From: Malacoraja senta
Lineage: Eukaryota
NCBI GenBank assembly: GCA_038087875.1
Contig: CM075978.1
Span: forward strand, 174,778,001 to 174,842,000
Length of the DNA stretch: 64,000 nucleotides
Direction of reading: 5' to 3'
Shown here: piece by piece, positions 1 to 64,000 of the stretch
Position numbering within the stretch: position 1 is the first letter of the stretch
Layout of the letters: each line of letters opens with the position of its first letter
The notes under the pieces: model-generated
The model's input: only the letters and a program-made list of their open reading frames with translations
What the model was told of the DNA's origin: nothing
Databases searched by the model: none
Made by a program: the position numbers and the translations under genes

Positions 1-360
1 GCACCCTTTACATCTCAACATCTTTCGTGCACCAGACTGACCAAAATTGAACAAACTACTCAAAATGTGCCCACACCAATGTCTTACACAACTGTAACCT
101 GACCTCCCAACATCTATACTCAATATTCTGACCGATGTGGTCAGAATGCTGAAAGCCTTCTTGGCCAATGTGTTGAAAGCCTTCTTGGCCATCCTATTTA
201 CTTGTGACGCCACTTTCAAGGGACTATGTACCTGCACTTCCAGATCTTTCTGCCCTGCAACACTCCCCAGAGCCGTGCCATTCACTGTGTAGATCCTACA
301 TTGGGTTGACCTCCCAAAATGCTCATGCATTTCTATATTAAACTTCATCCACCATTCCTC
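1..360 (-). mobile_element. Degenerate CR1 fragment
   Basis: Antisense of CR1 RT 3' region motifs (gtacctgcacttccagatc, ttcactgtgtag). Confidence 0.6.
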
Positions 361-364
361 TGGG

Positions 365-1280
365 GACAGGGGAAAGTTTTCCGGGAGGAGGTTATTTGGG
401 TGGGAAGAGATGAATGGACCATGGAATTGTAGATGGAGCTGTCTCTGCAAAAGGCAGAGTGGGGTGGAGATACGAAAATATGACTGCTGTTCGGATCACA
501 TCGGAGGTGCCGGAAATGTTGGATGATGATGAGATGAATGCGGAGGCTGGTGGAATGAAAGGTAAGGAACAGGGGATCTCTAACTTTATTGCTTCAACCA
601 AGGAGTTTCAGAGGGAGTGGTCCCTGCAGAGAGCAGAAACGGTTGGATATGTTAAGATCTGATTTGTAGCGATTCGTAGGATCACTTGGAAGGTAACATA
701 AATGTCAGAGGCTGATGTGTTGCAAGCCGAGGCTGTTGGGGGTGAAAGATGAGGAACAAGGAACCCGTTTTCCATCCGGTGGGTGAGGGAGAGAGAACAG
801 AGCTATGGGCCACAGAGGTGACGTGGATCAGGGATTCGTCTATCACAGAAGGGGAGAACTACTTTTACGAAAGAAAGAGGACATCTCAGATAGCCTTGAT
901 TGAAAAGCCTCATCGTGGGAGCTGTTTGGGGGAATTGAGAATAGGGGATATCGACTTTGCAAGAGCTAGGGTGAAAGGAAGTGTAGTTCAGATAACTGTG
1001 AGTGTCGGTAGGTGTGCAGTAGACGTCAGTCCATAGTCCGTCCTCTGTGGTGGAGCCAGAGGGATCAAGAAAGGGGAGTGAGGTGCAGGAGATAATCCCG
1101 GTGAATCCGTCACGACCTAAAACGTCATCAGTCTGAAGAAGGGTCCTGAACCGAAAAACGACACCTATACAGGTTTTCCAGGAATGGAAAGGGTTGGATA
1201 TGTTAAGATAACCTGCTGAATTATTACAGTATATTGTCTTCCTTGTTAAACCAGCATCTGCAGTTCATTGTTTCTTCTTT
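365..1280 (-). mobile_element. Penelope-like element fragment and tail
   Basis: Minus-strand decayed LTFH..SLRIH.II..HFRHL..DP peptide, same family as 19690-20570; gaagggtc..ccgaaa..ccagcatctgcagttc tail. Confidence 0.55.
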
Positions 1281-1289
1281 ATCTTTGAC

Positions 1290-3438
1290 GAATCCCCTGG
1301 GCTTGATGGTCTGCATCCCAGGGTACTTAAGGAAGTGGCTCCAGAAATCGTGGACGCATTGATGATCATTTTCCAATGTTCTATAGATTCAGGATCAGTT
1401 TCTGTGAATTGGAGGGTAGATAATGTTATCCCACTTTTTTAAGAATGGAGGGTGAGAGAAAACAGGGAATTATAGACCAGTTAGCCTCACATCGGTGGTG
1501 GGAAAGATGCTGGAGTCAATTATAAAAGATGAAATAGCGGCACATTTGGATATTAGTAACAGGATCGGTCCGAGTCAGCATAGATTTACGAAGGGGAAAT
1601 CATGCTTGACTAATCTTCTGGAACTTTCTGAGGATGTAACCTGGAAAATGGACAAAGGAGAGCCAGTGGATGCCGTGCACCTGGACTTTCAGAAAATCTT
1701 TGGTAAGGTCCCGCATAGGAGATTAGTGGGCAAAATTAGGGCACATGGTATTAGAGGTAAGGTACTGACATGGATAGAAAATTGGTTGGCAGACAGGAAG
1801 CAAAGAGTAGGGTTTAACGGGCCACTTTCAGAATGGCAGGCAGTGACTTTTAAAGGCCTGTCTCACGAGTCTGCGGTCTATGGCGGCGAAACGGGAAGAA
1901 TTTGCCGCCATAGACCGCGCACTCGTGAGAAAGTACAATTCTCGGACCGTGCGTCGGTGTTCCCAACAGTGCTAAAATAAATTCGACAATGTCCAAAACT
2001 AAATACTCACCGCACAACCTCCACCAGTGAAGCACGAGTGCGCACGGCCGCTCGCACGGGCCGCCGCCAGTATGGCTCGAGCACCGTGCGTCAAGCCTCC
2101 ACTGCCACAGCCTCCGCCAGTGAGGCACGTGCCGCCGCCAGTGACGCACGTGTGCTGCACGGCCGCAGGCACAGCCACCGCTGCAGCGCCGCGATCTGGA
2201 CGGCAGCCGCCACAGCCGCCGCTGGTGAGTCACGTGCGGCGGGCCGACGTCATCGCAGTCGGCCCGCCCTTTTTTTACTTACCGCAAGCACGTGGGACCC
2301 GCCGTGTTTGAATTAACTCGGCCCCCGCGCACCATCCGTGCGGCGCTCCGGTGGATAAGCTCGACGCTCTCGCCGTTGCCGCGCGGTCCTCGCTACCGGC
2401 GACGCCGCGCTTCACCGCCGATGACCGCAAACAGGTAAGGCAGAGCCTTAATGGGGTACCACAAGGCTCGGTGCTGGGACCGCAGCTATTTACAATATAC
2501 ATTAATGATTTAGATGAAGGGATTAAGACTAACATGAGCAAATTTGCAGATGACACAAAGGTGGGTGGCAGTGTGAACTGTGAGGAGGATGCTATGGGGC
2601 TGCAGGGTGAATTGGACAGGTTGGTGAGTGGGCAGATGCATGGCAGTTGCAGTTTAATGTGGATAAATGTGAGGTTATCCACTTTGGTGGCAAGAACAGG
2701 AAGGCAGATTATTATCTGAATGGTGTCATGTTAGAAAAAGGGGAAGTACAATGTAATCTGGGTGTCCTTGTTCATCAGTCACTGAAAGTAAGCATGCAAG
2801 TCCAGCAGGCAGGGAAGAAAACTAATGGCATGTTGGCCTTCATAACAAGAGGAGTTGAGTATAGGAGCAAAGAGGTCCTTCTGCAGTTGTGCAGGGCTCT
2901 AGTGAGACCACACCTGGAGGATTGTGTTCAGTTTTGATCTCCAAGTTTGAGGAAGGACATTCTTGCTATTGAGTGAGTGCAGCGTAGGTTCACGGGGATG
3001 ACGGGACTGTCATATGTTGAAAGAATGGAGCGACAGGGCTTGTATACACTGGAATTTAGAAGGTTGAGAGGGTGTCTTATTGAAACATTTAAGATTATTA
3101 TGGGATTGGACACGCTGGAGGCAGGAAACATGTTCCTGATATTGGTGGAGTCCAGAACCAGGGGCCACAGTTTAAGAATATGGGTAAGGCCATTTAGAAC
3201 GGAGATGATGAAAAACTTTTTCACACAGAGAGTTGTGAATCTGTGGAATTGTCTGCCTCAGAAGGCTGTAGAGACCAATTCTATGGATGCTTTCAAGAGA
3301 GAGTTGGATAGAGCTCTTAAAGAGGGATATGGGGAGAAGGCAGGAACGGGGTACTGATTGTGCCATGATCAGTGAATGGCGGTGCTGGCTCGAGGGGCCG
3401 AATGGCCTAATTCTGCACCTATTGTCTATTGTCTATTG
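1290..3438 (+). mobile_element. 5'-truncated CR1 LINE, decayed, interrupted by a MITE
   Basis: RT motifs SQHRFTKGKSCLTNL, QGSVLGP, FADDTK; EKAGTGY end; (ctattgt)n tail. Confidence 0.92.
1854..2448. mobile_element. Non-autonomous PIF/Harbinger-like MITE, GC-rich
   Basis: TAA duplicated at 1851-1853 and 2449-2451; imperfect TIRs aggcctgtctcac / aggctctgccttac; CR1 RT resumes on both sides. Confidence 0.6.
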
Positions 3439-3639
3439 AATCGTGTTTGCTCACATTATTATCAATTGCTTTGTCCTTGAATTGGCCTAAAACGTTTCTC
3501 CAGTCTCTTCTTTAGTCCTTTACCCCTTGACTTCCAATTCTCTGATTCCGTACTTGCATGAACACATATGCTTATCTACCTCCTGCTGTTCTGAAATAAG
3601 GCCATGAAAATGATATGCTTGCTTTATTTCTAACTTTAT

Positions 3640-3890
3640 AAATCCAGCCCTACCTGCGGAACATTCATAACGTTTACACATATCATAAAGATATTATAGA
3701 TTTCACAATCCCAAAGCTCTAGCTCTTCCCATTTCATGATATCTGAAGGCTATTATCCTTTAATTATACACTGTGGACGACTTGATAGTAATCATGTATA
3801 GTCTTTTCTTTGACTGGATAGCACGCAACAAAAAGCTTTTCACTGTACCCCGGCACAAGTGACAATATTGAACTAAACTAAACTAAGCTA
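3640..3890 (+). repeat. LINE/SINE 3' tail fragment (also at ~24330-24500)
   Basis: cactgtggacgacttgat..atagtcttttc..tgact shared with 24470-24505; (aaact)n tail. Confidence 0.45.
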
Positions 3891-4744
3891 TGTTTATTTT
3901 CCCCAACCGAACATAGATCAGAGTCATGATGAATTGGATTAATATCTGACCTTTTTGCTTTTTATTCACATTAGGACGCACAGTAGTGCAGACCCATCCG
4001 ACCCTGACGTCAGCACTAAAACACACACAACATTTGTTTCGCTATGTTTCTACTTGACAGATATTAAATCTGCATTTCATATTTACTGGAATGTAGTATT
4101 TCAAAACTAATGCCTTTCCCCCTAGTTAAGAGCAAGACATATTGTTTTACGATAAAGAGATAGCTGTTAAGGGCAGTTCAGAACATTTCTGTTAACCATA
4201 TTACATGATTCGGCATCTATGGAGATTTCAACGTCAGAATGCAATGGACAGTCAGTCCCTGAAAACCCTTAAAGATGAAATCGAAGGATAATTGGACGCT
4301 GCCGAATCAAGGGAACCCGAAATAAAAATTGCATTGTACCACAATGTCAACCAGCATGTTGAAAGGTGTGGGGGCCGTGACATTTCACTATTTCAATTTC
4401 TTTTGCCCCTCATGTCATCCAGTAATCCCATTTTTGCATGAATGGTTTAAATGATTTCGCCCAGTCTTAATAGTTAATAGTTAATGGTTAATAGTTTGCC
4501 GCTCTCCCAACGTTTCTGAGTAGAATATCAACATTTTGGCGTCGTGATTACACCGAAATGCTTATTTTATGGATAATATATAAAATAAAGCTCCCTTTCC
4601 CTTATCACCGGAAATAATTCCCAGTTGATACTAAGAATAGTGAAGTTGGCTTAATCCCTTGGCTACGATTATCCCTCCGTAAAGAACATTTTAGTTTAAA
4701 CTTAATTTAACATTTAAATATTTTTCTATTTGCAATTTACAGTA

Positions 4745-5780
4745 GCAATGTTACAAAATTTTGAGATTTTAAAAATAAAGTCTGCAATTTATCCCATCAG
4801 ATAAAGCATAAAAAGAAGTTTAATTTGACACCTAATTCACTTTCATATCTTCAGTATTAAAAAAGTTATGGCCATTATCATACTCAGAAATTAGCATCTA
4901 GTTCCCTATTGCTTTTCCATTGACTTAACACAAAAGCTGTGATCGAGGACAGTTAAAAGCCCATAACTTTCTTAAAAATTATGATAACTGAAAGAAATTT
5001 TCAGTTATTATAGACTGAAGCATTCTGAAACAAATATGAAACAATCTTACTTCGAAGACATGAAAGTAAAGCATATAATTAGTTAGTTACCTAATTGTAG
5101 CTAATTACAAAATTCAATTACTAGATCTAAACATCTATCAATTTCTTAAGAATAGATTAACATTTTTAAATAGCCTAAGTGTCCAAATAACATTCACACA
5201 ATAATTCACAATATAACATAATTTTTAAATCTAATTTTCATGAATTTACAGGCCAAATGGAAGGAATTGAATGTTTAATACCTGTAAATTAATGGGGATT
5301 TAAATCATCTTGTGAGTGAGGATTTCTGGAACGCGATCTTTTGGAACGTTCATTTGCGGTGAATTTAACCCCGTATTGGCATGAAAAATACTGCCGTTAA
5401 TTCGGGGAATAAAATCACCGTGTCGCATGAAAAAATGTGAATTAAAGGCTTCTTAAGAAGCACTTTTATACATATAAAGAAACCACTTTCGTTTACCTGT
5501 CCCGTGTGTGAAATCCGTCCCCGTTATCGGCGTTGACGCTTCAGGAGCTGATTTTAAAATTACTCTAGCGTTGACATTGACGATTTAATAAAAATAAAAA
5601 ATACACAAATCGCCACTAGGAACGATTTGTCAGCCAACGCTTGTACTCCAACTAAATATTAACCAGGACAAGGGAGGAGAAACCCGCGTTTTAACCCCGC
5701 CCCCCTTAAAGGCGCCAAAATCGCGCACACGGCCAGTGGCAGAATTACACCGCGACTGAAGGTAAGTTTTGTAACATACC
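4745..5780. mobile_element. Putative TA-flanked MITE with imperfect 14-bp TIRs
   Basis: TA-gcaatgttacaaaa ... ttttgtaacatacc-TA; no coding capacity. Confidence 0.45.
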
Positions 5781-5799
5781 TATTTACAGCAGCATTAAT

Positions 5800-5971
5800 T
5801 CCCCCCCTCCCCCTCTCTCTCTCCCCTCTATCTCTCTCACCCTATCCCTCTCCCCCTCTCTCTCACCTTCTCTCTCATTCCCCTCTCTCTCTGCTCCCCT
5901 CCCACACCCCTCCCTCTCCCCTCTCCTTCTCACCCCCTCTCACATCCCCTCTTTCTCTCCCCTCTCACCCC

Positions 5972-6014
<43 letters not shown>

Positions 6015-6365
6015 CCTCTCTCATCCCCTCTCTCTCACCCCTCTCTCTCTCCCCCTCTCTCCCCCCTTTCTCTCCTCCCTCTCTCTCCCCTCTCTCTCCC
6101 CTCTTTCGCTCCGCACTCTCCCCCCTCTCTATCTCCTCCTCTCTCTCCCTCTCCCTCTTCCTCGCTCTCACCTCCCTCTCTCTCCCTCTCTCCCTCACAC
6201 CCTTTCTCTCTCGCAACTCTCTCTCTCTCTCTCCCCTCTCTCTGTCCCGCTCTCTCACCCCCTCTCTCTCTCCCTTCTCCCCCTCCATTCCTCTGCCCCT
6301 TCTAGTTCCTTCTGTCTCTCTCCTTCCACAACCCCCCTCTCCCTCCACTCCCTCTCTCCTCCCCT
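5800..6365. repeat. (CT)n/C-rich polypyrimidine low-complexity tract
   Basis: Almost entirely C/T on the + strand. Confidence 0.95.
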
Positions 6366-7009
6366 CACGGAGTAACAATGAATATAAATGGAGTGTAATT
6401 TGTATGGGATCTTTCTGTGTGAGGGCCCGTTGCCCCCTATGCCCAGTAGAGTAAGAGTCGTTATGATGGAAATTAGTTCAAAGATTATAAAGCGATTTTG
6501 GATGAATATTGATTACGTTCAATAAATGCGTTTGATTTATTTGGCTGCGCTCTTCCCAAGTCAGTGCTTTTGCCTTCGCTGTGCAGTTTGGCAACTGCGC
6601 AAGCCCGCTTTTCAATTGAATAAAATCGAGTGGACTGCACCCAAGATCAATGTATACATCAATTAAGTAAATTACCCGATTCCATTTATTTAACTCAAGT
6701 TAGGGAAAATGGACAGATATTGGGTGGTGGGACTAATACGGATGTATTATTTCTATGTGGACGAGTTCGTCTCACTATTTGCATGCTGCACGATGCATGG
6801 ATTGATCCTATGGAGATGACAATGTTGTCAGTCGGCCAATTTCATAGAGTCGCATAGAAACAGACGTTTTGGCCCAGCGTGGCATGCGGACCATCAAGAA
6901 CACGTCCATACTAATTTAGTTTACTAGAACTCGTTTCGTGGCCTGTTGTATCTTGGCAATTCAAGCGTTTATAAGGACGCTTCATGAATGTTGCAAGAGC
7001 AAGATTCCA

Positions 7010-7345
7010 AACAATGTGTGGAAAAGAACTGCAGAGGCTGGTTTAAATCGAAGGTAGAAACAAAATACTGGAGTAACTCAGCGGGATAGGCAGCATCTCT
7101 GGAGAGAAGGAATAGGCGAAATGTCAGGGGAGTGGGCGGGACAGAGATAGAATGTAGCCGGAGACAGTAAGACTGGTGGGAGAACTGGGAAGGGGGAGGG
7201 GATGGTTTAGGTGGGAAGCGACGGGTTGACCAGGGAATTGCGGACGGAACGATCCCTGCGGAAAGCAGCAAGTGGTGGAGATGGGAAGATGTGGCCAGTA
7301 GTGGGATCTCGTTGGAGGTGGCGAAAGTGTTGGAGGATTATATAC
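7010..7345 (-). mobile_element. Penelope-derived fragment and tail (related tails at ~8040-8150, 11010-11110, 24640-24710, 28670-28800)
   Basis: Recurrent tgctggagtaactcagcgg...gcagcatctctggag...gacgtttcgggtcgagacccttcttcag motif. Confidence 0.55.
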
Positions 7346-7741
7346 TTTTTCCAAACAATCTCGCAGGAGTAAATTCACGTTTGGATCCTCTCTAAACACC
7401 GTACATTTTGCATGTGTCTTTTTGTTTTTTTGTTTTGAAATAACGAGGCGCCTCCCTTTACAAAACGTATGCAATTTCAAAGAGCACAGTAGCCAAGCGG
7501 ATGGATACCGAAGTTTACTGGCGCATAACTTGGGCAACTGGTTGTACCCCATTTCACCCCTAGTGTTGAAGGTGAAGGGCTCAGTTGGTTAGGAGCTTTG
7601 ACGTCAAATCAGGGCTTGATGCTTGTAATATGGAACATCTCGCCATTTCCCTGAGGGCTGTTGCTGCTTTCTTGTTGTCAGATCATGGACGGGCTGATAA
7701 GTAACTACACAAATAACAAGACGTCACTTTGAGCACGGAAG

Positions 7742-7909
7742 CTACTTGGGAATCCATTCCGAATAGATACCATCTGCACCTCGCATTTGCTTTATTGGCT
7801 GTGAGTTGTCCGTGTAATTATCCCAACGATTTGTGTTTTCTCCTGTCTTGTTTCCCGTCGTAGCGAGAGGTGGGTAAATCACTTTACCAGGCATTGGTTT
7901 CTGCTTGGT
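7742..7909 (-). CDS. Gene 1 terminal cytoplasmic exon 3, copy A ([55 protein letters not shown])
   Basis: Acceptor ccctctaattttcatctcgcag, phase 0, ITIM-like VIYPPL, stop TAG at 7742-7744; probably the ancestral terminal exon. Confidence 0.72.
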   Translation of the reverse strand, partial: TKQKPMPGKVIYPPLATTGNKTGENTNRWDNYTDNSQPIKQMRGADGIYSEWIPK

Positions 7910-10900
7910 CTGCGAGATGAAAATTAGAGGGAACACATTAGTTCATGTTTTAGCTGCTTTGATCCTCACACAGACCCGAGCGTTTTGCAGGATCAGAAAT
8001 GAAAGTAATAAAATGAACGGGCAGATGTTTGTTTATACCAAAGATTGACACAAAAATGCTGGAGTACGTCAGCAGGTCAGGTCGCATCTCTGGAGAAATT
8101 GGATAATTTACGTTTCGGGTAGGGACCCTTCTTCAGTCTGACTGTCGGCGAGGGACTGGAGAGGGACACATGATCCCCAAGAGGATACATGATTGCGACC
8201 GTGGGACCAGTTAGCCGATTTGCAGTGGAAGGGGCGGGGAGGTGGTGGGGGGGGGGGGGGGGGAGGGTTCCGAATTCGTATAGTAAAAGGTACCTGTGCA
8301 TACAGCGTCCTTTCTTGATTCACCTGCCTTGGAACTTTCCGGGGTTTGCTCAGATTTAGCGCAGCATAAGGCACCATCGCTTCACCTGCACGTTGCATAG
8401 ACTGAACGAGAAAAGTATACATCTTCTCAACAAAGGTGCATTGATTCTTGCGCAGAACGACACTATCAGGCTCTAAAATGGTTTCGAGGGCCCATTACAT
8501 GAATAGTTCCAATGCCAATAACCCATGGGAACGATGTCGATCACTTCTCCTGCTCTAACATTACCCCAAAAAGCAAGTTAAATCAGATTAGCTAATTAAA
8601 TCGCAGTTTGGGGATGGCGGGGGGAGGCGTCCCGAGCCGTAAATGGCCTTTGTTTTCTTCGTAAACGTCTTATTTGCTTATTCCCAACATTTATATACGA
8701 AAAAAAGCAAATTACAGCCAATTGATTGAACGCAAACATTTTCTCTAGTTCCCGGTTTATCATTTGATTTTACATCAAAATTCAGCTTCTGTTTCCAAGT
8801 GAATGACAGACTGTGCTGCAGCATTGGCCTGTCATCTTCTGAGGGGATGCATCAAAAAATGTACAGAAGTCTTAGCTCAAATTTACAAAGCGTAATTTGA
8901 ACTACAACAAATTATGTGGACTGTTTGGATGCCCTTACTGAAAGCAAGGGACATTGTTACAAGAGACAGTTCAGAGAATGTTCACTGAGATGCCAGCGGG
9001 TGCTTTGGGGTTTCGCTTTACGAGGAAAGACAGGACAGCTTGATCCTGTGCTGATTGAACCTTCCCCCCTCCTCCGAGAAGGAGAGGGGATCGACATATT
9101 GCTGTTTTATGGGATTGACAGGGTAAACACTCGGGAATGCTGATAGTCATGAATGAATTTGGAAGCCGCAGTAGCCTCGGGAAATGGGGATGGTGGGGGG
9201 CATTGACATTGAAATGAGGGAATTCGCCAATCAGAAATTGAGACATTTGGGAGCGTCATGCTCCAGAAAGCCACATGAAAATGAAACTCTGATTATATTT
9301 ATCATCAGTATGAGAATCACAATACATGCGTGAATGGCGGAGGAGATGGACGAAGAATGTTGAATAAGCCGAAAGCCTATAGAATGGTGAAATAGACTCG
9401 CTTGGCTTAATGGTCACCTTTTGCTCCCGATGTGATCTGGAATTTTGAATTTTTCACTGAGATGTCGACAACAGGCTGGAACTGCAATTAGTATCTATCG
9501 TGTGTTGTCCTGCGACTATGTTCATGGGCTTGGGGAAGCGCTTCAGGGGAAACTTAAATTAAACAATTTGTGGCCTGTAGTTGCATGCAGGGCGTGCCAG
9601 GCAAATGCGGCAGATATGCATCCGTGATAGGCACTCGTGATTTTGCTCTGAATGTAAGAGCATTTTATTGACCCTCAGCATTTTGTAGGCACAGGTACGA
9701 TTTTTAGAAGTGAGTGCAATATACCAGCTTGGCAATGTGGATTTTCATCTAACATTCGAGTTAACGGACAAAACCCTTTGGACGGTTGTTACCGAGAGGT
9801 ACTGGTAGCAATAACACAGTTAATTAATTTGTGCTGTATAGAAGGCAAGCGCAGTATTTTAACTTTACTTATTTCATACATACCAGTTGCCCAGTAACAT
9901 CGGATCTTTCTTCTTCCTTCCGCGTACCTGGTCAATTATTAATATTAATTACTTATCTAGATTAAGAAATTGAATTTTGTCACCCGAAAAAGACCGTGGA
10001 CATAGAGTTAAGGGTTAATATAGATCGATGGGCATGATCATGTGCAAAGTCATGGCTTTATTGCCGAATCGTTATTAATAATAAGCAAATATGCCGATGC
10101 CGTCAGCCTTTTAATCCTAGTTTGTGTTTTTCGGAAGTCTTGTTGCTGGTAAGGAAATTGAATCTCCAGTTACCAACCTCTCCCAATTGCTGGGGTTCAT
10201 ATCATTTTGACCTGGGAGTGAGCAACTACCAAGTATCCCGTGAAATTGAAACATACTGAGTGGCCGTGAGGGCATCCCTATACTCAAACTGTAGGGATTT
10301 AGTTACCGGTGTTATTCTTTCAGTCTGGATAGTCGTTATTTGACTAATTCAAGTTACAATAAACATGAATGGCGAACAGCTAACGGAATAGCTTACGGGG
10401 GATGAATGAGTCCAGTGTACAAAAGGACAATAAGCTTAACTTTCGTGGTAATATGAATTTTCACAGGATCAATAATTAACGGACTGAAAATAGAAATATA
10501 GAAAGAAAGTGTACAGCAATGTGTACTCATAATGATTTCAGTAGGGGAATCATGCTGGACCAACGGCAAACTTCGTGAAAATTACAGAGAGACACAGCTA
10601 TGGTAATAAAGAAATTTAATCTATCTAGATTTCCAAAATAATGTCAAATAGGTTGGCGACAAAATAAAAATAAAAAAGATCAGAGAATAGTAATTATCGA
10701 CAGGTTGCAGAATAGATTGACGGCTGGCTGTGGGAAAGAAAGCAGACTAAAGTGCAACTGTTCACTAAAGTGCAACTGCTCACGGAAAGCAATGGGCGCA
10801 GTCGTCCCGCTTTCTCTTGTCTTGTTTCCCGTCGTAGCGAGAGGAGCGTAAATCACTTTATCATGCATTGGTTTCTGCTTGGTCTACGAGATAAAAATTA

Positions 10901-13900
10901 GGGAGAAAACATTAGTTCATTTTTAAAACTGCTTTGTATCTCACACAGACCCGAACGTTTTGCAGGATCAGAAATGAAAGTAATCAAATTAACGGGCAGA
11001 TGCTTGTTTATACCAAAGATTGACACACAATGCTGGAGTACGTCAGCGGGCCAGGTCGCATCTCTGGGGAAATTGGATAACTGACGTTTCGGGTAGGGAC
11101 CGTACTTCAGTCTGATTGTGTGTGNNNNNNNNNNNNNNNNNNNNNNNNNNNNNNNNNNNNNNNNNNNNNNNNNNNNNNNNNNNNNNNNNNNNNNNNNNNN
11201 NNNNNNNNNNNNNNNNNNNNNNNNNNNNNNNNNNNNNNNNNNNNNNNNNNNNNNNNNNNNNNNNNNNNNNNNNNNNNNNNNNNNNNNNNNNNNNNNNNNN
11301 NNNNNNNNNNNNNNNNNNNNNNNNNNNNNNNNNNNNNNNNNNNNNNNNNNNNNNGGGGTGATTACTGGAGCCGACGAAACAACAGTGCAAATCGGGCCTG
11401 GCATCAGATGACAGGTAAGCTGGTTCCCTGATAGGTTGACTGTCGGCTAGGGACTGGTGAGAGCACAAGAGGGATACATAATTGCGATCGTGGGACCAGT
11501 TAACCGATTTGCAGTGGAGTAGGTTGGGGGGGGGTGTCCGAGTTCGTATGTTAAAAGGTACCTGTGCATACAGCGTCCTTTCTTGATTCACCCGCCTTGG
11601 AACTTTCCGGCGTTTGCTCAGATTTAGCGCAGCATAAGGCACCATCGCTTCACCTGCACGTTGCATAGACTGAACGAGAAAAGTATACATCTTCTATACA
11701 AAGGTGCATTTATTCTTGCGCAGAACGACACCATCAGGCTCTAAAATGGTTTCGAGGGCCCATTACATGAATAGTTCCAATGCCAATAACCTATGGGCAC
11801 GATGTCGATCATTCTGCTGCTCTAACATTACCCCCAAAAGCAAGTTAGATCAAATTAGCTAATTAAATCGCAGTTTGTGGATGGCGGGGGGAGGCGTCGT
11901 AAACGTATCTATTTGCTTATTCTCAGCATTGTTTTTTTCGTAAACGTCTTTATTTGCTTATTCTCAGCATTTATATACGCAAAGTAGCAAATTACAGTCA
12001 ACTGATTGAGCGCAAACATTTTCTCTAGTTCCCTTTTTTCCCATTTGATTTCACATCTCAATTCAGCTTCTGTTTCCAAGTGAATGTCAGACTGTGCAGC
12101 AGCATTGACAACGGGGAGTGAATTCGCCTTTCAGCATTGACAACGGGGAGTGAATTCGCCTTTCAGAAATTGAGGAAGCAACATGAAGATGAAACACTGA
12201 TTATATTTGTCACCAGCATGTGAATCACAATATATGCATGGATGGCGGAGGAGATGGACGAAGAATGTTGAATCAGCCGGTAACCTATTGTATGGGGAAA
12301 TTGACTCGATTGGCTTAATGGTCACCTTTTGCTCCGGATATGATCCTGAATTTTGAATTCATCACTGAGATGTCGACGACAGGCTGGAACTGCAATTAAT
12401 ACCTATGTTGTGTTGTCCTGCGACTATGGGCATGGGCTTGGGAAGGCGCTTCAGGGGAAAGTTAAATGAAACTATTAGTGGCCAGTAGTTTCATGCTGTG
12501 CGTGCCAGGCAAATACGGCAGATATGCATCCGTGATAGACACTCATGATTTTGCTCTGGATGTAAGAGCATTTAATAGATCTTGGGCATTTTGTAGACAA
12601 CAGGTACGATTTTTAGAAGTGAGTGCAATATATCAGCTTGGCAATATGGATTTTCATCTAGCATTCGTGTTAACGGACAAAGCCCTTTGGGCGGCTGTTA
12701 CCGAGAGGTACTGGCAGCAATAAAACTGTTAATAAATTTGTGCTGTATAGAAGGCAAACGCAGTGTTTTAACTTTACTTATTTCATACATACCAGTTGCC
12801 CAGTAACATCGGATCTTTCTTCTTCCTTCCGCGTACCTGGTCAATTATTAATATTAATTACTTAACGGGATTAAAAAATTGAATTTTGTCACCCGAAAAA
12901 GACGGTGGTGTGATAGAGTTAGGGGTTAATATAGATCAATGGGCATAATCATGTGCAAAGTCATGGCTTTATTGCCGAATCGTTGTTAATAATAGAGCAA
13001 ATATGCCGATGCCTTCAGCCTTTTAATCCTAGTTTGTGTTTTTCGGGAGTCTTGTTGCTGGTACGGAAATGGAATCTCCAGTTACCAACCTCTCCCATTT
13101 GCTGGGGTTCATGACATTTTGACCTGGGAGTGAGCAACTACCACGTACCCCGTGGAAATAAAACATACCGAGTGGCCGTGAGGGCATCCCGATACTGAAA
13201 CTGTCAGGATTTAGTTACCGGTGTTATTCTTTCAGTCTGGATAATCGTTGTTTGACTAATTCAAGTTACAATAAACATGAATGGCGAACAGGTATCGGAA
13301 TACTTTGAAGGGAGGTGAAAGAGTCCAGCGCACAAAAGGGTAATAACCTTAACTTTCATAGTAACAGGAAATGTCACAGGATCAATAATTAACGGACAGA
13401 AAATAGTAATATGGAAAGAAAGTGTACAACAATGTGTACTCATAATGATTTCAGAAGAGGAATCATGCTGGACCAACACCAAACCTCATGAAAATTACAG
13501 AGAGACAGAGCTATGGTAATGAAGAAAATATAATCTGTCTCGATTTCCAAAATAATATCAAATAGGTTGGCGACAAAATATAAATGAAAAACGATCAGAG
13601 AATAGTAATTATCGACAGGTTGCAGCATTAATTGACGGCTGGCTGTGGGAAAGAAAACAGACTAATGTGCAATTGTTCACTGAAGTGCAACTGCTCACAG
13701 AAAACAATGGGCGCATTTATGTCGCTACCAGTACTGCTGATTATTAGGGCTATAATCGAAACTGTTGTCGAAGTTAGGGTAACACATGTTTGGAAGAGTA
13801 ATCCAGTACAGAGGGGAACAACACATTAGGGTAGGATATTAGTGGACTTAAAAATGGACGGAACGGTGAATTCATCATGCAAAGTAATGAATTTTCGCAG

Positions 13901-16900
13901 AAGGAATATGGAAGCCACACACTATGGCATAAGATACACCGCACAGGAACAGACCTCTCGGCCCACAACGGCTTTGCCGAACGCGCTGACACTTTAAATT
14001 AAGCTACTTTGCCCGTACGTCTTCCATATCCCTCCACCCCCTGCATATCCATGTGCCTATTCAAAAGCTTCTGAAATGTCACCAGTACATCTGCCTCCAC
14101 CGACAGCCCTGACAGCGCATTCGAGGCATCCATCTGTCTGTTGAAGAAGCATGCCCCGCATACCTCCTTTAAACTTTGCCCCCTCTCACCTTAAACTTAT
14201 GCCCTCTAATCGTTGATACTGTATTTCTATACTGGGATAAAGGTTCTGACTGCCTACCGCATCTATGCCTCTCATAAATTTACACACTTATATCAAATCT
14301 CTCTGCTGGCATATGCATCCCAGTGAAATCACTGCAAGTCTGTGCAAACCTTTCTTATGGTTAATACGTTGTAATCCTGACAAACCTCCTCTGCACCAAT
14401 AAGCCAAGGAGCACGCCTTCATGTGGCCTCATCAAGGAGCTCACCTTCATAATTTCCTCAATACAATCAAGCAAGTTTATAAGACATGACTCGTCATGGA
14501 CAAAGCCGCGATGACTGTCCCTCATTAGCCGATTTTCTTTGAAATGAGAGTAAATCCTATCTCAAAGTGTCCTCTGCAATAGGTTCCTAACCAGTGACAT
14601 GCTGCTCACCGGTCTGTATTGCCTGGAATATCTCCGCTTCGCTGCTGAATCAAGATTGCTCTCCAGTCCTCCAGGGACTCGGCTGTGACTAGAGAAAATC
14701 TAAAGATCAGCTCTCAATAGCCTGTGATAGGTTCAACCAAGCCATGCGATTTATCCACTTTAATGCTCTTCAAAGGCCCAAACACCACCTCCTTCTTGAT
14801 GTTCAGCTGCCCAATATATCACTTAACCGGACATTGATCTCACTCTGCTGCATACTCAATTTTCCGTGATGAATAGAGATGCAAAGTTCTAATTACTTGG
14901 AAGGTGCCAGTCCATGCGATATGGAGTAAATGGATATTAGATAGAACTCGCACCAGTCAGGAGCATCATAAAACACAAATGAAACACGGTTGAAGGTAGG
15001 AGACTGAAAACGGGAGACATTATGCTAAGCACATTGGACCACAGTCGAGGTAACCAGGAGCGTTCTGGTGTGGCCGGTTTCAAAAAATCTTCAAGAAAAT
15101 GTGAACTATTCATATCAGGAATATAAATAAAGATCACACTCGGTCCCTTTGATTTTGTTAAGAAAGATAAGGGATGACGACGTGGTTGTCTTTAAAATTA
15201 ATGGAAGTTCTGAGAACATTGATATGGAAAGAATGATGCATCTTGTTGGAAAGTTAAAAAACATAGACGGTCATTTGAAGGTAGGACTAAAGAAACGTTA
15301 CGTTAGAAAAAAAATAATTGGGATATTGGAATCAAGGATATTGGAAGCGATGTGCACGCACGACATGGGAAGCCGAGCAAGCAAGCGAGAGAGAAATAAT
15401 AAAGGTTCATGGTCTTAGATTTATAGGACAAATGTGAGAAACTACGAGTGGAGGGCGAACTCAGGCCTGCGCCGCAATGTAATCGGCTGTAATGAAAAAA
15501 TAATGTTTATACCTTTGAGAGTTCCTATGTTTCCCTTTCTGGAGCTATAACCCATTGGAAAAAAATGCTTAAATTATTTCTTACCTTTAATTTTCCTTGC
15601 AGTACAACGCTTTGCAATGACAAGAGCCAATAGGAACGATACAAAACCGCTCACTGCGCATATAGAAATCATGACGTAATTGACGTAACCTGTAAGATTG
15701 AAATGCATCAGGCACATATGAAAATCGTAGCTGCTGAATTCGGAAAATCCCACGTCACTTGTATCTGACGTAATACGCCGCAAGCTCTGAAATTCAGTAA
15801 CAATTTGAACGTTTGTACAAAGCAAAACTTGACAGATGAGAATTTCCAGAAAATGAATCTGGCGAAAATGTAAATCGTTCTGCCTGATGAACAAAGGATA
15901 TTTAACTAAAATTGACGGAGTTGCGAGAAAGGCTGTCAACAGTTACAGCTGATTTTGTAGACCAGCCCTGTGGTTATTCATAACTATTTTCAAGCCAATA
16001 GAACTGTAGTTATTGGTCCCTAAACATCCCCCCACCAACATTTATGGAGTCAAAGAGTCATTCAGTGTGGAAACAGTTCCTTCGGCCCAATTTTACCATG
16101 CAGACCAACATCCCCCATCTACACTAGGTCCCCTTGCCTGCGTTTGGCCCATTACCCTCTAAAGCTATCCTATCCATGCACCAGTCCAAGTGTATTTTAA
16201 ACGTTGTTATGGCACCTGGCTCAACGATCTCCCCTGATAGCTCGTTCCATATACTCACCACAATTTGTGTAAAAAAAGTTGACCCTCAGGCAGATTAAAT
16301 ATTCCCCCCCTCACCTTAAAGCGTTGTCCTCTAGTTTTTGATTCTCCTACTCTGGGCAAAAGAATCTGTACGTTTGCCGTTTCTGTTTATCTCATTATCC
16401 TATACACCCTTCATACCCCTACAGTCCAAAGAATACAGTGTTATTCTGCTCAATCTCTCCCCATAGCTCATGCCCTCGAGTCCTGGGAATGCTCTTCTCT
16501 GCACCCTTCCCAGCTTAACAGCTTATTTCTTCGATCAAACTGGCCAAACCTGAACACAATACTCCAAATGTGGCCTCACCAATATCCTGTGCGACTGTAA
16601 TATGTCATCGTAACTTCTATACTCAATATTCGTAATGACGAAGCCTTTTTGACCAGTAACACCAGTTTCAAGGAACTATGTACCTGCACTCCCAGACCCC
16701 GCTGATTGCCAACACTCCTAGGTGCCCTGCTATTCATTGTTTGACCTTCAGAAAATGCAACACCTCGCACTTATCTGCATTTAACTCCATTAACCATTCC
16801 TCACTCTACCTGCTCAACAGATCAACATCCAGTTGCAATTGTTGATAACCATCTTCAGTCACTTGCCAATTTCCCAAGATTAGGTCGAGGGCTGTCCTCT

Positions 16901-19900
16901 CCGTTGTAGGGCCATACACGTATTGGCTAAGGATATTGTATTGAACATATCTGACCAATTCCTGCTGATCAATGTCCTTAACATTATGACAATCCCAGTC
17001 TAAACAGTGAATGGTATAATATATGGGCGAAGAAATGGTAGATGCAGTTTAATCAGAGCAAGTGTGTGCTGTTGCGCTACGGAAATCGAATGTACCGTAA
17101 ATTTCAAGACCTTGAATCATAGGTCTAGGAACACAGTTCCTTGAGAATGGTAACACAAATTGGTAGCGTGGTAAAGAATGCATTTAGTATATTTGCCATC
17201 ATGGGTCGTAGCACTGAGTACAAGAGCCATGTGATGAGTGGTAACCATGTTGCAACTTTATAAAACTTTGCTTCGGCCGCGTTTGGAACGTTGTGTGCCG
17301 TTCTGCTCGCTCCATTACGGCAAGAATGTGGAGACTTTTGATAGGGCGCAGAACAGATTTATTAAAACAATAGTTAAAATACATTTGGACAGGTACATGT
17401 ATAGGAAAGGTTTAGAAGGATAAGGGCTAAACGTAGGCAAGTGGGACGTGTAGATGGAGCAACTAGGTCGGCATAGGCATGTTGAGCAGAAAGGCCTGTA
17501 TCCATGCTCCATAACTCTCATAGAATGCCGACTGGATTAGAGGATATTGGCCAGCAAGAGAGCTTGGATAACCTTGGATTTTTTTTTCTAGGCCATCGGA
17601 AGTTGAGGGAGACATAAGTACTTACAATTATGAGGGGCATAGTCAGGATAGATGGTTAGAAATCTTTTCCCAGGGAAAACATGAGAAATAATCGCGGGCA
17701 TAACTTTAAGATCAGAGATGTGTGGGGCAAGTTGTTTTTATACAGAGAGTGGTGTGTGCCGGGAAAACGTTGCCAGGGGTGGTGGTGTTGCAGGCAGAAT
17801 CGAATGTGGGCTTTATGAGTCTTTTGTGGAGGCACATCGACATGCAAAGTGTGGAAGGAAATAGATCACTTATAGGGAGTGGAATTATTTTAACTTGCAT
17901 CATGTACGGCACGGACAGTCTGATCCTTGGTGTACTGTTCTATATTATATGTCAAACAAATAAAACTGGCTTTTAGGCCTCATTTTATGAAACTAAGCAT
18001 AGTTTTCATACTTTACAAGAAAAATAGCTTTAAAAAGACCAACCGGAGTATCTGCTTTTTCCTTGTTAAAACGAAACGCCAATATTAGCGATAATATTTA
18101 GTTGATACTTCAGATTAAATCGGAGAGAGCAAACCGGCGGTCCGACTCACAGCTTTAAAATTCAGGAATTTCAATGAGTATATTTTTAGCGTGTTACTTT
18201 ATTTCAAGGTTCAAATTGTTGGAAAATTCCTGACTAGTTATGTCATGTTCAGGGAATGAGGGACGGCGTTTCAGCTCCGTGGCCTTACGGCAAGGAGCGG
18301 ATAGTAGCTCGTGTATCCATCTAACACCTCTGCGCTGATTTACCTGGCCGTAGAGGCAGAATGGCAGAGCGAGATATGTTAGTCGGACAACGGGATCACG
18401 GGAAATGTTAGAATCAAACAATTGTCCCACGCGGTGGCCGGGAAATATTCGTGTGTTTGTTAGAGGAGTGCTGTCATCAAAAACAAAATAATAGTAGACG
18501 CGAGGAGGTCGTTGATATACTGCAGAAATTAGCAGACTCGGATCAATTGTATTTTAAAACGTATGATGTAACTGTTCAGATGTAAGTTGAAACATACAGG
18601 GACATGCTTATATTTTGAGGAATATGGAAGCATACTGTAAACCGGAAAACATATTACAAAATTCTGGTACGCTGATAAAAGATTTAAGGCAGATCTTGGA
18701 ACTTTGAGCCTCATGGAAGCAGTGGATCCAAAAGGACGTGATGCCGTGGTAAATGCTTGAAAATCACTACTTTTTATTGAGGTCTGTGCACAGGTTCTTT
18801 GCGAGAATGATAGATGAGATCATTGTGGCCGGTTCAGTGAAGAGTTGGGAGAAGTTTGGGGTCTTCTCGTTTGGGCCGAAATGAAGGGTAATTGGTCACG
18901 GGAGATGCTTTACTGGGGCAATCTATTTCCGCTGAAGAAAAGGGAAAACCAGCGGTTATACCGTATCGAGGAGATTTGTGGGAATAGCTTTCTTGAGATT
19001 CGGAGTGTAGCGCCTGACACGCTGGAGGTAGCAGCTCCCAATGAATTTGTCAAAAGACAATTTTGCGTGTACTTGATGAGAACATTTGCAGCCACATGGA
19101 AATCTAGCGGATGTGATTATAATAGACGGACCTTCAAGGTTTATAGTTTCAGGCCAGGACTAATGGTAATTCCTATCATGCGACATTTTGTGAGATCTCC
19201 AACTTTACGTATCTTTCTATGGTAATAGAGATGCGCAGTCTTACCTGTGTCGGAGTTGATGACAACGTAAGTGGCTGCTGCAGGAACACGGTGGGTTACA
19301 TGATTCACAAGGCAGGTGTAAACGGTGCCGCTCGGGACATACTGTGTCACTGATAATCGGCTGGAAGCTTCATACAATCCATCTGCGGTGGGCTTGTTGC
19401 TATTAACCAAATCCGTTGTAGTTTTTCTACCATCTTGATACCACATGAAGCTGATATTCTTTGGGTAAAAGGGAGATGTCGCGCAGAGAATAACGAAGGA
19501 TTCCGTCTTCTCGGGAATTCCAGAATAAATGTTCAATGGAGTTGGCGGAACTAGGGAATGAAGGTTAGTGATACGTTTATATTAGTAGAAAATGAGTGCG
19601 CGGAGTGTGAATGGTTTCTGTGAGGCGGATTCGCGCGTTCATTGTGCTTTTATAATAATGTAAACGGAACCTTTATACCCGAATTTAAATCAGAGATAAC
19701 GTTTACTCGTGCTGTCTAGTGAAGAAAAACATGATGGTAAATGTATATCCCACCCTGCGGCCTGTAGAGACTCTTCTCCGACTCCCAATTCCTCCGTCTA
19801 CGCCGCTTCTGTGCCCAAGATGAGGTGTTCCATACCAGGACATCTGAGATGTCCTCATTCAATCGGAAACAGGGATTCCTCCCTTCCATCATAAACGATG

Positions 19901-21770
19901 CCGTCACTGGGGTCTCCTCGATGTCCCGCAGCTCCGCGCTTGCTCCCCCTCCCCCAGTCGCAACAGGGACATAGTCCCCCTAGTCCTCACCGTTCTCCCC
20001 AACAGCCGTCGCATACAGCACATAATTCTCCGGCATTCTCGCCACCTCCAACGGGATCCTACCACTAGCCAACACTTTAACTCCCCGTCCCATTCCCACA
20101 CTGATCTTTTTGTCCTGGGCCTCCTCCATTGTCAAAGTGAGGCCCAGCGCAAATTGGAGGAACAATACCTCGTAATTCGTTTGGGCAGCTTACACCCCAG
20201 CGGTATGAATATTAACCTATAATTTCAAGTACCCCTTGCCTTCGCTCTCTCTCCACCCATCCCCTTCCCAATTCTCCGACTAGTCTGACTGTCCTCGTTT
20301 ACATTTCATCTCTGTTTACTTTATTGTTCCCTTTTCCTAGCTAACAATGATATATTCTACATTTCCCCTGATCGGCATCCCCTTTGTCTCGTTTTCACAC
20401 CATACACTTCCTTATTTCTGTATCTCCGTCTCCACTGACAGTGTGAAGAAGGGTCTCGACCCGAAACGTCACCCATTCCTTCTACCCAGAGATGCTGCCA
20501 GTCCCGCTGAATGACGCCAGCATTTTGTGTCTATCTTCGGTTTAAACCAGCATCTGCAGTTCCCACAACATGATGGTACATTCTTGCAACACTGCCGTCT
20601 CGGGTAAATGCCAAACATGTAAATGTTCTGCTGCCGACTATTTCCCCGATCATTTGCAAACATTGTGAATAAACAATTCTGAAAATTGTAATTTAGTCGT
20701 GATATGAGAATTTTAGGTGGTAGGTCCCGAACACCATGCAGGTCATTTGAAATGTTGAGGGAAATTTGGGTTCCGATTCTTCGCTATTTTACGTTCGCAA
20801 CATTAGCGTCCAAACTTATTCATGTGGAGGCCACGGTTACAATTGAATGACTCTAACGTCCAATATAAAAACAAACAGTCCTCTTGATCTAACGCAGGCG
20901 AAATGGTACATCATATGGGGTCACCCACTACGACAGTTGCACATGTCTTTTCCGTATTCACAACGGGCACTACAATGCTACCTGTATTGTACTAATGTTA
21001 TGCTGTGCTTTCGAAATAAACTTCCAATACATAAGATACGTTTTGATTAATATCGCTAAAACGTATTGTTTATACATATCAGCATGCAGACCATCTATGG
21101 TATGATTTACCAATTGCAATATTAATAGTATTCATCTGGCTGTATGAATGATTCAAATCTGAAAAAACACGTTACTTGCAGGGCAATATCACAGTCGCGA
21201 AATCGCATTCGTTACACGTTTAAACCTACTTACCCAACACAACTAAAGTCGACCCGGTTCCGTTGCCAACTAAAGTGCCCCAGAGCGTGATGGTACAATA
21301 ATATACTCCGGCATCCTGTCGGCTCACATTGACTATTTTCAGGAAGCCACTGAATTTAGTACCGACGCCGGAAACCGTTCTCCCGTCAGGGTCTGAGATG
21401 AAAAAAACATTTTCACCCTGTTTCCACCAATGTACGCTTACGCTGGGCCCTTCACGAAAGAAGGGAACAGAGCAGTGAAACGAAGCATTTTGGCCCGTCG
21501 AGACATTCACTGCTTGAGGAACTTGAGTTACTTTGTCTGCAGTTTTCCCATTACCTAAAGGAAAGAAAAACAGGCCCGATTAGGAATATTTCACCCCAGA
21601 AGGTTAAACGTAGGAGCAGGGCTAATTGCAAATGGAAATAAAGACACGCATTAAAGAATCCTTGAATATATGTAGGTTTTAGTCTGTATAAAGGGTTTAT
21701 GGGGATGCCATGTACCTGTGAAAATTATCCCCCAAAAAGAGAAACAGCGAAGTGCAATGCTGGACAACAT
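7742..21770 (-). CDS. Multi-exon gene 1: non-rearranging VJ-C1-TM IgSF receptor with ITIM/ITSM-type tail (NKp30/SIRP/PRARP-like architecture). Exons 21770-21716, 21554-21234, 19550-19245, 15689-15585, then cytoplasmic exons copy B (12836-12793, 11669-11562, 10883-10680; 380 aa) and/or copy A (9927-9884, 8401-8294, 7909-7742; 368 aa)
   Basis: All exons have GT/AG boundaries and compatible phases (1-1-1-1-0-0), with no in-frame stop when spliced. Summed CDS is 1143 nt with tail B or 1107 nt with tail A. Domains recognised from canonical Ig Cys/Trp motifs. Confidence 0.88.
8294..8401 (-). CDS. Gene 1 cytoplasmic exon 2, copy A ([36 protein letters not shown])
   Basis: 106/108 nt identical to copy B, intact splice sites, ITIM VPYAAL. 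Confidence 0.75.
9884..9927 (-). CDS. Gene 1 cytoplasmic exon 1, distal copy A
   Basis: 44/44 nt identical to 12793-12836, with intact splice sites. Confidence 0.65.
10680..10883 (-). CDS. Gene 1 cytoplasmic exon 3, copy B ([24 protein letters not shown]... running across the duplication junction)
   Basis: Acceptor ctaatttttatctcgtag, phase 0, ITIM VIYAPL. Homology to copy A ends at 10811; the frame continues into junction/intron-derived sequence to TGA at 10680. Confidence 0.65.
   Translation of the reverse strand, partial: TKQKPMHDKVIYAPLATTGNKTRESGTTAPIAFREQLHFSEQLHFSLLSFPQPAVNLFCNLSIITIL
11125..11354. other. Assembly gap (230 N)
   Basis: Run of n. Confidence 1.
11562..11669 (-). CDS. 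Gene 1 cytoplasmic exon 2, copy B ([36 protein letters not shown])
   Basis: 108 nt, phase 0-0, acceptor ttttctcgttcag, donor CAG|GTACCT. ITIM VPYAAL plus a second tyrosine motif TLYAQ. Confidence 0.82.
12793..12836 (-). CDS. Gene 1 cytoplasmic exon 1, proximal copy B ([15 protein letters not shown])
   Basis: 44 nt, phase 1 to 0, ccag| and CTG|GTATGT; identical to copy A; bridges the TM and ITIM exons in frame. Confidence 0.75.
13900..14850 (-). mobile_element. Degenerate CR1 fragments (intron of gene 1)
   Basis: Decayed PEDWR..PGNYRPVS, SHRGFV..SCLINL and 3' end motifs on the minus strand. Confidence 0.65.
15585..15689 (-). CDS. Gene 1 transmembrane exon [35 protein letters not shown]
   Basis: 105 nt, phase 1-1, acceptor tttcaatcttacag, donor AG|GTAAGA. 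About 22 uncharged residues followed by a basic stop-transfer segment. Confidence 0.88.
16030..17860. mobile_element. Degenerate CR1 fragments, minus (~16030-16860) and plus (~17010-17860)
   Basis: [20 protein letters not shown]; antisense ggtgaggccacatttggagta. Confidence 0.7.
19245..19550 (-). CDS. Gene 1 C1-set Ig exon
   Basis: 306 nt, phase 1-1, acceptor ccttcattccctag, donor AG|[15 protein letters not shown]...[21 protein letters not shown]...[13 protein letters not shown]...TVYTCLVNH shows the C1 signatures C-x4-FYP-x2-I-x3-W, DGxY-x-x-S-S-x-L and YxCxVxH. Confidence 0.95.
19690..20570 (+). mobile_element. Penelope-like element 3' part (RT C-terminus/GIY-YIG end) in the V-C1 intron
   Basis: [31 protein letters not shown]; [19 protein letters not shown]; characteristic tail. 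Confidence 0.7.
21234..21554 (-). CDS. Gene 1 V-set Ig exon with germline-encoded J-like strand
   Basis: 321 nt, phase 1-1, acceptor tttttctttcctttag, donor G|[34 protein letters not shown]...VHWWKQ...[36 protein letters not shown] contains the B-strand Cys, C-strand Trp, DxGxYYC and GxGSxLxV. Confidence 0.95.
21716..21770 (-). CDS. Gene 1 leader (signal peptide) exon [18 protein letters not shown](G)
   Basis: 55 nt from ATG to a phase-1 donor AG|GTACAT; hydrophobic core; 161-nt intron to the V exon acceptor. Confidence 0.8.
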
Positions 21771-21896
21771 TCTGCAGCAAGTGATCACAGGGCGTGTGGA
21801 GCAGTAAACGTTTCTGAAGGTTGAATTGTCAGACGATGAAGCACGTCACTCCTTCTGTGACTGCAGCGCGGCTCTTGTCGATGTGGTGAGACTTAC

Positions 21897-21960
21897 TTTT
21901 ACTTGCATTGCTGTCAACAGCGGCACAATCGTCTGTGGACCATTTCACTGAATGAAGAGA
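21897..21960 (-). other. Possible 5' UTR exon of gene 1 (upstream boundary unknown), containing a 9-codon uORF
   Basis: Strong donor AAA|GTAAGT at 21896 and acceptor ttgctgcag| one base before the leader ATG. A TAA in the leader frame makes it non-coding. Confidence 0.35.
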
Positions 21961-23819
21961 AAGCAATACACCAAACAAATATAACGTAGAGCTCTAAAAA
22001 CCTGCGTTTTGCATCTAGTTGGGCTAAATTGACTCCCCGCCTCCCCAATCAAACCACTCATTTTACAAACCCCAACCCTCGCAGTCCCATTCCGCCATCT
22101 CAACGTCATCATTCCGGATCCCTACCATCCCTGACCACGACCCACCGCTCCCCCCCCTCCCCTCACCGCACCGCCGATTTCATACCTTATCGCTTCCACC
22201 CCAGTAATCGGCGAGTCCTTATGCTAACACAAGCTATGATGAGGACATTTAAGCACTAATCCAGAGTTTTGAAATTCCCCTGCTCTCCATACTGAATTCA
22301 GGTTGATTTTTCGCACAGGATGACGAGAAAATTCCTAATTTTGCTCAGTTAGTCTGCAAAAACATCGGTACACTGTTGTGCAATGATAGCGGAAGTTTGC
22401 GTCATTTCAGCAGAAAAATCTGCGAAATCATTTCAGATGAGAAGGGGGAGATCCATTGGTCTATAGTTTAGCAAATAAAAAGATAACACATTCTTGAAGT
22501 TCTTAACAGAGGGAGGTATTCGCTATTCAACAGAGATTGCTGGGGTAACTGCTTCGAGTTGAACAGGAAACAACCATAAATTGCTTCACCGCTGCTCCTG
22601 AGGCATTTGTTCTTCTGTTGTCGGCGTTTCTGCTTTCGCCACCACTGAAAAGCTCTCAGTGTCACATCGGTTTGGTCAAACGGTTTTGTATAAACCCATA
22701 ACCGACGTGGATGGCGGTGGGCGGGCACGGTGAAACAGATAGCATGAAATTTGTTGCCCAGATGGTGGGGTTTGGACCGACTATTACAGGGTTTCCAAGC
22801 AGAAATAGCGTTCACCGCCGTAACACATATACCGATGAAACTGCTCGCTGGAAATGCCGAAATACGTGCCAAAAATTGCTAAGCATGGAGGAAATCAAGC
22901 AAGACCCAATACTTCATAATTTGGTTGTCCCGGCAGTGATACAGTCACGGTTAGTGTAGTTTAGTGTCGGGGAGTGGATGCAAGCGGAGGGGAGAGTGCA
23001 TGTATACAGGTTAAACTATGTAAACGTCGATGAAGAATTCACAGGGGTTGTACGGACACCTGCTTCTACAATTTGCGCAAAGCTGTTTGATTGCTAATAA
23101 AGGAGTTGAGCGATTAATTACTACCAAGTTATCAGTTCACATAAGCAATTCAATTGCTCCAAATCCGGGAGGATTTAGAAAACAGCGGAATAAACTGCAT
23201 GGTTATTTGGAATATGATATTGGCAAGATAATCGTTTGCGAAATATACGACAACGAATACCGGTTCCTAATACCATATTCTATATTTGAGTATGGTGAAT
23301 TCTCTGTGAAGAATAGCTAATTGTATGAGTTGTGATTATATAAAAATAGCTTGGCAAAGTTTGCTGGGATGCAGGGAAATCAGTATCTCACTGTTAGTTC
23401 TTTTTTTTAATCTTCCTAGATACTCCAATGTACTTGCATACGACATTTGGTCATTGTAGTCTGAACTGCTTTACTACATAGGGACGCGAAACCTGAAGGT
23501 AACTGGAGACTCCACAGATATCCAAATGGAATGTATTCAGAAAGCAAAGAGGCCCAGTCCTGCTTTACGTACACGGTGCTTCAAGCTACTGTATATGCAA
23601 GGCGGGTGCCACAGTTGAAAGTAATGACCTGGATTAGTAATTGCCTAAAGTAGTTGAAAGTACGGACCTGAATTAGAGGGTTTATACTATAGTATTGTCA
23701 CATCCTTGTGTGCTAGTTGTCAATCAATGCCCGAATCCCAATAATCCATGGAAATCCGTATATTACAAGGACTAAGGAACTCTGGACAGATACGTTTTCT
23801 TATATCATGGCATAACCGT

Positions 23820-24490
23820 TCCCTTCATGAAAGCAAGACAAAGAAGTTATGATCGACTTCGGCAAGCGACGCGGTGCACATACCCTGGTATACATTGTTG
23901 CTGCTGAAGTAAAGATGGCTGAAAACTCCAGGTTTTTAGGAATACATATCACCAACAACTTGTCCTGGACCAGCCACGTCGATACAATGGCAAAGAAAGC
24001 ACACCAATACCTCTACTCTCTTAGAAGGCTTGGGCAGTTACGCATGTCCCCAACAGCCCTGCCTCAAAAGATGCGCCATTGAAAACATTTTATCGGGACG
24101 CATCAAGGCATGGTTTGGGAACAGCTACACCCAAGACCGCTAGAAATTACAGAGAGTTGCGGAGGTACCCCAGACTACCGCGTAGACTAACCTCTCTTCC
24201 ATTGACTCCATCTGCACTTCGCACTCTACCTCGGCAACGCCACCAGCATAATCCACTTCGCCCCCTCTTCCATCAGGCAAAAGGTACAGGTATGAAAATC
24301 CATTTCTGCAGATTCAGGGACAATTTATTCCTAGCTGTTATCAGACAACTGAACTATTCTCTCGTGAACTAGAGAGCCGTCCTGATTCCCATCCACCTCA
24401 TTGGAGACCTTGTTTACTGGACTTTATCGTATCCTTAACGGTATAGCCTTATCCTCTATCCTAATATCACTGTGGACGACTTGATATTAT
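23820..24490 (+). mobile_element. Degenerate Rex1/Babar-like LINE 3' fragment
   Basis: FLGIHITNNLSWTSHVDTMAKKAHQYLYSLRRL. Confidence 0.7.
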
Positions 24491-25359
24491 AGTCTTTTCA
24501 CTGACTCACAGAAGTGAGGGGTATTGGGATCTGGCACAGAAGAGAAGTTGAGTTGCGCCACGGTGAGTTTCAACGATGGGGCATGTGTGAAGGCCTTCTG
24601 TATGCATATGTTCCTGTGACAAAGTGCACAATATCTTGTGTAGGATATTCCTTTTCTCCAGAGATGCTGCCTGAACCGATGAGTTAACCCCCCGCATTTT
24701 GTGTCAATCAGCAATATATTGTTGTTAATCCCGCACCTGACTGCTCATATTAACAAAGAGACGACTGGGCACACGTAAGCACACACAGGTATATTTGGGA
24801 AAATACCAAAATGGATTCGCGTTTGATTCATCGAATCAGAATGGAGAACAGTGAACAAATGAATTAGAGTGAAGTGGAGGGATGAGATACACCTGTATTT
24901 GGAATGGTATCCGTTCAGTGGATATAGTAAGCTTTGTGCATGGGAGACGAATTTGCCAGAGTATTTTGAAGATGCAACAAAGAAGATTGCTGGTGCCAGG
25001 GCCATAGACGTCGTCTAACTGGACTTTAGCAAGGCCTTTGAGAAGTACAAAGGACAGTATAGCAAAGGAACGGGCCTTTTGGCCAAGTATATCTGCTCCG
25101 AATATGATGCGAAGTTAAACTAAACGGTTAATACAAGAACTTATTTCTGATATCATCTCAAGATTAGACTAATTCCGTATCATATGATTATTGTCGTCTT
25201 GTGTAAAACTTCGTTTACCTGGGCTTACATGGGACTATCATCAAAGCGATAACGTCTGCTTATCTGCCTATAGCCATGAAGCATTCGATAGATTTTCAAG
25301 TAGATCAGAAAGGAGAAATTTTAACCTAACCCGATTTTCATAATGAAGTACAATTTCTA

Positions 25360-25651
25360 AATGTTTAGAGACACAGCATGGGAACAGGCTTATGGTTCAC
25401 TGAGTCCACGCTGTGCATTGATCATCCGTTCATACTCTTTCTATGTTTATCCCACTTTCTCATCCAATGTCACCACACTAGGAACAATTTACAGCGGCCA
25501 ATTAACCTACAATCCTGCGTACCCGGAGAAAACACATGCAGTCACCGGGAGAACGTGCACGCTCCACATAGACACCACCTGAAGTCAGGATCAAACCCAG
25601 GTATTTGGCGCTGCGAGTCAACGGCTCTACATACTGTGCCACTGTGCCGCC
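25360..25651 (-). mobile_element. tRNA-derived V-SINE-like element
   Basis: Antisense ggcggcacagtggcacagt...gggtttgatcctgac head and ttctcccggtgactgcatg core; similar to 63765-64000. Confidence 0.6.
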
Positions 25652-27809
25652 CCACATTCCACCAGTGTCAGACTGAACCCATGCAAGTGTGTGGCGGATG
25701 TGTGTGTGTCTGTATGTGCGTTTCTGTGCGTGTGTGCGTTTGCGCAGGCCGGGGCAATTGATTGAGAAAGATTTATATATATTGTGAAATAATAAGGCCC
25801 CGGCACTGATACCAACGGCACGCTAGTAGTAATTGCCTGCCACCATGAGTAAACCATTCATCGTGTTTATGGTGGTAAGGGGTTAGCAAAAGTGTTTCGC
25901 TGGTTCTGTCTGCCACAATGCGTTGAACCAGATTCATCAACAAAAAAACTCGTTACGACATTTAAAAGACCGTTGGACAGATACATGGATAAGAATCACG
26001 TGGAGGAATGGGGTCTAGGAGCAGCCACATGGGACTAGGTCGGTTGGCATAGACGAGTTGGGCTAATGTCCGGTTTCAGTGCCGTGTAGCTCTGTGCCTC
26101 TATGTATTCAGTAGATTTGGGTGAAACATGACTCCACGTAAAGATATCCACGCCGAATATATCCTACTCTCTTAATATGATTTGGATGTTCGATCGTCTA
26201 TCGTAACGAGTATCTGTACGTAAATATCGCAAGGATGTCAGGCGCATTTTGGCCACAAGGATATAATGAAAACAGGAGGGTGAAACAGTAAGTTGTGACA
26301 TTATCATAATGTGGAAACATAACAGAGGATGTTAGTAACAATACCAGACAATGGATACAATATATTCCTGCACTAACTTTTTCTTACCATGTTTTCTTTA
26401 CAATCAAATGAAGGACGATAACCATTCATCCACACGTGTTAGATTCATCAATAACATCTATTAAATTATTAAATTACAATGCAAGGATTTATTATTGGAT
26501 ATCATATTCCACGTTGAATGTCCAGTACATTGTTAGACATTTATTGTTTTGGAAAGCATGTCGTGGAAGTGCTACAGTTCTACCTTTTAAAAATATTCGA
26601 CAGTGATGTTTAGCGAATTTTGGACGATGGGAAAATTGACCTGCAAGGACCAGCGGGATCGTTTCTCGGCACGCTGCAAATCACATCAATAGTGGATTGT
26701 AGACGAAGGCAGACCTTGTTAGTCCATCATTAGGGGGGGGGGGGGGGGCTGGCGGGGCTTTATGCTGATCATTTACAATTTTATGTGGCGGGCCTTCGAG
26801 ATATCTGCCCATCCCATTGCCTGCTCACCTACTTCCGTTATGTTCTTGCATAGGTGCCCCAGAATAGGGCGCAGGGAATGTTGATTCGAGGCCTTCGACG
26901 ATCAGTGAACTCCACAGAGATTGTAATGTTCCATCGAGACAACAAAAACAATATTTTATTCTGTTTTTACTAATTCAATTGTTTAATAATGTTATGCTTA
27001 AACAGAAATATAAATTCAAATAATTTTCCAAAATAATGTCCCATCAAAAAGTCCTCCGAATCTACTTGTTGGTTAATATTTAGTGCCAAAGAAAATACCC
27101 GCCATATTATCATGGGACACAATTGCACAAGGATTTGTTGTTATTAGAATTTGTGCGTACACTTATTTTAATTAAGCAATTCTCAAACAAAGAAATAATA
27201 ATTTTGACCCGTGTTTAATGATATGTAGTGTGGAAAACCACTTTAAAATGCACCCGCAAGAATCGGGTCAGGCAGTCAACGCTATACTTGTTCAAAGAGC
27301 GCCTTATTCAACGGCCGTTGCGAACAGACAAACTAGACCGTTCCCAGAACAAAGATCACATGATGTTCTACAGTTTTTTACTGCGTTGTCCGTTTAGACT
27401 TTAATTAACCCAACATTCCTCCGTTATCAGAATGTTTTGATAAAGGCTGTGAATTATGCACTTCAGTTTGGCACATCGTCTTGCTCTGGCTTTCTTCTAA
27501 TCACCCCCCAAGGCAGCTATGTAAAATGTCCCATTACCGTTCGGCCCTCTATTCCCTTTCCCCTTTCTGGTTCTGTTCTTTCAAAATCCCTCCCTTATAA
27601 TTTAAGTACAAGCTTTATTTGTTACTTTTGTTACTTTGTTACTTCTCTTCGATGTTTACGAGGCACGTGCACATCATTTTCAATGATTTCGCAGCTATCC
27701 AATAAACTTGTGATCACAAGGCACTGTTTGGAGGGTATATGTGTCCGGAAACCCTATTGGTGATCGAGGATCTGAGCTTTGGGGAAAAAGGAGATACTTT
27801 GTTCCATCA

Positions 27810-28650
27810 TCATCAGCAACATTTATGAAGCGCAAAAGCCATGAACAGTACTAGAATTATGGGAACGAAGACATATTACCTATGCACCAAGGAGGCCCCT
27901 ATCAATCCCAGCCCACCCTTTGCACATCCCCACCTTGACCATGTGCTCCTCTTACTGTATCTGGGCAGCGTCTTTGCCGATATGGCCAGCCAGGTTGCTG
28001 ATGTTATCTTTTGCATCATGGTTAAATTAAAAACTTTCAGATCCTATGATGGCACTTGTTCCTCCTTTTTCTGCTAGGAAGAAATACAAAGCTATTCAGT
28101 TCTGCAGGCCAATCATCAGGATGGCCATCATCTCCGCATTTATTTCTTGAAGGCTATGGCAATGTCATTGATAATCTTTTCTAATGCAGAGGCGAGGTTG
28201 ATGGTCTCTCCCGCCACCTTCGATGGTCTTTCTCACCCCGAACCAAGAGATTGCAGTAACAAGGAACATTTCAGATTCAGTGACGGTTCGTATGGTCAGT
28301 GTTCCACTGAGAGTGCGTTCGGGGTAACGTGGTGGTGTCGCAGACAAAAAGGCATCACGTAGGCTAGATAGGCAAGCTTGCCACAATCCTGGGGAAACCC
28401 CTAGGGCCGCAGACACAGTATACACCATTGTAGGTGGTAAAGAATTCTACCGAGTGGGGAATCCGGTGTCTTAAAAGAAGTCTCCAGTTGAATAGTTACA
28501 GGCCATAACATGACTGTATTCCCTTCGTGTAGCATCAAGCATATTGAAATATTGATGGGCCAAAATGCTCCCCACTTCTACGCGTCCCCTCTCTTGCCTG
28601 ACAAGGCAAATTGCTTCTTCAGGCCTTCCTTCACCCGATATATTAGTGAG
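27810..28650 (-). pseudogene. Endogenous retrovirus env remnant (TM subunit and end of SU)
   Basis: INAEMMAILMIGLQN*IALYFFLAEKGGTSAIIGSE (28036-28107 is the ISD/CKS-17-like part), preceded by ETINLASALEKIINDIAIAFK and SEMFLVTAISWFG; downstream hydrophobic YVFVPIILVLFMAFAL. Confidence 0.8.
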
Positions 28651-28804
28651 AGTCAAGAAAGTGGAAGTTGTACGGGGAACTGCAGAAGCTGGTTAAAACC
28701 GAAGACAGACACGAATATTTGGAGTAACTCAGCGGATCAGCCAGCATCTCTGGTGAAAAGTAATAGGTGATGTTTCGGTCGAGACCATTCTTCAGAAAGA
28801 GGAA

Positions 28805-29571
28805 TGTCCGGTACGATAGTAGATGGCGTCAAATTGGGAAAAGGGGAAGTACAACGGGATCTGGGGGTCCTTGTACACCAGTCTATGAAAGTAAGCATGC
28901 AGGTACAGCAGGTAGTGAATAAAGCGAATGGCCTTTATAACAAGAGGAATCAAATATAGGAGCAAAGAGGTCCTTCTGCAGTTGTACAGAGCCCCAGTGA
29001 GACCGCACCTGGAGTATTGTGTGCACCTTTGGTCCCCTAATTTGCGGAAGGACATTCTTGCTTTTAAGGGAGTGCAGCATAGGTTTACAAGGTTAATTCC
29101 CGGGATGGCGGGACTGTCGTATGCTGAGAGAATGGAGCAGCTGGGCTTGTACTCTCTGGAGTTTAGAAGGATGAGAGGGTATCTCATTGAAACATATGAT
29201 TGTTAAGGGTTTGGACAAGCAAGAGGCAGGAAACATGTTCCCTATGTTGGGGGAGTCCAGAACCAGGGGCCACAGTTTAAGAATAAGGAGTAAGCCATTT
29301 AGAACGGAGACGAGGAAACACTTTTTCTCACAGAGAGTGGTGAGTCTGTGGAATTCTCTGCCTCAGAGGGCGGTGGAGGCAGGATCTCTGGATGCTGTCA
29401 AGAGAGAGCTAGATAGCGCTTTTAAAAATAGAGGAGTCAGGGGATATGGGGAGAAGGCAGGAACAGGGTACTGATTGGGGATGATCAGCCATGATCACAT
29501 TGAATGGCGGTGCTGGCTCGAAGGTTCGAATGGCCTACTCCTGCACCTATTGCCTATTGTCTATTGTCTAT
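28805..29571 (+). mobile_element. 5'-truncated CR1 inserted in the ERV env remnant
   Basis: RT C-terminal motifs, EKAGTGY end, (ctattg)n tail. Confidence 0.9.
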
Positions 29572-29574
29572 TTG

Positions 29575-30188
29575 GGTTGGTACCCCCATGAGTATTGATT
29601 TAGGGCGTAAGCTGCTGATTTCCATTTCTGGAACCCCGGCAATGAGGACCATCGTTCCTTTTGAGATTCATACAAGCAGACCAGATGGTGGTATTATTCC
29701 GGGAAGTGTGCCANNNNNNNNNNNNNNNNNNNNNNNNNNNNNNNNNNNNNNNNNNNNNNNNNNNNNNNNNNNNNNNNNNNNNNNNNNNNNNNNNNNNNNN
29801 NNNNNNNNNNNNNNNNNNNNNNNNNNNNNNNNNNNNNNNNNNNNNNNNNNNNNNNNNNNNNNNNNNNNNNNNNNNNNNNNNNNNNNNNNNNNNNNNNNNN
29901 NNNACCTAAAGTTGTTGGACAGCTTGTTCTATTTGATCTTCCGTTTGTGCACGTCTAATTGATTGCATTAGTCGAAACAGGGGTTGGTTGCAATTTTCCA
30001 CCCCTCAGACACCTTGATAGCGATAGACTTCGGGAGGTTACATCCTTTAGAGTGGATGAGCACATGTGTACGCACCCAACAAATGGAAAGATTATTCCTT
30101 CCCACATAATATTAGGATATATTTATATATATAATGTATGAATGTAGCTCCATTTTACGTGTTGTATCGTTGAATCCTCTCCTTTCCT
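29575..30188 (-). pseudogene. Endogenous retrovirus env remnant (SU N-terminal region)
   Basis: YVGRNNLSICWVRTHVLIHSKG; CWVR (30070-30081) is one substitution from the SU CWVC motif; collinear with the TM remnant. Confidence 0.55.
29714..29903. other. Assembly gap (190 N)
   Basis: Run of n. Confidence 1.
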
Positions 30189-31410
30189 GCCTCCTACATT
30201 TTATTTTATTTTAATTTTTTATTTTTTATTTATTAGAAGTAAATTACATTACAACCACATACATTAGTACTCGTCACATATATCTTCTTACAATTAATGT
30301 GCTCCGTTTGTTTTTTACACTAATAAAGGGAAAGGATGAGATTGAGAGAAAGAAGAAAGTGAAGGAAAAGGTGAAAGTGTAAAAAACGTGACAACAAGAA
30401 AGAGCGAAGACCCTATAAGAACGAAATTAAAAACAAAAGAAAAAGAGTTAAGAAATAGACCCTAGAAAAGAAGAAGAAAGAGAAAGAGGGAAAAGAGAAA
30501 AACAAATAGTTTTTGTAAGCATCACGCAAATGGGACATACCAACTCTCCAACTTTCATCCCCCCTTACCTGACCTCAGTTTTTTTAAAAGGTACTTTTGC
30601 ACCCTATATTTGTAATAATTCTATAAATGCAGACCACGTCAGGTGGAAGTGATCTGGTTTACCTGCCAGGAGGAGTCTTATCTCTTCTAGGTGTAATGTT
30701 TCGAACATATTTGAAATCCACATGTTTATAGTTGGTATTTGGAGCCTTTTTCCAAAATTTTAGGATTAGCTTTTTTCCAGTTATTAACCCATAGTCTATT
30801 AGTTTCTTTTGGAACACATTTAGTTCTGGACCATCTTCTGTTATTCCGAAGATAATCCATTCTGCTTTGGGTTTTATTTTAAATAATTTTGTAAAGATTT
30901 CAAAAAAGTCAATCCAAAATTTTTGAATTTTTGTACAGAAAACAAACGAGTGCGCTATAGTAGCTTCTTGAGATTGACATTTATCACAAATGGATGATAC
31001 ATTTGGGAAAATTTTATGGATTTTAGTTTTGGAATATTATAATCTATGTAAAATTTTAAATTGTATTAAAGTGTGTCTTACATTAATCGAACATTTATGC
31101 ACGTTTAATAAGTGTTCATTCCACCTTTCCTTTGAAATTTTAATAGCTAATTCTTGTTCCCAGTCTCTTCGGATACCCTCCGTAGATGTTATTTCTACAT
31201 TTAAGATAATATTATACGACTTCCGGTGGCGTCATGTTAGACTAACAGACGTGCACCCAGCTCGTCTCCCGAAAAACTTCACGATTTATCGTGTAAAACG
31301 GGTCCGAAAATCGGGATTGTTTTTAAAAACCTTACCGGAGCTTCTGGTTACCGCGCTGATGACGTCATCGTTAAACGCGATGTTTTAAACGGTGGTTTGA
31401 AGCCCTTTAA

Positions 31411-32481
31411 ATGAGTAAATTGCCTCCAGCTGTGAGCCCTCAGAGAGCTGTGAATAAGCTGTCGAAAAAGTTCGAAGCAGAAGTTACCTCTGAAGTCTCT
31501 GAAGTGGCTGCAGAAATGGATACAAGATCTAAGAAAGACTTTGATGACTTGAAGAAATCAATGAAAAATTTGAAAGATGAGATCTCGGATAATAGGGTGG
31601 AAGATAAGAAGGAAATGAAGGAAAATTCGGCAAAAATGATGGAAGGAATGGAGAAGATGATGAAGGATTTAAACGCTGGTAACCAGAAGAATATGACGGA
31701 TTTACTGGACATTATGAATAAACGAATTGATGAGGTGAAAGATGGACTATCAGAGAAAATGGATAAGATGGATGTAATTACTACGGATAAGTTCACGGCT
31801 GTACTTGAAACAGTAGCTGCAGGTATGCACACAATTACGGAATTGGAGAAAAATACGGCTCGACTGGTTGAAGACATGGCGAAATTGAGGCAAGAACATG
31901 AGCAAATGAGGCGAGAAAACGAACAAGCATCACTACAAATGGGGACTCAATTAGAGAAAGTCTCATTCAAATGCCTGGACCTGGAAGCTCGCTCTAGACG
32001 CCAGAATTTGAGAATTCTTGGTGTTTCAGAGGGGGCAGAAGGGGAACAGGTACGTGAATTTGCCATGGGCTTGTTGAAACAACTGTTGAATCTTTCCAAG
32101 GAACCGAAAATCGAAGTGGCTCATCGTGTCCCAAGATTTGGAAAAAGATCTGATGCGGGAAAAGCTTATCCACGACATATTATAGTGAAATTTCGAGATA
32201 CTGCAGAACTGGAATACGTTATGAGTAAAATCAAATATGGTGTACAATTACGGCTGGACAAGGACACTATTAAGATATTCAGGGACTACCCACATGAAAT
32301 TGTGCAAAAAAGAAACAAATTTGATAAGGTTAAAGATCTTTTAAGAGGGAGAGAAGGGGTCAGATTTGGGTTTTTTTATCCCGCGAAAATGCGTATTTCC
32401 TTTAATGGTCTTGAAAAGTCATTTGTTAAGCCTGAAGACGCTTTCAAATATGCCCAAACGATTGTTGAAAAACAGAAATAA
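31411..32481 (+). CDS. L1 ORF1p (coiled coil, RRM and CTD), intact, 356 aa
   Basis: L1 ORF1 motifs LEARSRRQNLRILGVSEG, IEVAHRV, PRHIIVKF, IFRDYP, FFYPAKMRI. Confidence 0.93.
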   Translation: MSKLPPAVSPQRAVNKLSKKFEAEVTSEVSEVAAEMDTRSKKDFDDLKKSMKNLKDEISDNRVEDKKEMKENSAKMMEGMEKMMKDLNAGNQKNMTDLLDIMNKRIDEVKDGLSEKMDKMDVITTDKFTAVLETVAAGMHTITELEKNTARLVEDMAKLRQEHEQMRRENEQASLQMGTQLEKVSFKCLDLEARSRRQNLRILGVSEGAEGEQVREFAMGLLKQLLNLSKEPKIEVAHRVPRFGKRSDAGKAYPRHIIVKFRDTAELEYVMSKIKYGVQLRLDKDTIKIFRDYPHEIVQKRNKFDKVKDLLRGREGVRFGFFYPAKMRISFNGLEKSFVKPEDAFKYAQTIVEKQK

Positions 32482-33287
32482 AAGGGAGCTTTGGCAGATC
32501 CGAATAATTCTCAGCTATGTTTTGTCTGGGGATAGTTACACTGTTATCTCTGGAATGTTGAAGCAAGGACATTTTCTGTTCAAAACGTGTAAACAACTTT
32601 ACAGCTGGAATATGAATTAGAAAATAATTGCTTATTGATTAAAATGTTATAACCAATTGTAAGAACTTATCCTATTAACAACTTTAAAAGTTATGCAGGT
32701 TAGATTAGAATACTAACAAACAAAACAAAAAAATAATGAACTAACATACTAATATGAATTTTTAATAAATTGTAACCTTGTCTATAAGCGGGAGGAGGGG
32801 ATGAGAAACGAGCTCCTGGCTTATGTCCAGGAGCACATCTCGTTAACCCCTTCAACCAACAGTTGATTCTTATTGAAATCAAAAATATTGGTTTAATAAT
32901 TAAACTCTGATATATATATATGTTATAAGGAAATATCAGGGTAAAATTGTATTATATATCTGAATGTGAGGCCTCGTTTTAATATTTTAATATGTTATGA
33001 TTAACTAAGAGAGCGGAGCTAGTTGAGCAACAACGCAATGGAAGTCAAAATAAGGTTTATTCCCACCTACAGGTGGGTCACTCGCTACAGTGCCGACTAT
33101 AGACACTGTAGCCTCACTTTTTTAGGTTTTTTTTTATCACATAAAATCACTTGTTTGTGTTTTGTGTTTAGTGATAAGAGTAATATGGACATACCAACAA
33201 AAGTTAATAATTCAAAAACTCCCCCAATACCTAAAGACCTGGGACATGGACGCACCACAAGATTCAAAGGTACTATAATTATTCAAA

Positions 33288-36200
33288 ATGCATGACACCA
33301 CACAAAAGAACCTAGGAGGAATCTCATTTTGTAGTTGGAATATAAGAGGTATTAACGAACCTATCAAAAGGGGTAAGATATTAGCTCAGCTAAAAATGTA
33401 TAATTCTGACATTATCTTCCTACAAGAAACACACCTAAAACCTCAGGACCAAGTTAGGCTGAGGGTGAAATGGATAGGTCAAACATACCACTCTTCATTC
33501 ACTTCAAAATCTAGAGGCACGTCAATTATCATAAGAAAAGGTATACCATTTAAAGCAAAGAATATTATAACAGATATAGAAGGGAGATACCTAATAGTTA
33601 ATGGAGAAATCCATGACACTCCACTTACTTTGGTAAATATATATGCCCCTAACTTTGATAACCGCCACTTTTTCAATAAAATCTTCAATATAATTGCAGA
33701 GTCAAACTATCAAAATGTTATAATAGGCGGAGACTTTAACTGTGTTTTAGATCCGTACTTAGATAAATCAAGTCAAAAACAGAGAGGGAATATGAAATCG
33801 AAAACTGGGGAACTCCTCAATACCTACATAAATAACACTAATATAGCAGATGTTTGGAGAATTGTGAATCCAACTGGCAGGGAATATTCGTTTTACTCAA
33901 TGGTACATAAGACATACTCACGTATAGACTACTTTCTGCTGGATACAAAATTAATCCCCCAAACATCTAATGCAATATACCATACAAATTCAATTTCAGA
34001 CCATTCTCCACTAACTTTCTTTTTAAAACTGGAAGGATTGTCTAAGAATAATTCATTCTGGAGATTTAACTCTCAAATTTTAAAAGATCCACAACCGAGT
34101 ATATATTTAAAAGAACAAATGGAGGTCTTTTTTCAAACAAATGATACTTCAGATATATCGCCTACTTTACTTTGGGAATCTTTTAAAGCATACATTAGGG
34201 GTATTATAATTTCATATCAAGCTTTTCAAAATAAAAAGAATAAGAATGAACAAAGACAGTTAGAAGAACTTATTAGACAAATGGATATAGATAATGCTAA
34301 AGATCCATCAATAGATAAACATAATAAAATAATAATTTTAAAATTTAAATTAAATAAATTATTATCTGCCAAACTTATAAGACTTTTTCAAATTACAAAA
34401 CAAGAGCACTTTGAATTTGGGGATAAACCGCATAAACTTTTGGCTCGCCAGCTAAAAAAACGAGAAAAGGAACATACTATACCAAAGATCAAATCAGATA
34501 AAGGGGAATTATTAACAACACCGAAGGATATTAATAAAAGATTTGCGCAATTTTACGAGAATTTGTATACATCTAAAACGATAATTGATTCCAATAATAT
34601 CACAAAGTTCTTGGATACCTGTAATCTTCCAAAGTTAGAGCTGAAGGAACAAGAGGAACTGGGTGCACAAATCTCAATTAAGGAATTAGAAGATACAATA
34701 AACTCACTAAAAAATGGAAAAACACCAGGCCCTGATGGATTTACTAATGAATTTTATAAAAGCTTTTATGATAAAATAATACCAAGATTACAAAAAATGT
34801 ACCAATACGCTTTTAAAAAACGAATACTACCTGATACATTAGCGGAATCAACGATTACATTAATACCTAAGAAAAATAAAGATTTAGAAGAACCTGGCTC
34901 ATATAGAGCTATAGCATTGTTAAACACATATCAAAAAATATTAGCGAAAACATTAGCTAGAAGATTAAGTAAATACATTAGTAAATTAATAAACCCAGAT
35001 CAGACAGGGTTTATCCCTAAGAGATACTCTTCTAATAATATGAGACGTCTACTCAACATAATGCACTCACACAAATCTGAAGATCAAGAATTATCAATTA
35101 TTTCGCTGGATGCTGAAAAAGCATTTGATCAAGTAGAATGGAATTATATGGATAAAGTATTACAAAAATTTCAACTGGGAGAGAATTTTATTTTATGGAT
35201 TAAGTTACTATATAACAAACCTACAGCTAGAATACTTACTAATAACATATTATCCTCGAAATTTCAACTATCAAGGGGAAATAGACAAGGATGCTCATTA
35301 TCACCACAGCTGTTTGCTCTCATTATTGAACCGCTAGCAGAAAAAATTAGAATACACCCTGATATTCATGGATATAATACTAAAGACTCATATAATAAAA
35401 TATCTTTATACGCGGATGATATATTATTGTATATTACAAAACCTCAAATCACTATACCAAACATATTAAATTTAATTGAAGACTTCGGATCTTTTTCTGG
35501 ATATAGAATAAATTGGAATAAAAGTGAAATTATGTCAATAAAACCGAAAGATTCAACACATCTTTTAAAATTCCCTTTTAAAATAGCTACAGAAAAATTT
35601 AAATATTTGGGAATCGAAATTACCAGAACATATCAAGGTATGTTCAGGGCAAATTTTGACCCCCTACTGAATACATTAATTAAATTCTGGAAAACGCTCC
35701 CGATGTCTTTAATAGGCCGAATAAACGCAATAAAAATGATCTTTTTACCACAAATTTTATACCTATTTCAATCAATTCCTATATACTTACCTAAGAAGTT
35801 TTTTAAAAAACTCGACTCAGATATCACTAATTTTATATGGGACTATAAATCACATAGAATACAAAAAACCCATCTGAATAAATCTAAAGTATTGGGGGGT
35901 CTAGCACTACCTAATTTTATGTATTATTATTGGTCAGTAAATATTAAAAACATGATTCAACTGATGGATAACTCCGCCCAGCAAGTAGACTGGATTGTAA
36001 TGGAGAAAGAGGATTGCTCCTCTAGAAACATTGGAGCGATCCTCCTCTCTCCAATGAAATTGAATAACATAAACTATAATAAGAACCCAATTATTCATAG
36101 TACAATCCGTATTTGGAAACAGATAAAACAAAATTTAAAATTAAGAAACTTATCACTTTTATTACCTATAGTCAATAACCCTTCGTTTAGTCCTTCTATT

Positions 36201-37070
36201 ATAGATAAAGCTTATACACAATGGGATAGACTAGGAATTAAAACGCTTGGTGACTTGTATGAAACTGGAAAATTACTTTCATTTCAACAATTACAAATAA
36301 AATATAAACTCGGAAATAATCAATATTTTAAATACTTTCAAATATGCGACTATTTGAAAAAATATACAAAAGATCATCATAATAACCCAGCAGATGTACT
36401 GGACGAGGCAATGCAGATAAAAGCGGAATCAGCAAACTTAATATCATATTTGTACAATATTATCTTAAATGCACAAATACCATCTACGGAGGGTATCAGA
36501 AGAGACTGGGAACAAGAGTTAGCTATTAAAATTTCAAAGGAAAGTTGGAATGAATACTTATTAAAAGTGCATAAATGCTCGATTAATGTAAGACACACTT
36601 TAATACAATTTAAAATTTTACATAGATTATATTATTCGAAAACTAAAATTCATAAAATTTTCCCAAACGTATCATCTATTTGTGATAAATGTCAATCCCA
36701 AGAAGCAACTATAGCGCACTCATTTGTCTTCTGTACAAAAATTCAAAAATTTTGGAATGAAATTTTTGAAATCTTTACAAAGTTATTTAAAACAAGACTG
36801 ATACCCAAAGCAGAATGGATTATCTTCGGAATAACGGAAGATGATCCAGAACTAAATGTGTTTCAAAAGAAATTAATGGATTATGGGTTAATAACTGGAA
36901 AAAAGCTAATTCTAAAATTTTGGAAGAAGGCTCCAATACCAACTATAAATATGTGGATTTCAAATATGTTTGAAACATTACACCTTGAAGAGATAAGACT
37001 CCTCCTAGCAGGTAAACCAGATCACTTCCACCTGACGTGGTCTGCATTTATAGAATTATTACAAACATAG
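33288..37070 (+). CDS. L1 ORF2p (APE endonuclease, reverse transcriptase, CCHC), open, 1260 aa
   Basis: SWNIRG, LQETH, GDFN, SRIDYF, SDHSP (EN); PGPDG, SLDAEKAFD, QGCSLSP, LYADD (RT); CDKC...H...C (zinc knuckle). Confidence 0.97.
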   Translation: MHDTTQKNLGGISFCSWNIRGINEPIKRGKILAQLKMYNSDIIFLQETHLKPQDQVRLRVKWIGQTYHSSFTSKSRGTSIIIRKGIPFKAKNIITDIEGRYLIVNGEIHDTPLTLVNIYAPNFDNRHFFNKIFNIIAESNYQNVIIGGDFNCVLDPYLDKSSQKQRGNMKSKTGELLNTYINNTNIADVWRIVNPTGREYSFYSMVHKTYSRIDYFLLDTKLIPQTSNAIYHTNSISDHSPLTFFLKLEGLSKNNSFWRFNSQILKDPQPSIYLKEQMEVFFQTNDTSDISPTLLWESFKAYIRGIIISYQAFQNKKNKNEQRQLEELIRQMDIDNAKDPSIDKHNKIIILKFKLNKLLSAKLIRLFQITKQEHFEFGDKPHKLLARQLKKREKEHTIPKIKSDKGELLTTPKDINKRFAQFYENLYTSKTIIDSNNITKFLDTCNLPKLELKEQEELGAQISIKELEDTINSLKNGKTPGPDGFTNEFYKSFYDKIIPRLQKMYQYAFKKRILPDTLAESTITLIPKKNKDLEEPGSYRAIALLNTYQKILAKTLARRLSKYISKLINPDQTGFIPKRYSSNNMRRLLNIMHSHKSEDQELSIISLDAEKAFDQVEWNYMDKVLQKFQLGENFILWIKLLYNKPTARILTNNILSSKFQLSRGNRQGCSLSPQLFALIIEPLAEKIRIHPDIHGYNTKDSYNKISLYADDILLYITKPQITIPNILNLIEDFGSFSGYRINWNKSEIMSIKPKDSTHLLKFPFKIATEKFKYLGIEITRTYQGMFRANFDPLLNTLIKFWKTLPMSLIGRINAIKMIFLPQILYLFQSIPIYLPKKFFKKLDSDITNFIWDYKSHRIQKTHLNKSKVLGGLALPNFMYYYWSVNIKNMIQLMDNSAQQVDWIVMEKEDCSSRNIGAILLSPMKLNNINYNKNPIIHSTIRIWKQIKQNLKLRNLSLLLPIVNNPSFSPSIIDKAYTQWDRLGIKTLGDLYETGKLLSFQQLQIKYKLGNNQYFKYFQICDYLKKYTKDHHNNPADVLDEAMQIKAESANLISYLYNIILNAQIPSTEGIRRDWEQELAIKISKESWNEYLLKVHKCSINVRHTLIQFKILHRLYYSKTKIHKIFPNVSSICDKCQSQEATIAHSFVFCTKIQKFWNEIFEIFTKLFKTRLIPKAEWIIFGITEDDPELNVFQKKLMDYGLITGKKLILKFWKKAPIPTINMWISNMFETLHLEEIRLLLAGKPDHFHLTWSAFIELLQT

Positions 37071-37991
37071 GGTGCAAAAGTACTTAAAAAAAATAAAAAA
37101 TTGAGGTCGGGTAAGGGGGGATGATAGTTGAAGAGTTGGTATGTCCTATTTACGTGATGCTCAAAAAAACAACAACATTTGTTTCTCTTTTTTTCTCTTT
37201 CTCTTTTCTTTTCTTAGGGCCTATTTCTTAACTCTTTTTCTTTTTGTTTTTAATTTCGCTCTTATAGGGTCTTCGTCCTTTTTTGTTGTTACATTTTCTA
37301 CACTTTTCTACACTTGCACTTTTTCCTTCACTTTCTTCTCTCTTTCAATCTTTTCTTTCTCTAGTGTAAAAAAATAAATAAAGGGAGTACATTAATTGTA
37401 AGAAGATATAAATGACGAGTATTAATGTATGTGGTTGTAATGTAATGTACTTCTAATAAATAAAAATAAAAAAATAAAATAAAAAAAAAAAAGATAATAT
37501 TATACGAATATGATATTAAGTTTGCTGATTCAGCTTTTATCTGCATTGCATCATCCAATACATCTGCTGGGCTATTATAAATGATCTTTTGTATATTTTT
37601 TCAAATAGTCGCATATTTGAAAATATTTAAAATATTGATTATTTCCGAGTGTATATTTTATTTGTAATTGTTGAAATGAAAGTAATTTTCCAGTTTCATA
37701 CAGGTCACCGAACGTTTTAATTCCTAGTCTATCCCAGTGTGTGAAAGATTTATCTATAATAGAGGATTAAACGAAGGATAATTAACTATGGGAGATAAAA
37801 GTGATAAATTTCTTAATTTTAAATTTTGTTTTATTTGTTTCCAAATTCTGATTGTGCTATGTATAATTGGGTTCTTATTATAATTTATGTTATTCAGTTT
37901 CATTGGTGAGAGGAGGATCGCTCCAATGTTTCCAGCAATCCTCTCTCTCCATTACAATCCAGTCCACTTGCTGGGCAGAGTTATCCATCAG

Positions 37992-39805
37992 TTAAATCAT
38001 ATTTTTAATATTTACTGACCAATAATAATACATGAAATTAGGTAGTGCTAAACCCCCTAATACTTTAGGTTTGTTCAAGTGAGTTTTTTGTATTCTATGT
38101 GATTTATAGTCCCATATAAAATTAGTGATATCTGAGTCCAATTTAAAAAAAAACTTCTTTGGTAGGTTTATAGGAATCGATTGAGATAGGTATAAAATTT
38201 GTGGTAGAAAGATCATTTTTAGTGCATTTATTCGGCCTATTAAAGACATCGGGAGCGTTTTCCAAAATTTAATTAGTGTGTTTAATTTATTAAGTAGAGG
38301 ATCAAAATTTGCTTTAAACATACCTTGATATGTTCTAGTAATTTCGATTCCCAAGTATTTAAATGTTTCTGTAGCTATTTTAAAGGGGAATTTTAAAAGA
38401 TGTGTTGAGTCTTTCGGTTTTATTGACATAATTTCACTTTTATTCGAATTTATTCTGTATCCAGAAAAAGATCCAAAGTCTTCAATTAAATTTAATATAT
38501 TTGGTATTGTGATTTGAGGTTTTGTAATGTATAGTAATATATCATCCGCGTATAAAGATATTTTATTATTTGAATCTTTAGTACTATACCCATGGATATC
38601 AGGATGTATTCTAATTTTTTCTGCTAACGGTTCAATAATAAGAGCAAACAACTGTGGTGATAATGAGCATCCTTGTCTATTTCCCCTTGATAGTTGAAAT
38701 TTCGAGGATAATATGTTATTAGTTAATATTCTAGCTGTAGGTTTATTATATAATAATTTAATCCATAGAATAAAATTCTCTCCCAGTTGGAATTTTTGTA
38801 ATACTTTATCCATATAATAAATATCTTGGTCAAATGCTTTTTCAGCATCCAGCGAAATAATTGATAATTCTTGTTCTTCAGATTTATGTGAGTGCATTAT
38901 GTTGAGTAAACGTCTCATATTGTTAGATGAATATCTCTTAGGGATAAACCCCGTCTGATCTGGGTTTATTAGTTTACTAATATATTTACTTAATCTTCTA
39001 GCTAATGTTTTCGCTAATATTTTTTGATCTGTGTTTAACAATGCTATAGCTCTATATGAACCCGGTTCTTCTATATCTTTGTCTTTCTTAAGTATTAGTG
39101 TAATCGTTGATTCCGCTAATGTATCAGGTAGTATTTGTTTTTTAAAAGCATATTGGTACATTTTTTGTAATCTTGGTATAATTTCGTCATAGAAGCTTTT
39201 ATAAAATTCATTAGTAAATCCATCAGGACCTGGTGTTTTTCCTTTCCTTAGTGAGTTTATTGTATCTTCTAATTCCTTAATTGAGATTTGTGCACCCAAT
39301 TCCTCTTGTTCCTTCAACTCTAACTTTGGAAGATTACAATTATCCAAAAACTCTGTAATTTTATTGGAGTCAGTTGTCGTTTTAGAAGTATACAAATTCT
39401 CATAAAATTGCGCAAATCTTTTATTAATATCCTTCGGTATGGTTAATAATTCCCCTCTATCTGATTTAATCTTTGGGATCGTATGTTCTTTTTCTCGTTT
39501 TTTTAGCTGGCGAGCCAAAAGTTTATGCGGTTTATCCCCAAATTCAAAGTGCTCTTGTTTTGTAATTTGAAAAAGTCTTATAAGTTTGGCTGATAATAGT
39601 TAATTTAATTTAAATTTCTCCATTTCGCCCTCAACCTAGCTTGATCATGAGATTTTAGATGAGTTTCTTGTAAGAAGGTAATGTCAGAGTTGTACAGTTT
39701 CAGCTGAGCTAGTATCTTACCCCTTTTAATAGGTTCGTTAATACCTCTTATATTCCAACTACAGAATGAGACTCCTCCTAGGTTCTTTTGCTTAGCATCT
39801 TGCAT
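37992..39805 (-). pseudogene. ORF2 of the older family A L1, with an ~870-bp endonuclease deletion (junction ~39618) and a premature stop at 37992
   Basis: Direct comparison with the young copy: RAKW is joined directly to the KFKLN region, and CAA has become TAA. Confidence 0.88.
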
Positions 39806-42393
39806 TTTGAATAATTATAGTACCTTTAAATCTTGTGGTGCATCCAAATCCCAGGTCTTTGGGTATTGGGGGAACTTTTGAATTTCTAAGTTTTGTTGGT
39901 ATATCCCTTTTACGCTTATCACTAAACACAAAACACAAACATGTGAGTTTATGTGATAATTTAAAAAAAATTAAAAAAGTGAAAATACAGTGTCTAATAT
40001 AGTCGGCACTGTAACAAGTGGCCCTCCTGTAGGTGGGAGAAAACCTTGTTTCGGCTTCCATTGTGATGTTAAACAAATAGCTCCGCTCTCTTGGTTAATC
40101 ATAACATATTAAAATATTTAAACGGGGCCTCACATTCAGATATATAATACAGTTATACCCTATAAATTTCATTATAACATATCATGTATATATCGCAATT
40201 TTAGCTACTAATTATTAAACAGATAATTTTGACTTCAATAATGGTCAACTGTTGGTTGAAGGGGTTAACGAGACGTGCCCCTGGACCTAAGCCAGGTGCT
40301 CGTTTCTCATCCCCTCCTCCCAGTTATAGATAAGGTTTGAATTTAGTAAAAATTCGTATTAGTATTGTTAGTTCATTATTTTTTATTTTTTTATTTTTGT
40401 TAGCGTCCGTAGCTATTCTAATCTAACATAGATAACATATTAAGTTGTTAATAGGATAAGTTCTTACAATTGGATTTAATATTGTAGTCTATTAAACAGA
40501 TAATGCTTCTGGTATATACTATTCACTTCTGTTCAGCTGTTTATTCGTTTTGAACAGAAAGTGTCCTTGATTCAAAATTCCATAGATAACAGTCTAGCCA
40601 TCCCAAAACAAAACATTGCTTGGAATGGTTCAAATCTGCCAAACCTCCATTAACCATGGAAGTGTTTTAAAATCAATTCGTACTATTGATTTCTATTTTT
40701 CAACGATACTCTGGGCATATTTGAACGCATCCTCAGGTTTTACAAATGACTTTTCAGAACCCCTGAAAGAAATACGCATTTTAGCTGGATATAAAACCCC
40801 GTATCTGACCCCTTGTTTCCATCTTAAAAGCTCTTTAACCTTCCCGAATTGATTTCTCTTTTGCACAATTTCATACGGATAGTCCCTGAATATCTTGATA
40901 ATGTCATTGTCCACCCGCAGCTGCACTCCATATTTGATTTTGCTCATAACATCTTCCAGTTCTAAAATATCCCGAAATTTCACAATAATATGTCGTGGAT
41001 GAGTTTTTCCAGCATCAGATCTCTGTTTAAATCTTGGAACACGATGAGCCACTTCAATTTTCAGTTCTTTTGTGAAAGATTAAGCAGTTGTTTAAGTAAG
41101 CCCATGGCAAACTCACGAACGTCCTTCCCCTCGACTCCCTCTGAGACTCCAAGAATTCTCAAATTCTGGCGCCTAGAGCAAGCTTCCAGGTCCAGACGTT
41201 TGTCTGAGACTTTCCCCAGTTGAATCACCATCTGTAGTGAAGTTTGTTAATTTTCTTGTTTCATTTGCTCACGTTCTTGCCTCATTTTCGCCATGTCTTC
41301 AACCACTCGAGCCATATTTTTCTCCAATTCCGTAATTGTGCGCATACTTGCAGCTACTGTTTCAAGCACAGCCGTGAACCTGTCCGTAGTAATTTCATCC
41401 ATCTTGTCCATTCTTCCCGATAGTCCATCTTTCACATCATCAATTCGTTTATTTATAGTGTCCAGTGAATCAATCACCTTCTGATTACCAGCATCAATAG
41501 CCTTCTGATTACCAGCATTTGAATCCACATCATCTTTTCAATTTTTTCCATCATATTTCCCATCAGAGTTTTATTTTCATCCAAAATTTCATCTTTCATA
41601 TCTTTCACTGATTTCTTCAAATCATCAAACTCTTTGTCCTTACCAGACTCTGTCTTAGATCTTGTATCCATTTCTGCAGCCACTTCAGAAACTTCAGAGG
41701 TAACTTGTCCTTCAGGCTTCTTCGGATTATTCAGCAGCTTTTTCACTGATCTCTGAGGGATCTTAACCATATAACCATAAAACCATATAACCATAACAGC
41801 ACGGAAACAGGCCATCTCGGCCCTTCAAGTCCGTGCTGAACTTTAAATTTTTTTTTTTTTTTTAATTAAAAATAAATACTTCCTCCTAGTCCCATCTACC
41901 TGCACTCAGACCATAACCCTCCATTCCTTTCCCGTCCATATATCCCTTTAATCTATTTTTAAAGGATAACATCGAACCTGCCTCCACCACTTCCACTGGA
42001 AGCTCATTCCACACAGCTACCAGTCTCTTTTTTTTTTGAAAATATTTTTTATTGGAGATAAGTACACAACCTATTAACATCATTACAGTCTTACATTTTT
42101 AAAATGATAATATTATCAATTATTATTACATTGTCTCCAATACTTTTTACCTTTTTTTAAATTATTTTAAACTAGATAGAACTAAAAAGATAGACGAAGT
42201 AAAGAAAGAAAAGAAAGAGAAGAAGAAAAGAGAGAAAAAAAAAAAAAACACACAAAAAAAAAAAAAACACAAAAAAACAAAAGAGAAAGATAGTTAAAGA
42301 AGAGTGGAAAAATTTATTAAAATAAAAAACTTCATTCGAGATATATTCGTACATTTCAGAATATAGCATTTCATCCATTTTTTAGCCCGAGCA

Positions 42394-45300
42394 TTAGTCA
42401 GGTTCCCGTGCTGAACCATTCTGACCCTTTAAATAATCAATAAAGGGAGACCATGTTCCAACGAATAATTCCTGTTTATCCAACAGGGAAAATCTGATTC
42501 TTTCCACGTTTAAGGTCTCCGCCATTTCTATAATCCACATTTTGATTGTGGGGGCCGTAGGGCCTTTCCAAAATTTTAGAATTAATTTTTTTCCTGTTAT
42601 TATACTATAATCAATAAAGTTTCTTTGTGTTGTTGTAAATGTTTGATTTAATTCTGATGTTCCAAGTATTATAAATTTTGTATCCGGGTCCACTTGTGTG
42701 CTGGTCACTTTAGATATTATACTAAAAATATTTACCCAGAATTTTTTAATTTTTGTACAGTTTGCAAACATATGAGATAAGGTGGCTTCTAAATGTTGAC
42801 ATTTATCACATATAGGTGAGATATGTTGAAAGATTTTATGTAATTTTGTTTTTGAATAATGTAATCTATGTATTACTTTAAATTGTATTAAAGAATGTCT
42901 GGCATTTAATGAACATTGATGTATATGTTGTAAACTTTCTTCCCAAGTATCTTTCATTATTATTTGATTTAATTCTTTTTCCCATGTTTGTCTGTGTAAG
43001 TCCGTCGATGGAATGTCACTGTCTAATAAGATATTATATATATAAGATATTAATTTTTCTGTATTAGGATGTTTATTCCAACATTCGTCAAGAATTTCTG
43101 AATTTCTAATTCGAAAGTTTTGAGTATTCGATTTTACATAATCTCTGAGTTGAAGATATCTGAAATAATCATTTCCTCGAAGTCCATAAGTCTGTTGCAA
43201 CTCCTGAAATGTCAGAAAGGTGCCTTCCTTATAAAGTTGTCCCATATTTTTAATTCCATAATTCCTCCATTGTGTAAAACCCCTGTCCAACCATGAGGGT
43301 TTAAACAAAGGGTTATCCACAATTGGGAGAAAAAGTGATAAATTATCTAATTTTAATGTCTTTTTTAATTGTTTCCAAATTCGTATGGCACTAAATATTA
43401 TAGGGTTTTCCCTATAAATTTTTTTGTTTAATTTAGATGTAGCAAATAATATCGAACCGATATCAAAAGGCAAACAATCTTCCTTTTCCATTTTTAACCA
43501 ATCTGGTTGTTGTTCTATTTCTTCCAACCAGAAATTCATATTTTTAATATTAACTGCCCAAAAATAAAACAGAACGTTGGGTAAAACCAAACCTCCATTT
43601 ATTTTTGATTTACACAAATGTCTTTTGTTTATCCTATGATTCTTATAATCCCGGATAAAATCATTAACAATAGAGTCCAATTTAAAAAAAAAGTTTTTTG
43701 ACAAATATATCGGAATTGTCTGAAAAAGGTATAATATTTGCGGTAAAAAAATCATTTTTATGGCATTAATTTTGCCAATCATTGAGATAGGAAGTGTTTT
43801 CCAGTATTGAATATTCTTATGTAGTTTATTCAGTAGTGGGGGGAAATTTGCTTTAAATAATGATGTATATATCTTAGTTACATAGATACCTAGGTATTTA
43901 AATTTTTTCGTTTACTATTTTAAATGGAAATTGTTGTATTATGTGTTTGTTATGTTCCCTTATTGGCATAATTTCTCTTTTATTCCAATTTATTCTGTAT
44001 CCTGAGAGTGAACCAAATTGGGTTATTAGCTCTAATAAGTTTGGAATACTAATTTCTGGTTTTGTAATGTAAATTAGTACATCATCTGCGTATAGAGACA
44101 TTTTATTCACTGTGTCCTTTGTGATATACCCATATATTTCCGGATGACCCCTAACTCTTTCTGCAAGTGGCTCAATAGCTAAATCAAATAATAATGGAGA
44201 TAACGGGCATCCTTGTCTACAACCTCTAGATAGGCTGAATTTTGATGACAACCTTTGATTTGTTAATATTCTAGCCGTAGGATTTGTATATAACAGTTTT
44301 ATCCATGTACAGAATTTCTCCCCTAGTTGCATATTTTCCATCACTGAAAATAAATAAGACCATTCAACCTGATCAAATGCTTTTTCAGCATCGAGTGAGA
44401 TTATTGCTAGATCTTCATTAATAATTCTCTTAGAATAAATAATATTGAATAATCTTCTTAGATTATAATATGAGTACCGTTTCTGAATAAAGCCTGTTTG
44501 GTCAGCGTGTATTATTTTATTCATCACTGTACTTAATCTATGCGCTAGTATTTTAGTTAATATTTTCTGATCTGTATTTAAAAGTGCAATTGCTCTATAT
44601 GATCCCGGATCTTCCGGATCTTTATCAGCTTTAGGAATAAGTGTTATTATAGATTCATTTAAAGTATCTGGGAGTTTCTGTTGAGTATAGATATGCTCAT
44701 ACAGCCTTTGTAAACGTGGGCATAGCAAGTCATAACATTTTTTATAAAATTCAGAGCCTAAACCATCTGGTCCTACTGCTTTACCATTTTTTAAAGAGCC
44801 AATAGACTCCTCAATATCCTTTATCGTAATCTCCCTTTCTAATAATTCTCTATCATTTGAATCTAAACCTTTTAGATTACATTTTAGTAAAAAATCTGCT
44901 ATTCCTTCCGTTTGTGTTACAGTTTTAGTTGAATAAAGGTTATGATAGTATTGGAGAAATCTTTCATTTATGTCCTTGGGCATTTTTAATAATTCTCCTG
45001 TCTCTGTTCTAATTTTATGAATTATTTTTTCCTCTTCCATTTTTCGTAACTGACGTGCTAATAGTTTTTGTGGTTTGTCTCCAAATTCAAAATGTAATTG
45101 TTTGGTTTTTTGATAAAGTTTTATTACTTGTTCTGAATACATTTTATTTAATTTATATTTCAATACAGCAATTTTATTATGTTTTGAAATAGATGGCGTT
45201 CTCGCATTGTCTAAATCTAGTTGTTTGATTTCCCTTTCCAATGTTTGTTGCTTAATCCTGTTCTCTTTATTATAAAATACTTGAGCAGAGATTAATGCAC

Positions 45301-46207
45301 CTCGAACAAACGCTTTAAACGTTTCCCACATAAGAGAAGTAGGTGTGTCAGGGTTATCATTTACCTCAAAAAATATTTGAATCTGTTTAATAATGTATTC
45401 CTGGCATGATCTTTCGTTCAAGATTTGTGGGTTAAATCTCCAATATGTTTGTTTCTCGGACATTCCATTTAATTTAATCATAAATGTTACAGGTGCGTGG
45501 TCTGAGATTATAATATTATGGTATTTTGAGTTATAAGTAAAAGGGATAAACGTGGAGTCAACTAAAAAATAATCTATTCTTGAGTATGTTTTGTGTACTG
45601 GAGAGTAAAATGAATATTCCTGTCCAGTTGGATTTTCTATTCTCCAGACATCCTTAATATTAGTGGTATTAATAAATGAATTTAGAAATACACTTGATTG
45701 AGATTTTACTTTTTTTTGCCTTGATGATCTATCTCAGTATGAATCTAATGTACAGTTGAAGTCTCCTCCAATTATTAATTTATATTGTGTAAATTCAGGA
45801 ATTTTATTAAATGTTTTATTAAAGAACATAGGGTTATCAAAGTTAGGCCCATATACATTCAGAAGAATCACTTTTTCTCCATTTAGCTCTCCAACTAATA
45901 TAATATATCTACCATCAATATCCGCTATTGTTGATAAATTCGTAAAAGGTATTCCTTTACGAATTAATATTGAAACTCCTCTGGACTTATGGGAAAAGGA
46001 GGAATGATATGATTCAGCGATCCACTTTGCTTTAAGTCTGTGTTGGGATTCCTTTTTAAGGTGTGTTTCTTGAAGGAATATAATATCTGCTTTGATTAAA
46101 TTTAGATGTGCCAAGACTTTACCTCTCTTAATTGGTTCATTGATTCCCTTGACAATCCAACTACAAAATGTTATTCCCTGACCCCCTCTTGTCATATTAA
46201 CATCTTG
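42394..46207 (-). pseudogene. L1-B ORF2 broken into three ORF pieces (45734-46255, 43898-45481, 42394-43782)
   Basis: EN, RT (LYADD) and CDKC..H..C motifs are present but in separate ORFs. Confidence 0.88.
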
Positions 46208-46646
46208 CATATTATTTCTAAGGTGGTCTATAACCGAGCAGAAGGTGCAACACATAAAACCTGACCTTGCTCCTGAACCTCAAATAGATGAATTTAAAAT
46301 CATATACATTGTTCTTCCGAACACATCTCCTTGTATTGTTCTTGTTTTTCCATTCAAAAATTAAGTTATAAAAATATTTAAAGTGAAAAAAGTGATAGAA
46401 TTGGTTAGTATAGGGTGAAAGAAAAAAAACTACATCTACAATTAGTGTAGTTAGTGATAGCCACACTAACGTGGCTGGAATTCTAAAGACTTCCGTAGCC
46501 TTTGTAAAAAAAAAAATTCCCAGCTCCGTGCCGAAAAAAAAAGAAGAAAAAAAAGGATTATTTCTAATAATCAAATAATTTCTTTGGGAGTAACAAACAT
46601 ATATACATACCCACATATACGCACACATATACATACATACATACAC

Positions 46647-46679
<33 letters not shown>

Positions 46680-47146
46680 CCCACATGTATACATACACAA
46701 GCACGCATCCCTGCAGAAAAGTCCAAGAACAGCATAAATTCATAATGTTGTTATACTCTACATATCATATTAATATCCTCGCTAAATCTATAAATTTAAT
46801 TTTAAATTGAGAAATAATTAGTTATTAATCATTGTTATCAATCATACCCAGTATTAAATTTTTATGAGTAATATAAATGTTAATAATTTTAGTAGTAATA
46901 TAGATATTTAATAAGTATTAGTTATTACATATATAGTTAGATATGAATATACAGATAATAATAGTGATTAATAAAAATATTAAAAAAATTAATTTAAAAA
47001 AAACAAAAAAAACACCACGGTTTTCTCTAATGTCCACCGTCCATTCGGTTTTCAAGTGTCCTTAAAGCTCTTAAAAGAACTTTAAAGATCCTTTTAGATC
47101 TGGCGGTCCTGTTAATCCTTGACTCATGAAGGATAATGTAAATTCT

Positions 47147-48202
47147 TCAGTCTGCGGTCACGTTCCCAATTTCTTTGGCGAATTCCAGTGCTTTTTCATG
47201 GTCTGTAAAAAATTGTTCCTTGTTCTTGTAGGTGACTCTTAGTCTTGCGGGGTAGAGCAGGCCGTATCTCAAATCAGGTACATTCTTCAGTATTCTTTTT
47301 GTCTCAGTGAACAGCGCCCTTTTCTTGAAGACCTCTGCCGGATAATCTCGGTAGATACTGAACCTCCCACCTTCAAAATGGAGCTGTCCGCCTCGGACAA
47401 TTTTCTTCATTATTTCGTCAAATTCATGATCCAGTTGCACCTTTATGATAATTTGTCTTGGATGGGCATCATCTTGTGTACGACGCCGCTGCGCTCTATG
47501 AGCTCGCCCGAGTAAAGGTTTTTGATCCAAATTTAAGACTTTTTGTAGTAGGTCTGCCACAAAATCTCGAGGGCCCATTTCCCTCTCACTTCCTTCTTTC
47601 ACCCCTACAATTCTTAGATTCTTACGTCTTTGACGCCCCTCCAAATCGGTACATTTATCACTTAATTTGAACACCATATCGGTGAGGCGATGGTTTTCAG
47701 TAATGAGTCGACCTACAGTTTCCCCACTTGTCGCCGCCCATTTCTCAAGTTCGGTTATTGCTGTTCTATGTTGTTCGAGTTCTTGATGAATGGGGGCCAC
47801 CTCCATTTTAACGCTCGCTTCCACCGAAACGAGCCTTGCTTCCAGCTCTTCCATCTGTTCCTCGACCTCCTCCCTCGACCTCTTCCAGACTTCCAGTATT
47901 TCTTGAACGGTAGAAAGCATTTCTGCTTTAAAATCTACCTTAAAAGAGTTAAGTTCCTCTTTAAAATCCTCTTTAAAATTCACTCCAAAGGTTTTCAATT
48001 CTGCAGCGAGAAAAACTTTAAGATCATCCATTTCAGTCTTTTTCTGCTTTGTTTTCTTCGGAGGGTCTTCCTGGGCAGTCGTTGTACCTGAGGCCGAGGC
48101 CTCAGTTGGGCCTTCCTCTTCCATCGGTTGGGGTTTCCCTTTAACGGTTTTTTTTTGTGTCCCACGGGAGGTGGGGGAACGTTGTGTCGACATACCGTCC
48201 AA
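47147..48202 (-). CDS. L1-B ORF1p, open, 351 aa
   Basis: LEGRQRRKNLRIVGVKEG, RAHR, PRQIIIK, IYRDYP, LLYPARLRV. Confidence 0.9.
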   Translation of the reverse strand: MDGMSTQRSPTSRGTQKKTVKGKPQPMEEEGPTEASASGTTTAQEDPPKKTKQKKTEMDDLKVFLAAELKTFGVNFKEDFKEELNSFKVDFKAEMLSTVQEILEVWKRSREEVEEQMEELEARLVSVEASVKMEVAPIHQELEQHRTAITELEKWAATSGETVGRLITENHRLTDMVFKLSDKCTDLEGRQRRKNLRIVGVKEGSEREMGPRDFVADLLQKVLNLDQKPLLGRAHRAQRRRTQDDAHPRQIIIKVQLDHEFDEIMKKIVRGGQLHFEGGRFSIYRDYPAEVFKKRALFTETKRILKNVPDLRYGLLYPARLRVTYKNKEQFFTDHEKALEFAKEIGNVTAD

Positions 48203-50729
48203 GTCGCGCTCCTGATGACGTCACGCGGCAGGCAGCCGTTCAGATCGCGATCGCTGCAGGTAAGACCCGATTTTCTCCCGTTTTAATTTTCTTCGGCACG
48301 GAGCTAGTTGGCGCTGGACTCAAGCCTCCATAGCGCCACCGGAAGTAGCTACCACTCTCTGAGTAAAGAAGTTCCCCCTAATGTTCCCCCTAAACTTCTG
48401 TCCCTTAATTCTCAAGTCATGTCCCCTTGTTTGAATGTTCCCTACTCTCAATGGGAAAAGCTTATCCACGTCCACTCTGTCTAACCCGCTCATAATTTTA
48501 AAGACCTCTATCAAGTCCCCTCTTAACCTTCTGCGCTCCAAAGAATAAAGACCTAACTTGTTCAACCTTTCTCTGTAACTTAGTTGCTGAAACCCAGGCA
48601 ACATTCCAGTAAATCTCCTCTGTACTCTCTCTATTTTGTTGACATCCTTCCTATAATTAGGCGACCAAAATTGTACTCCATACTCCAGAATTGGCCTCAC
48701 CAATGCCTTGTACAATTTTAACATTACATCCCAACTTCTATATTCAATGCTCTGATTTATAAAGGCCAGCACACCAAAAGCTTTCTTTACCACCCTATCT
48801 ACATGAGATTCCACCTTCAGGGAACTATGCACAGTTATTCCTAGATCCCTCTGTTCAACTGCATTCCTCAATTCGCTACCATTTACCGTGTACGTCCTAT
48901 TTTGATTTGTCCTGCCGAGATGTAGCACCTCACATTTGTCAGCATTAAACTCCATCTGCCATCTTTCAGCCCACTCTTCCAAATGGCCTAAATCTCTCTG
49001 TAGACTTTGAAAATCTACTTCATTATCCACAACACCACCTATCTTAATATCATCTGCATACTTACTAATCCAACTTTCCACACCTTCATCCAGATCATTG
49101 ATGTACATGACAAACAACAGTGGACCCAACACAGACCCCTGAGGCACCCCACTCGTCACCGGCCTCCAACCTGACAAACAGCCATCCACCATTACTCTCT
49201 GGCATCTCCCATTCAGCCACTGTTGAATCTATCTTGCTACTCCACCATTAATACCCAACAATTGAATCTTCTTAACCAACCTTCCATGAGGAACCTTGTC
49301 AAATGCCTTACTGAAGTCCATACAGACAACATCCACTGCTTTACCCTCATCAATTTCCCTAGTAACCTCTTCGAAAAAATCAAGAAGATCAGTCAAGCAT
49401 GACCTTCCAGGCACAAATCCATGTTGACTGTTCCTAATCAGACCCTGCTTATCCAGATGCTTATATATATTATCTTTAAGTATCCTTTCCATTAATCTGC
49501 CCACCACTGACGTCAAACTAACAGGTCTATAATTGCTAGGTTTACTCTTCGAACCCTTTTTAAACAACGGAACAACATGCGCAGTACGCCAATCCTCTGG
49601 CACTATTCCCGTTTCTAATGACATTTGAAATATTTCTGTCATAGCCCCTGCTATTTCTACACTAACTTCCCTCAATGTCCTAGGGAATATCCTGTCAGGA
49701 CCTGGAGACTTATCTTAGCTGGAGACAGTTTACTCATTTAAAAGGCTTTAAACCACCGTTTAAAACATCGCGCTTACTGATGACGCCATCAGTCCGGCGA
49801 CCAGAAGCTCCGGTAAGGTTTTTTAATCCAGTCCCGATTTATGGACCCGTTTTACACGAAAAATCGCGAAATTTTTCGGGAGCGGAGCTAGGTGCATGTC
49901 TGTTAATCCAACATGGCGCCACCGGAAGTCGCCTCCTACATTTTAAACTGGTCTGGAGGCCTTGTCACCACAGGATATGCAATGGGCACGACTTCCACGA
50001 ACTATTATTGCAGTTCCATAGAAAGCGGCATTGTTGCCTTCTAATCGTGTCTGCGTCCAATTCCTTACACCGGGTCTTACTAAATTATTGTTACATGTAA
50101 TAGTTTCGCCAAAACATAAACACGCAGTTCGGTTCACTGATTCTTCACATGTTTTCTGGATAGCTTAATGCTGGTGGTAATTCATTTTCATCATCCTGGT
50201 TCTCCAAGAACGCCAAGTGGATCCGCCCACAAGCAAGGCTGGCAGTTTTCCCTTGGCACTGGTAGCAACACAGTCCATGGGCGAAGTCCCAACTAATGAG
50301 CGCCCCCGCAAGGCTGTGTTATTCTTTTTCCATATCAGCAACATATTACGGTTAACAATTGACAGTAAAATACATCAACATACACTTGTCTGCTAACTGT
50401 GGTATTTATACAAGGTTGTTACAAAATGTTCAATCAAGGTTACTACTCAATCTTTATCTGAAATCCGCAGTAGCTCCATAGCCATTCTTTAGTTGCTCTT
50501 TATTTTGCATGCTATCCCTTTAACCATTTCCACCCAATAGATCACTACTGAATATGTCATATCCTGTCACTTTCCTTGCATTCCACCGTTTGATGCCTTT
50601 GGATCACTAGTGAAGTAAATATTGTGTCCACTGGAAACTTTGCTGGTCGCACTATTACAGGGTCAGTCTTTGACCCCTGGGACACAGTGACAGTTTAGCC
50701 ACGATCACTCAGTATGTACGATAATGTAA

Positions 50730-52010
50730 TTCCACGGCTCACTGGTTAGATTCGATACGATACAATACAATACGAATCGGTGGGCGGCGCGACTTTCGTC
50801 TGCAGCGGCCTCTGCAGTCCGTCTGTCTTTTTATTATTTTTGTCTTGTTTTTATGTAGTTTTTTATTAATTTTTTTTGTCGGGGTATGTGTGTGGGGGGT
50901 GGGGGTGGGGGTGGGGGGGGTAAACTTTGAAATCTTTCCGCCGCACGGGAGACCCGACCTTTTCTTTGTCGGGTCTCCGTTGTCGTTGGGGCTGGGCAAC
51001 GTGGAGCGGCCTCCAGCAGGAACGACCTGGGGCTCCCGTGGAGCTGCGGACTACTCACCGTCGCGGGGCTGGCCGAGTCCGGAGCGGGTGGAGCTGTGGT
51101 GGAGCGCTGCTGCTACCCGACCGCCGGAGATTCGGAGGCTACAACCGCGGGTCTGGCGGACGGCAACACCGGAGGCCCGCGGGTCCCCTGGTGGGAGACC
51201 GCTTTTCGGGGCTTCCGCAGCGGCGACTTCTCCCGCCCGAGTTGCGGGGTTGAAGCGCACCTGGAGCGGGGCTTTATCCCCCCGCGCGGCTTGGAATGGC
51301 CACCGGACTTTGCGGGCGCGCGCCGGGGCTCTAACACCAAGACCCGGTGCGCGACCTTGCATCACCCGGCGTGGCTTTAATGGCTGCGGGACAATGGCTG
51401 CGGGACAATCACCATCGCCCGCCGGGGGCTTTGACTTTGACTCTGACATCGGGGGGGGGGGGGGGAGTGCAGTGGAGAGATACGTTTTTTTGCCTTCCAT
51501 CACAGCGCTGTGATGGATGTATGTGTAAATTGTGTTGTGTCTCGGGTCTTCTTCGTTTTGTATTGTATGGCTGCAGAAACGACATTTCGTTTGGACCTCA
51601 AGGGGTCCAAATGACAAATTTGTCCAAAAGACAAATAAATTGAATTGAACTTTATTCATCCCCGGAGGGAAATTGGTCTGCCGACAGTCACAACACATAA
51701 GGTACACCAAAATTTGAAATTAAATGTGAGAAGAAAAATAAAAAGAAAAGCGACTGTTGGCAGGCTGCCGTATGCACAGCGTATTCACTAGAACAAATGT
51801 CCAGGCCCCGGATCGTCCGTGGCCTCACCCCGTCCCCTGAGCCGGCAGCTGCCGCCGCCAGCTTTAGCGCCTATGCCCCAGATCGTCGGCGTGGCTCTTC
51901 GTCGTCGTCATCATCGTCGTCGCTGCTGACGCCGCCGCCGCCCTGTCATCTCAATTCTGGAAAGACCCCAACTGCGAAGGCGCGGCTGAGGACCCGTTGG
52001 GTGCCCTTTG
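50730..52010. repeat. GC-rich interspersed repeat cluster (probable non-autonomous retroelement pieces)
   Basis: (gatac/aatac)n and (aattg)n tails, CpG-rich cores, no recognisable protein domain. Confidence 0.4.
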
Positions 52011-52529
52011 CACGGGAACTGTCCCCAAAATGCGCAGTCGCGGTTCTTACGGTTTTTAAACCGTAATACTTTTTCAAATATACCATCGATCTGAGCAAAA
52101 CTTATTGAATTTACAGCACAGGACAATGGTGAGTACGGCGGGGAAAAACTGTTTTTGCGCAAATAGAAAAACAATGCAAACCTGCAGATAGCAAGATGAG
52201 TTTTAGTTACATATATAGCTAAACAAGGCACACAACACTACAAGTATTAGTACTACAATATTTAACTCGTGTACTAAAGATGTCACAAGACCAATGACTT
52301 GGACTCATATTACTCATATGAATGAATTGGCCGGGTTCACTCTTAAACCAGTAAGGTCCTACAGTGAAAGGGTTAAGGGTTAAAGAAAACAATAAGGACA
52401 CATTCCCCACATGATGTGAAATATTCCCCACATCAACCAAATCTCCAATAATTTTCGTCATACATTCCAAACTGTTTTATGATGGAAGTTAGATGGTATG
52501 CAGTAATTCCCACCCACATCACCACAGTT

Positions 52530-53510
52530 GAAACATAGGAACTTACAAAGATAGGTGGAGGGGTAGGTAGTGTAGACCAAGCAGGGACTCTGCAGAAAGA
52601 CTTGGGCAGGTTGAGAGAGTGGGCTGAGAAGTGGCAGATGGAATACAGCATAGCAAAGTGCGGAGACATGTATTTTGGTAGTAGGAATAAAGGCATTGAC
52701 TATTTTCTAAATGGGGGGGGGGGGTGGGGGGGGTGGGGGGTGGGGTGGTGGGGGGGTGGGGGGGGGGTTGGGGGTGGGGGGGGGGGGTGTAGAGTTCAGA
52801 GTTCAGAAAGGGACCTGGGAATGCCGTTTCAGGATACCCAAAAAGTTCATTTGCAAGTTGAATCGACAGTAAAGAAAGTTAATGCAACATTGGTATTTAT
52901 TTCGAGAGGGACAGAATTAAAAACACATCGACGTAATGCTGAGGTATTGGTCAGACCACATTTGGAGTATTGTGAGCGGATTTGGATTCCATATCTGAGG
53001 AAAGATGTGCTGGCCTTGGAGAGGGTCTAGAGGAGGTTTACGACAATGATCCCAGGAATGATTGTGTTAACATATGATGTGCGTGTGAAGGCACTGGGTC
53101 TGTATTTGCTGGAATTTGCAAGGATGAGTGGGGGAGTGGGGGAGCCAGTGGGGGGAGGGTGGGGGGACCTCATTGAAACTTACCGAATAGTGAAAGGCCT
53201 GGATAGATTAAAGGTGGAGAGTAGTGGGAGAGGCTAGGATCGGCGGCTGTAGCTTCAGAATTAAAGGACATACCTTTAGAAAGGAGATGAGGAGGAATGT
53301 CTTTAGTCGGAGGACGGCGAATCTGTGGAATTCATTGCCACAAATGATCGTCGTATTTTTAAGGTGGAGATTGACAGATTTAAGGGTTTCAGGTGTTATG
53401 AGGCGAAGGTAGGAGAATGTGGTTAAGATGGAAATACATATCAGCCATGTTTGAATGGCGGAGTAGACTTGATTGAGTGAATGGCCTAATTCGGCTCCTA
53501 GAACTAATGA
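52530..53510 (+). mobile_element. Degenerate CR1 fragment containing an expanded G tract (52692-52789)
   Basis: [35 protein letters not shown]. Confidence 0.8.
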
Positions 53511-54066
53511 ACTGATGATTCGATTTGGGCACTGTATGGGGAGATCGCCGCCCCCCCCCCCTTTGTTTGTAGGTATCTATTTAAACGTTCAACCTTCTCC
53601 ATATTGAACATCCCTTCCAGTCGGAATTGTTTGAGGTGCAATTTGGTAGAGTAAATTAATATGCCAGCCTACACATTTTTTCAGGGAACATATCACATGG
53701 CGCTGATCGTTATCTTCGTAGTTCATATAAGGATAATTTAGGGGGAATTTGCCATGAATAGACATAATATTTAGTTTCAACGAATTCACGAAATATGACT
53801 TCCACTCACGATGAACAATCACGGCATCTATCAATGCAATTGCAAAGATCGCCATTGAGTTGTTTCTGTTTGAAATAGATCAACAGCAAGAAATAAAAAT
53901 ACAAATGCACACAAGCTAAATTATTGATGTCGAACAATTATAGTTAAATGACAACAAAATCGTTTCCACGTTAATAATGCATAATTTGGCACGGATTTTA
54001 TGTTGATGTCTTAAATTAAGAAATTCTAGTCCTTCATTTTTTCTTCGATTTGGTCCCTTCTGTTTT

Positions 54067-54129
54067 CTAGAATCCACTCAGCTCCACAGGGGCATAAATC
54101 AGCTTCTGACTAGTGTTCACTCGCTTAAT
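54067..54129 (-). CDS. Gene 2 terminal cytoplasmic exon (IKRVNTSQKLIYAPVELSGF*), acceptor appears mutated
   Basis: KLIYAPV aligns with gene 1 KVIYAPL. The expected acceptor reads ttcacAA rather than AG; an in-frame AG lies 6 nt downstream (exon start 54123). Confidence 0.7.
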   Translation of the reverse strand: MKRVNTSQKLIYAPVELSGF

Positions 54130-54238
54130 TTGTGAATACAATATTTAGGAATGGATCATTATTTATAGAAGAAAGCCAATTTTAAAAAAAGAAAACACGT
54201 TTACTGTTCCGAATGACTTGCGACAACCCACAACCTAC

Positions 54239-54349
54239 CTCTGCATATGTGGTTCTTTCCTCCGTGTCTTTCATACTTGAAACCATCTTAGACCTGGATA
54301 AATCTAATGCTGCATATGAGCAGAACTCATCATTTTCTTTTCCCGTCCG
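54239..54349 (-). CDS. Gene 2 cytoplasmic exon 2 (RTGKENDEFCSYAALDLSRSKMVSSMKDTEERTTYAE)
   Basis: 111 nt, phase 0-0, acceptor ttattttgcag, donor GAG|GTAGGT. YAALDLS and ERTTYAE align with gene 1 YAALNLS and ERTLYAQ. Confidence 0.85.
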
Positions 54350-55148
54350 CTGCAAAATAATGTTTTATTCATGTGTATTACTCCTTATATGCAATTGAAT
54401 TCAGATGGTGAATGCAAAAAGGCAATGTAATATTTTCAATTTCTCAAAAGAGTTTAAAAAAATGCCATGGCAGCATGCCGAAAATCTTTACACGTTTGAC
54501 TACTTTTATCAATGACTTCCACTTTTTATTTTAAAACGCTGGAACTTTTTGGGTCCTGCTTGTTAATCGATTTGAGCTCATCCTAATTGTTTCTGTGGTG
54601 TACGACTCCGGAATCACGTTGTACCCATACAGAATCAGGCCATCCCGCCCACCGGGCTATGCTGATCTTTATGGCCTTCTACATTAATACCACTTGCTTT
54701 TATTCCCCACCTTATTCCCCATCTATTTACCTTGGTATCCTAAAGATTTTCATACATAGAAATTGCATTTACGTCCATCGTCTGCTCTTGCTGCGCTTTT
54801 CAGGTCTCAACTACTCCTTCTACAAAAACCGTACCACTCAAATCCCCTTTCAAATGTATGTTCCCCATATTAAGCGTTTGTCCCCTCGCTTTTAATACCT
54901 CTTGCAGGGAAATGAAAATCTCCCATCAATGCCTTTGATTTTACTTCGGAGTCACGTGAGTGACTACGTGAAGAACCCCGCCAGTGCGCCTGCGCGTCAT
55001 TACGTCAGACGCCTTGACGCAAACGGACGTGAGGAGCAGAGCTCCTCTAATGGATTTGTAGTTTTTAACTACAAGGTAAGTAAAAACATTTTTCAGTATT
55101 TTCAGGTCCGTTTACTGTGGGTCTGTGGGAATTTTTTCCACAGACGCC

Positions 55149-58100
55149 ATGGAAAAAACGGGCAGGGGTAAGAGGCGAGCGACTCAGCCGACAGAAAGTC
55201 GGGAAAGTCGGGAGTCTGCGGTTAGCGACCCACCGCCTCTAACCCCGGTACAGTCACCAGCGGTGAGCATAGCGACTGTGGACCTGGGGCTGGTGAAAAC
55301 ACAGTCAGCGCCTGTCGGGCGCAAGGCCAAGTTCAAATCGAAACGGGTCACGGAGCAGGAGTCCCAGGAAATGGAAATGGAAGAAGCTCCAGGGATAGGT
55401 ACTGCTTTTAAGCGTATTGCCCAAATGGAAAGCCTGCTACGTAGGCTGTTGGAGCGAAGTACACTCAGGTAAGAGTGTACTGAAATCCAAGTTGCTGGAA
55501 GCAGCTCAACAGCTCCTGGTACAGGGCTGATAGAATGCACTCTCAGGGATGAGGAGCGTGCCACGGGTCATGAGATTTCAGACCCCGACTCTGACGGTGA
55601 GGCTGTACAAGGTGAAGAACGGCAGCTGCCAGATGTTCCACCCCTGGCAGTACGATTCGCTGCCCCGTCAGGGTCAGGAAAGCCATTAGGAGAAGAATTG
55701 GCCTCCCTAATAAATTACTTGGTTTCCCATCAGCTGGAACAGCAGGAGATGGATGAGAATGCAAGAAAATATGAGTTGAGTATGACTATGAGAACTCAAG
55801 AATTGAAATTGCAGAGAATATTAAAGCTGCTGGGTTCTGGAATAACTGCTTTTGCCAGAATAGCGGATAAAAGCCAAGAGATGACGGAGTTGCATCAGGA
55901 AGCACTGGGGTTGCTATGCAGCACCCACTTCGAGATCAATTGTCTGAGGAAAGGTGCTATACGGCCTACTATGAATCCGAAATTCACAGCACTCTGCAAA
56001 CCAAGTAATGTACAATTACCCAACTTACTCTTTGGAGAGGATCTCGGGAGATGTATTAAAGAGTTGGAAGATGAAGCGAAAACAGGATTGATGAAAACAT
56101 CAATGGTTGTAAAGTCTGTAAAGAGGAAGTATCCTTTCAGACGTCATACGGATCCTGGACCAGGACCAAGTCGCTCATCAACGCAGGGATGTAGCTGGCG
56201 GCCTGCAGCGGGAGCAAGAACCAGTGGGGGTGCTTCCGGGACAATCCAGGGATCTCAGGGTACTCAAATGACTCAAGAGGTAGGTGGACCTGGTTCTCAT
56301 GGGAACATACTAACCAGATTAAGTCCAAAAGTTGGAGGCAGATTACGTCTCTTCTATAACAATTGGAAGAAGATTACTTCAGATGTGGTAATTTTGAATA
56401 GTATACAAGGATTTCGAATTGAATTCAATCCAAATTATGTTTTGCCTGTCCAGCATGTTCCTGGCAGAACTCTCCACTTTGCACAAAAAGAAGTGATGGA
56501 GGTTCAAGCTGCGTTTCAAACCCTATATATAAAAGGTGTTATTGAAGAATCGGTCTACCAAATTCACCAATTTGTGTCAAATATATTCCCTCGATCAAAA
56601 AAGGATGGAGGATGTAGGATTATTCTAGACTTGACAAGTCTGAATCCTTTTGTTTAATTTAAACATTATAAAAGGGAGACATTTGTGACTGCCAAACAAC
56701 TTATTTCAGAAGCATGTCATATGGCAACTATAGATTTAAAAGATACATATTATTCAGTGTCTGTTTACTCAGAAGATAGGAAGTATCTTAAATTTACATG
56801 GATGAACCAGTTATGGCAGTTCAAAGCTTTGCTTAATGGGTTAACGTCCGCTCCCAGAATATTCACAAAATTGTTAAAACCAATTCTGGGGTTGCTGAGA
56901 AGCCAGGGGCACGTACTAATGGCACACTTGGATGATGTCCTGGTTATAGGAAGGACAAAACAGTCAACAGAAGCATCTGTTGCAGTTGTGAAATCAACTT
57001 TTGAAAGTTTGGGGTTTCTAATTCATCCAAAGAAATCAAGGTTAACACCATGTACCTCGATTGATTATTTGGGGTTCACAATTGATTCAGTCCAAATGAA
57101 AATTACTTTGCCAGTGAAAAAAGGGTGGAGTTGATTAAAGATTGCAGTAATCTGTTAAACGAGCAAAAGCCCTCAATCAGACAGGTGGCTCGAGTACTGG
57201 GAAAATTAGTAGCAGCATTCCCAGCAGTCCAATACGGACCATTACATTATCAACAGCTGCAGAGAGTTAAAGAACAGGCACTGAGTATGCATGCTGGTCA
57301 TTTTGATAGAACCATGCAACTAACAACAAATGCTGTTTCTGATCTGCAGTGGTGGATTCTACATGTCTCAAGCAGTTCCAGCAAAGTGCTGATTGAACAA
57401 CCTTCCATGATATTACAAACTGATGCCAGTGCACTAGGATGGGGTGCAACTGACTTAGCATCTAGCTGCGGAGGCAGATGGAATCAGGAAGACTCATTGT
57501 TACTGCAGACATGGGGAGTTAACTATTTGGAGTTTTAGGATGTTTCTATGGACTCCAAGCTTATTGTTCTAACACAACTAAAAGACATGTTCAAGTTCAA
57601 ATTGATAAACACAACAGCAGTTGCCTATATTAATGATATGGGTGGAATCAAGTCGGGGTCATGTGACAAAATGGCTAATCAACTTTGGTCTTGGTATACT
57701 GAAAAGAACATTTGGATTTCAGCTATCTATCTACCAGGTAGAATGAACACGATAGCAGACACCAGGTCACGAAAGTTCCATGATAATAAGAATGGATGTT
57801 GAATCGAGAGGTATTCAATGATATAGTAATCAGATTTGGAATGCCCGACATCGACTTGTTTGCATCTAGACTAAATCATCAGCTATCGAGATATGTCTCA
57901 TGGGAATCAGATCCAGGAGCAGTGGCGATTGATGCTTTCTCGTTACATTGGGGTGGTATGTTTTCATATATATTTCCACTTTTCTGCCTCATAAGCCAAT
58001 ATTTGCTTAAATTCAGGCAAGATGCTGCTTCAGTGATATTGGTAGTAGCAGATTGGCCTACACAGCCATGGTATCCGTTGATATTAGAATTAACAACACA

Positions 58101-58250
58101 AATGTTGATGAAAGTCCCAAAAAGGAGTAATTTATTGCTGCACCCTCTAACAGGGGAACAACATCCATTATATGATCGTTTGGATATGTTGATTTGCAGG
58201 TTTCAAGAAGGCCTTTTCTGGGGCGAGGACTGTCTGAGTGTACTGTGAAC
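55149..58250 (+). pseudogene. DIRS gag-like ORF, RT, RNase H and methyltransferase-like domain with stops and frameshifts
   Basis: CRIILDL, ATIDLKDTYY, HLDD (RT); LQTDASALGWG, NTTAVAYIN (RNase H); DIDLFASRLN...DAFSLHW (MT-like). Confidence 0.85.
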
Positions 58251-58500
58251 ATGCTTACGGCAGCCTGGAGGAAGAGCACTCAAAAACAGTACCTTTCTTA
58301 TATTAAGAAATGGGAAGATTTCTGTGTACAAAAGAATGTGCAATATAGTACTGCAGATATTTCATATGTTTAGAATTTCTGTCAAAACTTTATTATGATG
58401 AAGGTCTGAGTTGTAGTGCAATTAATTCAGCCAGAAGTGCATTGTCCTCATATTTGGTTCTGGATTCAGAAAGAAACCCAATTGGGTCACACCCAATTGG

Positions 58501-59865
58501 TTATTAAAGATGGGATAGCAGCACATTTGGAAAGTGGTGAAATCATTGGACAAAGTCAGCATGGATTTACGAAAGGTAAATCATGTCTGACGAATCTTAT
58601 AGAATTTTTCGAGGATGTAACTAGTAGCGTGGATAGGGGAGAACCAGTGGATGTGGTGTATCTGGACTTCCAGAAGGCTTTCGACAAGGTCCCACATAAG
58701 AGATTAGTATACAAACTTAAAGCACATGGCATTGGGGGTTCAGTATTGATGTGGATAGAGAACTGGCTGGCAAACAGGAAGCAAAGAGTAGGAGTAAACG
58801 GGTCCTTTTCACAATGGCAGGCAGTGACTAGTGGGGTACCGCAAGGCTCAGTGCTGGGACCCCAGCTATTTACAATATATATTAATGACCTGGATGAGGG
58901 AATTGAAGGCAATATCTCCAAGTTTGCGGATGACACTAAGCTGGGGGGCAGTGTTAGCTGTGAGGAGGATGCTAGGAGACTGCAAGGTGACTTGGATAGG
59001 CTGGGTGAGTGGGCAAATGTTTGGCAGATGCAGTATAATGTGGATAAATGTGAGGTTATCCATTTTGGTGGCAAAAACAGGAAAGCAGACTATTTTCTAA
59101 ATGGTGGCCGACTAGGAAAAGGGGAGATGCAGCGAGACCTGGGTGTCATGGTACACCAGTCATTGAAAGTAGGCATGCAGGTGCAGCAGGCAGTGAAGAA
59201 AGCAAATGGTATGTTAGCTTTCATAGCAAAAGGATTTGAGTATAGGAGCAGGGAGGTTCTACTGCAGTTGTACAGGGTCTTGGTGAGACCACACCTGGAG
59301 TATTGCGTACAGTTTTGGTCTCCAAATCTGAGGAAGGACATTATTGCCATAGAGGGAGTGCAGAGAAGGTTCACCAGACTGATTCCTGGGATGTCAGGAC
59401 TGTCTTATGAAGAAAGACTGGATAGACTTGGTTTATACTCACTAGAATTTAGGAGATTGAGAGGGGATCTTATAGAAACTTACAAAATTCTTAAGGGGTT
59501 GGACAGGCTAGATGCAGGAAGATTGCTCCCGATGTTGGGGAAGTCCAGGACAAGGGGTCACAGCTTAAGGATAAGGGGGAAATCCTTTAAAACCGAGATG
59601 AGAAGAACTTTTTTCACACAGAGAGTGGTGAATCTCTGGAACTCTCTGCCACAGAGGGTAGTCGAGGCCAGTTCATTGGCTATATTTAAGAGGGAGCTAG
59701 ATGTGGCCCTTGTGGCTAAAGGGATCAGAGGGTATGGAGAGAAGGCAGGTACGGGATACTGAGTTGGATGATCAGCCATGATCATATTGAATGGCGGTGC
59801 AGGCTCGAAGGGCCGAATGGCCTACTCCTGCACCTAATTTCTATGTTTCTATGTTTCTATGTTTC
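58501..59865 (+). mobile_element. Young 5'-truncated CR1 LINE inserted in the DIRS YR gene
   Basis: Uninterrupted RT frame to 59762 (SQHGFTKGKSCLTNL, QGSVLGP, FADDTKL); (tttctatg)n tail. Confidence 0.93.
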
Positions 59866-60523
59866 CAGACTAATGAAAGGAATCTTTAATTCCAAACCAC
59901 CGAAACCTAGGTACATGACAATCTGGGATGTAAGTGTGGTACTGAAACTACTTCGTGAATGGTCACCAAGTATGTCTTTACCTTTGGCCAAGCTCAGTAT
60001 GAAAGTATTCATGCTTATGGCATTAGTGACAGCACAACGAGTGCAAACACTTGGAAAATTACAAATAGACAGTATGGAAGTAACTGAAGACAAGGTTACA
60101 TTCTATATCTATGACCTACTAAAGCAAATTAGACCAGGTGTGACAGGATTTAAAATTATGCTAGCAGCATATCCAAATGATCCTTGTCTCTGTGTTAAGA
60201 CATATTTGTTACAATACATTGAGATCACAAAGAATTTGAGAAATACGGAAACTGGGTTGTTGATCACACACAAGAAACCACACAAGAGAGTTTCAATACA
60301 GACTATTTCCAGATGGATAAAAGAAGTCTTAACTGCTGCTGGCATTAACACTTATGTTTTTACGTCTCACTTGGCTAGGGCAGCAGAAATGTCGGCGGCC
60401 AGGGCAAAAGACATCCCCGTCGATCATATCCTCCCAGCCGCCGGGTGGTCCAATGAGTTGATGTTACAACATTTTTACCATCGGCCTATTGTTAATGCGG
60501 GATGGTTTGCAGAAACTATTTAA
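59866..60523 (+). pseudogene. DIRS tyrosine recombinase, C-terminal part (N-terminal part ~58200-58500, split by CR1)
   Basis: RLMKGIFNSKPPKPRY, LVTAQRVQTL, TISRWIK, SHLAR, AAGWS..FY. Confidence 0.85.
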
Positions 60524-60703
60524 AGTTCTGGGTAAATTCCTCTGGTTTAAAGGGGATCTGATTAATTTCATTATTGAAATGAATTACTGCATTTGTGGTA
60601 CAAATGTTATTATGAATGCATGATTGATTATTCTTGTTCCGAGTCAATCAATGCAGTGAGAAGCCGGGATTGATCTACGGCATGAAATCACAAAGCTTTA
60701 AAA

Positions 60704-60815
60704 TCTTCACGTAGTCACTCACGTGAGTCCGAAGTAAAATAGTAAGATTAAACGAGAACTTACCAGTTTGAAGTTTGATCTTTATTTTATGAGGAGTTAC
60801 GTAGGTGATTACGTG
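60704..60815 (+). other. DIRS internal complementary region (ICR)
   Basis: 60704-60740 is the reverse complement of the left terminus (1 mismatch); 60741-60815 is the reverse complement of the right terminus. Confidence 0.9.
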
Positions 60816-61473
60816 CCCACCACGACCCTACCCTTTATCATAAAGGTCAGATGGAGGTTCTTGTATTACTCGTTTTATTATGAGACTATATTACTTCGGT
60901 TGTTGTTTTTTGTGATTTCACACCGCTGCTTTGAAGATTGACGCGCAGGCGCACTGGCGGGGTTCTTCACGTAATCACTTACGTAACTCCTCATAAAATA
61001 AAGATCAAACTTCAAACTGGTAAGTTCTCGTTTAATCTTACTATCATTTTACATACCTCGGTCAAATCACCCATCAGCCTCATTTGCCTTAACGAAAGCA
61101 ACCTTAAACAATCTCTCCCAACAAGTAAAGTGGGCATGCAATTTGCGTACGGTAAGAGATTATATGAAAAGGCATTTTGAAAAGTCATTCAGGACCGCAC
61201 AAAATTCTGTAGACCGCACAAAAAAACAGGCAAATACGGAATGCGTTTCTAAACGACTGAATTCACTTCATTCTGAAACGTTCCTTTTAACCAAAAGGCA
61301 CCCGCAATTGACAAACATTTGTAGTTCAAAACTAGAATGTCAGAGCTGTTCAAGGTGCTCCAATGCATAAAGAAATCCAATCGATATTCATGCGATATAG
61401 TTACAGGTTACTGTACTTGAGTGGAGAGCGTTCATGGCATAGGTTAAAATAACCCGTAAAAATCTTAGCTTAC

Positions 61474-61517
61474 CGTGTCTTCAGCAATATTAAAGGCGTT
61501 CGCCAGCCGTCCATTTC
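61474..61517 (-). CDS. Gene 2 (paralogue) cytoplasmic exon 1 (GNGRLANAFNIAEDT)
   Basis: 44 nt, phase 1 to 0, the same size and phase as gene 1 cyt1; acceptor tttactttctattag, donor ACG|GTAAGC. Confidence 0.65.
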
Positions 61518-63764
61518 CTAATAGAAAGTAAATTGAGGCCTCGGTGTATAAACTTGCGTTATATATACAGTTGCTGCTGATTCTCACTACTTTGGCAGTA
61601 CATTGAATGTAAATAACACATTTTTGCTTTATTCAGATGCCGCTCCTCGGTCATCTTAATAGACACTAAACTTTATATTGCGCTAAACCACAGAGTAAGC
61701 AATATCTGTCAGCCATGATTACGCTCGTGACAGAGCTGAAACAATCTCCACGTTTTTGTGCTGGTGAAGCACTGCAGCATTTTATTTTTCAAATCATGGC
61801 GCCTTCTGATGCACAACACTTTAGTTGAGATGTACGTGATGCTATATTGAATGCTTTGCTCTCGCCTGCTTCTTGATGTCCCGTACATTGAATATAATCG
61901 GCATATGTGGTGAGGGGGGACTCTAATCCAGAGCAATGTGTGAATGATGACTGAATGATGCTCCTTCAACGTGGTTTTTCTGCCTTTAAAATAAAAAAGT
62001 TAAGGTACTCTGAAATGTTCACAAAGATTAGTCTTTGCCATCTATGCTCCAACGTTAAGGACTGGTTCAGATCGGATTGCAGATATTGCATCTCATCAAG
62101 ATGGGTTTTGGGTCCAAAGGTTGTTACTTGTTTGTTATATCTGCTTTGGGGGAAAATGTTGAATGAATCCTATAATGGTGGAATATGATCTGACTGAATG
62201 ATGCTCCTTCAATGTGTGAAATGAATTTGCAGTATCACTTGTGAGTTCATTTAAGAAATTGTATGAATTATGTGAGAGGGGAGGCATTGCGGTCTAGTGG
62301 AAGGAAAAACATGTCCTGGTGGACAGGAGGGGCATTGCTGGGCGGAAAGATTGGACTCAGTTGAAGAAGTAGAAATCATAAAGGAGAAATTTAAACTACT
62401 GGCAGTTGGCTGAATATGTTTCTTTTTTTCTTTGTGGGTTACTACCATGGATCAGGCTGGAATCATGAGCGTTCCAACGATCACATTTAACGATCACGAT
62501 CAGGCGAACTATTTGGAATAATGAACGAAACCGAGGAATGGATAAAGTCATAAATTATAGTAGAAATGCAAATATCTGCATTGATAAAGCCAGTCGAACC
62601 ATAGGACAAACTGTGCTGTATGAGCGGAAATATTTACTTGGGAATTGCCGTATTTAGTTCTCTAGAGATTAAAATGGGGAGATGCAAAAGTTTAGTATGT
62701 CTTGTTGTAGAAGCGGAGACCCCATTACAGTATTATGGAGAAGCCAATATCATGTGGTGTTGTTAAGTAAATGTCCGCCATATTCGTCTTTAACCACCAC
62801 GACTGAGAGCTCGACCTTGTACGATCAGGATATTAAGGTGGTGGATTGTGACTGTTCGTGATGGCTATTAAGGTAGAAAAAGTAACCCGGATTCTCCATT
62901 CTTGTCTCATTCAGGTAATGCTTTTGGACATTTCGGAATGATGCACTAGTGAGGAATTATTTCAACATATGTTAAGGCAGCAGTTATTGGTAAAGGAATA
63001 GAAATGCGTAGAACCCGAAGGGGGATCAACATAGATAATGCATAGATAATGCGAGCAGGGTATGCAACAGGGCTATTCTTGATTTTATGACCAATTATAA
63101 CAGCTGATGGAAAAGTCACCGAGAGTGGCGGCAAAGTGATTTAAAAATGACAAAAACACCATGTGACGCAGGGGAAGAAGCAGCGCAAGTATTTCTTAGG
63201 GATATTAAAATACTCAAAGCATATGAGGAGACAACAAATAGAATGATAGACAGAGTGAGTAATGTTTTTTCAGCAAGAACGTAGGGAGCATGTGTGAGGT
63301 GTCAATCTCAACTGAGCAGTGTCAAAGCGACAGGAGGCTTTCTATAATTAACTAGCCACCAAGTCGACAATTGGATATCGACTCAACCACTAAAGCAGTG
63401 GATTCAAGTTATGCGAAATGATTGCAACCTACGATCACTGACTACAGCTGGGTAAAGGGATCAAATATACAATGTACCTCTGGGAGCAGGTATAATATGA
63501 GTTATGCTCCATGCCTCACACCAGTTGAAGAATACAAGATTAGTCCCATACCAGCTTGAATAAAAGCACACAATGCTCCAGACCGAGCTGAAATGATTGA
63601 CGAGCGAACAATGGGCATCTATTTGGATGTATATCATCAAACGGCGAATGACTGGGCATGCCCAGAATATATTAATTAATATGATAGAGTATAGTTAGAG
63701 AGACAACGAGTCGTGGAGGTATAGAGCCACGGAAAACCATTTCTTGCGTGACTCTATACGCACG

Positions 63765-64000
63765 TTGGCGCAACGGTTGAGTTGCTGCCTTATAGCGACA
63801 AAGACCCGGATTCGATCCTAACTACGGGTGCTGCTTGTACGGAGTTTGTAGTTTCTCCCTGTGACCTGGAGTTTGTACGGAGTTTGTAGTTTCTCCTGGA
63901 GCGCCGGTTTCCTCCCACATCCCAAAGACGTACAGGTTTGTAGATGAATTGGCTTGGTAAAATTGTAAATTGTCCCTAGTATGTGTAGGATAGAGTTAAT
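63765..64000 (+). mobile_element. V-SINE (HE1-like) element, truncated by the window end
   Basis: tRNA-like head followed by ccggtttcctcccacatcccaaagacgtacagg core. Confidence 0.7.

Follow-up and report, generated by a model that had tools for sequence, protein, structure and literature searches.

A probable SIRP-like VJ-C1 receptor gene with a duplicated ITIM-type tail in the skate Malacoraja senta

The minus strand of the 64-kb stretch of Malacoraja senta DNA analyzed here (the window) contains coding segments for a V domain already joined to a J-like strand, a C1-set domain, a transmembrane (TM) stretch and a tail with tyrosine motifs, which raises the question of whether this locus is a functional gene and, if so, to which kind of immune receptor it belongs. 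Judged from its sequence, the region holds a single intact gene, maintained by selection and with predicted splicing, that encodes a type I membrane glycoprotein, and the best reading of its product is probably a SIRP-like inhibitory receptor that has one C1 domain instead of two. No other recognizable genes were found in the 64-kb window.

Exon structure and domain assignment

The gene model consists of seven phase-compatible exons, as the original prediction held, which lie on the minus strand and have AG/GT at all junctions, and its predicted product runs from a split leader through a single-exon V(J) domain, one C1-set domain and an uncharged TM to an ITIM-type tail, with a length of 368 amino acids when the B copy of the tail is used and 380 with the A copy. 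Exon 1 (21716-21770, 55 nt, ending in phase 1, donor CACAG/GTACAT) holds the ATG, at 21770, and most of the signal peptide, whereas exon 2 (21234-21554, 321 nt, phase 1 to 1) encodes V together with the J-like G strand. The C1-set domain, with its YTCLVNH motif, is encoded by exon 3 (19245-19550, 306 nt, phase 1 to 1), and a short stalk, the TM and the basic stop-transfer sequence KRCTARKIK by exon 4 (15585-15689, 105 nt, phase 1 to 1). No second Ig-like exon was found between V and TM, in 15.7-21.2 kb, leaving a single C1 exon.

The three tail exons (cyt0, cyt1 and cyt2) are present in two copies, also on the minus strand. Copy A comprises cyt0 (12793-12836, 44 nt, phase 1 to 0, identical to copy B), cyt1 (11562-11669, 108 nt, 2 of which differ from copy B), with the ITIM VPYAAL at 11625-11642 and TLYAQ at 11562-11576, and cyt2 (10680-10883), with VIYAPL at 10839-10856 and a stop at 10680-10682, the first 73 nt of which are homologous to cyt2B. 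Copy B comprises cyt0 (9884-9927), which is 100% identical to the B copy of Amblyraja radiata, cyt1 (8294-8401), with VPYAAL at 8357-8374 and TLYAQ at 8294-8308, and cyt2 (7742-7909), the native terminal coding exon, which reads from VIYPPL (7865-7882) to GIYSEWIPK and a stop, this end and stop being kept in A. radiata. A direct splice from TM to VPYAAL was rejected, as the canonical acceptor leads into a stop, an internal AG being the sole alternative in frame; the phases agree once the 44-nt cyt0 exon, which was revealed by the A. radiata protein, is included. An exon following the TM (acceptor 15487), which reads ADYIAAQA and a stop, was likewise set aside and is left only as a possible short alternative ending.

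Exon 2 was assigned to the V-set (Pfam 2.8e-10), and the best PDB matches of its AF2 model (pLDDT 87.7) in Foldseek were shark VNAR, TCR V-alpha and Ig lambda V. The J-like motif GTGSTLVV (21238-21261) lies within this exon, V and J being contiguous, and a scan of 21100-21700 for RSS heptamers and nonamers was empty; the germline-joined VJ without RSS that had been proposed from the sequence is thus confirmed, as is the proposed leader. The proposed C1-set domain was also confirmed, and the competing C2-set assignment was not, because Pfam gave 1.3e-12 for C1-set against 0.012 for C2-set and 0.012-0.015 for the CD80-like and butyrophilin C-sets, and because the AlphaFold (AF2) model of exon 3 (pLDDT 90.8, D strand present) matched MHC class II beta2 domains in all of its best 50 Foldseek PDB matches, with a TM-score of about 0.8. 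Moreover, a residue check found no charged residue in the TM stretch, and no cysteine was found between C1 and TM, so that the uncharged TM and the missing hinge cysteine of the original prediction both stand.

Tail duplication and conservation in Amblyraja radiata

The tail exons belong to two tandem copies of a unit of about 2.9 kb on the minus strand (B 7837-10700 and A 10811-13615, spanning 7837-13615) that are 90% identical, with cyt0 and cyt1 taken together identical at 150 of 152 positions and the introns at about 89%. The original prediction had described one tail with the motif VIY(A/P)PL; the tyrosine motifs stand, but the single tail does not, since that composite motif came from merging tandem copies of the tail exons that carry VIYAPL in A and VIYPPL in B. 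An assembly artefact was rejected as the source of the duplication, the copies being 10% apart and each having its own orthologue in A. radiata. The tail of about 110 residues holds two canonical ITIMs ([ILVS]xYxx[ILV]), VPYAAL (Y289) and VIYPPL (Y325), and further tyrosines. Past the duplication junction near 10811, cyt2A continues into formerly intronic sequence that is open to its stop, and a candidate donor in this exon (between 10784 and 10783) would give a predicted 452-aa isoform that stays in frame. With the tail exons present twice, ITIM tails could be produced as alternatives or in concatenated form.

An assembly gap (11125-11354) lies within the cyt1A-cyt2A intron, in a stretch that is present in A and absent from B. 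Both flanks of the gap are collinear with copy B and with the A. radiata orthologue, and the seven exons are therefore uninterrupted. An optional exon-like ORF of 33 codons on the minus strand (11355-11453), with a good acceptor and phase 0, has its counterpart in an extra exon of the RefSeq model for A. radiata; neither copy B nor other members of the family contain it, and the donor of the ORF is unreadable because the ORF ends exactly at the gap edge.

The orthologue in A. radiata agrees with the M. senta gene in its exons and shares the tail duplication. The TM exon is 96% identical between the two species and the leader exon is 96-98% identical to two leader exons of the A. radiata locus, whose model XP_032892405.1 appears to have two C1 domains as a result of two tandem genes being merged in it. 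One could regard the skate locus as a decaying or no longer functional member of a birth-and-death cluster, its open frame being a leftover, and such decay would be compatible with an ectodomain dN/dS near 1 (about 1.2 for V and 0.6-0.8 for C1 against A. radiata), with an exon identity (93-96%) barely above that of the introns (about 91-93%), and with the fate of cyt2A, which was truncated by the duplication and in A. radiata has lost its tyrosine motif through a 12-nt deletion that removes YAPL. The dN/dS pattern fits fast immune-receptor evolution, but weak constraint too. We consider decay very unlikely, however, as the seven exons show no stop, frameshift or broken splice site in either species although indels accumulated at 5.9 per kb in the surrounding DNA: not one indel against A. 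radiata is present in the coding sequence, where neutrality would predict about 6.6 (P = 0.0014), and there are no stops, an outcome with a chance of 0.069 under neutral drift, so that the joint chance of an intact frame is about 1e-4. Also retained are the framework residues, the two disulfide cysteines and the J motif.

A cartilaginous-fish family and its probable kinship with SIRPs

By homology, the gene is one member of a VJ-C1 multigene family found throughout cartilaginous fish, with relatives in skates, rays, sharks and chimaera. The searches returned 87 proteins at E below 1e-10, a count that also takes in unrelated multi-Ig proteins; the best-matching relatives share V, C1, TM and ITIM tails, and RefSeq models in other species join these same parts. 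The relatives that were looked up are all chondrichthyan, and none outside cartilaginous fish was found by word-indexed homology search, a limited method whose result is not proof of absence. The family is annotated in RefSeq for a dozen or more species of cartilaginous fish, most commonly as 'tyrosine-protein phosphatase non-receptor type substrate 1-like', that is, SIRP-alpha-like, and otherwise as SIRP-beta-like, tapasin-related-like, Ig-lambda-like, NCR3LG1-like or CD276, this variety being most likely the outcome of automatic naming in a family that has no name of its own. No description of the VJ-C1 family was found in literature searches on PRARP, on chicken SIRP, or on SIRP in combination with shark, elasmobranch or cartilaginous fish. 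The earlier suggestion of a possibly uncharacterized family is thus partly sustained, no describing paper having been found, but RefSeq already annotates the family and its tail is of the SIRP-alpha type, so it is not a wholly new class.

Short-tailed relatives often have an Arg at the start of the TM (ISRC, CVRIMC, ICRSIGG, PRSAMGG), and one such relative from Leucoraja is 89% identical to the skate gene product across V-C1. In a V-C1 tree, which had SIRPs as sole outgroup, left out near-duplicate isoforms and is silent on placement relative to Ig, TCR and UrIg, the Arg-TM short-tailed forms interleave with the ITIM forms. These relatives suggest a paired receptor family.

Descriptions of SIRPs come from tetrapods, and the case for their kinship with the antigen-receptor precursor has drawn on their V(J)-C1 make-up. 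In BLASTP against bovine SIRP-alpha, V and C1 aligned with 29% identity over 208 aa, in one collinear stretch with D1-D2, and the TM and tail aligned too. The family tail HMM scored 54 bits on the bovine protein, with all four tyrosine motifs in order, against 9.8 for the best of 2000 shuffles. On this comparison, the ancestral tail of the family would have carried four tyrosine motifs collinear with those of mammalian SIRP-alpha; motifs 1-3 are kept in the tail of the skate gene and the fourth is lost. An ITIM followed about 20 residues on by TxYxx(I/V) is seen in many inhibitory receptors, and therefore part of the tail similarity could be convergent. Besides, the family and the SIRPs share the succession of a V domain with a J-like strand, C1-set domain(s), TM and tail, a phase-1 end of the TM exon, a phase-0 intron that closely precedes the first ITIM, and the coexistence of inhibitory members with short-tailed members that have Arg or Lys in the TM (for SIRP features, including the basic-TM short-tailed members, see PMC12975943). 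The differences are that SIRPs have two C1 domains and the skate gene one, and that the latter has duplicated its tail exons, lost the fourth motif and has an extra intron between the two tyrosine pairs, whereas in muntjac SIRPA all four tyrosines are in one exon.

The ectodomain is at least as close to antigen-receptor domains as to SIRP. The family C1 HMM gave 48.7 bits for human C-lambda, 42-45 for SIRP-alpha D3, 40 for UrIg2 C1 and 31-36 for SIRP D2, per-domain scores that do not discriminate SIRP from Ig/TCR; likewise, V and C1 profile searches of solved structures are dominated by multi-domain chains and give no ranking of SIRP versus Ig/TCR. Taken together, a SIRP-like inhibitory receptor with one C1 domain is the likely identity of the product. 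The anatomy of the invariant inhibitory receptor in the original prediction is upheld and an inhibitory role would be a reasonable expectation, with SIRP as the nearest known kind. In such a receptor, the V domain would bind a cell-surface or pathogen ligand and Src-family kinases would phosphorylate the ITIM tyrosines, on which SHP-1/SHP-2-type phosphatases could dock and damp the activation of the receptor-bearing cell, while activating relatives with nearly the same ectodomain may signal in the opposite direction through an adaptor.

Alternative origins and comparison with other receptors

Among non-rearranging genes, a comparison can be made with UrIg, which is secreted and has three C domains, and UrIg2, which has nine or more; UrIg and the recombinant UrIg2 ectodomain are disulfide-linked dimers, and no ITIM is mentioned in the paper describing them (PMC12227049). 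These genes, too, come from cartilaginous fish, and they resemble the skate gene in their split leader, their VJ within one exon and their C1-type domains; the skate gene differs from them in its one C1, its ITIM tail and its lack of a hinge cysteine. It is conceivable that the family is an independent cartilaginous-fish offshoot of the antigen-receptor/UrIg lineage, a non-rearranging VJ-C1 relic that is not SIRP kin and that obtained its ITIM/ITSM tail by convergence or exon shuffling. A single-sequence C1 search of solved structures speaks for this origin, with UrIg2 as best match, followed by IgM, MHC II and light chains, and SIRP absent from the top 60, as do the first place of C-lambda in the C1 HMM, the structural neighbors of the V model, the cartilaginous-fish relatives that alone emerged from the word-indexed searches and a tail intron layout unlike that of mammalian SIRPA. 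Against a separate origin stand, however, the match of the tail to SIRP-alpha over all four motifs in order and spacing, the collinearity of V and C1 with D1-D2 and the occurrence of inhibitory/activating pairs in both SIRPs and this family, and SIRP D3 scores as high as the UrIg2 domains; we therefore regard it as unlikely. A relationship to the antigen-receptor precursor has been proposed for SIRP as well, and kinship with SIRP and descent from the UrIg lineage are thus not fully exclusive. A combination of the two, which we hold to be quite improbable, would make the family the cartilaginous-fish form of a common stock of SIRPs and rearranging antigen receptors, a membrane-bound non-rearranging VJ-C1-TM protein already in inhibitory/activating pairs, of which the activating form may work like TCR and BCR, through a charged TM and an adaptor. 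If this were true, UrIg and UrIg2 would be secreted or long-stalked cousins, and a living animal would be available for the study of the pre-RAG receptor.

The RefSeq names of several family members (NCR3LG1-like, CD276, tapasin-related) point instead to a B7/butyrophilin-type ligand or a tapasin-related protein, and B7 proteins likewise combine a V with a C-type domain. This identity is extremely doubtful in view of the C1-set score, which far exceeds that of the CD80-like and butyrophilin C-sets, the J-type GxGxxLxV strand of V, the ITIMs in the tail and the absence of a tapasin N-terminal domain. The B7, tapasin and light-chain identities taken from RefSeq names were accordingly discarded on domain type, J motif, tail and the lack of an RSS. 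With Ig light chains and TCR the skate gene shares the V(J) and C1 layout, the best structural matches of its V domain and the top C1 score of C-lambda, and it differs from them in having no RSS, no separate J segment and no interchain cysteine after C1, and in having signaling motifs in its own tail.

The PRARP paper reportedly describes genes with a V domain alone in birds and a V-C2 rather than a V-C1 layout in other groups, so that the VJ-C1 parallel drawn with PRARP in the original prediction is weak. NKp30 consists of one V domain without a C1, has a charged TM and signals through adaptors, in contrast with the C1, uncharged TM and ITIMs of the skate gene. NCR3 (NKp30), which has a non-rearranging VJ-type V domain as the skate gene does, is the other non-rearranging, MHC-linked VJ gene (PMC12227049), and PRARP, from a 2019 study cited in PMC10751288, is a non-rearranging VJ gene with an ITIM-bearing tail.

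A large SIRP-like family in skates, rays, sharks and chimaera, its V-C1 ectodomain being simpler, would push this lineage back to the base of jawed vertebrates, and the family would stand beside UrIg and UrIg2, the currently favored non-rearranging relics, adding a membrane-bound, signaling and paired version. For annotation, the automatic names now borne by this one family number six or more and are unrelated to each other, and two genes are fused in at least one RefSeq model. The tail duplication, which is common to two skate genera, offers a clean case for the gain and loss of tyrosine motifs in inhibitory tails.

Gene structure and domain classes

The gene on the minus strand at 7742-21770 is one ordinary gene of a large cartilaginous-fish family of SIRP-like, paired VJ-C1 receptors, and its significance rests more with this family than with the gene itself. 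The original prediction was confirmed as an observation and had the anatomy right; the gene belongs to a family that is automatically annotated, yet apparently undescribed in the literature.

A search of the window placed every motif of the prediction (VPYAAL, TLYAQ, VIY(A/P)PL, GTGSTLVV) on the minus strand. Per-base inspection of splice sites and translation of the joined exons gave the claimed seven exons, with AG/GT at each junction and compatible phases throughout: leader (21770-21716, 55 nt, phase 1 at its end), VJ (21554-21234, 321 nt), C1 (19550-19245, 306 nt), TM (15689-15585, 105 nt) and three tail exons available from either of two tandem copies, A or B, namely cyt0 (44 nt), cyt1 (108 nt) and the terminal coding exon cyt2. 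The small cyt0 exon was recognised only through comparison with the Amblyraja radiata relative; a direct splice from the TM exon to the VPYAAL exon was ruled out by a phase mismatch. With the B tail, the predicted product has 368 aa, including a signal peptide of 19 residues, five ectodomain N-glycosylation sequons and two intradomain cysteine pairs. As had been claimed, no cysteine lies between C1 and the membrane and the TM stretch is uncharged. The tail tyrosines sit in VPYAAL, TLYAQT, VIYPPL, DNYTDN and GIYSEW. An exon-like piece 95 nt past the TM exon (15462-15487, minus strand; acceptor cattacag) encodes ADYIAAQA and then a stop in the incoming phase, and may be an alternative, short-tailed ending lacking ITIMs.

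The second exon matched Pfam V-set (2.8e-10), together with Ig_3 and I-set. Its model (pLDDT 87.7) is compact, without a clear C'' strand, and its best structural matches were shark VNAR, TCR V-alpha and Ig lambda V. The J-type strand is contained within this exon, and neither an RSS heptamer nor a nonamer occurs within it or nearby, in keeping with a germline-joined VJ. The third exon scored 1.3e-12 with Pfam C1-set vs 0.012-0.015 with C2-type models, and a model of the window's own C1 domain, built from an alignment of 34 family members (pLDDT 90.8), had only MHC class II beta2 domains among its 50 best Foldseek PDB matches, with TM-scores near 0.8. Because sequence profile and structure agree in this way, the predicted C1 class stands over a C2/I-set assignment.

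A probable paired receptor family and its relation to SIRP

Exhaustive HMMER searching with the V domain returned 87 proteins below 1e-10, a count that takes in unrelated multi-Ig proteins. The best matches share the full layout of a V domain with a GxGxxLxV strand, a C1 domain with YxCxVxH, a TM segment and tyrosine-rich tails. Among the relatives looked up, all come from cartilaginous fish (Leucoraja, Amblyraja, Hemitrygon, Hypanus, Mobula, Pristis, Narcine, Scyliorhinus, Mustelus, Heterodontus, Heptranchias, Hemiscyllium, Chiloscyllium, Pristiophorus and Callorhinchus). Their commonest RefSeq name is SIRP-alpha-like (PTPNS1-like), beside SIRP-beta-1-like, tapasin-related-like, Ig lambda-1-like, NCR3LG1-like and CD276 homolog. 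In the V-C1 tree, two other skates group with the skate gene, two rays join next, and Heterodontus and Scyliorhinus after them, all in well-supported clades; short-tailed and ITIM-tailed forms are intermixed. Some of the short-tailed forms may be truncated gene models. Many short-tailed members have an Arg where the TM begins (ISRC, CVRIMC, ICRSIGG, PRSAMGG), in place of the ISGCAGG-like sequence of ITIM forms, and over V-C1 one of them, from Leucoraja, shares 89% identity with the skate gene. Such a pattern is characteristic of families with paired inhibitory and activating members.

Several comparisons bear on kinship with SIRP. The family tail HMM aligned all four tyrosine motifs of bovine SIRP-alpha in order (35.7 bits for the end-to-end match, 54.3 bits in total), while 2000 shuffles gave a mean of 0.5 and a maximum of 9.8; motifs 1-3 survive in the skate tail and the fourth has disappeared. 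By BLASTP, the skate V and C1 aligned to D1 and D2 of bovine SIRP-alpha, its V and first C1 domain (29% identity, 208 aa), and a second alignment ran from C1 against D3, the other C1 domain, through the TM into the tail. A whole-profile search of solved structures ranked SIRP-alpha fourth, a single collinear alignment spanning V and C1. The family C1 HMM scored human C-lambda at 48.7 bits, SIRP-alpha D3 at 42-45, UrIg2 C1 at 40, IgM C-mu2 at 39 and SIRP-alpha D2 at 31-36; on these scores, the ectodomain does not single SIRP out. Two features are shared with muntjac SIRPA: a TM exon ending in phase 1, and a phase-0 intron before the first ITIM tyrosine, eight codons away in SIRPA and ten in the skate gene. 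SIRPA, however, has its four tyrosines in one exon, whereas an intron in the skate gene parts the two tyrosine pairs. SIRP has two C1 domains, unlike the present family, which is therefore not filed as SIRP proper; it is probably kin of SIRP and would be expected to work like it.

Two papers, on UrIg2 (PMC12227049) and on the shark MHC (PMC10751288), discuss non-rearranging VJ and VJ-C1 genes (UrIg, UrIg2, NKp30, PRARP). No description of the present family was found in the former, as judged by mentions of SIRP and ITIM, or in the sections consulted of the latter, and the open-access literature searched yielded nothing on SIRP in cartilaginous fish.

Tail duplication and selection

The three tail exons lie in a unit of ~2.9 kb that occurs twice in tandem (A, 10811-13615; B, 7837-10700; 90% identical), a lineage-specific duplication. 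Hence the ambiguity of the predicted VIY(A/P)PL: the sequence is present, not as a single ambiguous motif but as two exon copies. Across cyt0 and cyt1, 150/152 positions are identical between copies, the introns being about 89% identical. Both differences lie in cyt1 and change the amino acid, none being silent, which is better explained by gene conversion or by constraint at the nucleotide level than by simple selection on the protein, though the numbers are small. As the duplication junction falls within cyt2, cyt2A retains only the first 73 nt of the exon, followed by formerly intronic sequence and a stop at 10680; cyt2B keeps the native end, GIYSEWIPK and a stop. A donor-like site in cyt2A (10784|10783) would allow an in-frame splice to cyt0B, giving a possible 452-aa form with a doubled tail.

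The intron between cyt1A and cyt2A holds an N gap (11125-11354) in a stretch present in copy A and missing from copy B. On both sides of the gap the sequence is collinear with copy B and with the orthologous interval in A. radiata, which supports continuity; the gap affects none of the exons in the seven-exon model. At the gap edge ends an exon-like ORF of 33 codons (11453-11355, minus strand) with a good acceptor; its donor, if there is one, would lie within the gap letters. This ORF is the counterpart of an additional exon that the RefSeq model of A. radiata contains; it is missing from copy B, and alignable family tails pass from ...YAQ directly into TKQ... with no matching exon. The copy B intron contains a run of about 20 G (8240-8262, plus strand), shorter at the matching site of copy A, where the extra stretch, with the gap beside a short (TG)n, follows about 170-180 nt further on.

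In A. radiata, the locus of XP_032892405.1 (CM021382.1) holds two tandem family genes (at 18968-29759 and 41700-55484 of the retrieved locus sequence), whose V exons share 97% identity; the second matches the M. senta gene in all seven exons and also has both tail copies. XP_032892405.1 (493 aa) is a fusion to which the first gene contributes V and C1 and the second contributes C1, TM and tail, so its "two C1 domains" result from a RefSeq model that spans two genes. Between species, A-to-A and B-to-B identity is 93% vs 87-90% for A-to-B, and the tail duplication is thus older than the M. senta/A. radiata split. Over 14 kb, 6.05% of sites differ, with 5.9 indels per kb, but the 1107-nt coding sequence has zero indels and zero stops. 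The neutral chances of this are 0.0014 (no indel) and 0.069 (no stop); because such an outcome is improbable under neutrality, selection is preserving the reading frame. V shows a dN/dS of about 1.2 and C1 one of 0.6-0.8, a pattern usual among fast-evolving immune receptors, and the changed sites include the CDR3-like loop (LW vs RR). The native end of cyt2B is conserved to the same stop, and cyt2A looks dispensable, since a 12-nt deletion has removed its YAPL in A. radiata.

Other features of the window

A lone minus-strand exon at 54239-54355 (...SYAALDLSRSKMVSSMKDTEERTTYAE then GT) is homologous to the family cyt1; the window contains none of the V, C1 and TM exons that would belong to this paralogue. 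Between the skate gene and the next family exon lie a second assembly gap (29714-29903) and a long AT-rich block (34000-46000, GC 0.28-0.31). Minus-strand stretches at 51877-52011 and about 53800 match the non-Ig N-terminal part of Leucoraja XP_055505064.1 (55% identity, 35 aa). The first lies at the edge (51.9 kb) of a GC-rich block spanning about 48-52 kb, the second just past it (53.8 kb); both could represent non-coding exons further upstream, or else an artefact of the Leucoraja model. Repeated fragments at 2620-2835 (plus), 48932-49216 (minus) and 58770-59216 (plus) match the N-terminal, non-receptor part of one family gene model (P0044) and are probably transposable-element pieces taken into it.

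What the first reader, a model, noticed from the sequence alone, without database searches (positions are those of the whole stretch)
7837..13715. Whole signalling tail duplicated in tandem, with exons far more conserved than introns
Seen: two ~3 kb units each carry cyt1, cyt2 and cyt3. Cyt1 is 44/44 identical and cyt2 106/108 identical between copies (the shared part of cyt3 is 68/73), all splice sites are intact, and aligned intron stretches look only about 80-90% identical by eye with several indels. Inference: both copies have been kept under selection or exon-focused gene conversion. One ectodomain could therefore be spliced to alternative or additive inhibitory tails, for example TM-cyt1B-cyt2B-cyt2A-cyt3A, which is in frame (phase 0-0).
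Basis: partly seen in the sequence, partly recalled or inferred. Interest (0 to 1): 0.8.

Follow-up and report, generated by a model that had tools for sequence, protein, structure and literature searches.

The report
Doubled inhibitory tail in receptor gene
A minus-strand immune-receptor gene of a cartilaginous fish carries a real tandem duplication of its three cytoplasmic exons, and a spliced transcript from a related organism indicates that the two tails are joined into one longer tail with four inhibitory tyrosine motifs rather than used as alternatives.

Summary
Two collinear units on the minus strand, B at 10811-13727 and A at 7837-10810, each carry cyt1 (44 nt), cyt2 (108 nt) and the first 73 nt of cyt3. 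Identities are 44/44, 106/108 and 68/73.

Aligned intron is 89-91% identical. Exons are more conserved (Fisher p=1e-4, or 0.002 against cleanly aligned intron; window permutation P=0.0003). The excess comes from cyt1 and cyt2; cyt3 alone is not different (P=0.28).

The N gap (11125-11354) lies inside the intron between cyt2B and cyt3B, next to a repeat fragment found only in unit B. It interrupts no exon or reading frame. I did not fill it.

A misassembly is unlikely. The junction sits in contiguous sequence, a second sample holds both units, and a 450-nt spliced contig from another organism crosses the junction.

That contig joins 10866-10785 to cyt1A, cyt2A and cyt3A through three GT-AG introns. 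Truncated cyt3B therefore became a 100-nt internal exon using a formerly intronic donor at 10783. The tails are concatenated in frame, giving four ITIM motifs.

Six of the seven exonic differences are non-synonymous, and perfect tracts run into the introns. This favours gene conversion or nucleotide-level constraint over protein-level selection alone.

The scan also noted the donor on this same stretch (s1-141385).

The parts
15585..15689 (-). Transmembrane exon (105 nt, phase 1 in and phase 1 out; donor GTAAGA). It has an uncharged hydrophobic core followed by a basic stop-transfer stretch.
   Evidence: Sequence read; peptide printed.
10811..13727 (-). Tail unit B, the upstream copy in the mRNA: intron, cyt1B, intron, cyt2B, intron, then the first 73 nt of cyt3.
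   Evidence: Alignment; repeats.
12793..12836 (-). cyt1B, 44 nt, phase 1 to 0, identical to cyt1A.
11562..11669 (-). cyt2B, 108 nt, phase 0 to 0. It holds the ITIM VPYAAL and the motif TLYAQ, and has 2 differences from cyt2A, both non-synonymous.
11355..11437 (.). B-specific fragment of a dispersed repeat directly beside the gap, with no counterpart in unit A.
   Evidence: alignment; 8 other genomic copies at about 80% identity.
11125..11354 (.). Assembly gap (230 N) inside the cyt2B-cyt3B intron. It was not filled. It breaks no exon or reading frame.
   Evidence: No laid contig bridges it.
10784..10883 (-). Chimeric internal exon cyt3B' (100 nt, phase 0 to 1): 73 nt of cyt3 with the ITIM VIYAPL, plus 27 nt of former intron. 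It ends at donor GTGAGC (GT at 10783-10782).
   Evidence: In one search the spliced contig covers 10785-10866 and is joined to cyt1A, with a substituted base at 10784.
10801..10811 (.). Duplication junction: the end of cyt3 homology meets sequence from the intron upstream of cyt1 (source copy about 13700-13727).
7837..10810 (-). Tail unit A, the downstream copy, which runs on into the complete cyt3A.
9884..9927 (-). cyt1A, 44 nt. It sits inside a 99-nt tract (9857-9955) that is identical between the units.
   Evidence: joints.
8294..8401 (-). cyt2A, 108 nt, with the ITIM VPYAAL.
   Evidence: joints 8401/9884 and 7909/8294.
7743..7909 (-). cyt3A, the terminal coding exon, with the ITIM VIYPPL and stop TAG at 7745-7743. 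The 3' UTR continues below 7743.
   Evidence: contig piece 7742-7909.
8055..8145 (+). SINE-like element in the cyt2-cyt3 intron of unit A. Its counterpart in unit B is at 11029-11119 (91% identical), so it predates the duplication.
   Evidence: families D9 and D10.

Best explanation
An intragenic tandem duplication of about 3 kb copied the block [intron, cyt1, intron, cyt2, intron, first 73 nt of cyt3] of a minus-strand V-set/C1-set/TM receptor gene. One breakpoint fell in the coding part of the terminal exon. The other fell in the intron upstream of cyt1. The truncated upstream cyt3 copy reads on for 27 nt into former intron and there meets a pre-existing GT (GTGAGC). This makes a 100-nt internal exon that ends in phase 1, which is the phase cyt1 needs. 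The inferred mRNA is TM, cyt1B, cyt2B, cyt3B', cyt1A, cyt2A, cyt3A. It encodes one open tail with two copies of a two-ITIM module, four ITIMs in total: VPYAAL, VIYAPL, VPYAAL, VIYPPL. By analogy with other ITIM receptors, phosphorylated tyrosines would recruit SH2-domain phosphatases, and doubling the module should raise the valency or strength of inhibitory signalling. Shown here: the duplication, the intact splice sites and open frame, and the splice chain cyt3B' to cyt1A to cyt2A to cyt3A in a transcript contig of a related organism. Inferred: inclusion of cyt1B and cyt2B, expression in the source species, and ITIM function. Because both copies are coding, both are constrained. The near-identity of cyt1 and cyt2, including synonymous sites and flanking intron, is best explained by added gene conversion or by nucleotide-level (splicing) constraint.
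For: The units are collinear at 86-90% identity, and they share a SINE at the same intronic position. The junction lies in contiguous sequence 314 nt from the gap. Contigs from a second sample (X2) match both units with no differences. One 450-nt contig of run X25 (another organism, 15 differences) lies on 10866-10785, 9927-9884, 8401-8294 and 7909-7742, with three joints whose skipped ends are CT..AC on the + strand, that is GT..AG on the gene strand. It crosses the junction-specific 26 nt, so the duplication predates the split of the two organisms and is transcribed. The composite ORF is open and holds 4 ITIM matches. TM spliced directly to cyt3B' meets a stop after 7 codons (read from the sequence), so a productive mRNA needs cyt1B upstream. 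Exons are more conserved than introns, and the identical tracts are longer than chance (P=0.006 and 0.0002). The intact cyt2 exon occurs only at these two places in the 1.94-Gb genome. The two DNA-level paralogues have single, decayed tails.
Against: The RNA evidence is one low-depth contig (about 6x) from a different organism, in a run whose RNA status is only guessed. It stops 17 nt short of the cyt3B' acceptor and says nothing about cyt2B or cyt1B. No RNA run of the source species was found. pN (0.036) is not below pS (0.019), so protein-level constraint between the copies is not demonstrated. cyt3 shows no excess conservation. The gap was not bridged. ITIM function rests on motif matches only.
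Confidence: 0.7

Rival explanations
1. The two tails are alternatives. Transcripts carry either the B or the A exons, for example TM-cyt1B-cyt2B-cyt3A, TM-cyt1A-cyt2A-cyt3A, the reader's TM-cyt1B-cyt2B-cyt2A-cyt3A, or a B-terminal isoform that reads through cyt3B to the stop near 10683 and uses the ATTAAA at 10620. This would give receptors with slightly different or differently sized tails.
For: All these combinations are in frame. The duplicated exons have equal lengths and phases. An ATTAAA lies 63 nt after the read-through stop.
Against: The only spliced contig carries cyt3B' together with cyt1A, cyt2A and cyt3A. It shows no cyt2B-cyt2A or cyt2B-cyt3A joint. X25 has no depth over the read-through region 10540-10739. 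The A and B proteins differ at only 6 residues, so alternatives would be nearly equivalent.
Confidence: 0.17
2. Unit B is a non-functional relic. The duplication is real but one copy is skipped or the gene is decaying, and the exon similarity reflects gene conversion or chance alone.
For: pN/pS is not below 1 between the copies. The related paralogues have decayed tails. There is no RNA from the source species.
Against: All six acceptors and five donors are intact and the frame is open through both units after about 10% neutral divergence. cyt3B' is spliced into a transcript in another organism. cyt1 and cyt2 conservation is significant.
Confidence: 0.1
3. Assembly artefact: a single unit was represented twice, either as two haplotypes placed in tandem or as a scaffolding error at the gap.
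For: An unbridged gap lies inside unit B. Short-read contigs cannot span 3 kb.
Against: The copies differ by 9-11% plus large indels and a B-only repeat insertion, which is unlike allelic variation. The sequence on the low-coordinate side of the gap (7000-11124) by itself contains two cyt3/intron copies and the junction. The two sides of the gap do not overlap each other; they abut collinearly against unit A. A second sample holds both units. The junction is present in another organism's transcript.
Confidence: 0.03

Closest known systems
Intragenic duplication of adjacent exon blocks in elasmobranch VJ/C1 genes (UrIg2 C2-C3 pairs, IgW, IgNAR), homogenised by gene conversion (PMC12227049)
   Same: Both are tandem duplications of a block of neighbouring exons inside one gene of a non-rearranging VJ + C1 type receptor. 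The copies are translated in series, and there are signs of sequence homogenisation. The C1 exon here has UrIg2 as its best solved relative (E 2.8e-16).
   Different: There the duplicated exons encode extracellular Ig domains with symmetric phase-1 boundaries. Here the signalling tail is duplicated, one breakpoint cut the terminal coding exon, and the frame was restored by a former intronic donor. Membership of this gene in UrIg/UrIg2 is not established: it has one C domain only, and its V exon does not retrieve UrIg2.
Multi-ITIM inhibitory Ig-superfamily receptors such as SIRP-alpha, PIR-B/LILRB and PECAM-1 (my own knowledge)
   Same: Both have Ig ectodomains, an uncharged TM, and a cytoplasmic tail with paired (I/V/L/S)xYxx(I/V/L) motifs encoded by several short exons. 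SIRP-alpha likewise carries two pairs of tyrosine motifs and a V domain with a J-like end followed by C1 domains.
   Different: No sequence relationship of the tail to any protein was found among 1.84 billion representatives. The ITIM spacing within a module is 36 residues. Phosphatase recruitment is untested.
Tandem exon duplication that gives mutually exclusive alternative exons (general phenomenon, my own knowledge)
   Same: The duplicated exons have identical length and phase and lie next to each other.
   Different: The available transcript shows the copies used together, not exclusively. The duplicated unit is three exons, not one.

Membership tests
Genuine intragenic tandem duplication (not an artefact) | Two adjacent collinear copies with a unique junction inside contiguous sequence | tested here: met
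   The junction at about 10801-10811 lies 314 nt from the gap.
Genuine intragenic tandem duplication (not an artefact) | Both copies and the junction are seen in independent data | tested here: met
   X2 (a second sample) has contigs with no differences on both units, and the X25 contig from another organism crosses the junction.
Genuine intragenic tandem duplication (not an artefact) | A single molecule spans both units and the gap | not testable with these tools
   Only short contigs were available, and none bridges 11125-11354.
ITIM-bearing inhibitory Ig-superfamily receptor | Extracellular Ig domains | tested here: met
   Pfam V-set (E 8.5e-9) and Ig_3 on the exon at 21226-21510; C1-set (E 2.6e-12) on the exon at 19246-19548.
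ITIM-bearing inhibitory Ig-superfamily receptor | (I/V/L/S)xYxx(I/V/L) motifs in the cytoplasmic tail, and a TM without a charged residue | tested here: met
   Four motif matches in the composite tail. The TM peptide has no charged residue in its core.
ITIM-bearing inhibitory Ig-superfamily receptor | Tyrosine phosphorylation and SHP-1/SHP-2/SHIP recruitment | not testable with these tools
   This needs biochemical assays.
Mutually exclusive or alternative duplicated exons | A transcript carries one copy only | tested here: not met
   The X25 contig carries cyt3B' together with cyt1A, cyt2A and cyt3A. Only the 3' 400 nt of the transcript is covered.
UrIg/UrIg2 family | A VJ exon plus several C1-type domains, with V and C both closest to UrIg/UrIg2 | tested here: inconclusive
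   The C1 exon's best PDB hit is UrIg2, at about 25 bits per domain. The top 60 PDB hits of the V exon hold no UrIg2. Only one C exon was found between V and TM.
Exons under protein-level purifying selection in both copies | pN clearly below pS between the copies | tested here: not met
   pN 0.036, pS 0.019; 6 non-synonymous and 1 synonymous difference. The numbers are small.
Gene conversion between the copies | Identical tracts longer than expected that are not bounded by exon edges | tested here: met
   Tracts of 99 nt and 84 nt, with P=0.006 and 0.0002 when mismatches are permuted. Both extend into intron. Splicing-related constraint could mimic this.

The most novel reading that the evidence does not exclude
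A tandem duplication that broke the terminal coding exon was rescued by a ready-made intronic GT, which turned the stump into an in-frame internal exon. This doubled a two-ITIM signalling module in a non-rearranging VJ-C1 receptor. The arrangement is conserved between at least two organisms. cyt1 and cyt2 are kept near-identical by conversion, while the downstream cyt3 ITIM flank diverges. Regulated skipping of the 252-nt B block could then switch the receptor between two and four ITIMs.
Probability: 0.5. Interest if true: 0.55.

Novelty: new variant of a known kind. Interest (0 to 1): 0.45.

Why it matters
This is a datable, step-by-step example of how an inhibitory immune receptor can gain signalling valency. 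The steps are duplication of an exon block, exonisation of the junction, and then possibly conversion. It occurs in a lineage (cartilaginous fish) and a gene type (germline-joined VJ + C1) that matter for the origin of antigen receptors. It shows that the exon-block duplication known for the ectodomains of UrIg2, IgW and IgNAR also acts on cytoplasmic tails. It also gives a natural two-ITIM versus four-ITIM pair for testing how motif number tunes inhibition. It is a gene-structure finding in one gene family, not a new kind of system.

Tried and rejected
- **RNA runs of the source species.** None was found in either run search, so expression in this species is untested.
- **Upstream splices.** The single read-laying run could not show the cyt2B to cyt3B' splice or the TM to cyt1B splice, and it did not bridge the gap.
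- **Short-sided joints.** Joints such as 8136 to 11412 in X1 and X2 have sides of only 20-24 nt at SINE or poly-G sequence. I treated them as repeat cross-links, not structure.
- **Annotated homologues of the tail.** A phmmer search of 1.84 billion representatives with cyt3A gave only two unrelated repetitive proteins. There is therefore no public protein model to compare.
- **Other intact cyt2 copies.** A genome-wide six-frame search found only these two.
- **Haplotype misassembly.** Rejected on divergence, the position of the junction, the second sample and the cross-organism transcript.
- **Protein-level purifying selection as the sole cause of exon conservation.** Rejected: pN is not below pS and synonymous sites are too similar.
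- **Literature.** A search for ITIM, SIRP or C1-set receptors in cartilaginous fish gave nothing specific. Only the UrIg2 paper was relevant.
- **Full-length protein searches.** Not attempted, because a spliced protein cannot be given by reference.
Full report
**Setting.** The window is eukaryotic. It is C2:174778001-174842000 of a 1.94-Gb genome and is rich in SINE/LINE sequence typical of cartilaginous fish. The gene lies on the minus strand. It has a V-set exon with a J-like end (21226-21510) and a C1-set exon (19246-19548), both matched in Pfam. It has a TM exon at 15585-15689 that ends in phase 1 at donor GTAAGA. The cytoplasmic exons in question follow. The C1 exon's best solved relative is shark UrIg2 (E 2.8e-16). 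The V exon does not retrieve UrIg2, so family membership stays open.

**Observation.** Self-comparison shows three collinear direct-repeat blocks at 86-90% identity. In a global alignment, unit B (10811-13727, upstream in the mRNA) and unit A (7837-10810) each carry three exons.
- cyt1 is 44 nt: 12793-12836 in B and 9884-9927 in A.
- cyt2 is 108 nt: 11562-11669 in B and 8294-8401 in A.
- The first 73 nt of cyt3 start at 10883 in B and at 7909 in A.

All acceptors and donors are canonical. Both units carry the same SINE-like element in the cyt2-cyt3 intron, so the element predates the duplication.

**The gap.** The 230 N at 11125-11354 lie inside the cyt2B-cyt3B intron, 208 nt after cyt2B and 241 nt before the cyt3B acceptor. 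No exon or reading frame is affected. The two flanks align collinearly to one point of unit A (8145/8146). Unit B has an extra 83 nt (11355-11437) that is a dispersed repeat with 8 other copies in the genome. The gap therefore probably sits in a B-specific repeat insertion. No laid contig bridges it. I did not try to fill it.

**Exon versus intron divergence.**
- Exons show 7 mismatches in 225 columns. Introns show 249 in 2334. Fisher p=1e-4.
- Against intron columns more than 15 nt from any indel (91.2% identical), p=0.0018. For cyt1 and cyt2 alone, p=0.0003.
- Random intronic window triplets of the same sizes reach 7 or fewer mismatches with P=0.0003.
- Taken singly, cyt1 gives P=0.008, cyt2 P<5e-5 and cyt3 P=0.28. 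The effect is real but confined to cyt1 and cyt2.
- Six of the seven differences are non-synonymous. pN is 0.036 and pS is 0.019. Synonymous sites are far less diverged than introns (p about 0.02-0.04).
- The two longest perfect tracts are 99 nt (9857-9955, around the 44-nt cyt1) and 84 nt (8344-8427, the 5' part of cyt2 plus 26 nt of intron). Both are longer than chance (P=0.006 and 0.0002) and both run into intron.

This pattern fits gene conversion or nucleotide-level (splicing) constraint better than protein-level selection alone. In cyt3, unit B keeps the state of the paralogues at four of the five differing sites, so the A copy is the derived one.

**Is it an artefact?** The copies differ by 9-11% plus large indels. 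The junction (about 10801-10811) lies in contiguous sequence 314 nt from the gap. The low-coordinate contig alone contains two cyt3/intron copies. The sides of the gap abut rather than overlap. Contigs from a second sample (X2) match both units without differences. Misassembly is very unlikely.

**Transcript evidence.** No RNA run of the source organism was found. Run X25 comes from another organism, and its RNA status is only guessed. It holds one 450-nt contig that lies on four pieces: 10866-10785, 9927-9884, 8401-8294 and 7909-7742. The three joints have skipped ends that are GT..AG on the gene strand. One substituted base sits at 10784. Three removed canonical introns show that the contig is RNA-derived. 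It includes the junction-specific sequence, so the duplication predates the split of the two organisms. It also shows what the truncated cyt3B does. Together with 27 nt of former intron it forms a 100-nt internal exon (10784-10883) that ends at donor GTGAGC. This exon is spliced to cyt1A, cyt2A and cyt3A. The lengths 100 + 44 make 144 nt, so the frame is kept. The five reported base differences in that contig introduce no stop.

**Inferred product.** TM spliced directly to cyt3B' meets a stop after seven codons (read from the sequence), so cyt1B must precede it in a productive mRNA. The simplest mRNA is TM, cyt1B, cyt2B, cyt3B', cyt1A, cyt2A, cyt3A. Its frame is open and it carries four ITIM matches: VPYAAL twice, VIYAPL and VIYPPL. 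It also carries two TLYAQT motifs and a C-terminal GIYSEW. Each unit is a two-ITIM module with 36 residues between the tyrosines, so the duplication doubled the module. That these motifs recruit SH2 phosphatases is inferred from established ITIM biology and was not tested.

**Context in the genome.** The intact cyt2 exon exists only at these two places. Two DNA-level paralogues, at C2:175.095 Mb and on contig C5343, have single tail units. Both carry the same SINE/(TTTAG)n insertion inside cyt2 just after the ITIM tyrosine codon, along with other lesions. The doubling is therefore specific to this gene and younger than its split from those copies. More distant family members flank the gene. 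Deep-intron divergence gives a Jukes-Cantor distance of about 0.096. I would read this as a duplication tens of millions of years old, but that depends on a substitution rate I did not measure.

**Comparison with what is known.** Duplication of adjacent exon pairs followed by homogenisation through gene conversion is described for the ectodomains of UrIg2, IgW and IgNAR (PMC12227049). Multi-ITIM tails are common in inhibitory Ig-superfamily receptors. What is unusual here is that the whole signalling tail was duplicated, that a breakpoint cut the terminal exon, and that a former intronic donor restored the frame. No annotated protein resembling the tail was found.

**Verdict.** This is a new variant of a known kind and of moderate interest.

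Noticed in passing
L013:4424-4676 (G000:C2:175096424-175096676) and L014:6099-6451 (G000:C5343): Two paralogous single-unit tails carry the same SINE plus (TTTAG)n insertion inside cyt2, immediately after the ITIM tyrosine codon. In L013 the cyt1 acceptor is also CTG instead of CAG, and L013 and L015 have a 2-nt deletion before the cyt3 stop. These look like decayed tails, and the unplaced contig C5343 may be a duplicate or alternative copy of the C2 locus.
   Followed up: partly
window 19246-19548 (-): The C1-set exon's best solved relative is shark UrIg2 (PDB 9dmx, E 2.8e-16). The V exon (21229-21510) does not retrieve UrIg2 among its top 60 PDB hits. The gene may be a distant relative of the UrIg group with a single C domain.
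   Followed up: partly
G000:C2:174766297-174769187 (L016/L017, minus strand; about 9-12 kb before the window start): A neighbouring paralogue has a V exon (32% identical), a C1 exon (38%) and a TM-like exon. Its tail is not recognisably similar to this one.
   Followed up: partly
window 54239-54355 (-): A cyt2-like exon of a diverged paralogue (38% identical over 39 aa, with YAAL and TYAE motifs). It is consistent with a tandem receptor cluster.
   Followed up: no
window 10784-10811 vs 13700-13727: The 27-28 nt of former intron that became coding in cyt3B' differ from their source copy at 7 of 28 positions, against about 10.7% elsewhere (binomial P about 0.025). This could be remodelling after exonisation or untidy breakpoint repair.
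   Followed up: partly
window 10001-10200 and about 12913-13110: An intronic patch upstream of cyt1 is 95-97% identical between the units and contains an AATAAA on the gene strand (10062 in unit A). It is unexplained. It could be a conversion tract or an alternative polyadenylation site.
   Followed up: no
window about 8828-9266: A stretch of about 437 nt is present in unit A and absent from unit B. Part of it (8830-9060) is shared with the paralogue on C2:175.095 Mb, so unit B probably carries a deletion. Unit B has a 32-nt tandem repeat at that spot (12102-12165).
   Followed up: partly
window 33288-37070 (+) and 31411-32481 (+): A 1260-aa uninterrupted ORF with an endonuclease/reverse-transcriptase look is preceded by a 356-aa coiled-coil ORF. 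Together they look like an apparently intact LINE element.
   Followed up: no
window 29714-29903: A second assembly gap (190 N) lies inside retroelement-like sequence.
   Followed up: no
window 7873 and 8344 (run X25): In the other organism's transcript the cyt3A ITIM reads VIYAPL, the same as unit B and the paralogues, rather than VIYPPL. The variable cyt2 codon, which is Pro in unit A and Arg in unit B, is Ser. The ITIM-flanking residues are therefore changing quickly.
   Followed up: partly

Follow-up and report, generated by a model that had tools for sequence, protein, structure and literature searches.

Two members of one receptor family lie on the minus strand of the window, by which we mean the whole 64,000-nucleotide stretch of Malacoraja senta DNA that was analysed (GCA_038087875.1, contig CM075978.1, positions 174,778,001 to 174,842,000). 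Gene 1 (21770-7745) is a VJ-C1-TM receptor with a doubled ITIM tail, in which a cassette of three cytoplasmic exons (A-B-C) has been duplicated in tandem inside the gene. The three cytoplasmic exons of gene 2 lie upstream of it, the gene 2 stop codon being 32.3 kb from the gene 1 leader exon (54067 vs 21770). A preliminary description of this DNA had placed three minus-strand exons here, and open frames with AG/GT borders confirm each of them at the coordinates given in Table 1.

Table 1. Exons of the two receptor genes and transposon sequences in the window.
Feature	Positions	Strand	Remarks
Gene 2 cytoplasmic exon A	61517-61474	minus	44 nt, phase 1 to 0
Gene 2 cytoplasmic exon B	54349-54239	minus	111 nt, phase 0-0; Y1 (CSYAAL), Y2 (TTYAER)
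Gene 2 exon C (last coding exon, stop codon included)	54123-54067	minus	Y3 in LIYAPV
DIRS-like retrotransposon	54948-61044	plus	antisense to gene 2; RVT_1, Phage_integrase, inverted terminal repeats
Nested LINE reverse-transcriptase fragment	about 58410-59860		within the DIRS-like element
Gene 1 leader	21770-21714	minus	tblastn of family proteins
Gene 1 VJ exon	21555-21238	minus	Pfam V-set 3.9e-10
Gene 1 C1 exon	19551-19243	minus	Pfam C1-set 3.3e-12
Gene 1 TM exon	about 15690-15595	minus	tblastn of family proteins
Gene 1 exon A	12836-12793	minus	44 nt; identical copy at 9884-9927
Gene 1 exon B	11562-11669	minus	108 nt; duplicate at 8294-8401
Gene 1 exon C reading frame	10683-10883	minus	duplicate at 7745-7942

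Exons of the gene 2 tail and their counterparts in gene 1

Exon A of gene 2 is translated as (G)NGRLANAFNIAEDT, exon B as RTGKENDEFCSYAALDLSRSKMVSSMKDTEERTTYAE and exon C as RVNTSQKLIYAPVELSGF followed by the stop codon; together they give a tail of 70 residues. With a slash at each exon border, the flanking sequences read ...ctttctattag/GAAATGG...GACACG/gtaagc for exon A, ttttgcag/CGG...GCAGAG/gtaggt for exon B and aattaag/CGA...TTCTAG for exon C. Exons B and C are 115 nt apart, with order, strand and phases all matching. The acceptor of exon C is weak by a crude splice-site score. The splice sites of exon A rank 1/257 by combined acceptor and donor score among the phase-compatible candidates in the 9.6 kb from 54350 to 64000, and its first base, G, would complete a split Gly codon that is conserved in the family. 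No sequence similarity was found between this exon and exon A of gene 1 (shuffle p 0.6); its support is its length, its phase and its top splice-site score.

The phase pattern that the preliminary description had ascribed to both genes holds for a 44-nt exon running from phase 1 to 0, an exon of about 110 nt in phase 0-0 and a terminal exon; the length of 111 nt does not carry over, as exon B of gene 1 has 108 nt. A one-codon indel between the tyrosines separates the two versions of exon B. A 92-nt version of gene 1 exon B was ruled out, since shark proteins align to the 108-nt exon. A candidate for gene 1 exon A at 13749-13706 was also rejected, its splice score being far below that of the 44-nt exon in Table 1; with the latter as exon A, the exon partition of gene 2 agrees with that of gene 1.

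The two genes share their strand, the three-exon layout of the tail and the motifs YAAL(N/D)LS, ERTxYA and K(V/L)IYAP, and every motif pair reported earlier (YAALDLS/YAALNLS, ERTTYAE/ERTLYAQ and KLIYAPV/KVIYAPL) was found. When compared with the gene 1 exons, gene 2 exons B and C each scored above 5000/5000 shuffles (p < 2e-4). Nevertheless, the two genes differ at 24 of the 36 aligned exon B residues (12 identical, 33%; nucleotides 47%), their introns are not alignable, and the gene 2 tail is a single cassette whereas that of gene 1 is duplicated. Divergence between them amounts to a dN of 0.73 with dS saturated, and when 53.8-64 kb was compared by blastn with the remaining window sequence, only transposons matched. 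The earlier proposal of a diverged second paralogue is borne out: both genes share one strand, and gene 2 exons B and C are homologous to those of gene 1 at low identity, with residues kept mainly at the tyrosine motifs.

Relatives of the gene 2 tail in cartilaginous fishes

A phmmer search of exon B against 1.84 billion protein representatives gave one convincing match, the horn-shark protein P0001 (E 1.6e-6). P0001 is a V-TM isoform of a receptor; the complete version, P0003, has the architecture V-C1-TM and a tail in which YAALDL...VYAE is repeated, and exon B is 48-52% identical to the tail unit of these proteins. Conversely, 16 family proteins used as tblastn queries matched the same single stretch (54239-54331), within exon B. 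We also built an HMM from 10 non-skate family tails (shark, ray and chimaera only) and ran it on 3563 six-frame fragments of the window. Exon B of gene 2 (E 5e-5) came third and exon C (E 0.062) fourth of the 3563, directly behind the duplicate and original exons B of gene 1. Pfam holds no family that covers the tail. No protein near-identical to exon B was present among the 1.84 billion public cluster representatives searched with phmmer, and homology searches for the full gene 2 protein returned shark, ray and chimaera relatives and no skate protein. Gene 1 is likewise absent from the searched collection despite having 10 five-residue words in common with the query, and the proteins of the skate genome are therefore evidently missing from it.

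The relatives are V-C1-TM receptors that public annotation calls 'tyrosine-protein phosphatase non-receptor type substrate 1-like' (SIRP-alpha-like), among them P0003 and P0023 of Heterodontus francisci, P0025 of Heptranchias perlo and P0012 of Callorhinchus milii. They have in common with gene 2 a tail grammar of xxYAAL(D/N)L, 22-23 residues, (T)xYA(E/Q), 13-14 residues and KL(T/I)YAxx. Their exon boundaries, inferred from isoforms, are ...KKNx / G...PEQ / SMQ...YAQ / TKQ..., and in sharks the isoforms P0022 and P0024 part from each other at tail exon boundaries of the gene 2 type. In gene 2 the tyrosines are spaced by 23 and then 12 residues; the Y1-Y2 spacing equals the family value, whereas that of Y2-Y3 is two residues short (12 not 14). 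Moreover, gene 2 has Cys at position -2 of Y1, and its tail ends 8 residues past Y3, without the fourth tyrosine (TEYAEL) of the family. A Lys-rich reading after the gene 2 stop was considered as a relic of the second family module and rejected, as it did no better than shuffles (p 0.6-0.96). Y3 (LIYAPV) is a canonical ITIM that fits (I/V/L/S)xYxx(I/V/L). It is the one of the three gene 2 tyrosines that fits the consensus, because Y1 has its Cys at -2 and position +3 of Y2 is Arg.

Taken together, these are three genuine exons, and the tail with tyrosine motifs that they encode is that of a second member, diverged long ago, of a shark and ray immune-receptor family. Tyrosine grammar and exon layout have outlasted near-complete divergence of the remaining tail sequence.

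The A-B intron, sequencing reads and a second individual

The intron between exons A and B of gene 2 measures 7.1 kb, most of which is the DIRS-like retrotransposon. Two ORFs, at 56658-57131 and 58410-59759, match Pfam RVT_1; a third, at 59720-60520, matches Phage_integrase (tyrosine recombinase). The inverted terminal repeats pair 54948-54999 with 60939-60990 and 60739-60815 with 60968-61044. The element would have inserted later than the gene duplication, into an intron of about 1 kb. Read depth exceeds 1e5 over the transposon and is about 13-60 over the gene 2 exons, as for single-copy sequence.

The two sequencing runs that contain the gene 2 tail behave like low-coverage genomic DNA: their contigs are unspliced, one of them spanning 54055-54607, and none joins the two sides of 54124-54238. 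The control was the C1 exon of gene 1, which was present only in the genomic-like type of run, RNA-labelled runs holding none of it. Since gene 1 is likewise without RNA reads, the missing RNA for gene 2 is uninformative.

A contig from a second individual carries three listed changes in exon C and two in exon B, none of which disturbs reading frame, stop codon or splice dinucleotides. Four of these five exonic differences are non-synonymous and one is synonymous, which in so tiny a sample gives no sign of constraint. In one individual a block of 550 bp over exons B and C is about 4.5% divergent, and both of its flanks are identical. Either gene conversion from a paralogous tail or balancing selection on an old allelic lineage could account for this block.

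Interpretation of the tail and its nearest known systems

We consider it probable that a live second gene for a cartilaginous-fish 'SIRP-alpha-like' VJ-C1 receptor ends in these three exons, which form its cytoplasmic 3′ part. Gene 2 would then run on the minus strand, head-to-tail with gene 1, with its TM and ectodomain exons past position 64000. A tblastn search of family proteins found no V, C1 or TM exon for gene 2 within 22000-64000 of the window, and in 61518-64000 a single TM exon candidate was seen, with a very poor donor. The duplication that split the two genes is old, to judge from the exon B identity, the saturated synonymous sites and the unalignable introns. By analogy with SIRP-alpha, Src-family kinases would phosphorylate Y3 and the Y1/Y2 pair, 23 residues apart, and the phosphorylated tail may recruit the tandem-SH2 phosphatases SHP-1/SHP-2 and so dampen signalling.

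There is next to no chance that these are open frames with tyrosine motifs arising fortuitously in non-coding DNA. Exon A alone is indistinguishable from chance by sequence and exon C alone is marginal, but exon B is significant on its own, and B and C stand close together in the correct order, strand and phases; the phmmer, HMM and shuffle results effectively refute such an origin. It is possible, though in our judgement rather unlikely, that gene 2 is an orphan relic, that is, recently inactivated pseudo-exons that yield no protein, either because the tail is the one readable part of a dead member or because the upstream exons are broken. The lack of an ectodomain or TM exon for gene 2 in the window would fit such a relic, as would the lack of a near-identical annotated protein, the non-canonical residues around Y1 and Y2, the weak acceptor of exon C, the 4:1 ratio of non-synonymous to synonymous changes between two individuals and the 6-kb transposon inside an intron. 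Against this, 70/70 codons are open (probability for random codons about 0.035), 5/5 splice dinucleotides are intact in two individuals, the exon A splice sites are the best in 9.6 kb and the tyrosine motifs are preserved despite saturated synonymous sites.

We regard it as very unlikely that the exons form an alternative 3′ cassette, by which an upstream gene with a short tail of its own, and possibly a charged TM, could optionally take up an inhibitory tail, so that splicing would switch signalling. The A-B-C exons do behave as a movable unit, being tandemly duplicated in gene 1, and any TM exon must lie more than 2.5 kb from exon A; yet no sign of such an arrangement appears within the window, and the data are accounted for more simply by an ordinary constitutive tail. 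A separate reading, which we hold to be quite unlikely, is that A-B-C acts as a modular tail cassette, passed among the receptor genes of the cluster by movement or conversion. This is suggested by its tandem duplication as a unit in gene 1 together with the divergent block in exons B and C, and if true it would imply a polymorphic, KIR/LILR-like complex of paired receptors in the skate.

On the reading of gene 2 as a live receptor gene, its tail would mark the border of an ordinary gene cluster, with nothing new in kind. Mammalian SIRP-alpha (PTPNS1/SHPS-1) engages the tandem SH2 domains of SHP-1/SHP-2 through paired tyrosine motifs that lie about 23-24 residues apart, a spacing that resembles that of the gene 2 tail. 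The SIRP-alpha ectodomain (PDB 2wng) is also among the best solved-structure matches of P0023 (E 5.8e-16). However, the ectodomain of SIRP-alpha proper is V-C1-C1 and its tail has four tyrosines, arranged as two pairs, whereas the gene 2 tail has three tyrosines and gene 1 and its public relatives have one C1. Orthology with SIRP-alpha is not established, because matches of P0023 to UrIg2 and to Ig light chains are equal or nearly so; its top solved-structure match is UrIg2 (PDB 9dmx, E 1.5e-18). UrIg and UrIg2 are non-rearranging shark VJ-C genes in which, as in the present family, a germline-joined VJ exon is followed by C1-type domains (PMC12227049). The C domains of UrIg2 number nine or more, and the term ITIM is absent from the paper that describes it (PMC12227049); the present family, in contrast, has one C1 and a tail with tyrosine motifs. 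Identity with UrIg or UrIg2 was rejected, as the relatives carry one C1 instead of multiple C domains, gene 2 itself being known from its tail.

A literature search (SIRP, elasmobranch, ITIM) found no paper that describes this cartilaginous-fish receptor family. With gene 2, a large non-rearranging V-C1 receptor family of sharks, rays and chimaeras, which public gene sets predict under inconsistent names such as "SIRP-alpha-like", gains a further, strongly diverged member. With a 6-kb transposon between exons and a distant TM exon, the putative inhibitory tail may escape automatic gene models, which would then mislabel the receptor.

Tail exons of a second receptor gene

Three minus-strand exons (A, B and C) form the cytoplasmic end of another, long-diverged member of the cartilaginous-fish V-C1-TM receptor family, head-to-tail with gene 1, the VJ-C1-TM receptor gene on the same strand. 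Their coordinates, as read from the sequence, are exactly those of the preliminary description. Joined in phase, they encode 70 residues of tail: (G)NGRLANAFNIAEDT, RTGKENDEFCSYAALDLSRSKMVSSMKDTEERTTYAE and RVNTSQKLIYAPVELSGF, followed by a stop codon. The motif pairs reported earlier for gene 2 and gene 1 (YAALDLS/YAALNLS, ERTTYAE/ERTLYAQ and KLIYAPV/KVIYAPL) were all found. The further claim that both genes share one phase pattern holds once gene 1 exon A is re-placed, whereas exon B of gene 1 proved to be shorter than the 111 nt ascribed to it. The gene 1 leader, VJ, C1, TM and B exons were located by mapping family proteins. The re-placed exon A scores far better than the 44-nt frame at 13749-13706, rejected for its very poor donor (attgttttc; rank 105/113). 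It resembles the shark family sequence GVKNDGERANSPEQQ and has a copy at 9927-9884 (minus) that is identical, flanks included.

Features of gene 2, gene 1 and the gene 2 A-B intron (splice borders marked by a slash)
Feature	Position	Strand	Details
Gene 2 exon A	61517-61474	minus	44 nt, phase 1 to 0; ctttctattag/GAAATGG...GACACG/gtaagc
Gene 2 exon B	54349-54239	minus	111 nt, phase 0-0; ttttgcag/CGG...GAG/gtaggt
Gene 2 exon C	54123-54067	minus	terminal; aattaag/CGA...TTC TAG
DIRS-like retrotransposon	54948-61044	plus	most of the 7.1-kb gene 2 intron A-B
Gene 1 leader	21770-21714	minus	family-protein mapping
Gene 1 VJ exon	21555-21238	minus	family-protein mapping
Gene 1 C1 exon	19551-19243	minus	family-protein mapping
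Gene 1 TM exon	about 15690-15595	minus	family-protein mapping
Gene 1 exon A (most likely)	12836-12793	minus	44 nt; donor gtatgt
Gene 1 exon B	11669-11562	minus	108 nt; family-protein mapping

Exons B and C are more than chance. Each aligned with its gene 1 counterpart better than 5000/5000 shuffles. A profile HMM was trained on tails of shark, ray and chimaera proteins, ten in total, with skate sequence excluded. When the whole window was searched with it as 3563 six-frame fragments, the top four were gene 1 B' (the copy of B in the tail duplicate; 2.4e-9), gene 1 B (2.6e-8), gene 2 B (5e-5) and gene 2 C (0.062). In tblastn of family proteins against the window, sixteen matched exon B at 54239-54331, and outside this interval and gene 1 there were just low-scoring noise matches. 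The single convincing phmmer match to exon B among 1.84 billion cluster representatives was P0001 of Heterodontus francisci (E 1.6e-6), an isoform of P0003, itself a V-C1-TM protein whose tail carries repeated ...LTYAALDL...TVYAE... and whose annotation is tyrosine-protein phosphatase non-receptor type substrate 1-like.

Support for exon A is positional. Its sequence shows no similarity to gene 1 exon A (shuffle p 0.6); it equals that exon in length and has the top combined splice-site score among 257 phase-compatible AG...GT candidates located up to 9.6 kb upstream of exon B. Its first base is G, which would restore the Gly codon interrupted at the same junction in the family.

Divergence and likeness to known receptors

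Between the two B exons, 12/36 residues and 47% of nucleotides are identical, with dN 0.73 and dS saturated, and identity of the tails lies mostly at the tyrosine motifs. No intron or flank homology between the genes was detected by blastn, the matches being transposons only. The earlier claim of a diverged second paralogue is borne out by this divergence together with the HMM, shuffle and tblastn matches.

Tyrosine spacing is kept in gene 2 (Y1-23-Y2-12-Y3) relative to the family (22-23, then 13-14). The family tail continues for 23 residues to a fourth tyrosine, which gene 2 lacks. Of the three gene 2 tyrosines, Y3 (LIYAPV) alone conforms to the strict ITIM consensus; Y1 reads CSYAAL and Y2 TTYAER. 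By analogy with SIRP-alpha, the gene 2 tail might recruit SHP-1/SHP-2. SIRP-alpha itself carries four tyrosines in its tail and a pair of C1 domains. Among solved structures, the ectodomain of gene 1's subfamily matches UrIg2 (9dmx; 1.5e-18) and SIRP-alpha (2wng; 5.8e-16), and CD276 and Ig light chains match it about as well. UrIg and UrIg2 contain numerous C domains, and the term ITIM is absent from the paper describing them (PMC12227049). Our literature search turned up no publication on the shark/ray V-C1-TM family; it is already predicted in public annotation, under assorted names. The public protein sets searched contained no skate members, gene 1 included.

The exon B donors of gene 2 (54236-54241) and gene 1 (11559-11564; both minus) are phase-0 GTA, and a retained intron would therefore read ...TTYAEV or ...TLYAQV, giving a C-terminal TxYxxV (ITSM-like) motif with a short stretch of read-through behind it. 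In the horn shark isoform P0022, the protein ends in such a read-through after ...HAQ.

Integrity of gene 2

We consider it more probable than not that gene 2 is intact and that its tail works as an inhibitory module of the ITIM type. In the window, gene 2 has no V, C1 or TM exon; the sole hydrophobic candidate exon within 61518-64000 has a very poor donor. The two sequencing runs containing the gene 2 tail look like genomic DNA, and a 551-nt contig is unspliced across 54055-54607. As a control, the gene 1 C1 exon likewise occurred only in a genomic-like run and was missing from RNA-labelled runs, and thus the absence of the gene 2 tail from RNA is uninformative.

This 551-nt contig comes from a second individual (run X2) and shows 25 differing positions and 2 indels relative to the window (about 4.5%), while those on both flanks match the window exactly. 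Either a divergent allele or gene conversion across exons B and C might account for this pattern. Among the changes listed, exon B has two (D to G and S to N) and exon C three (T to A, one silent, P to S), none of which introduces a stop codon or frameshift or alters an AG/GT. Therefore, the gene 2 frames are intact in two individuals. The exonic changes, at 4:1 non-synonymous to synonymous, give no sign of constraint, though the counts are far too small to decide. That gene 2 is a relic or broken gene is a good deal less probable than the intact gene, and an alternative 3' cassette less probable again. Overall, we regard the locus as ordinary, the margin of a neighbouring gene in an inferred receptor cluster, and the original observation as correct.

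Repeats within and around the genes

The DIRS-like element has reverse-transcriptase and tyrosine-recombinase domains and inverted terminal repeats, with a LINE reverse-transcriptase fragment nested at about 58410-59860. Read depth exceeds 1e5 over the element vs about 13-60 over gene 2 exons. Without it, intron A-B would be about 1 kb. From the gene 2 stop codon to the gene 1 leader lie 32 kb dense in L1-like LINEs and other repeats, in which no other gene is visible. The LINEs at 30000-50000 include a 1263-residue open frame (33279-37067, plus) and long L1-like frames (37995-46279, minus). The stretch at 50000-52000 is richer in GC (0.52) than its surroundings (about 0.3-0.45), and both of its strands carry long open frames, in several reading frames. 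At 63760-64000 (minus) lies a tRNA-related, SINE-like repeat that contains a short duplicated segment (...gagaaactacaaactccgtacaa...); thus, the sequence upstream of exon A is transposon-rich too.
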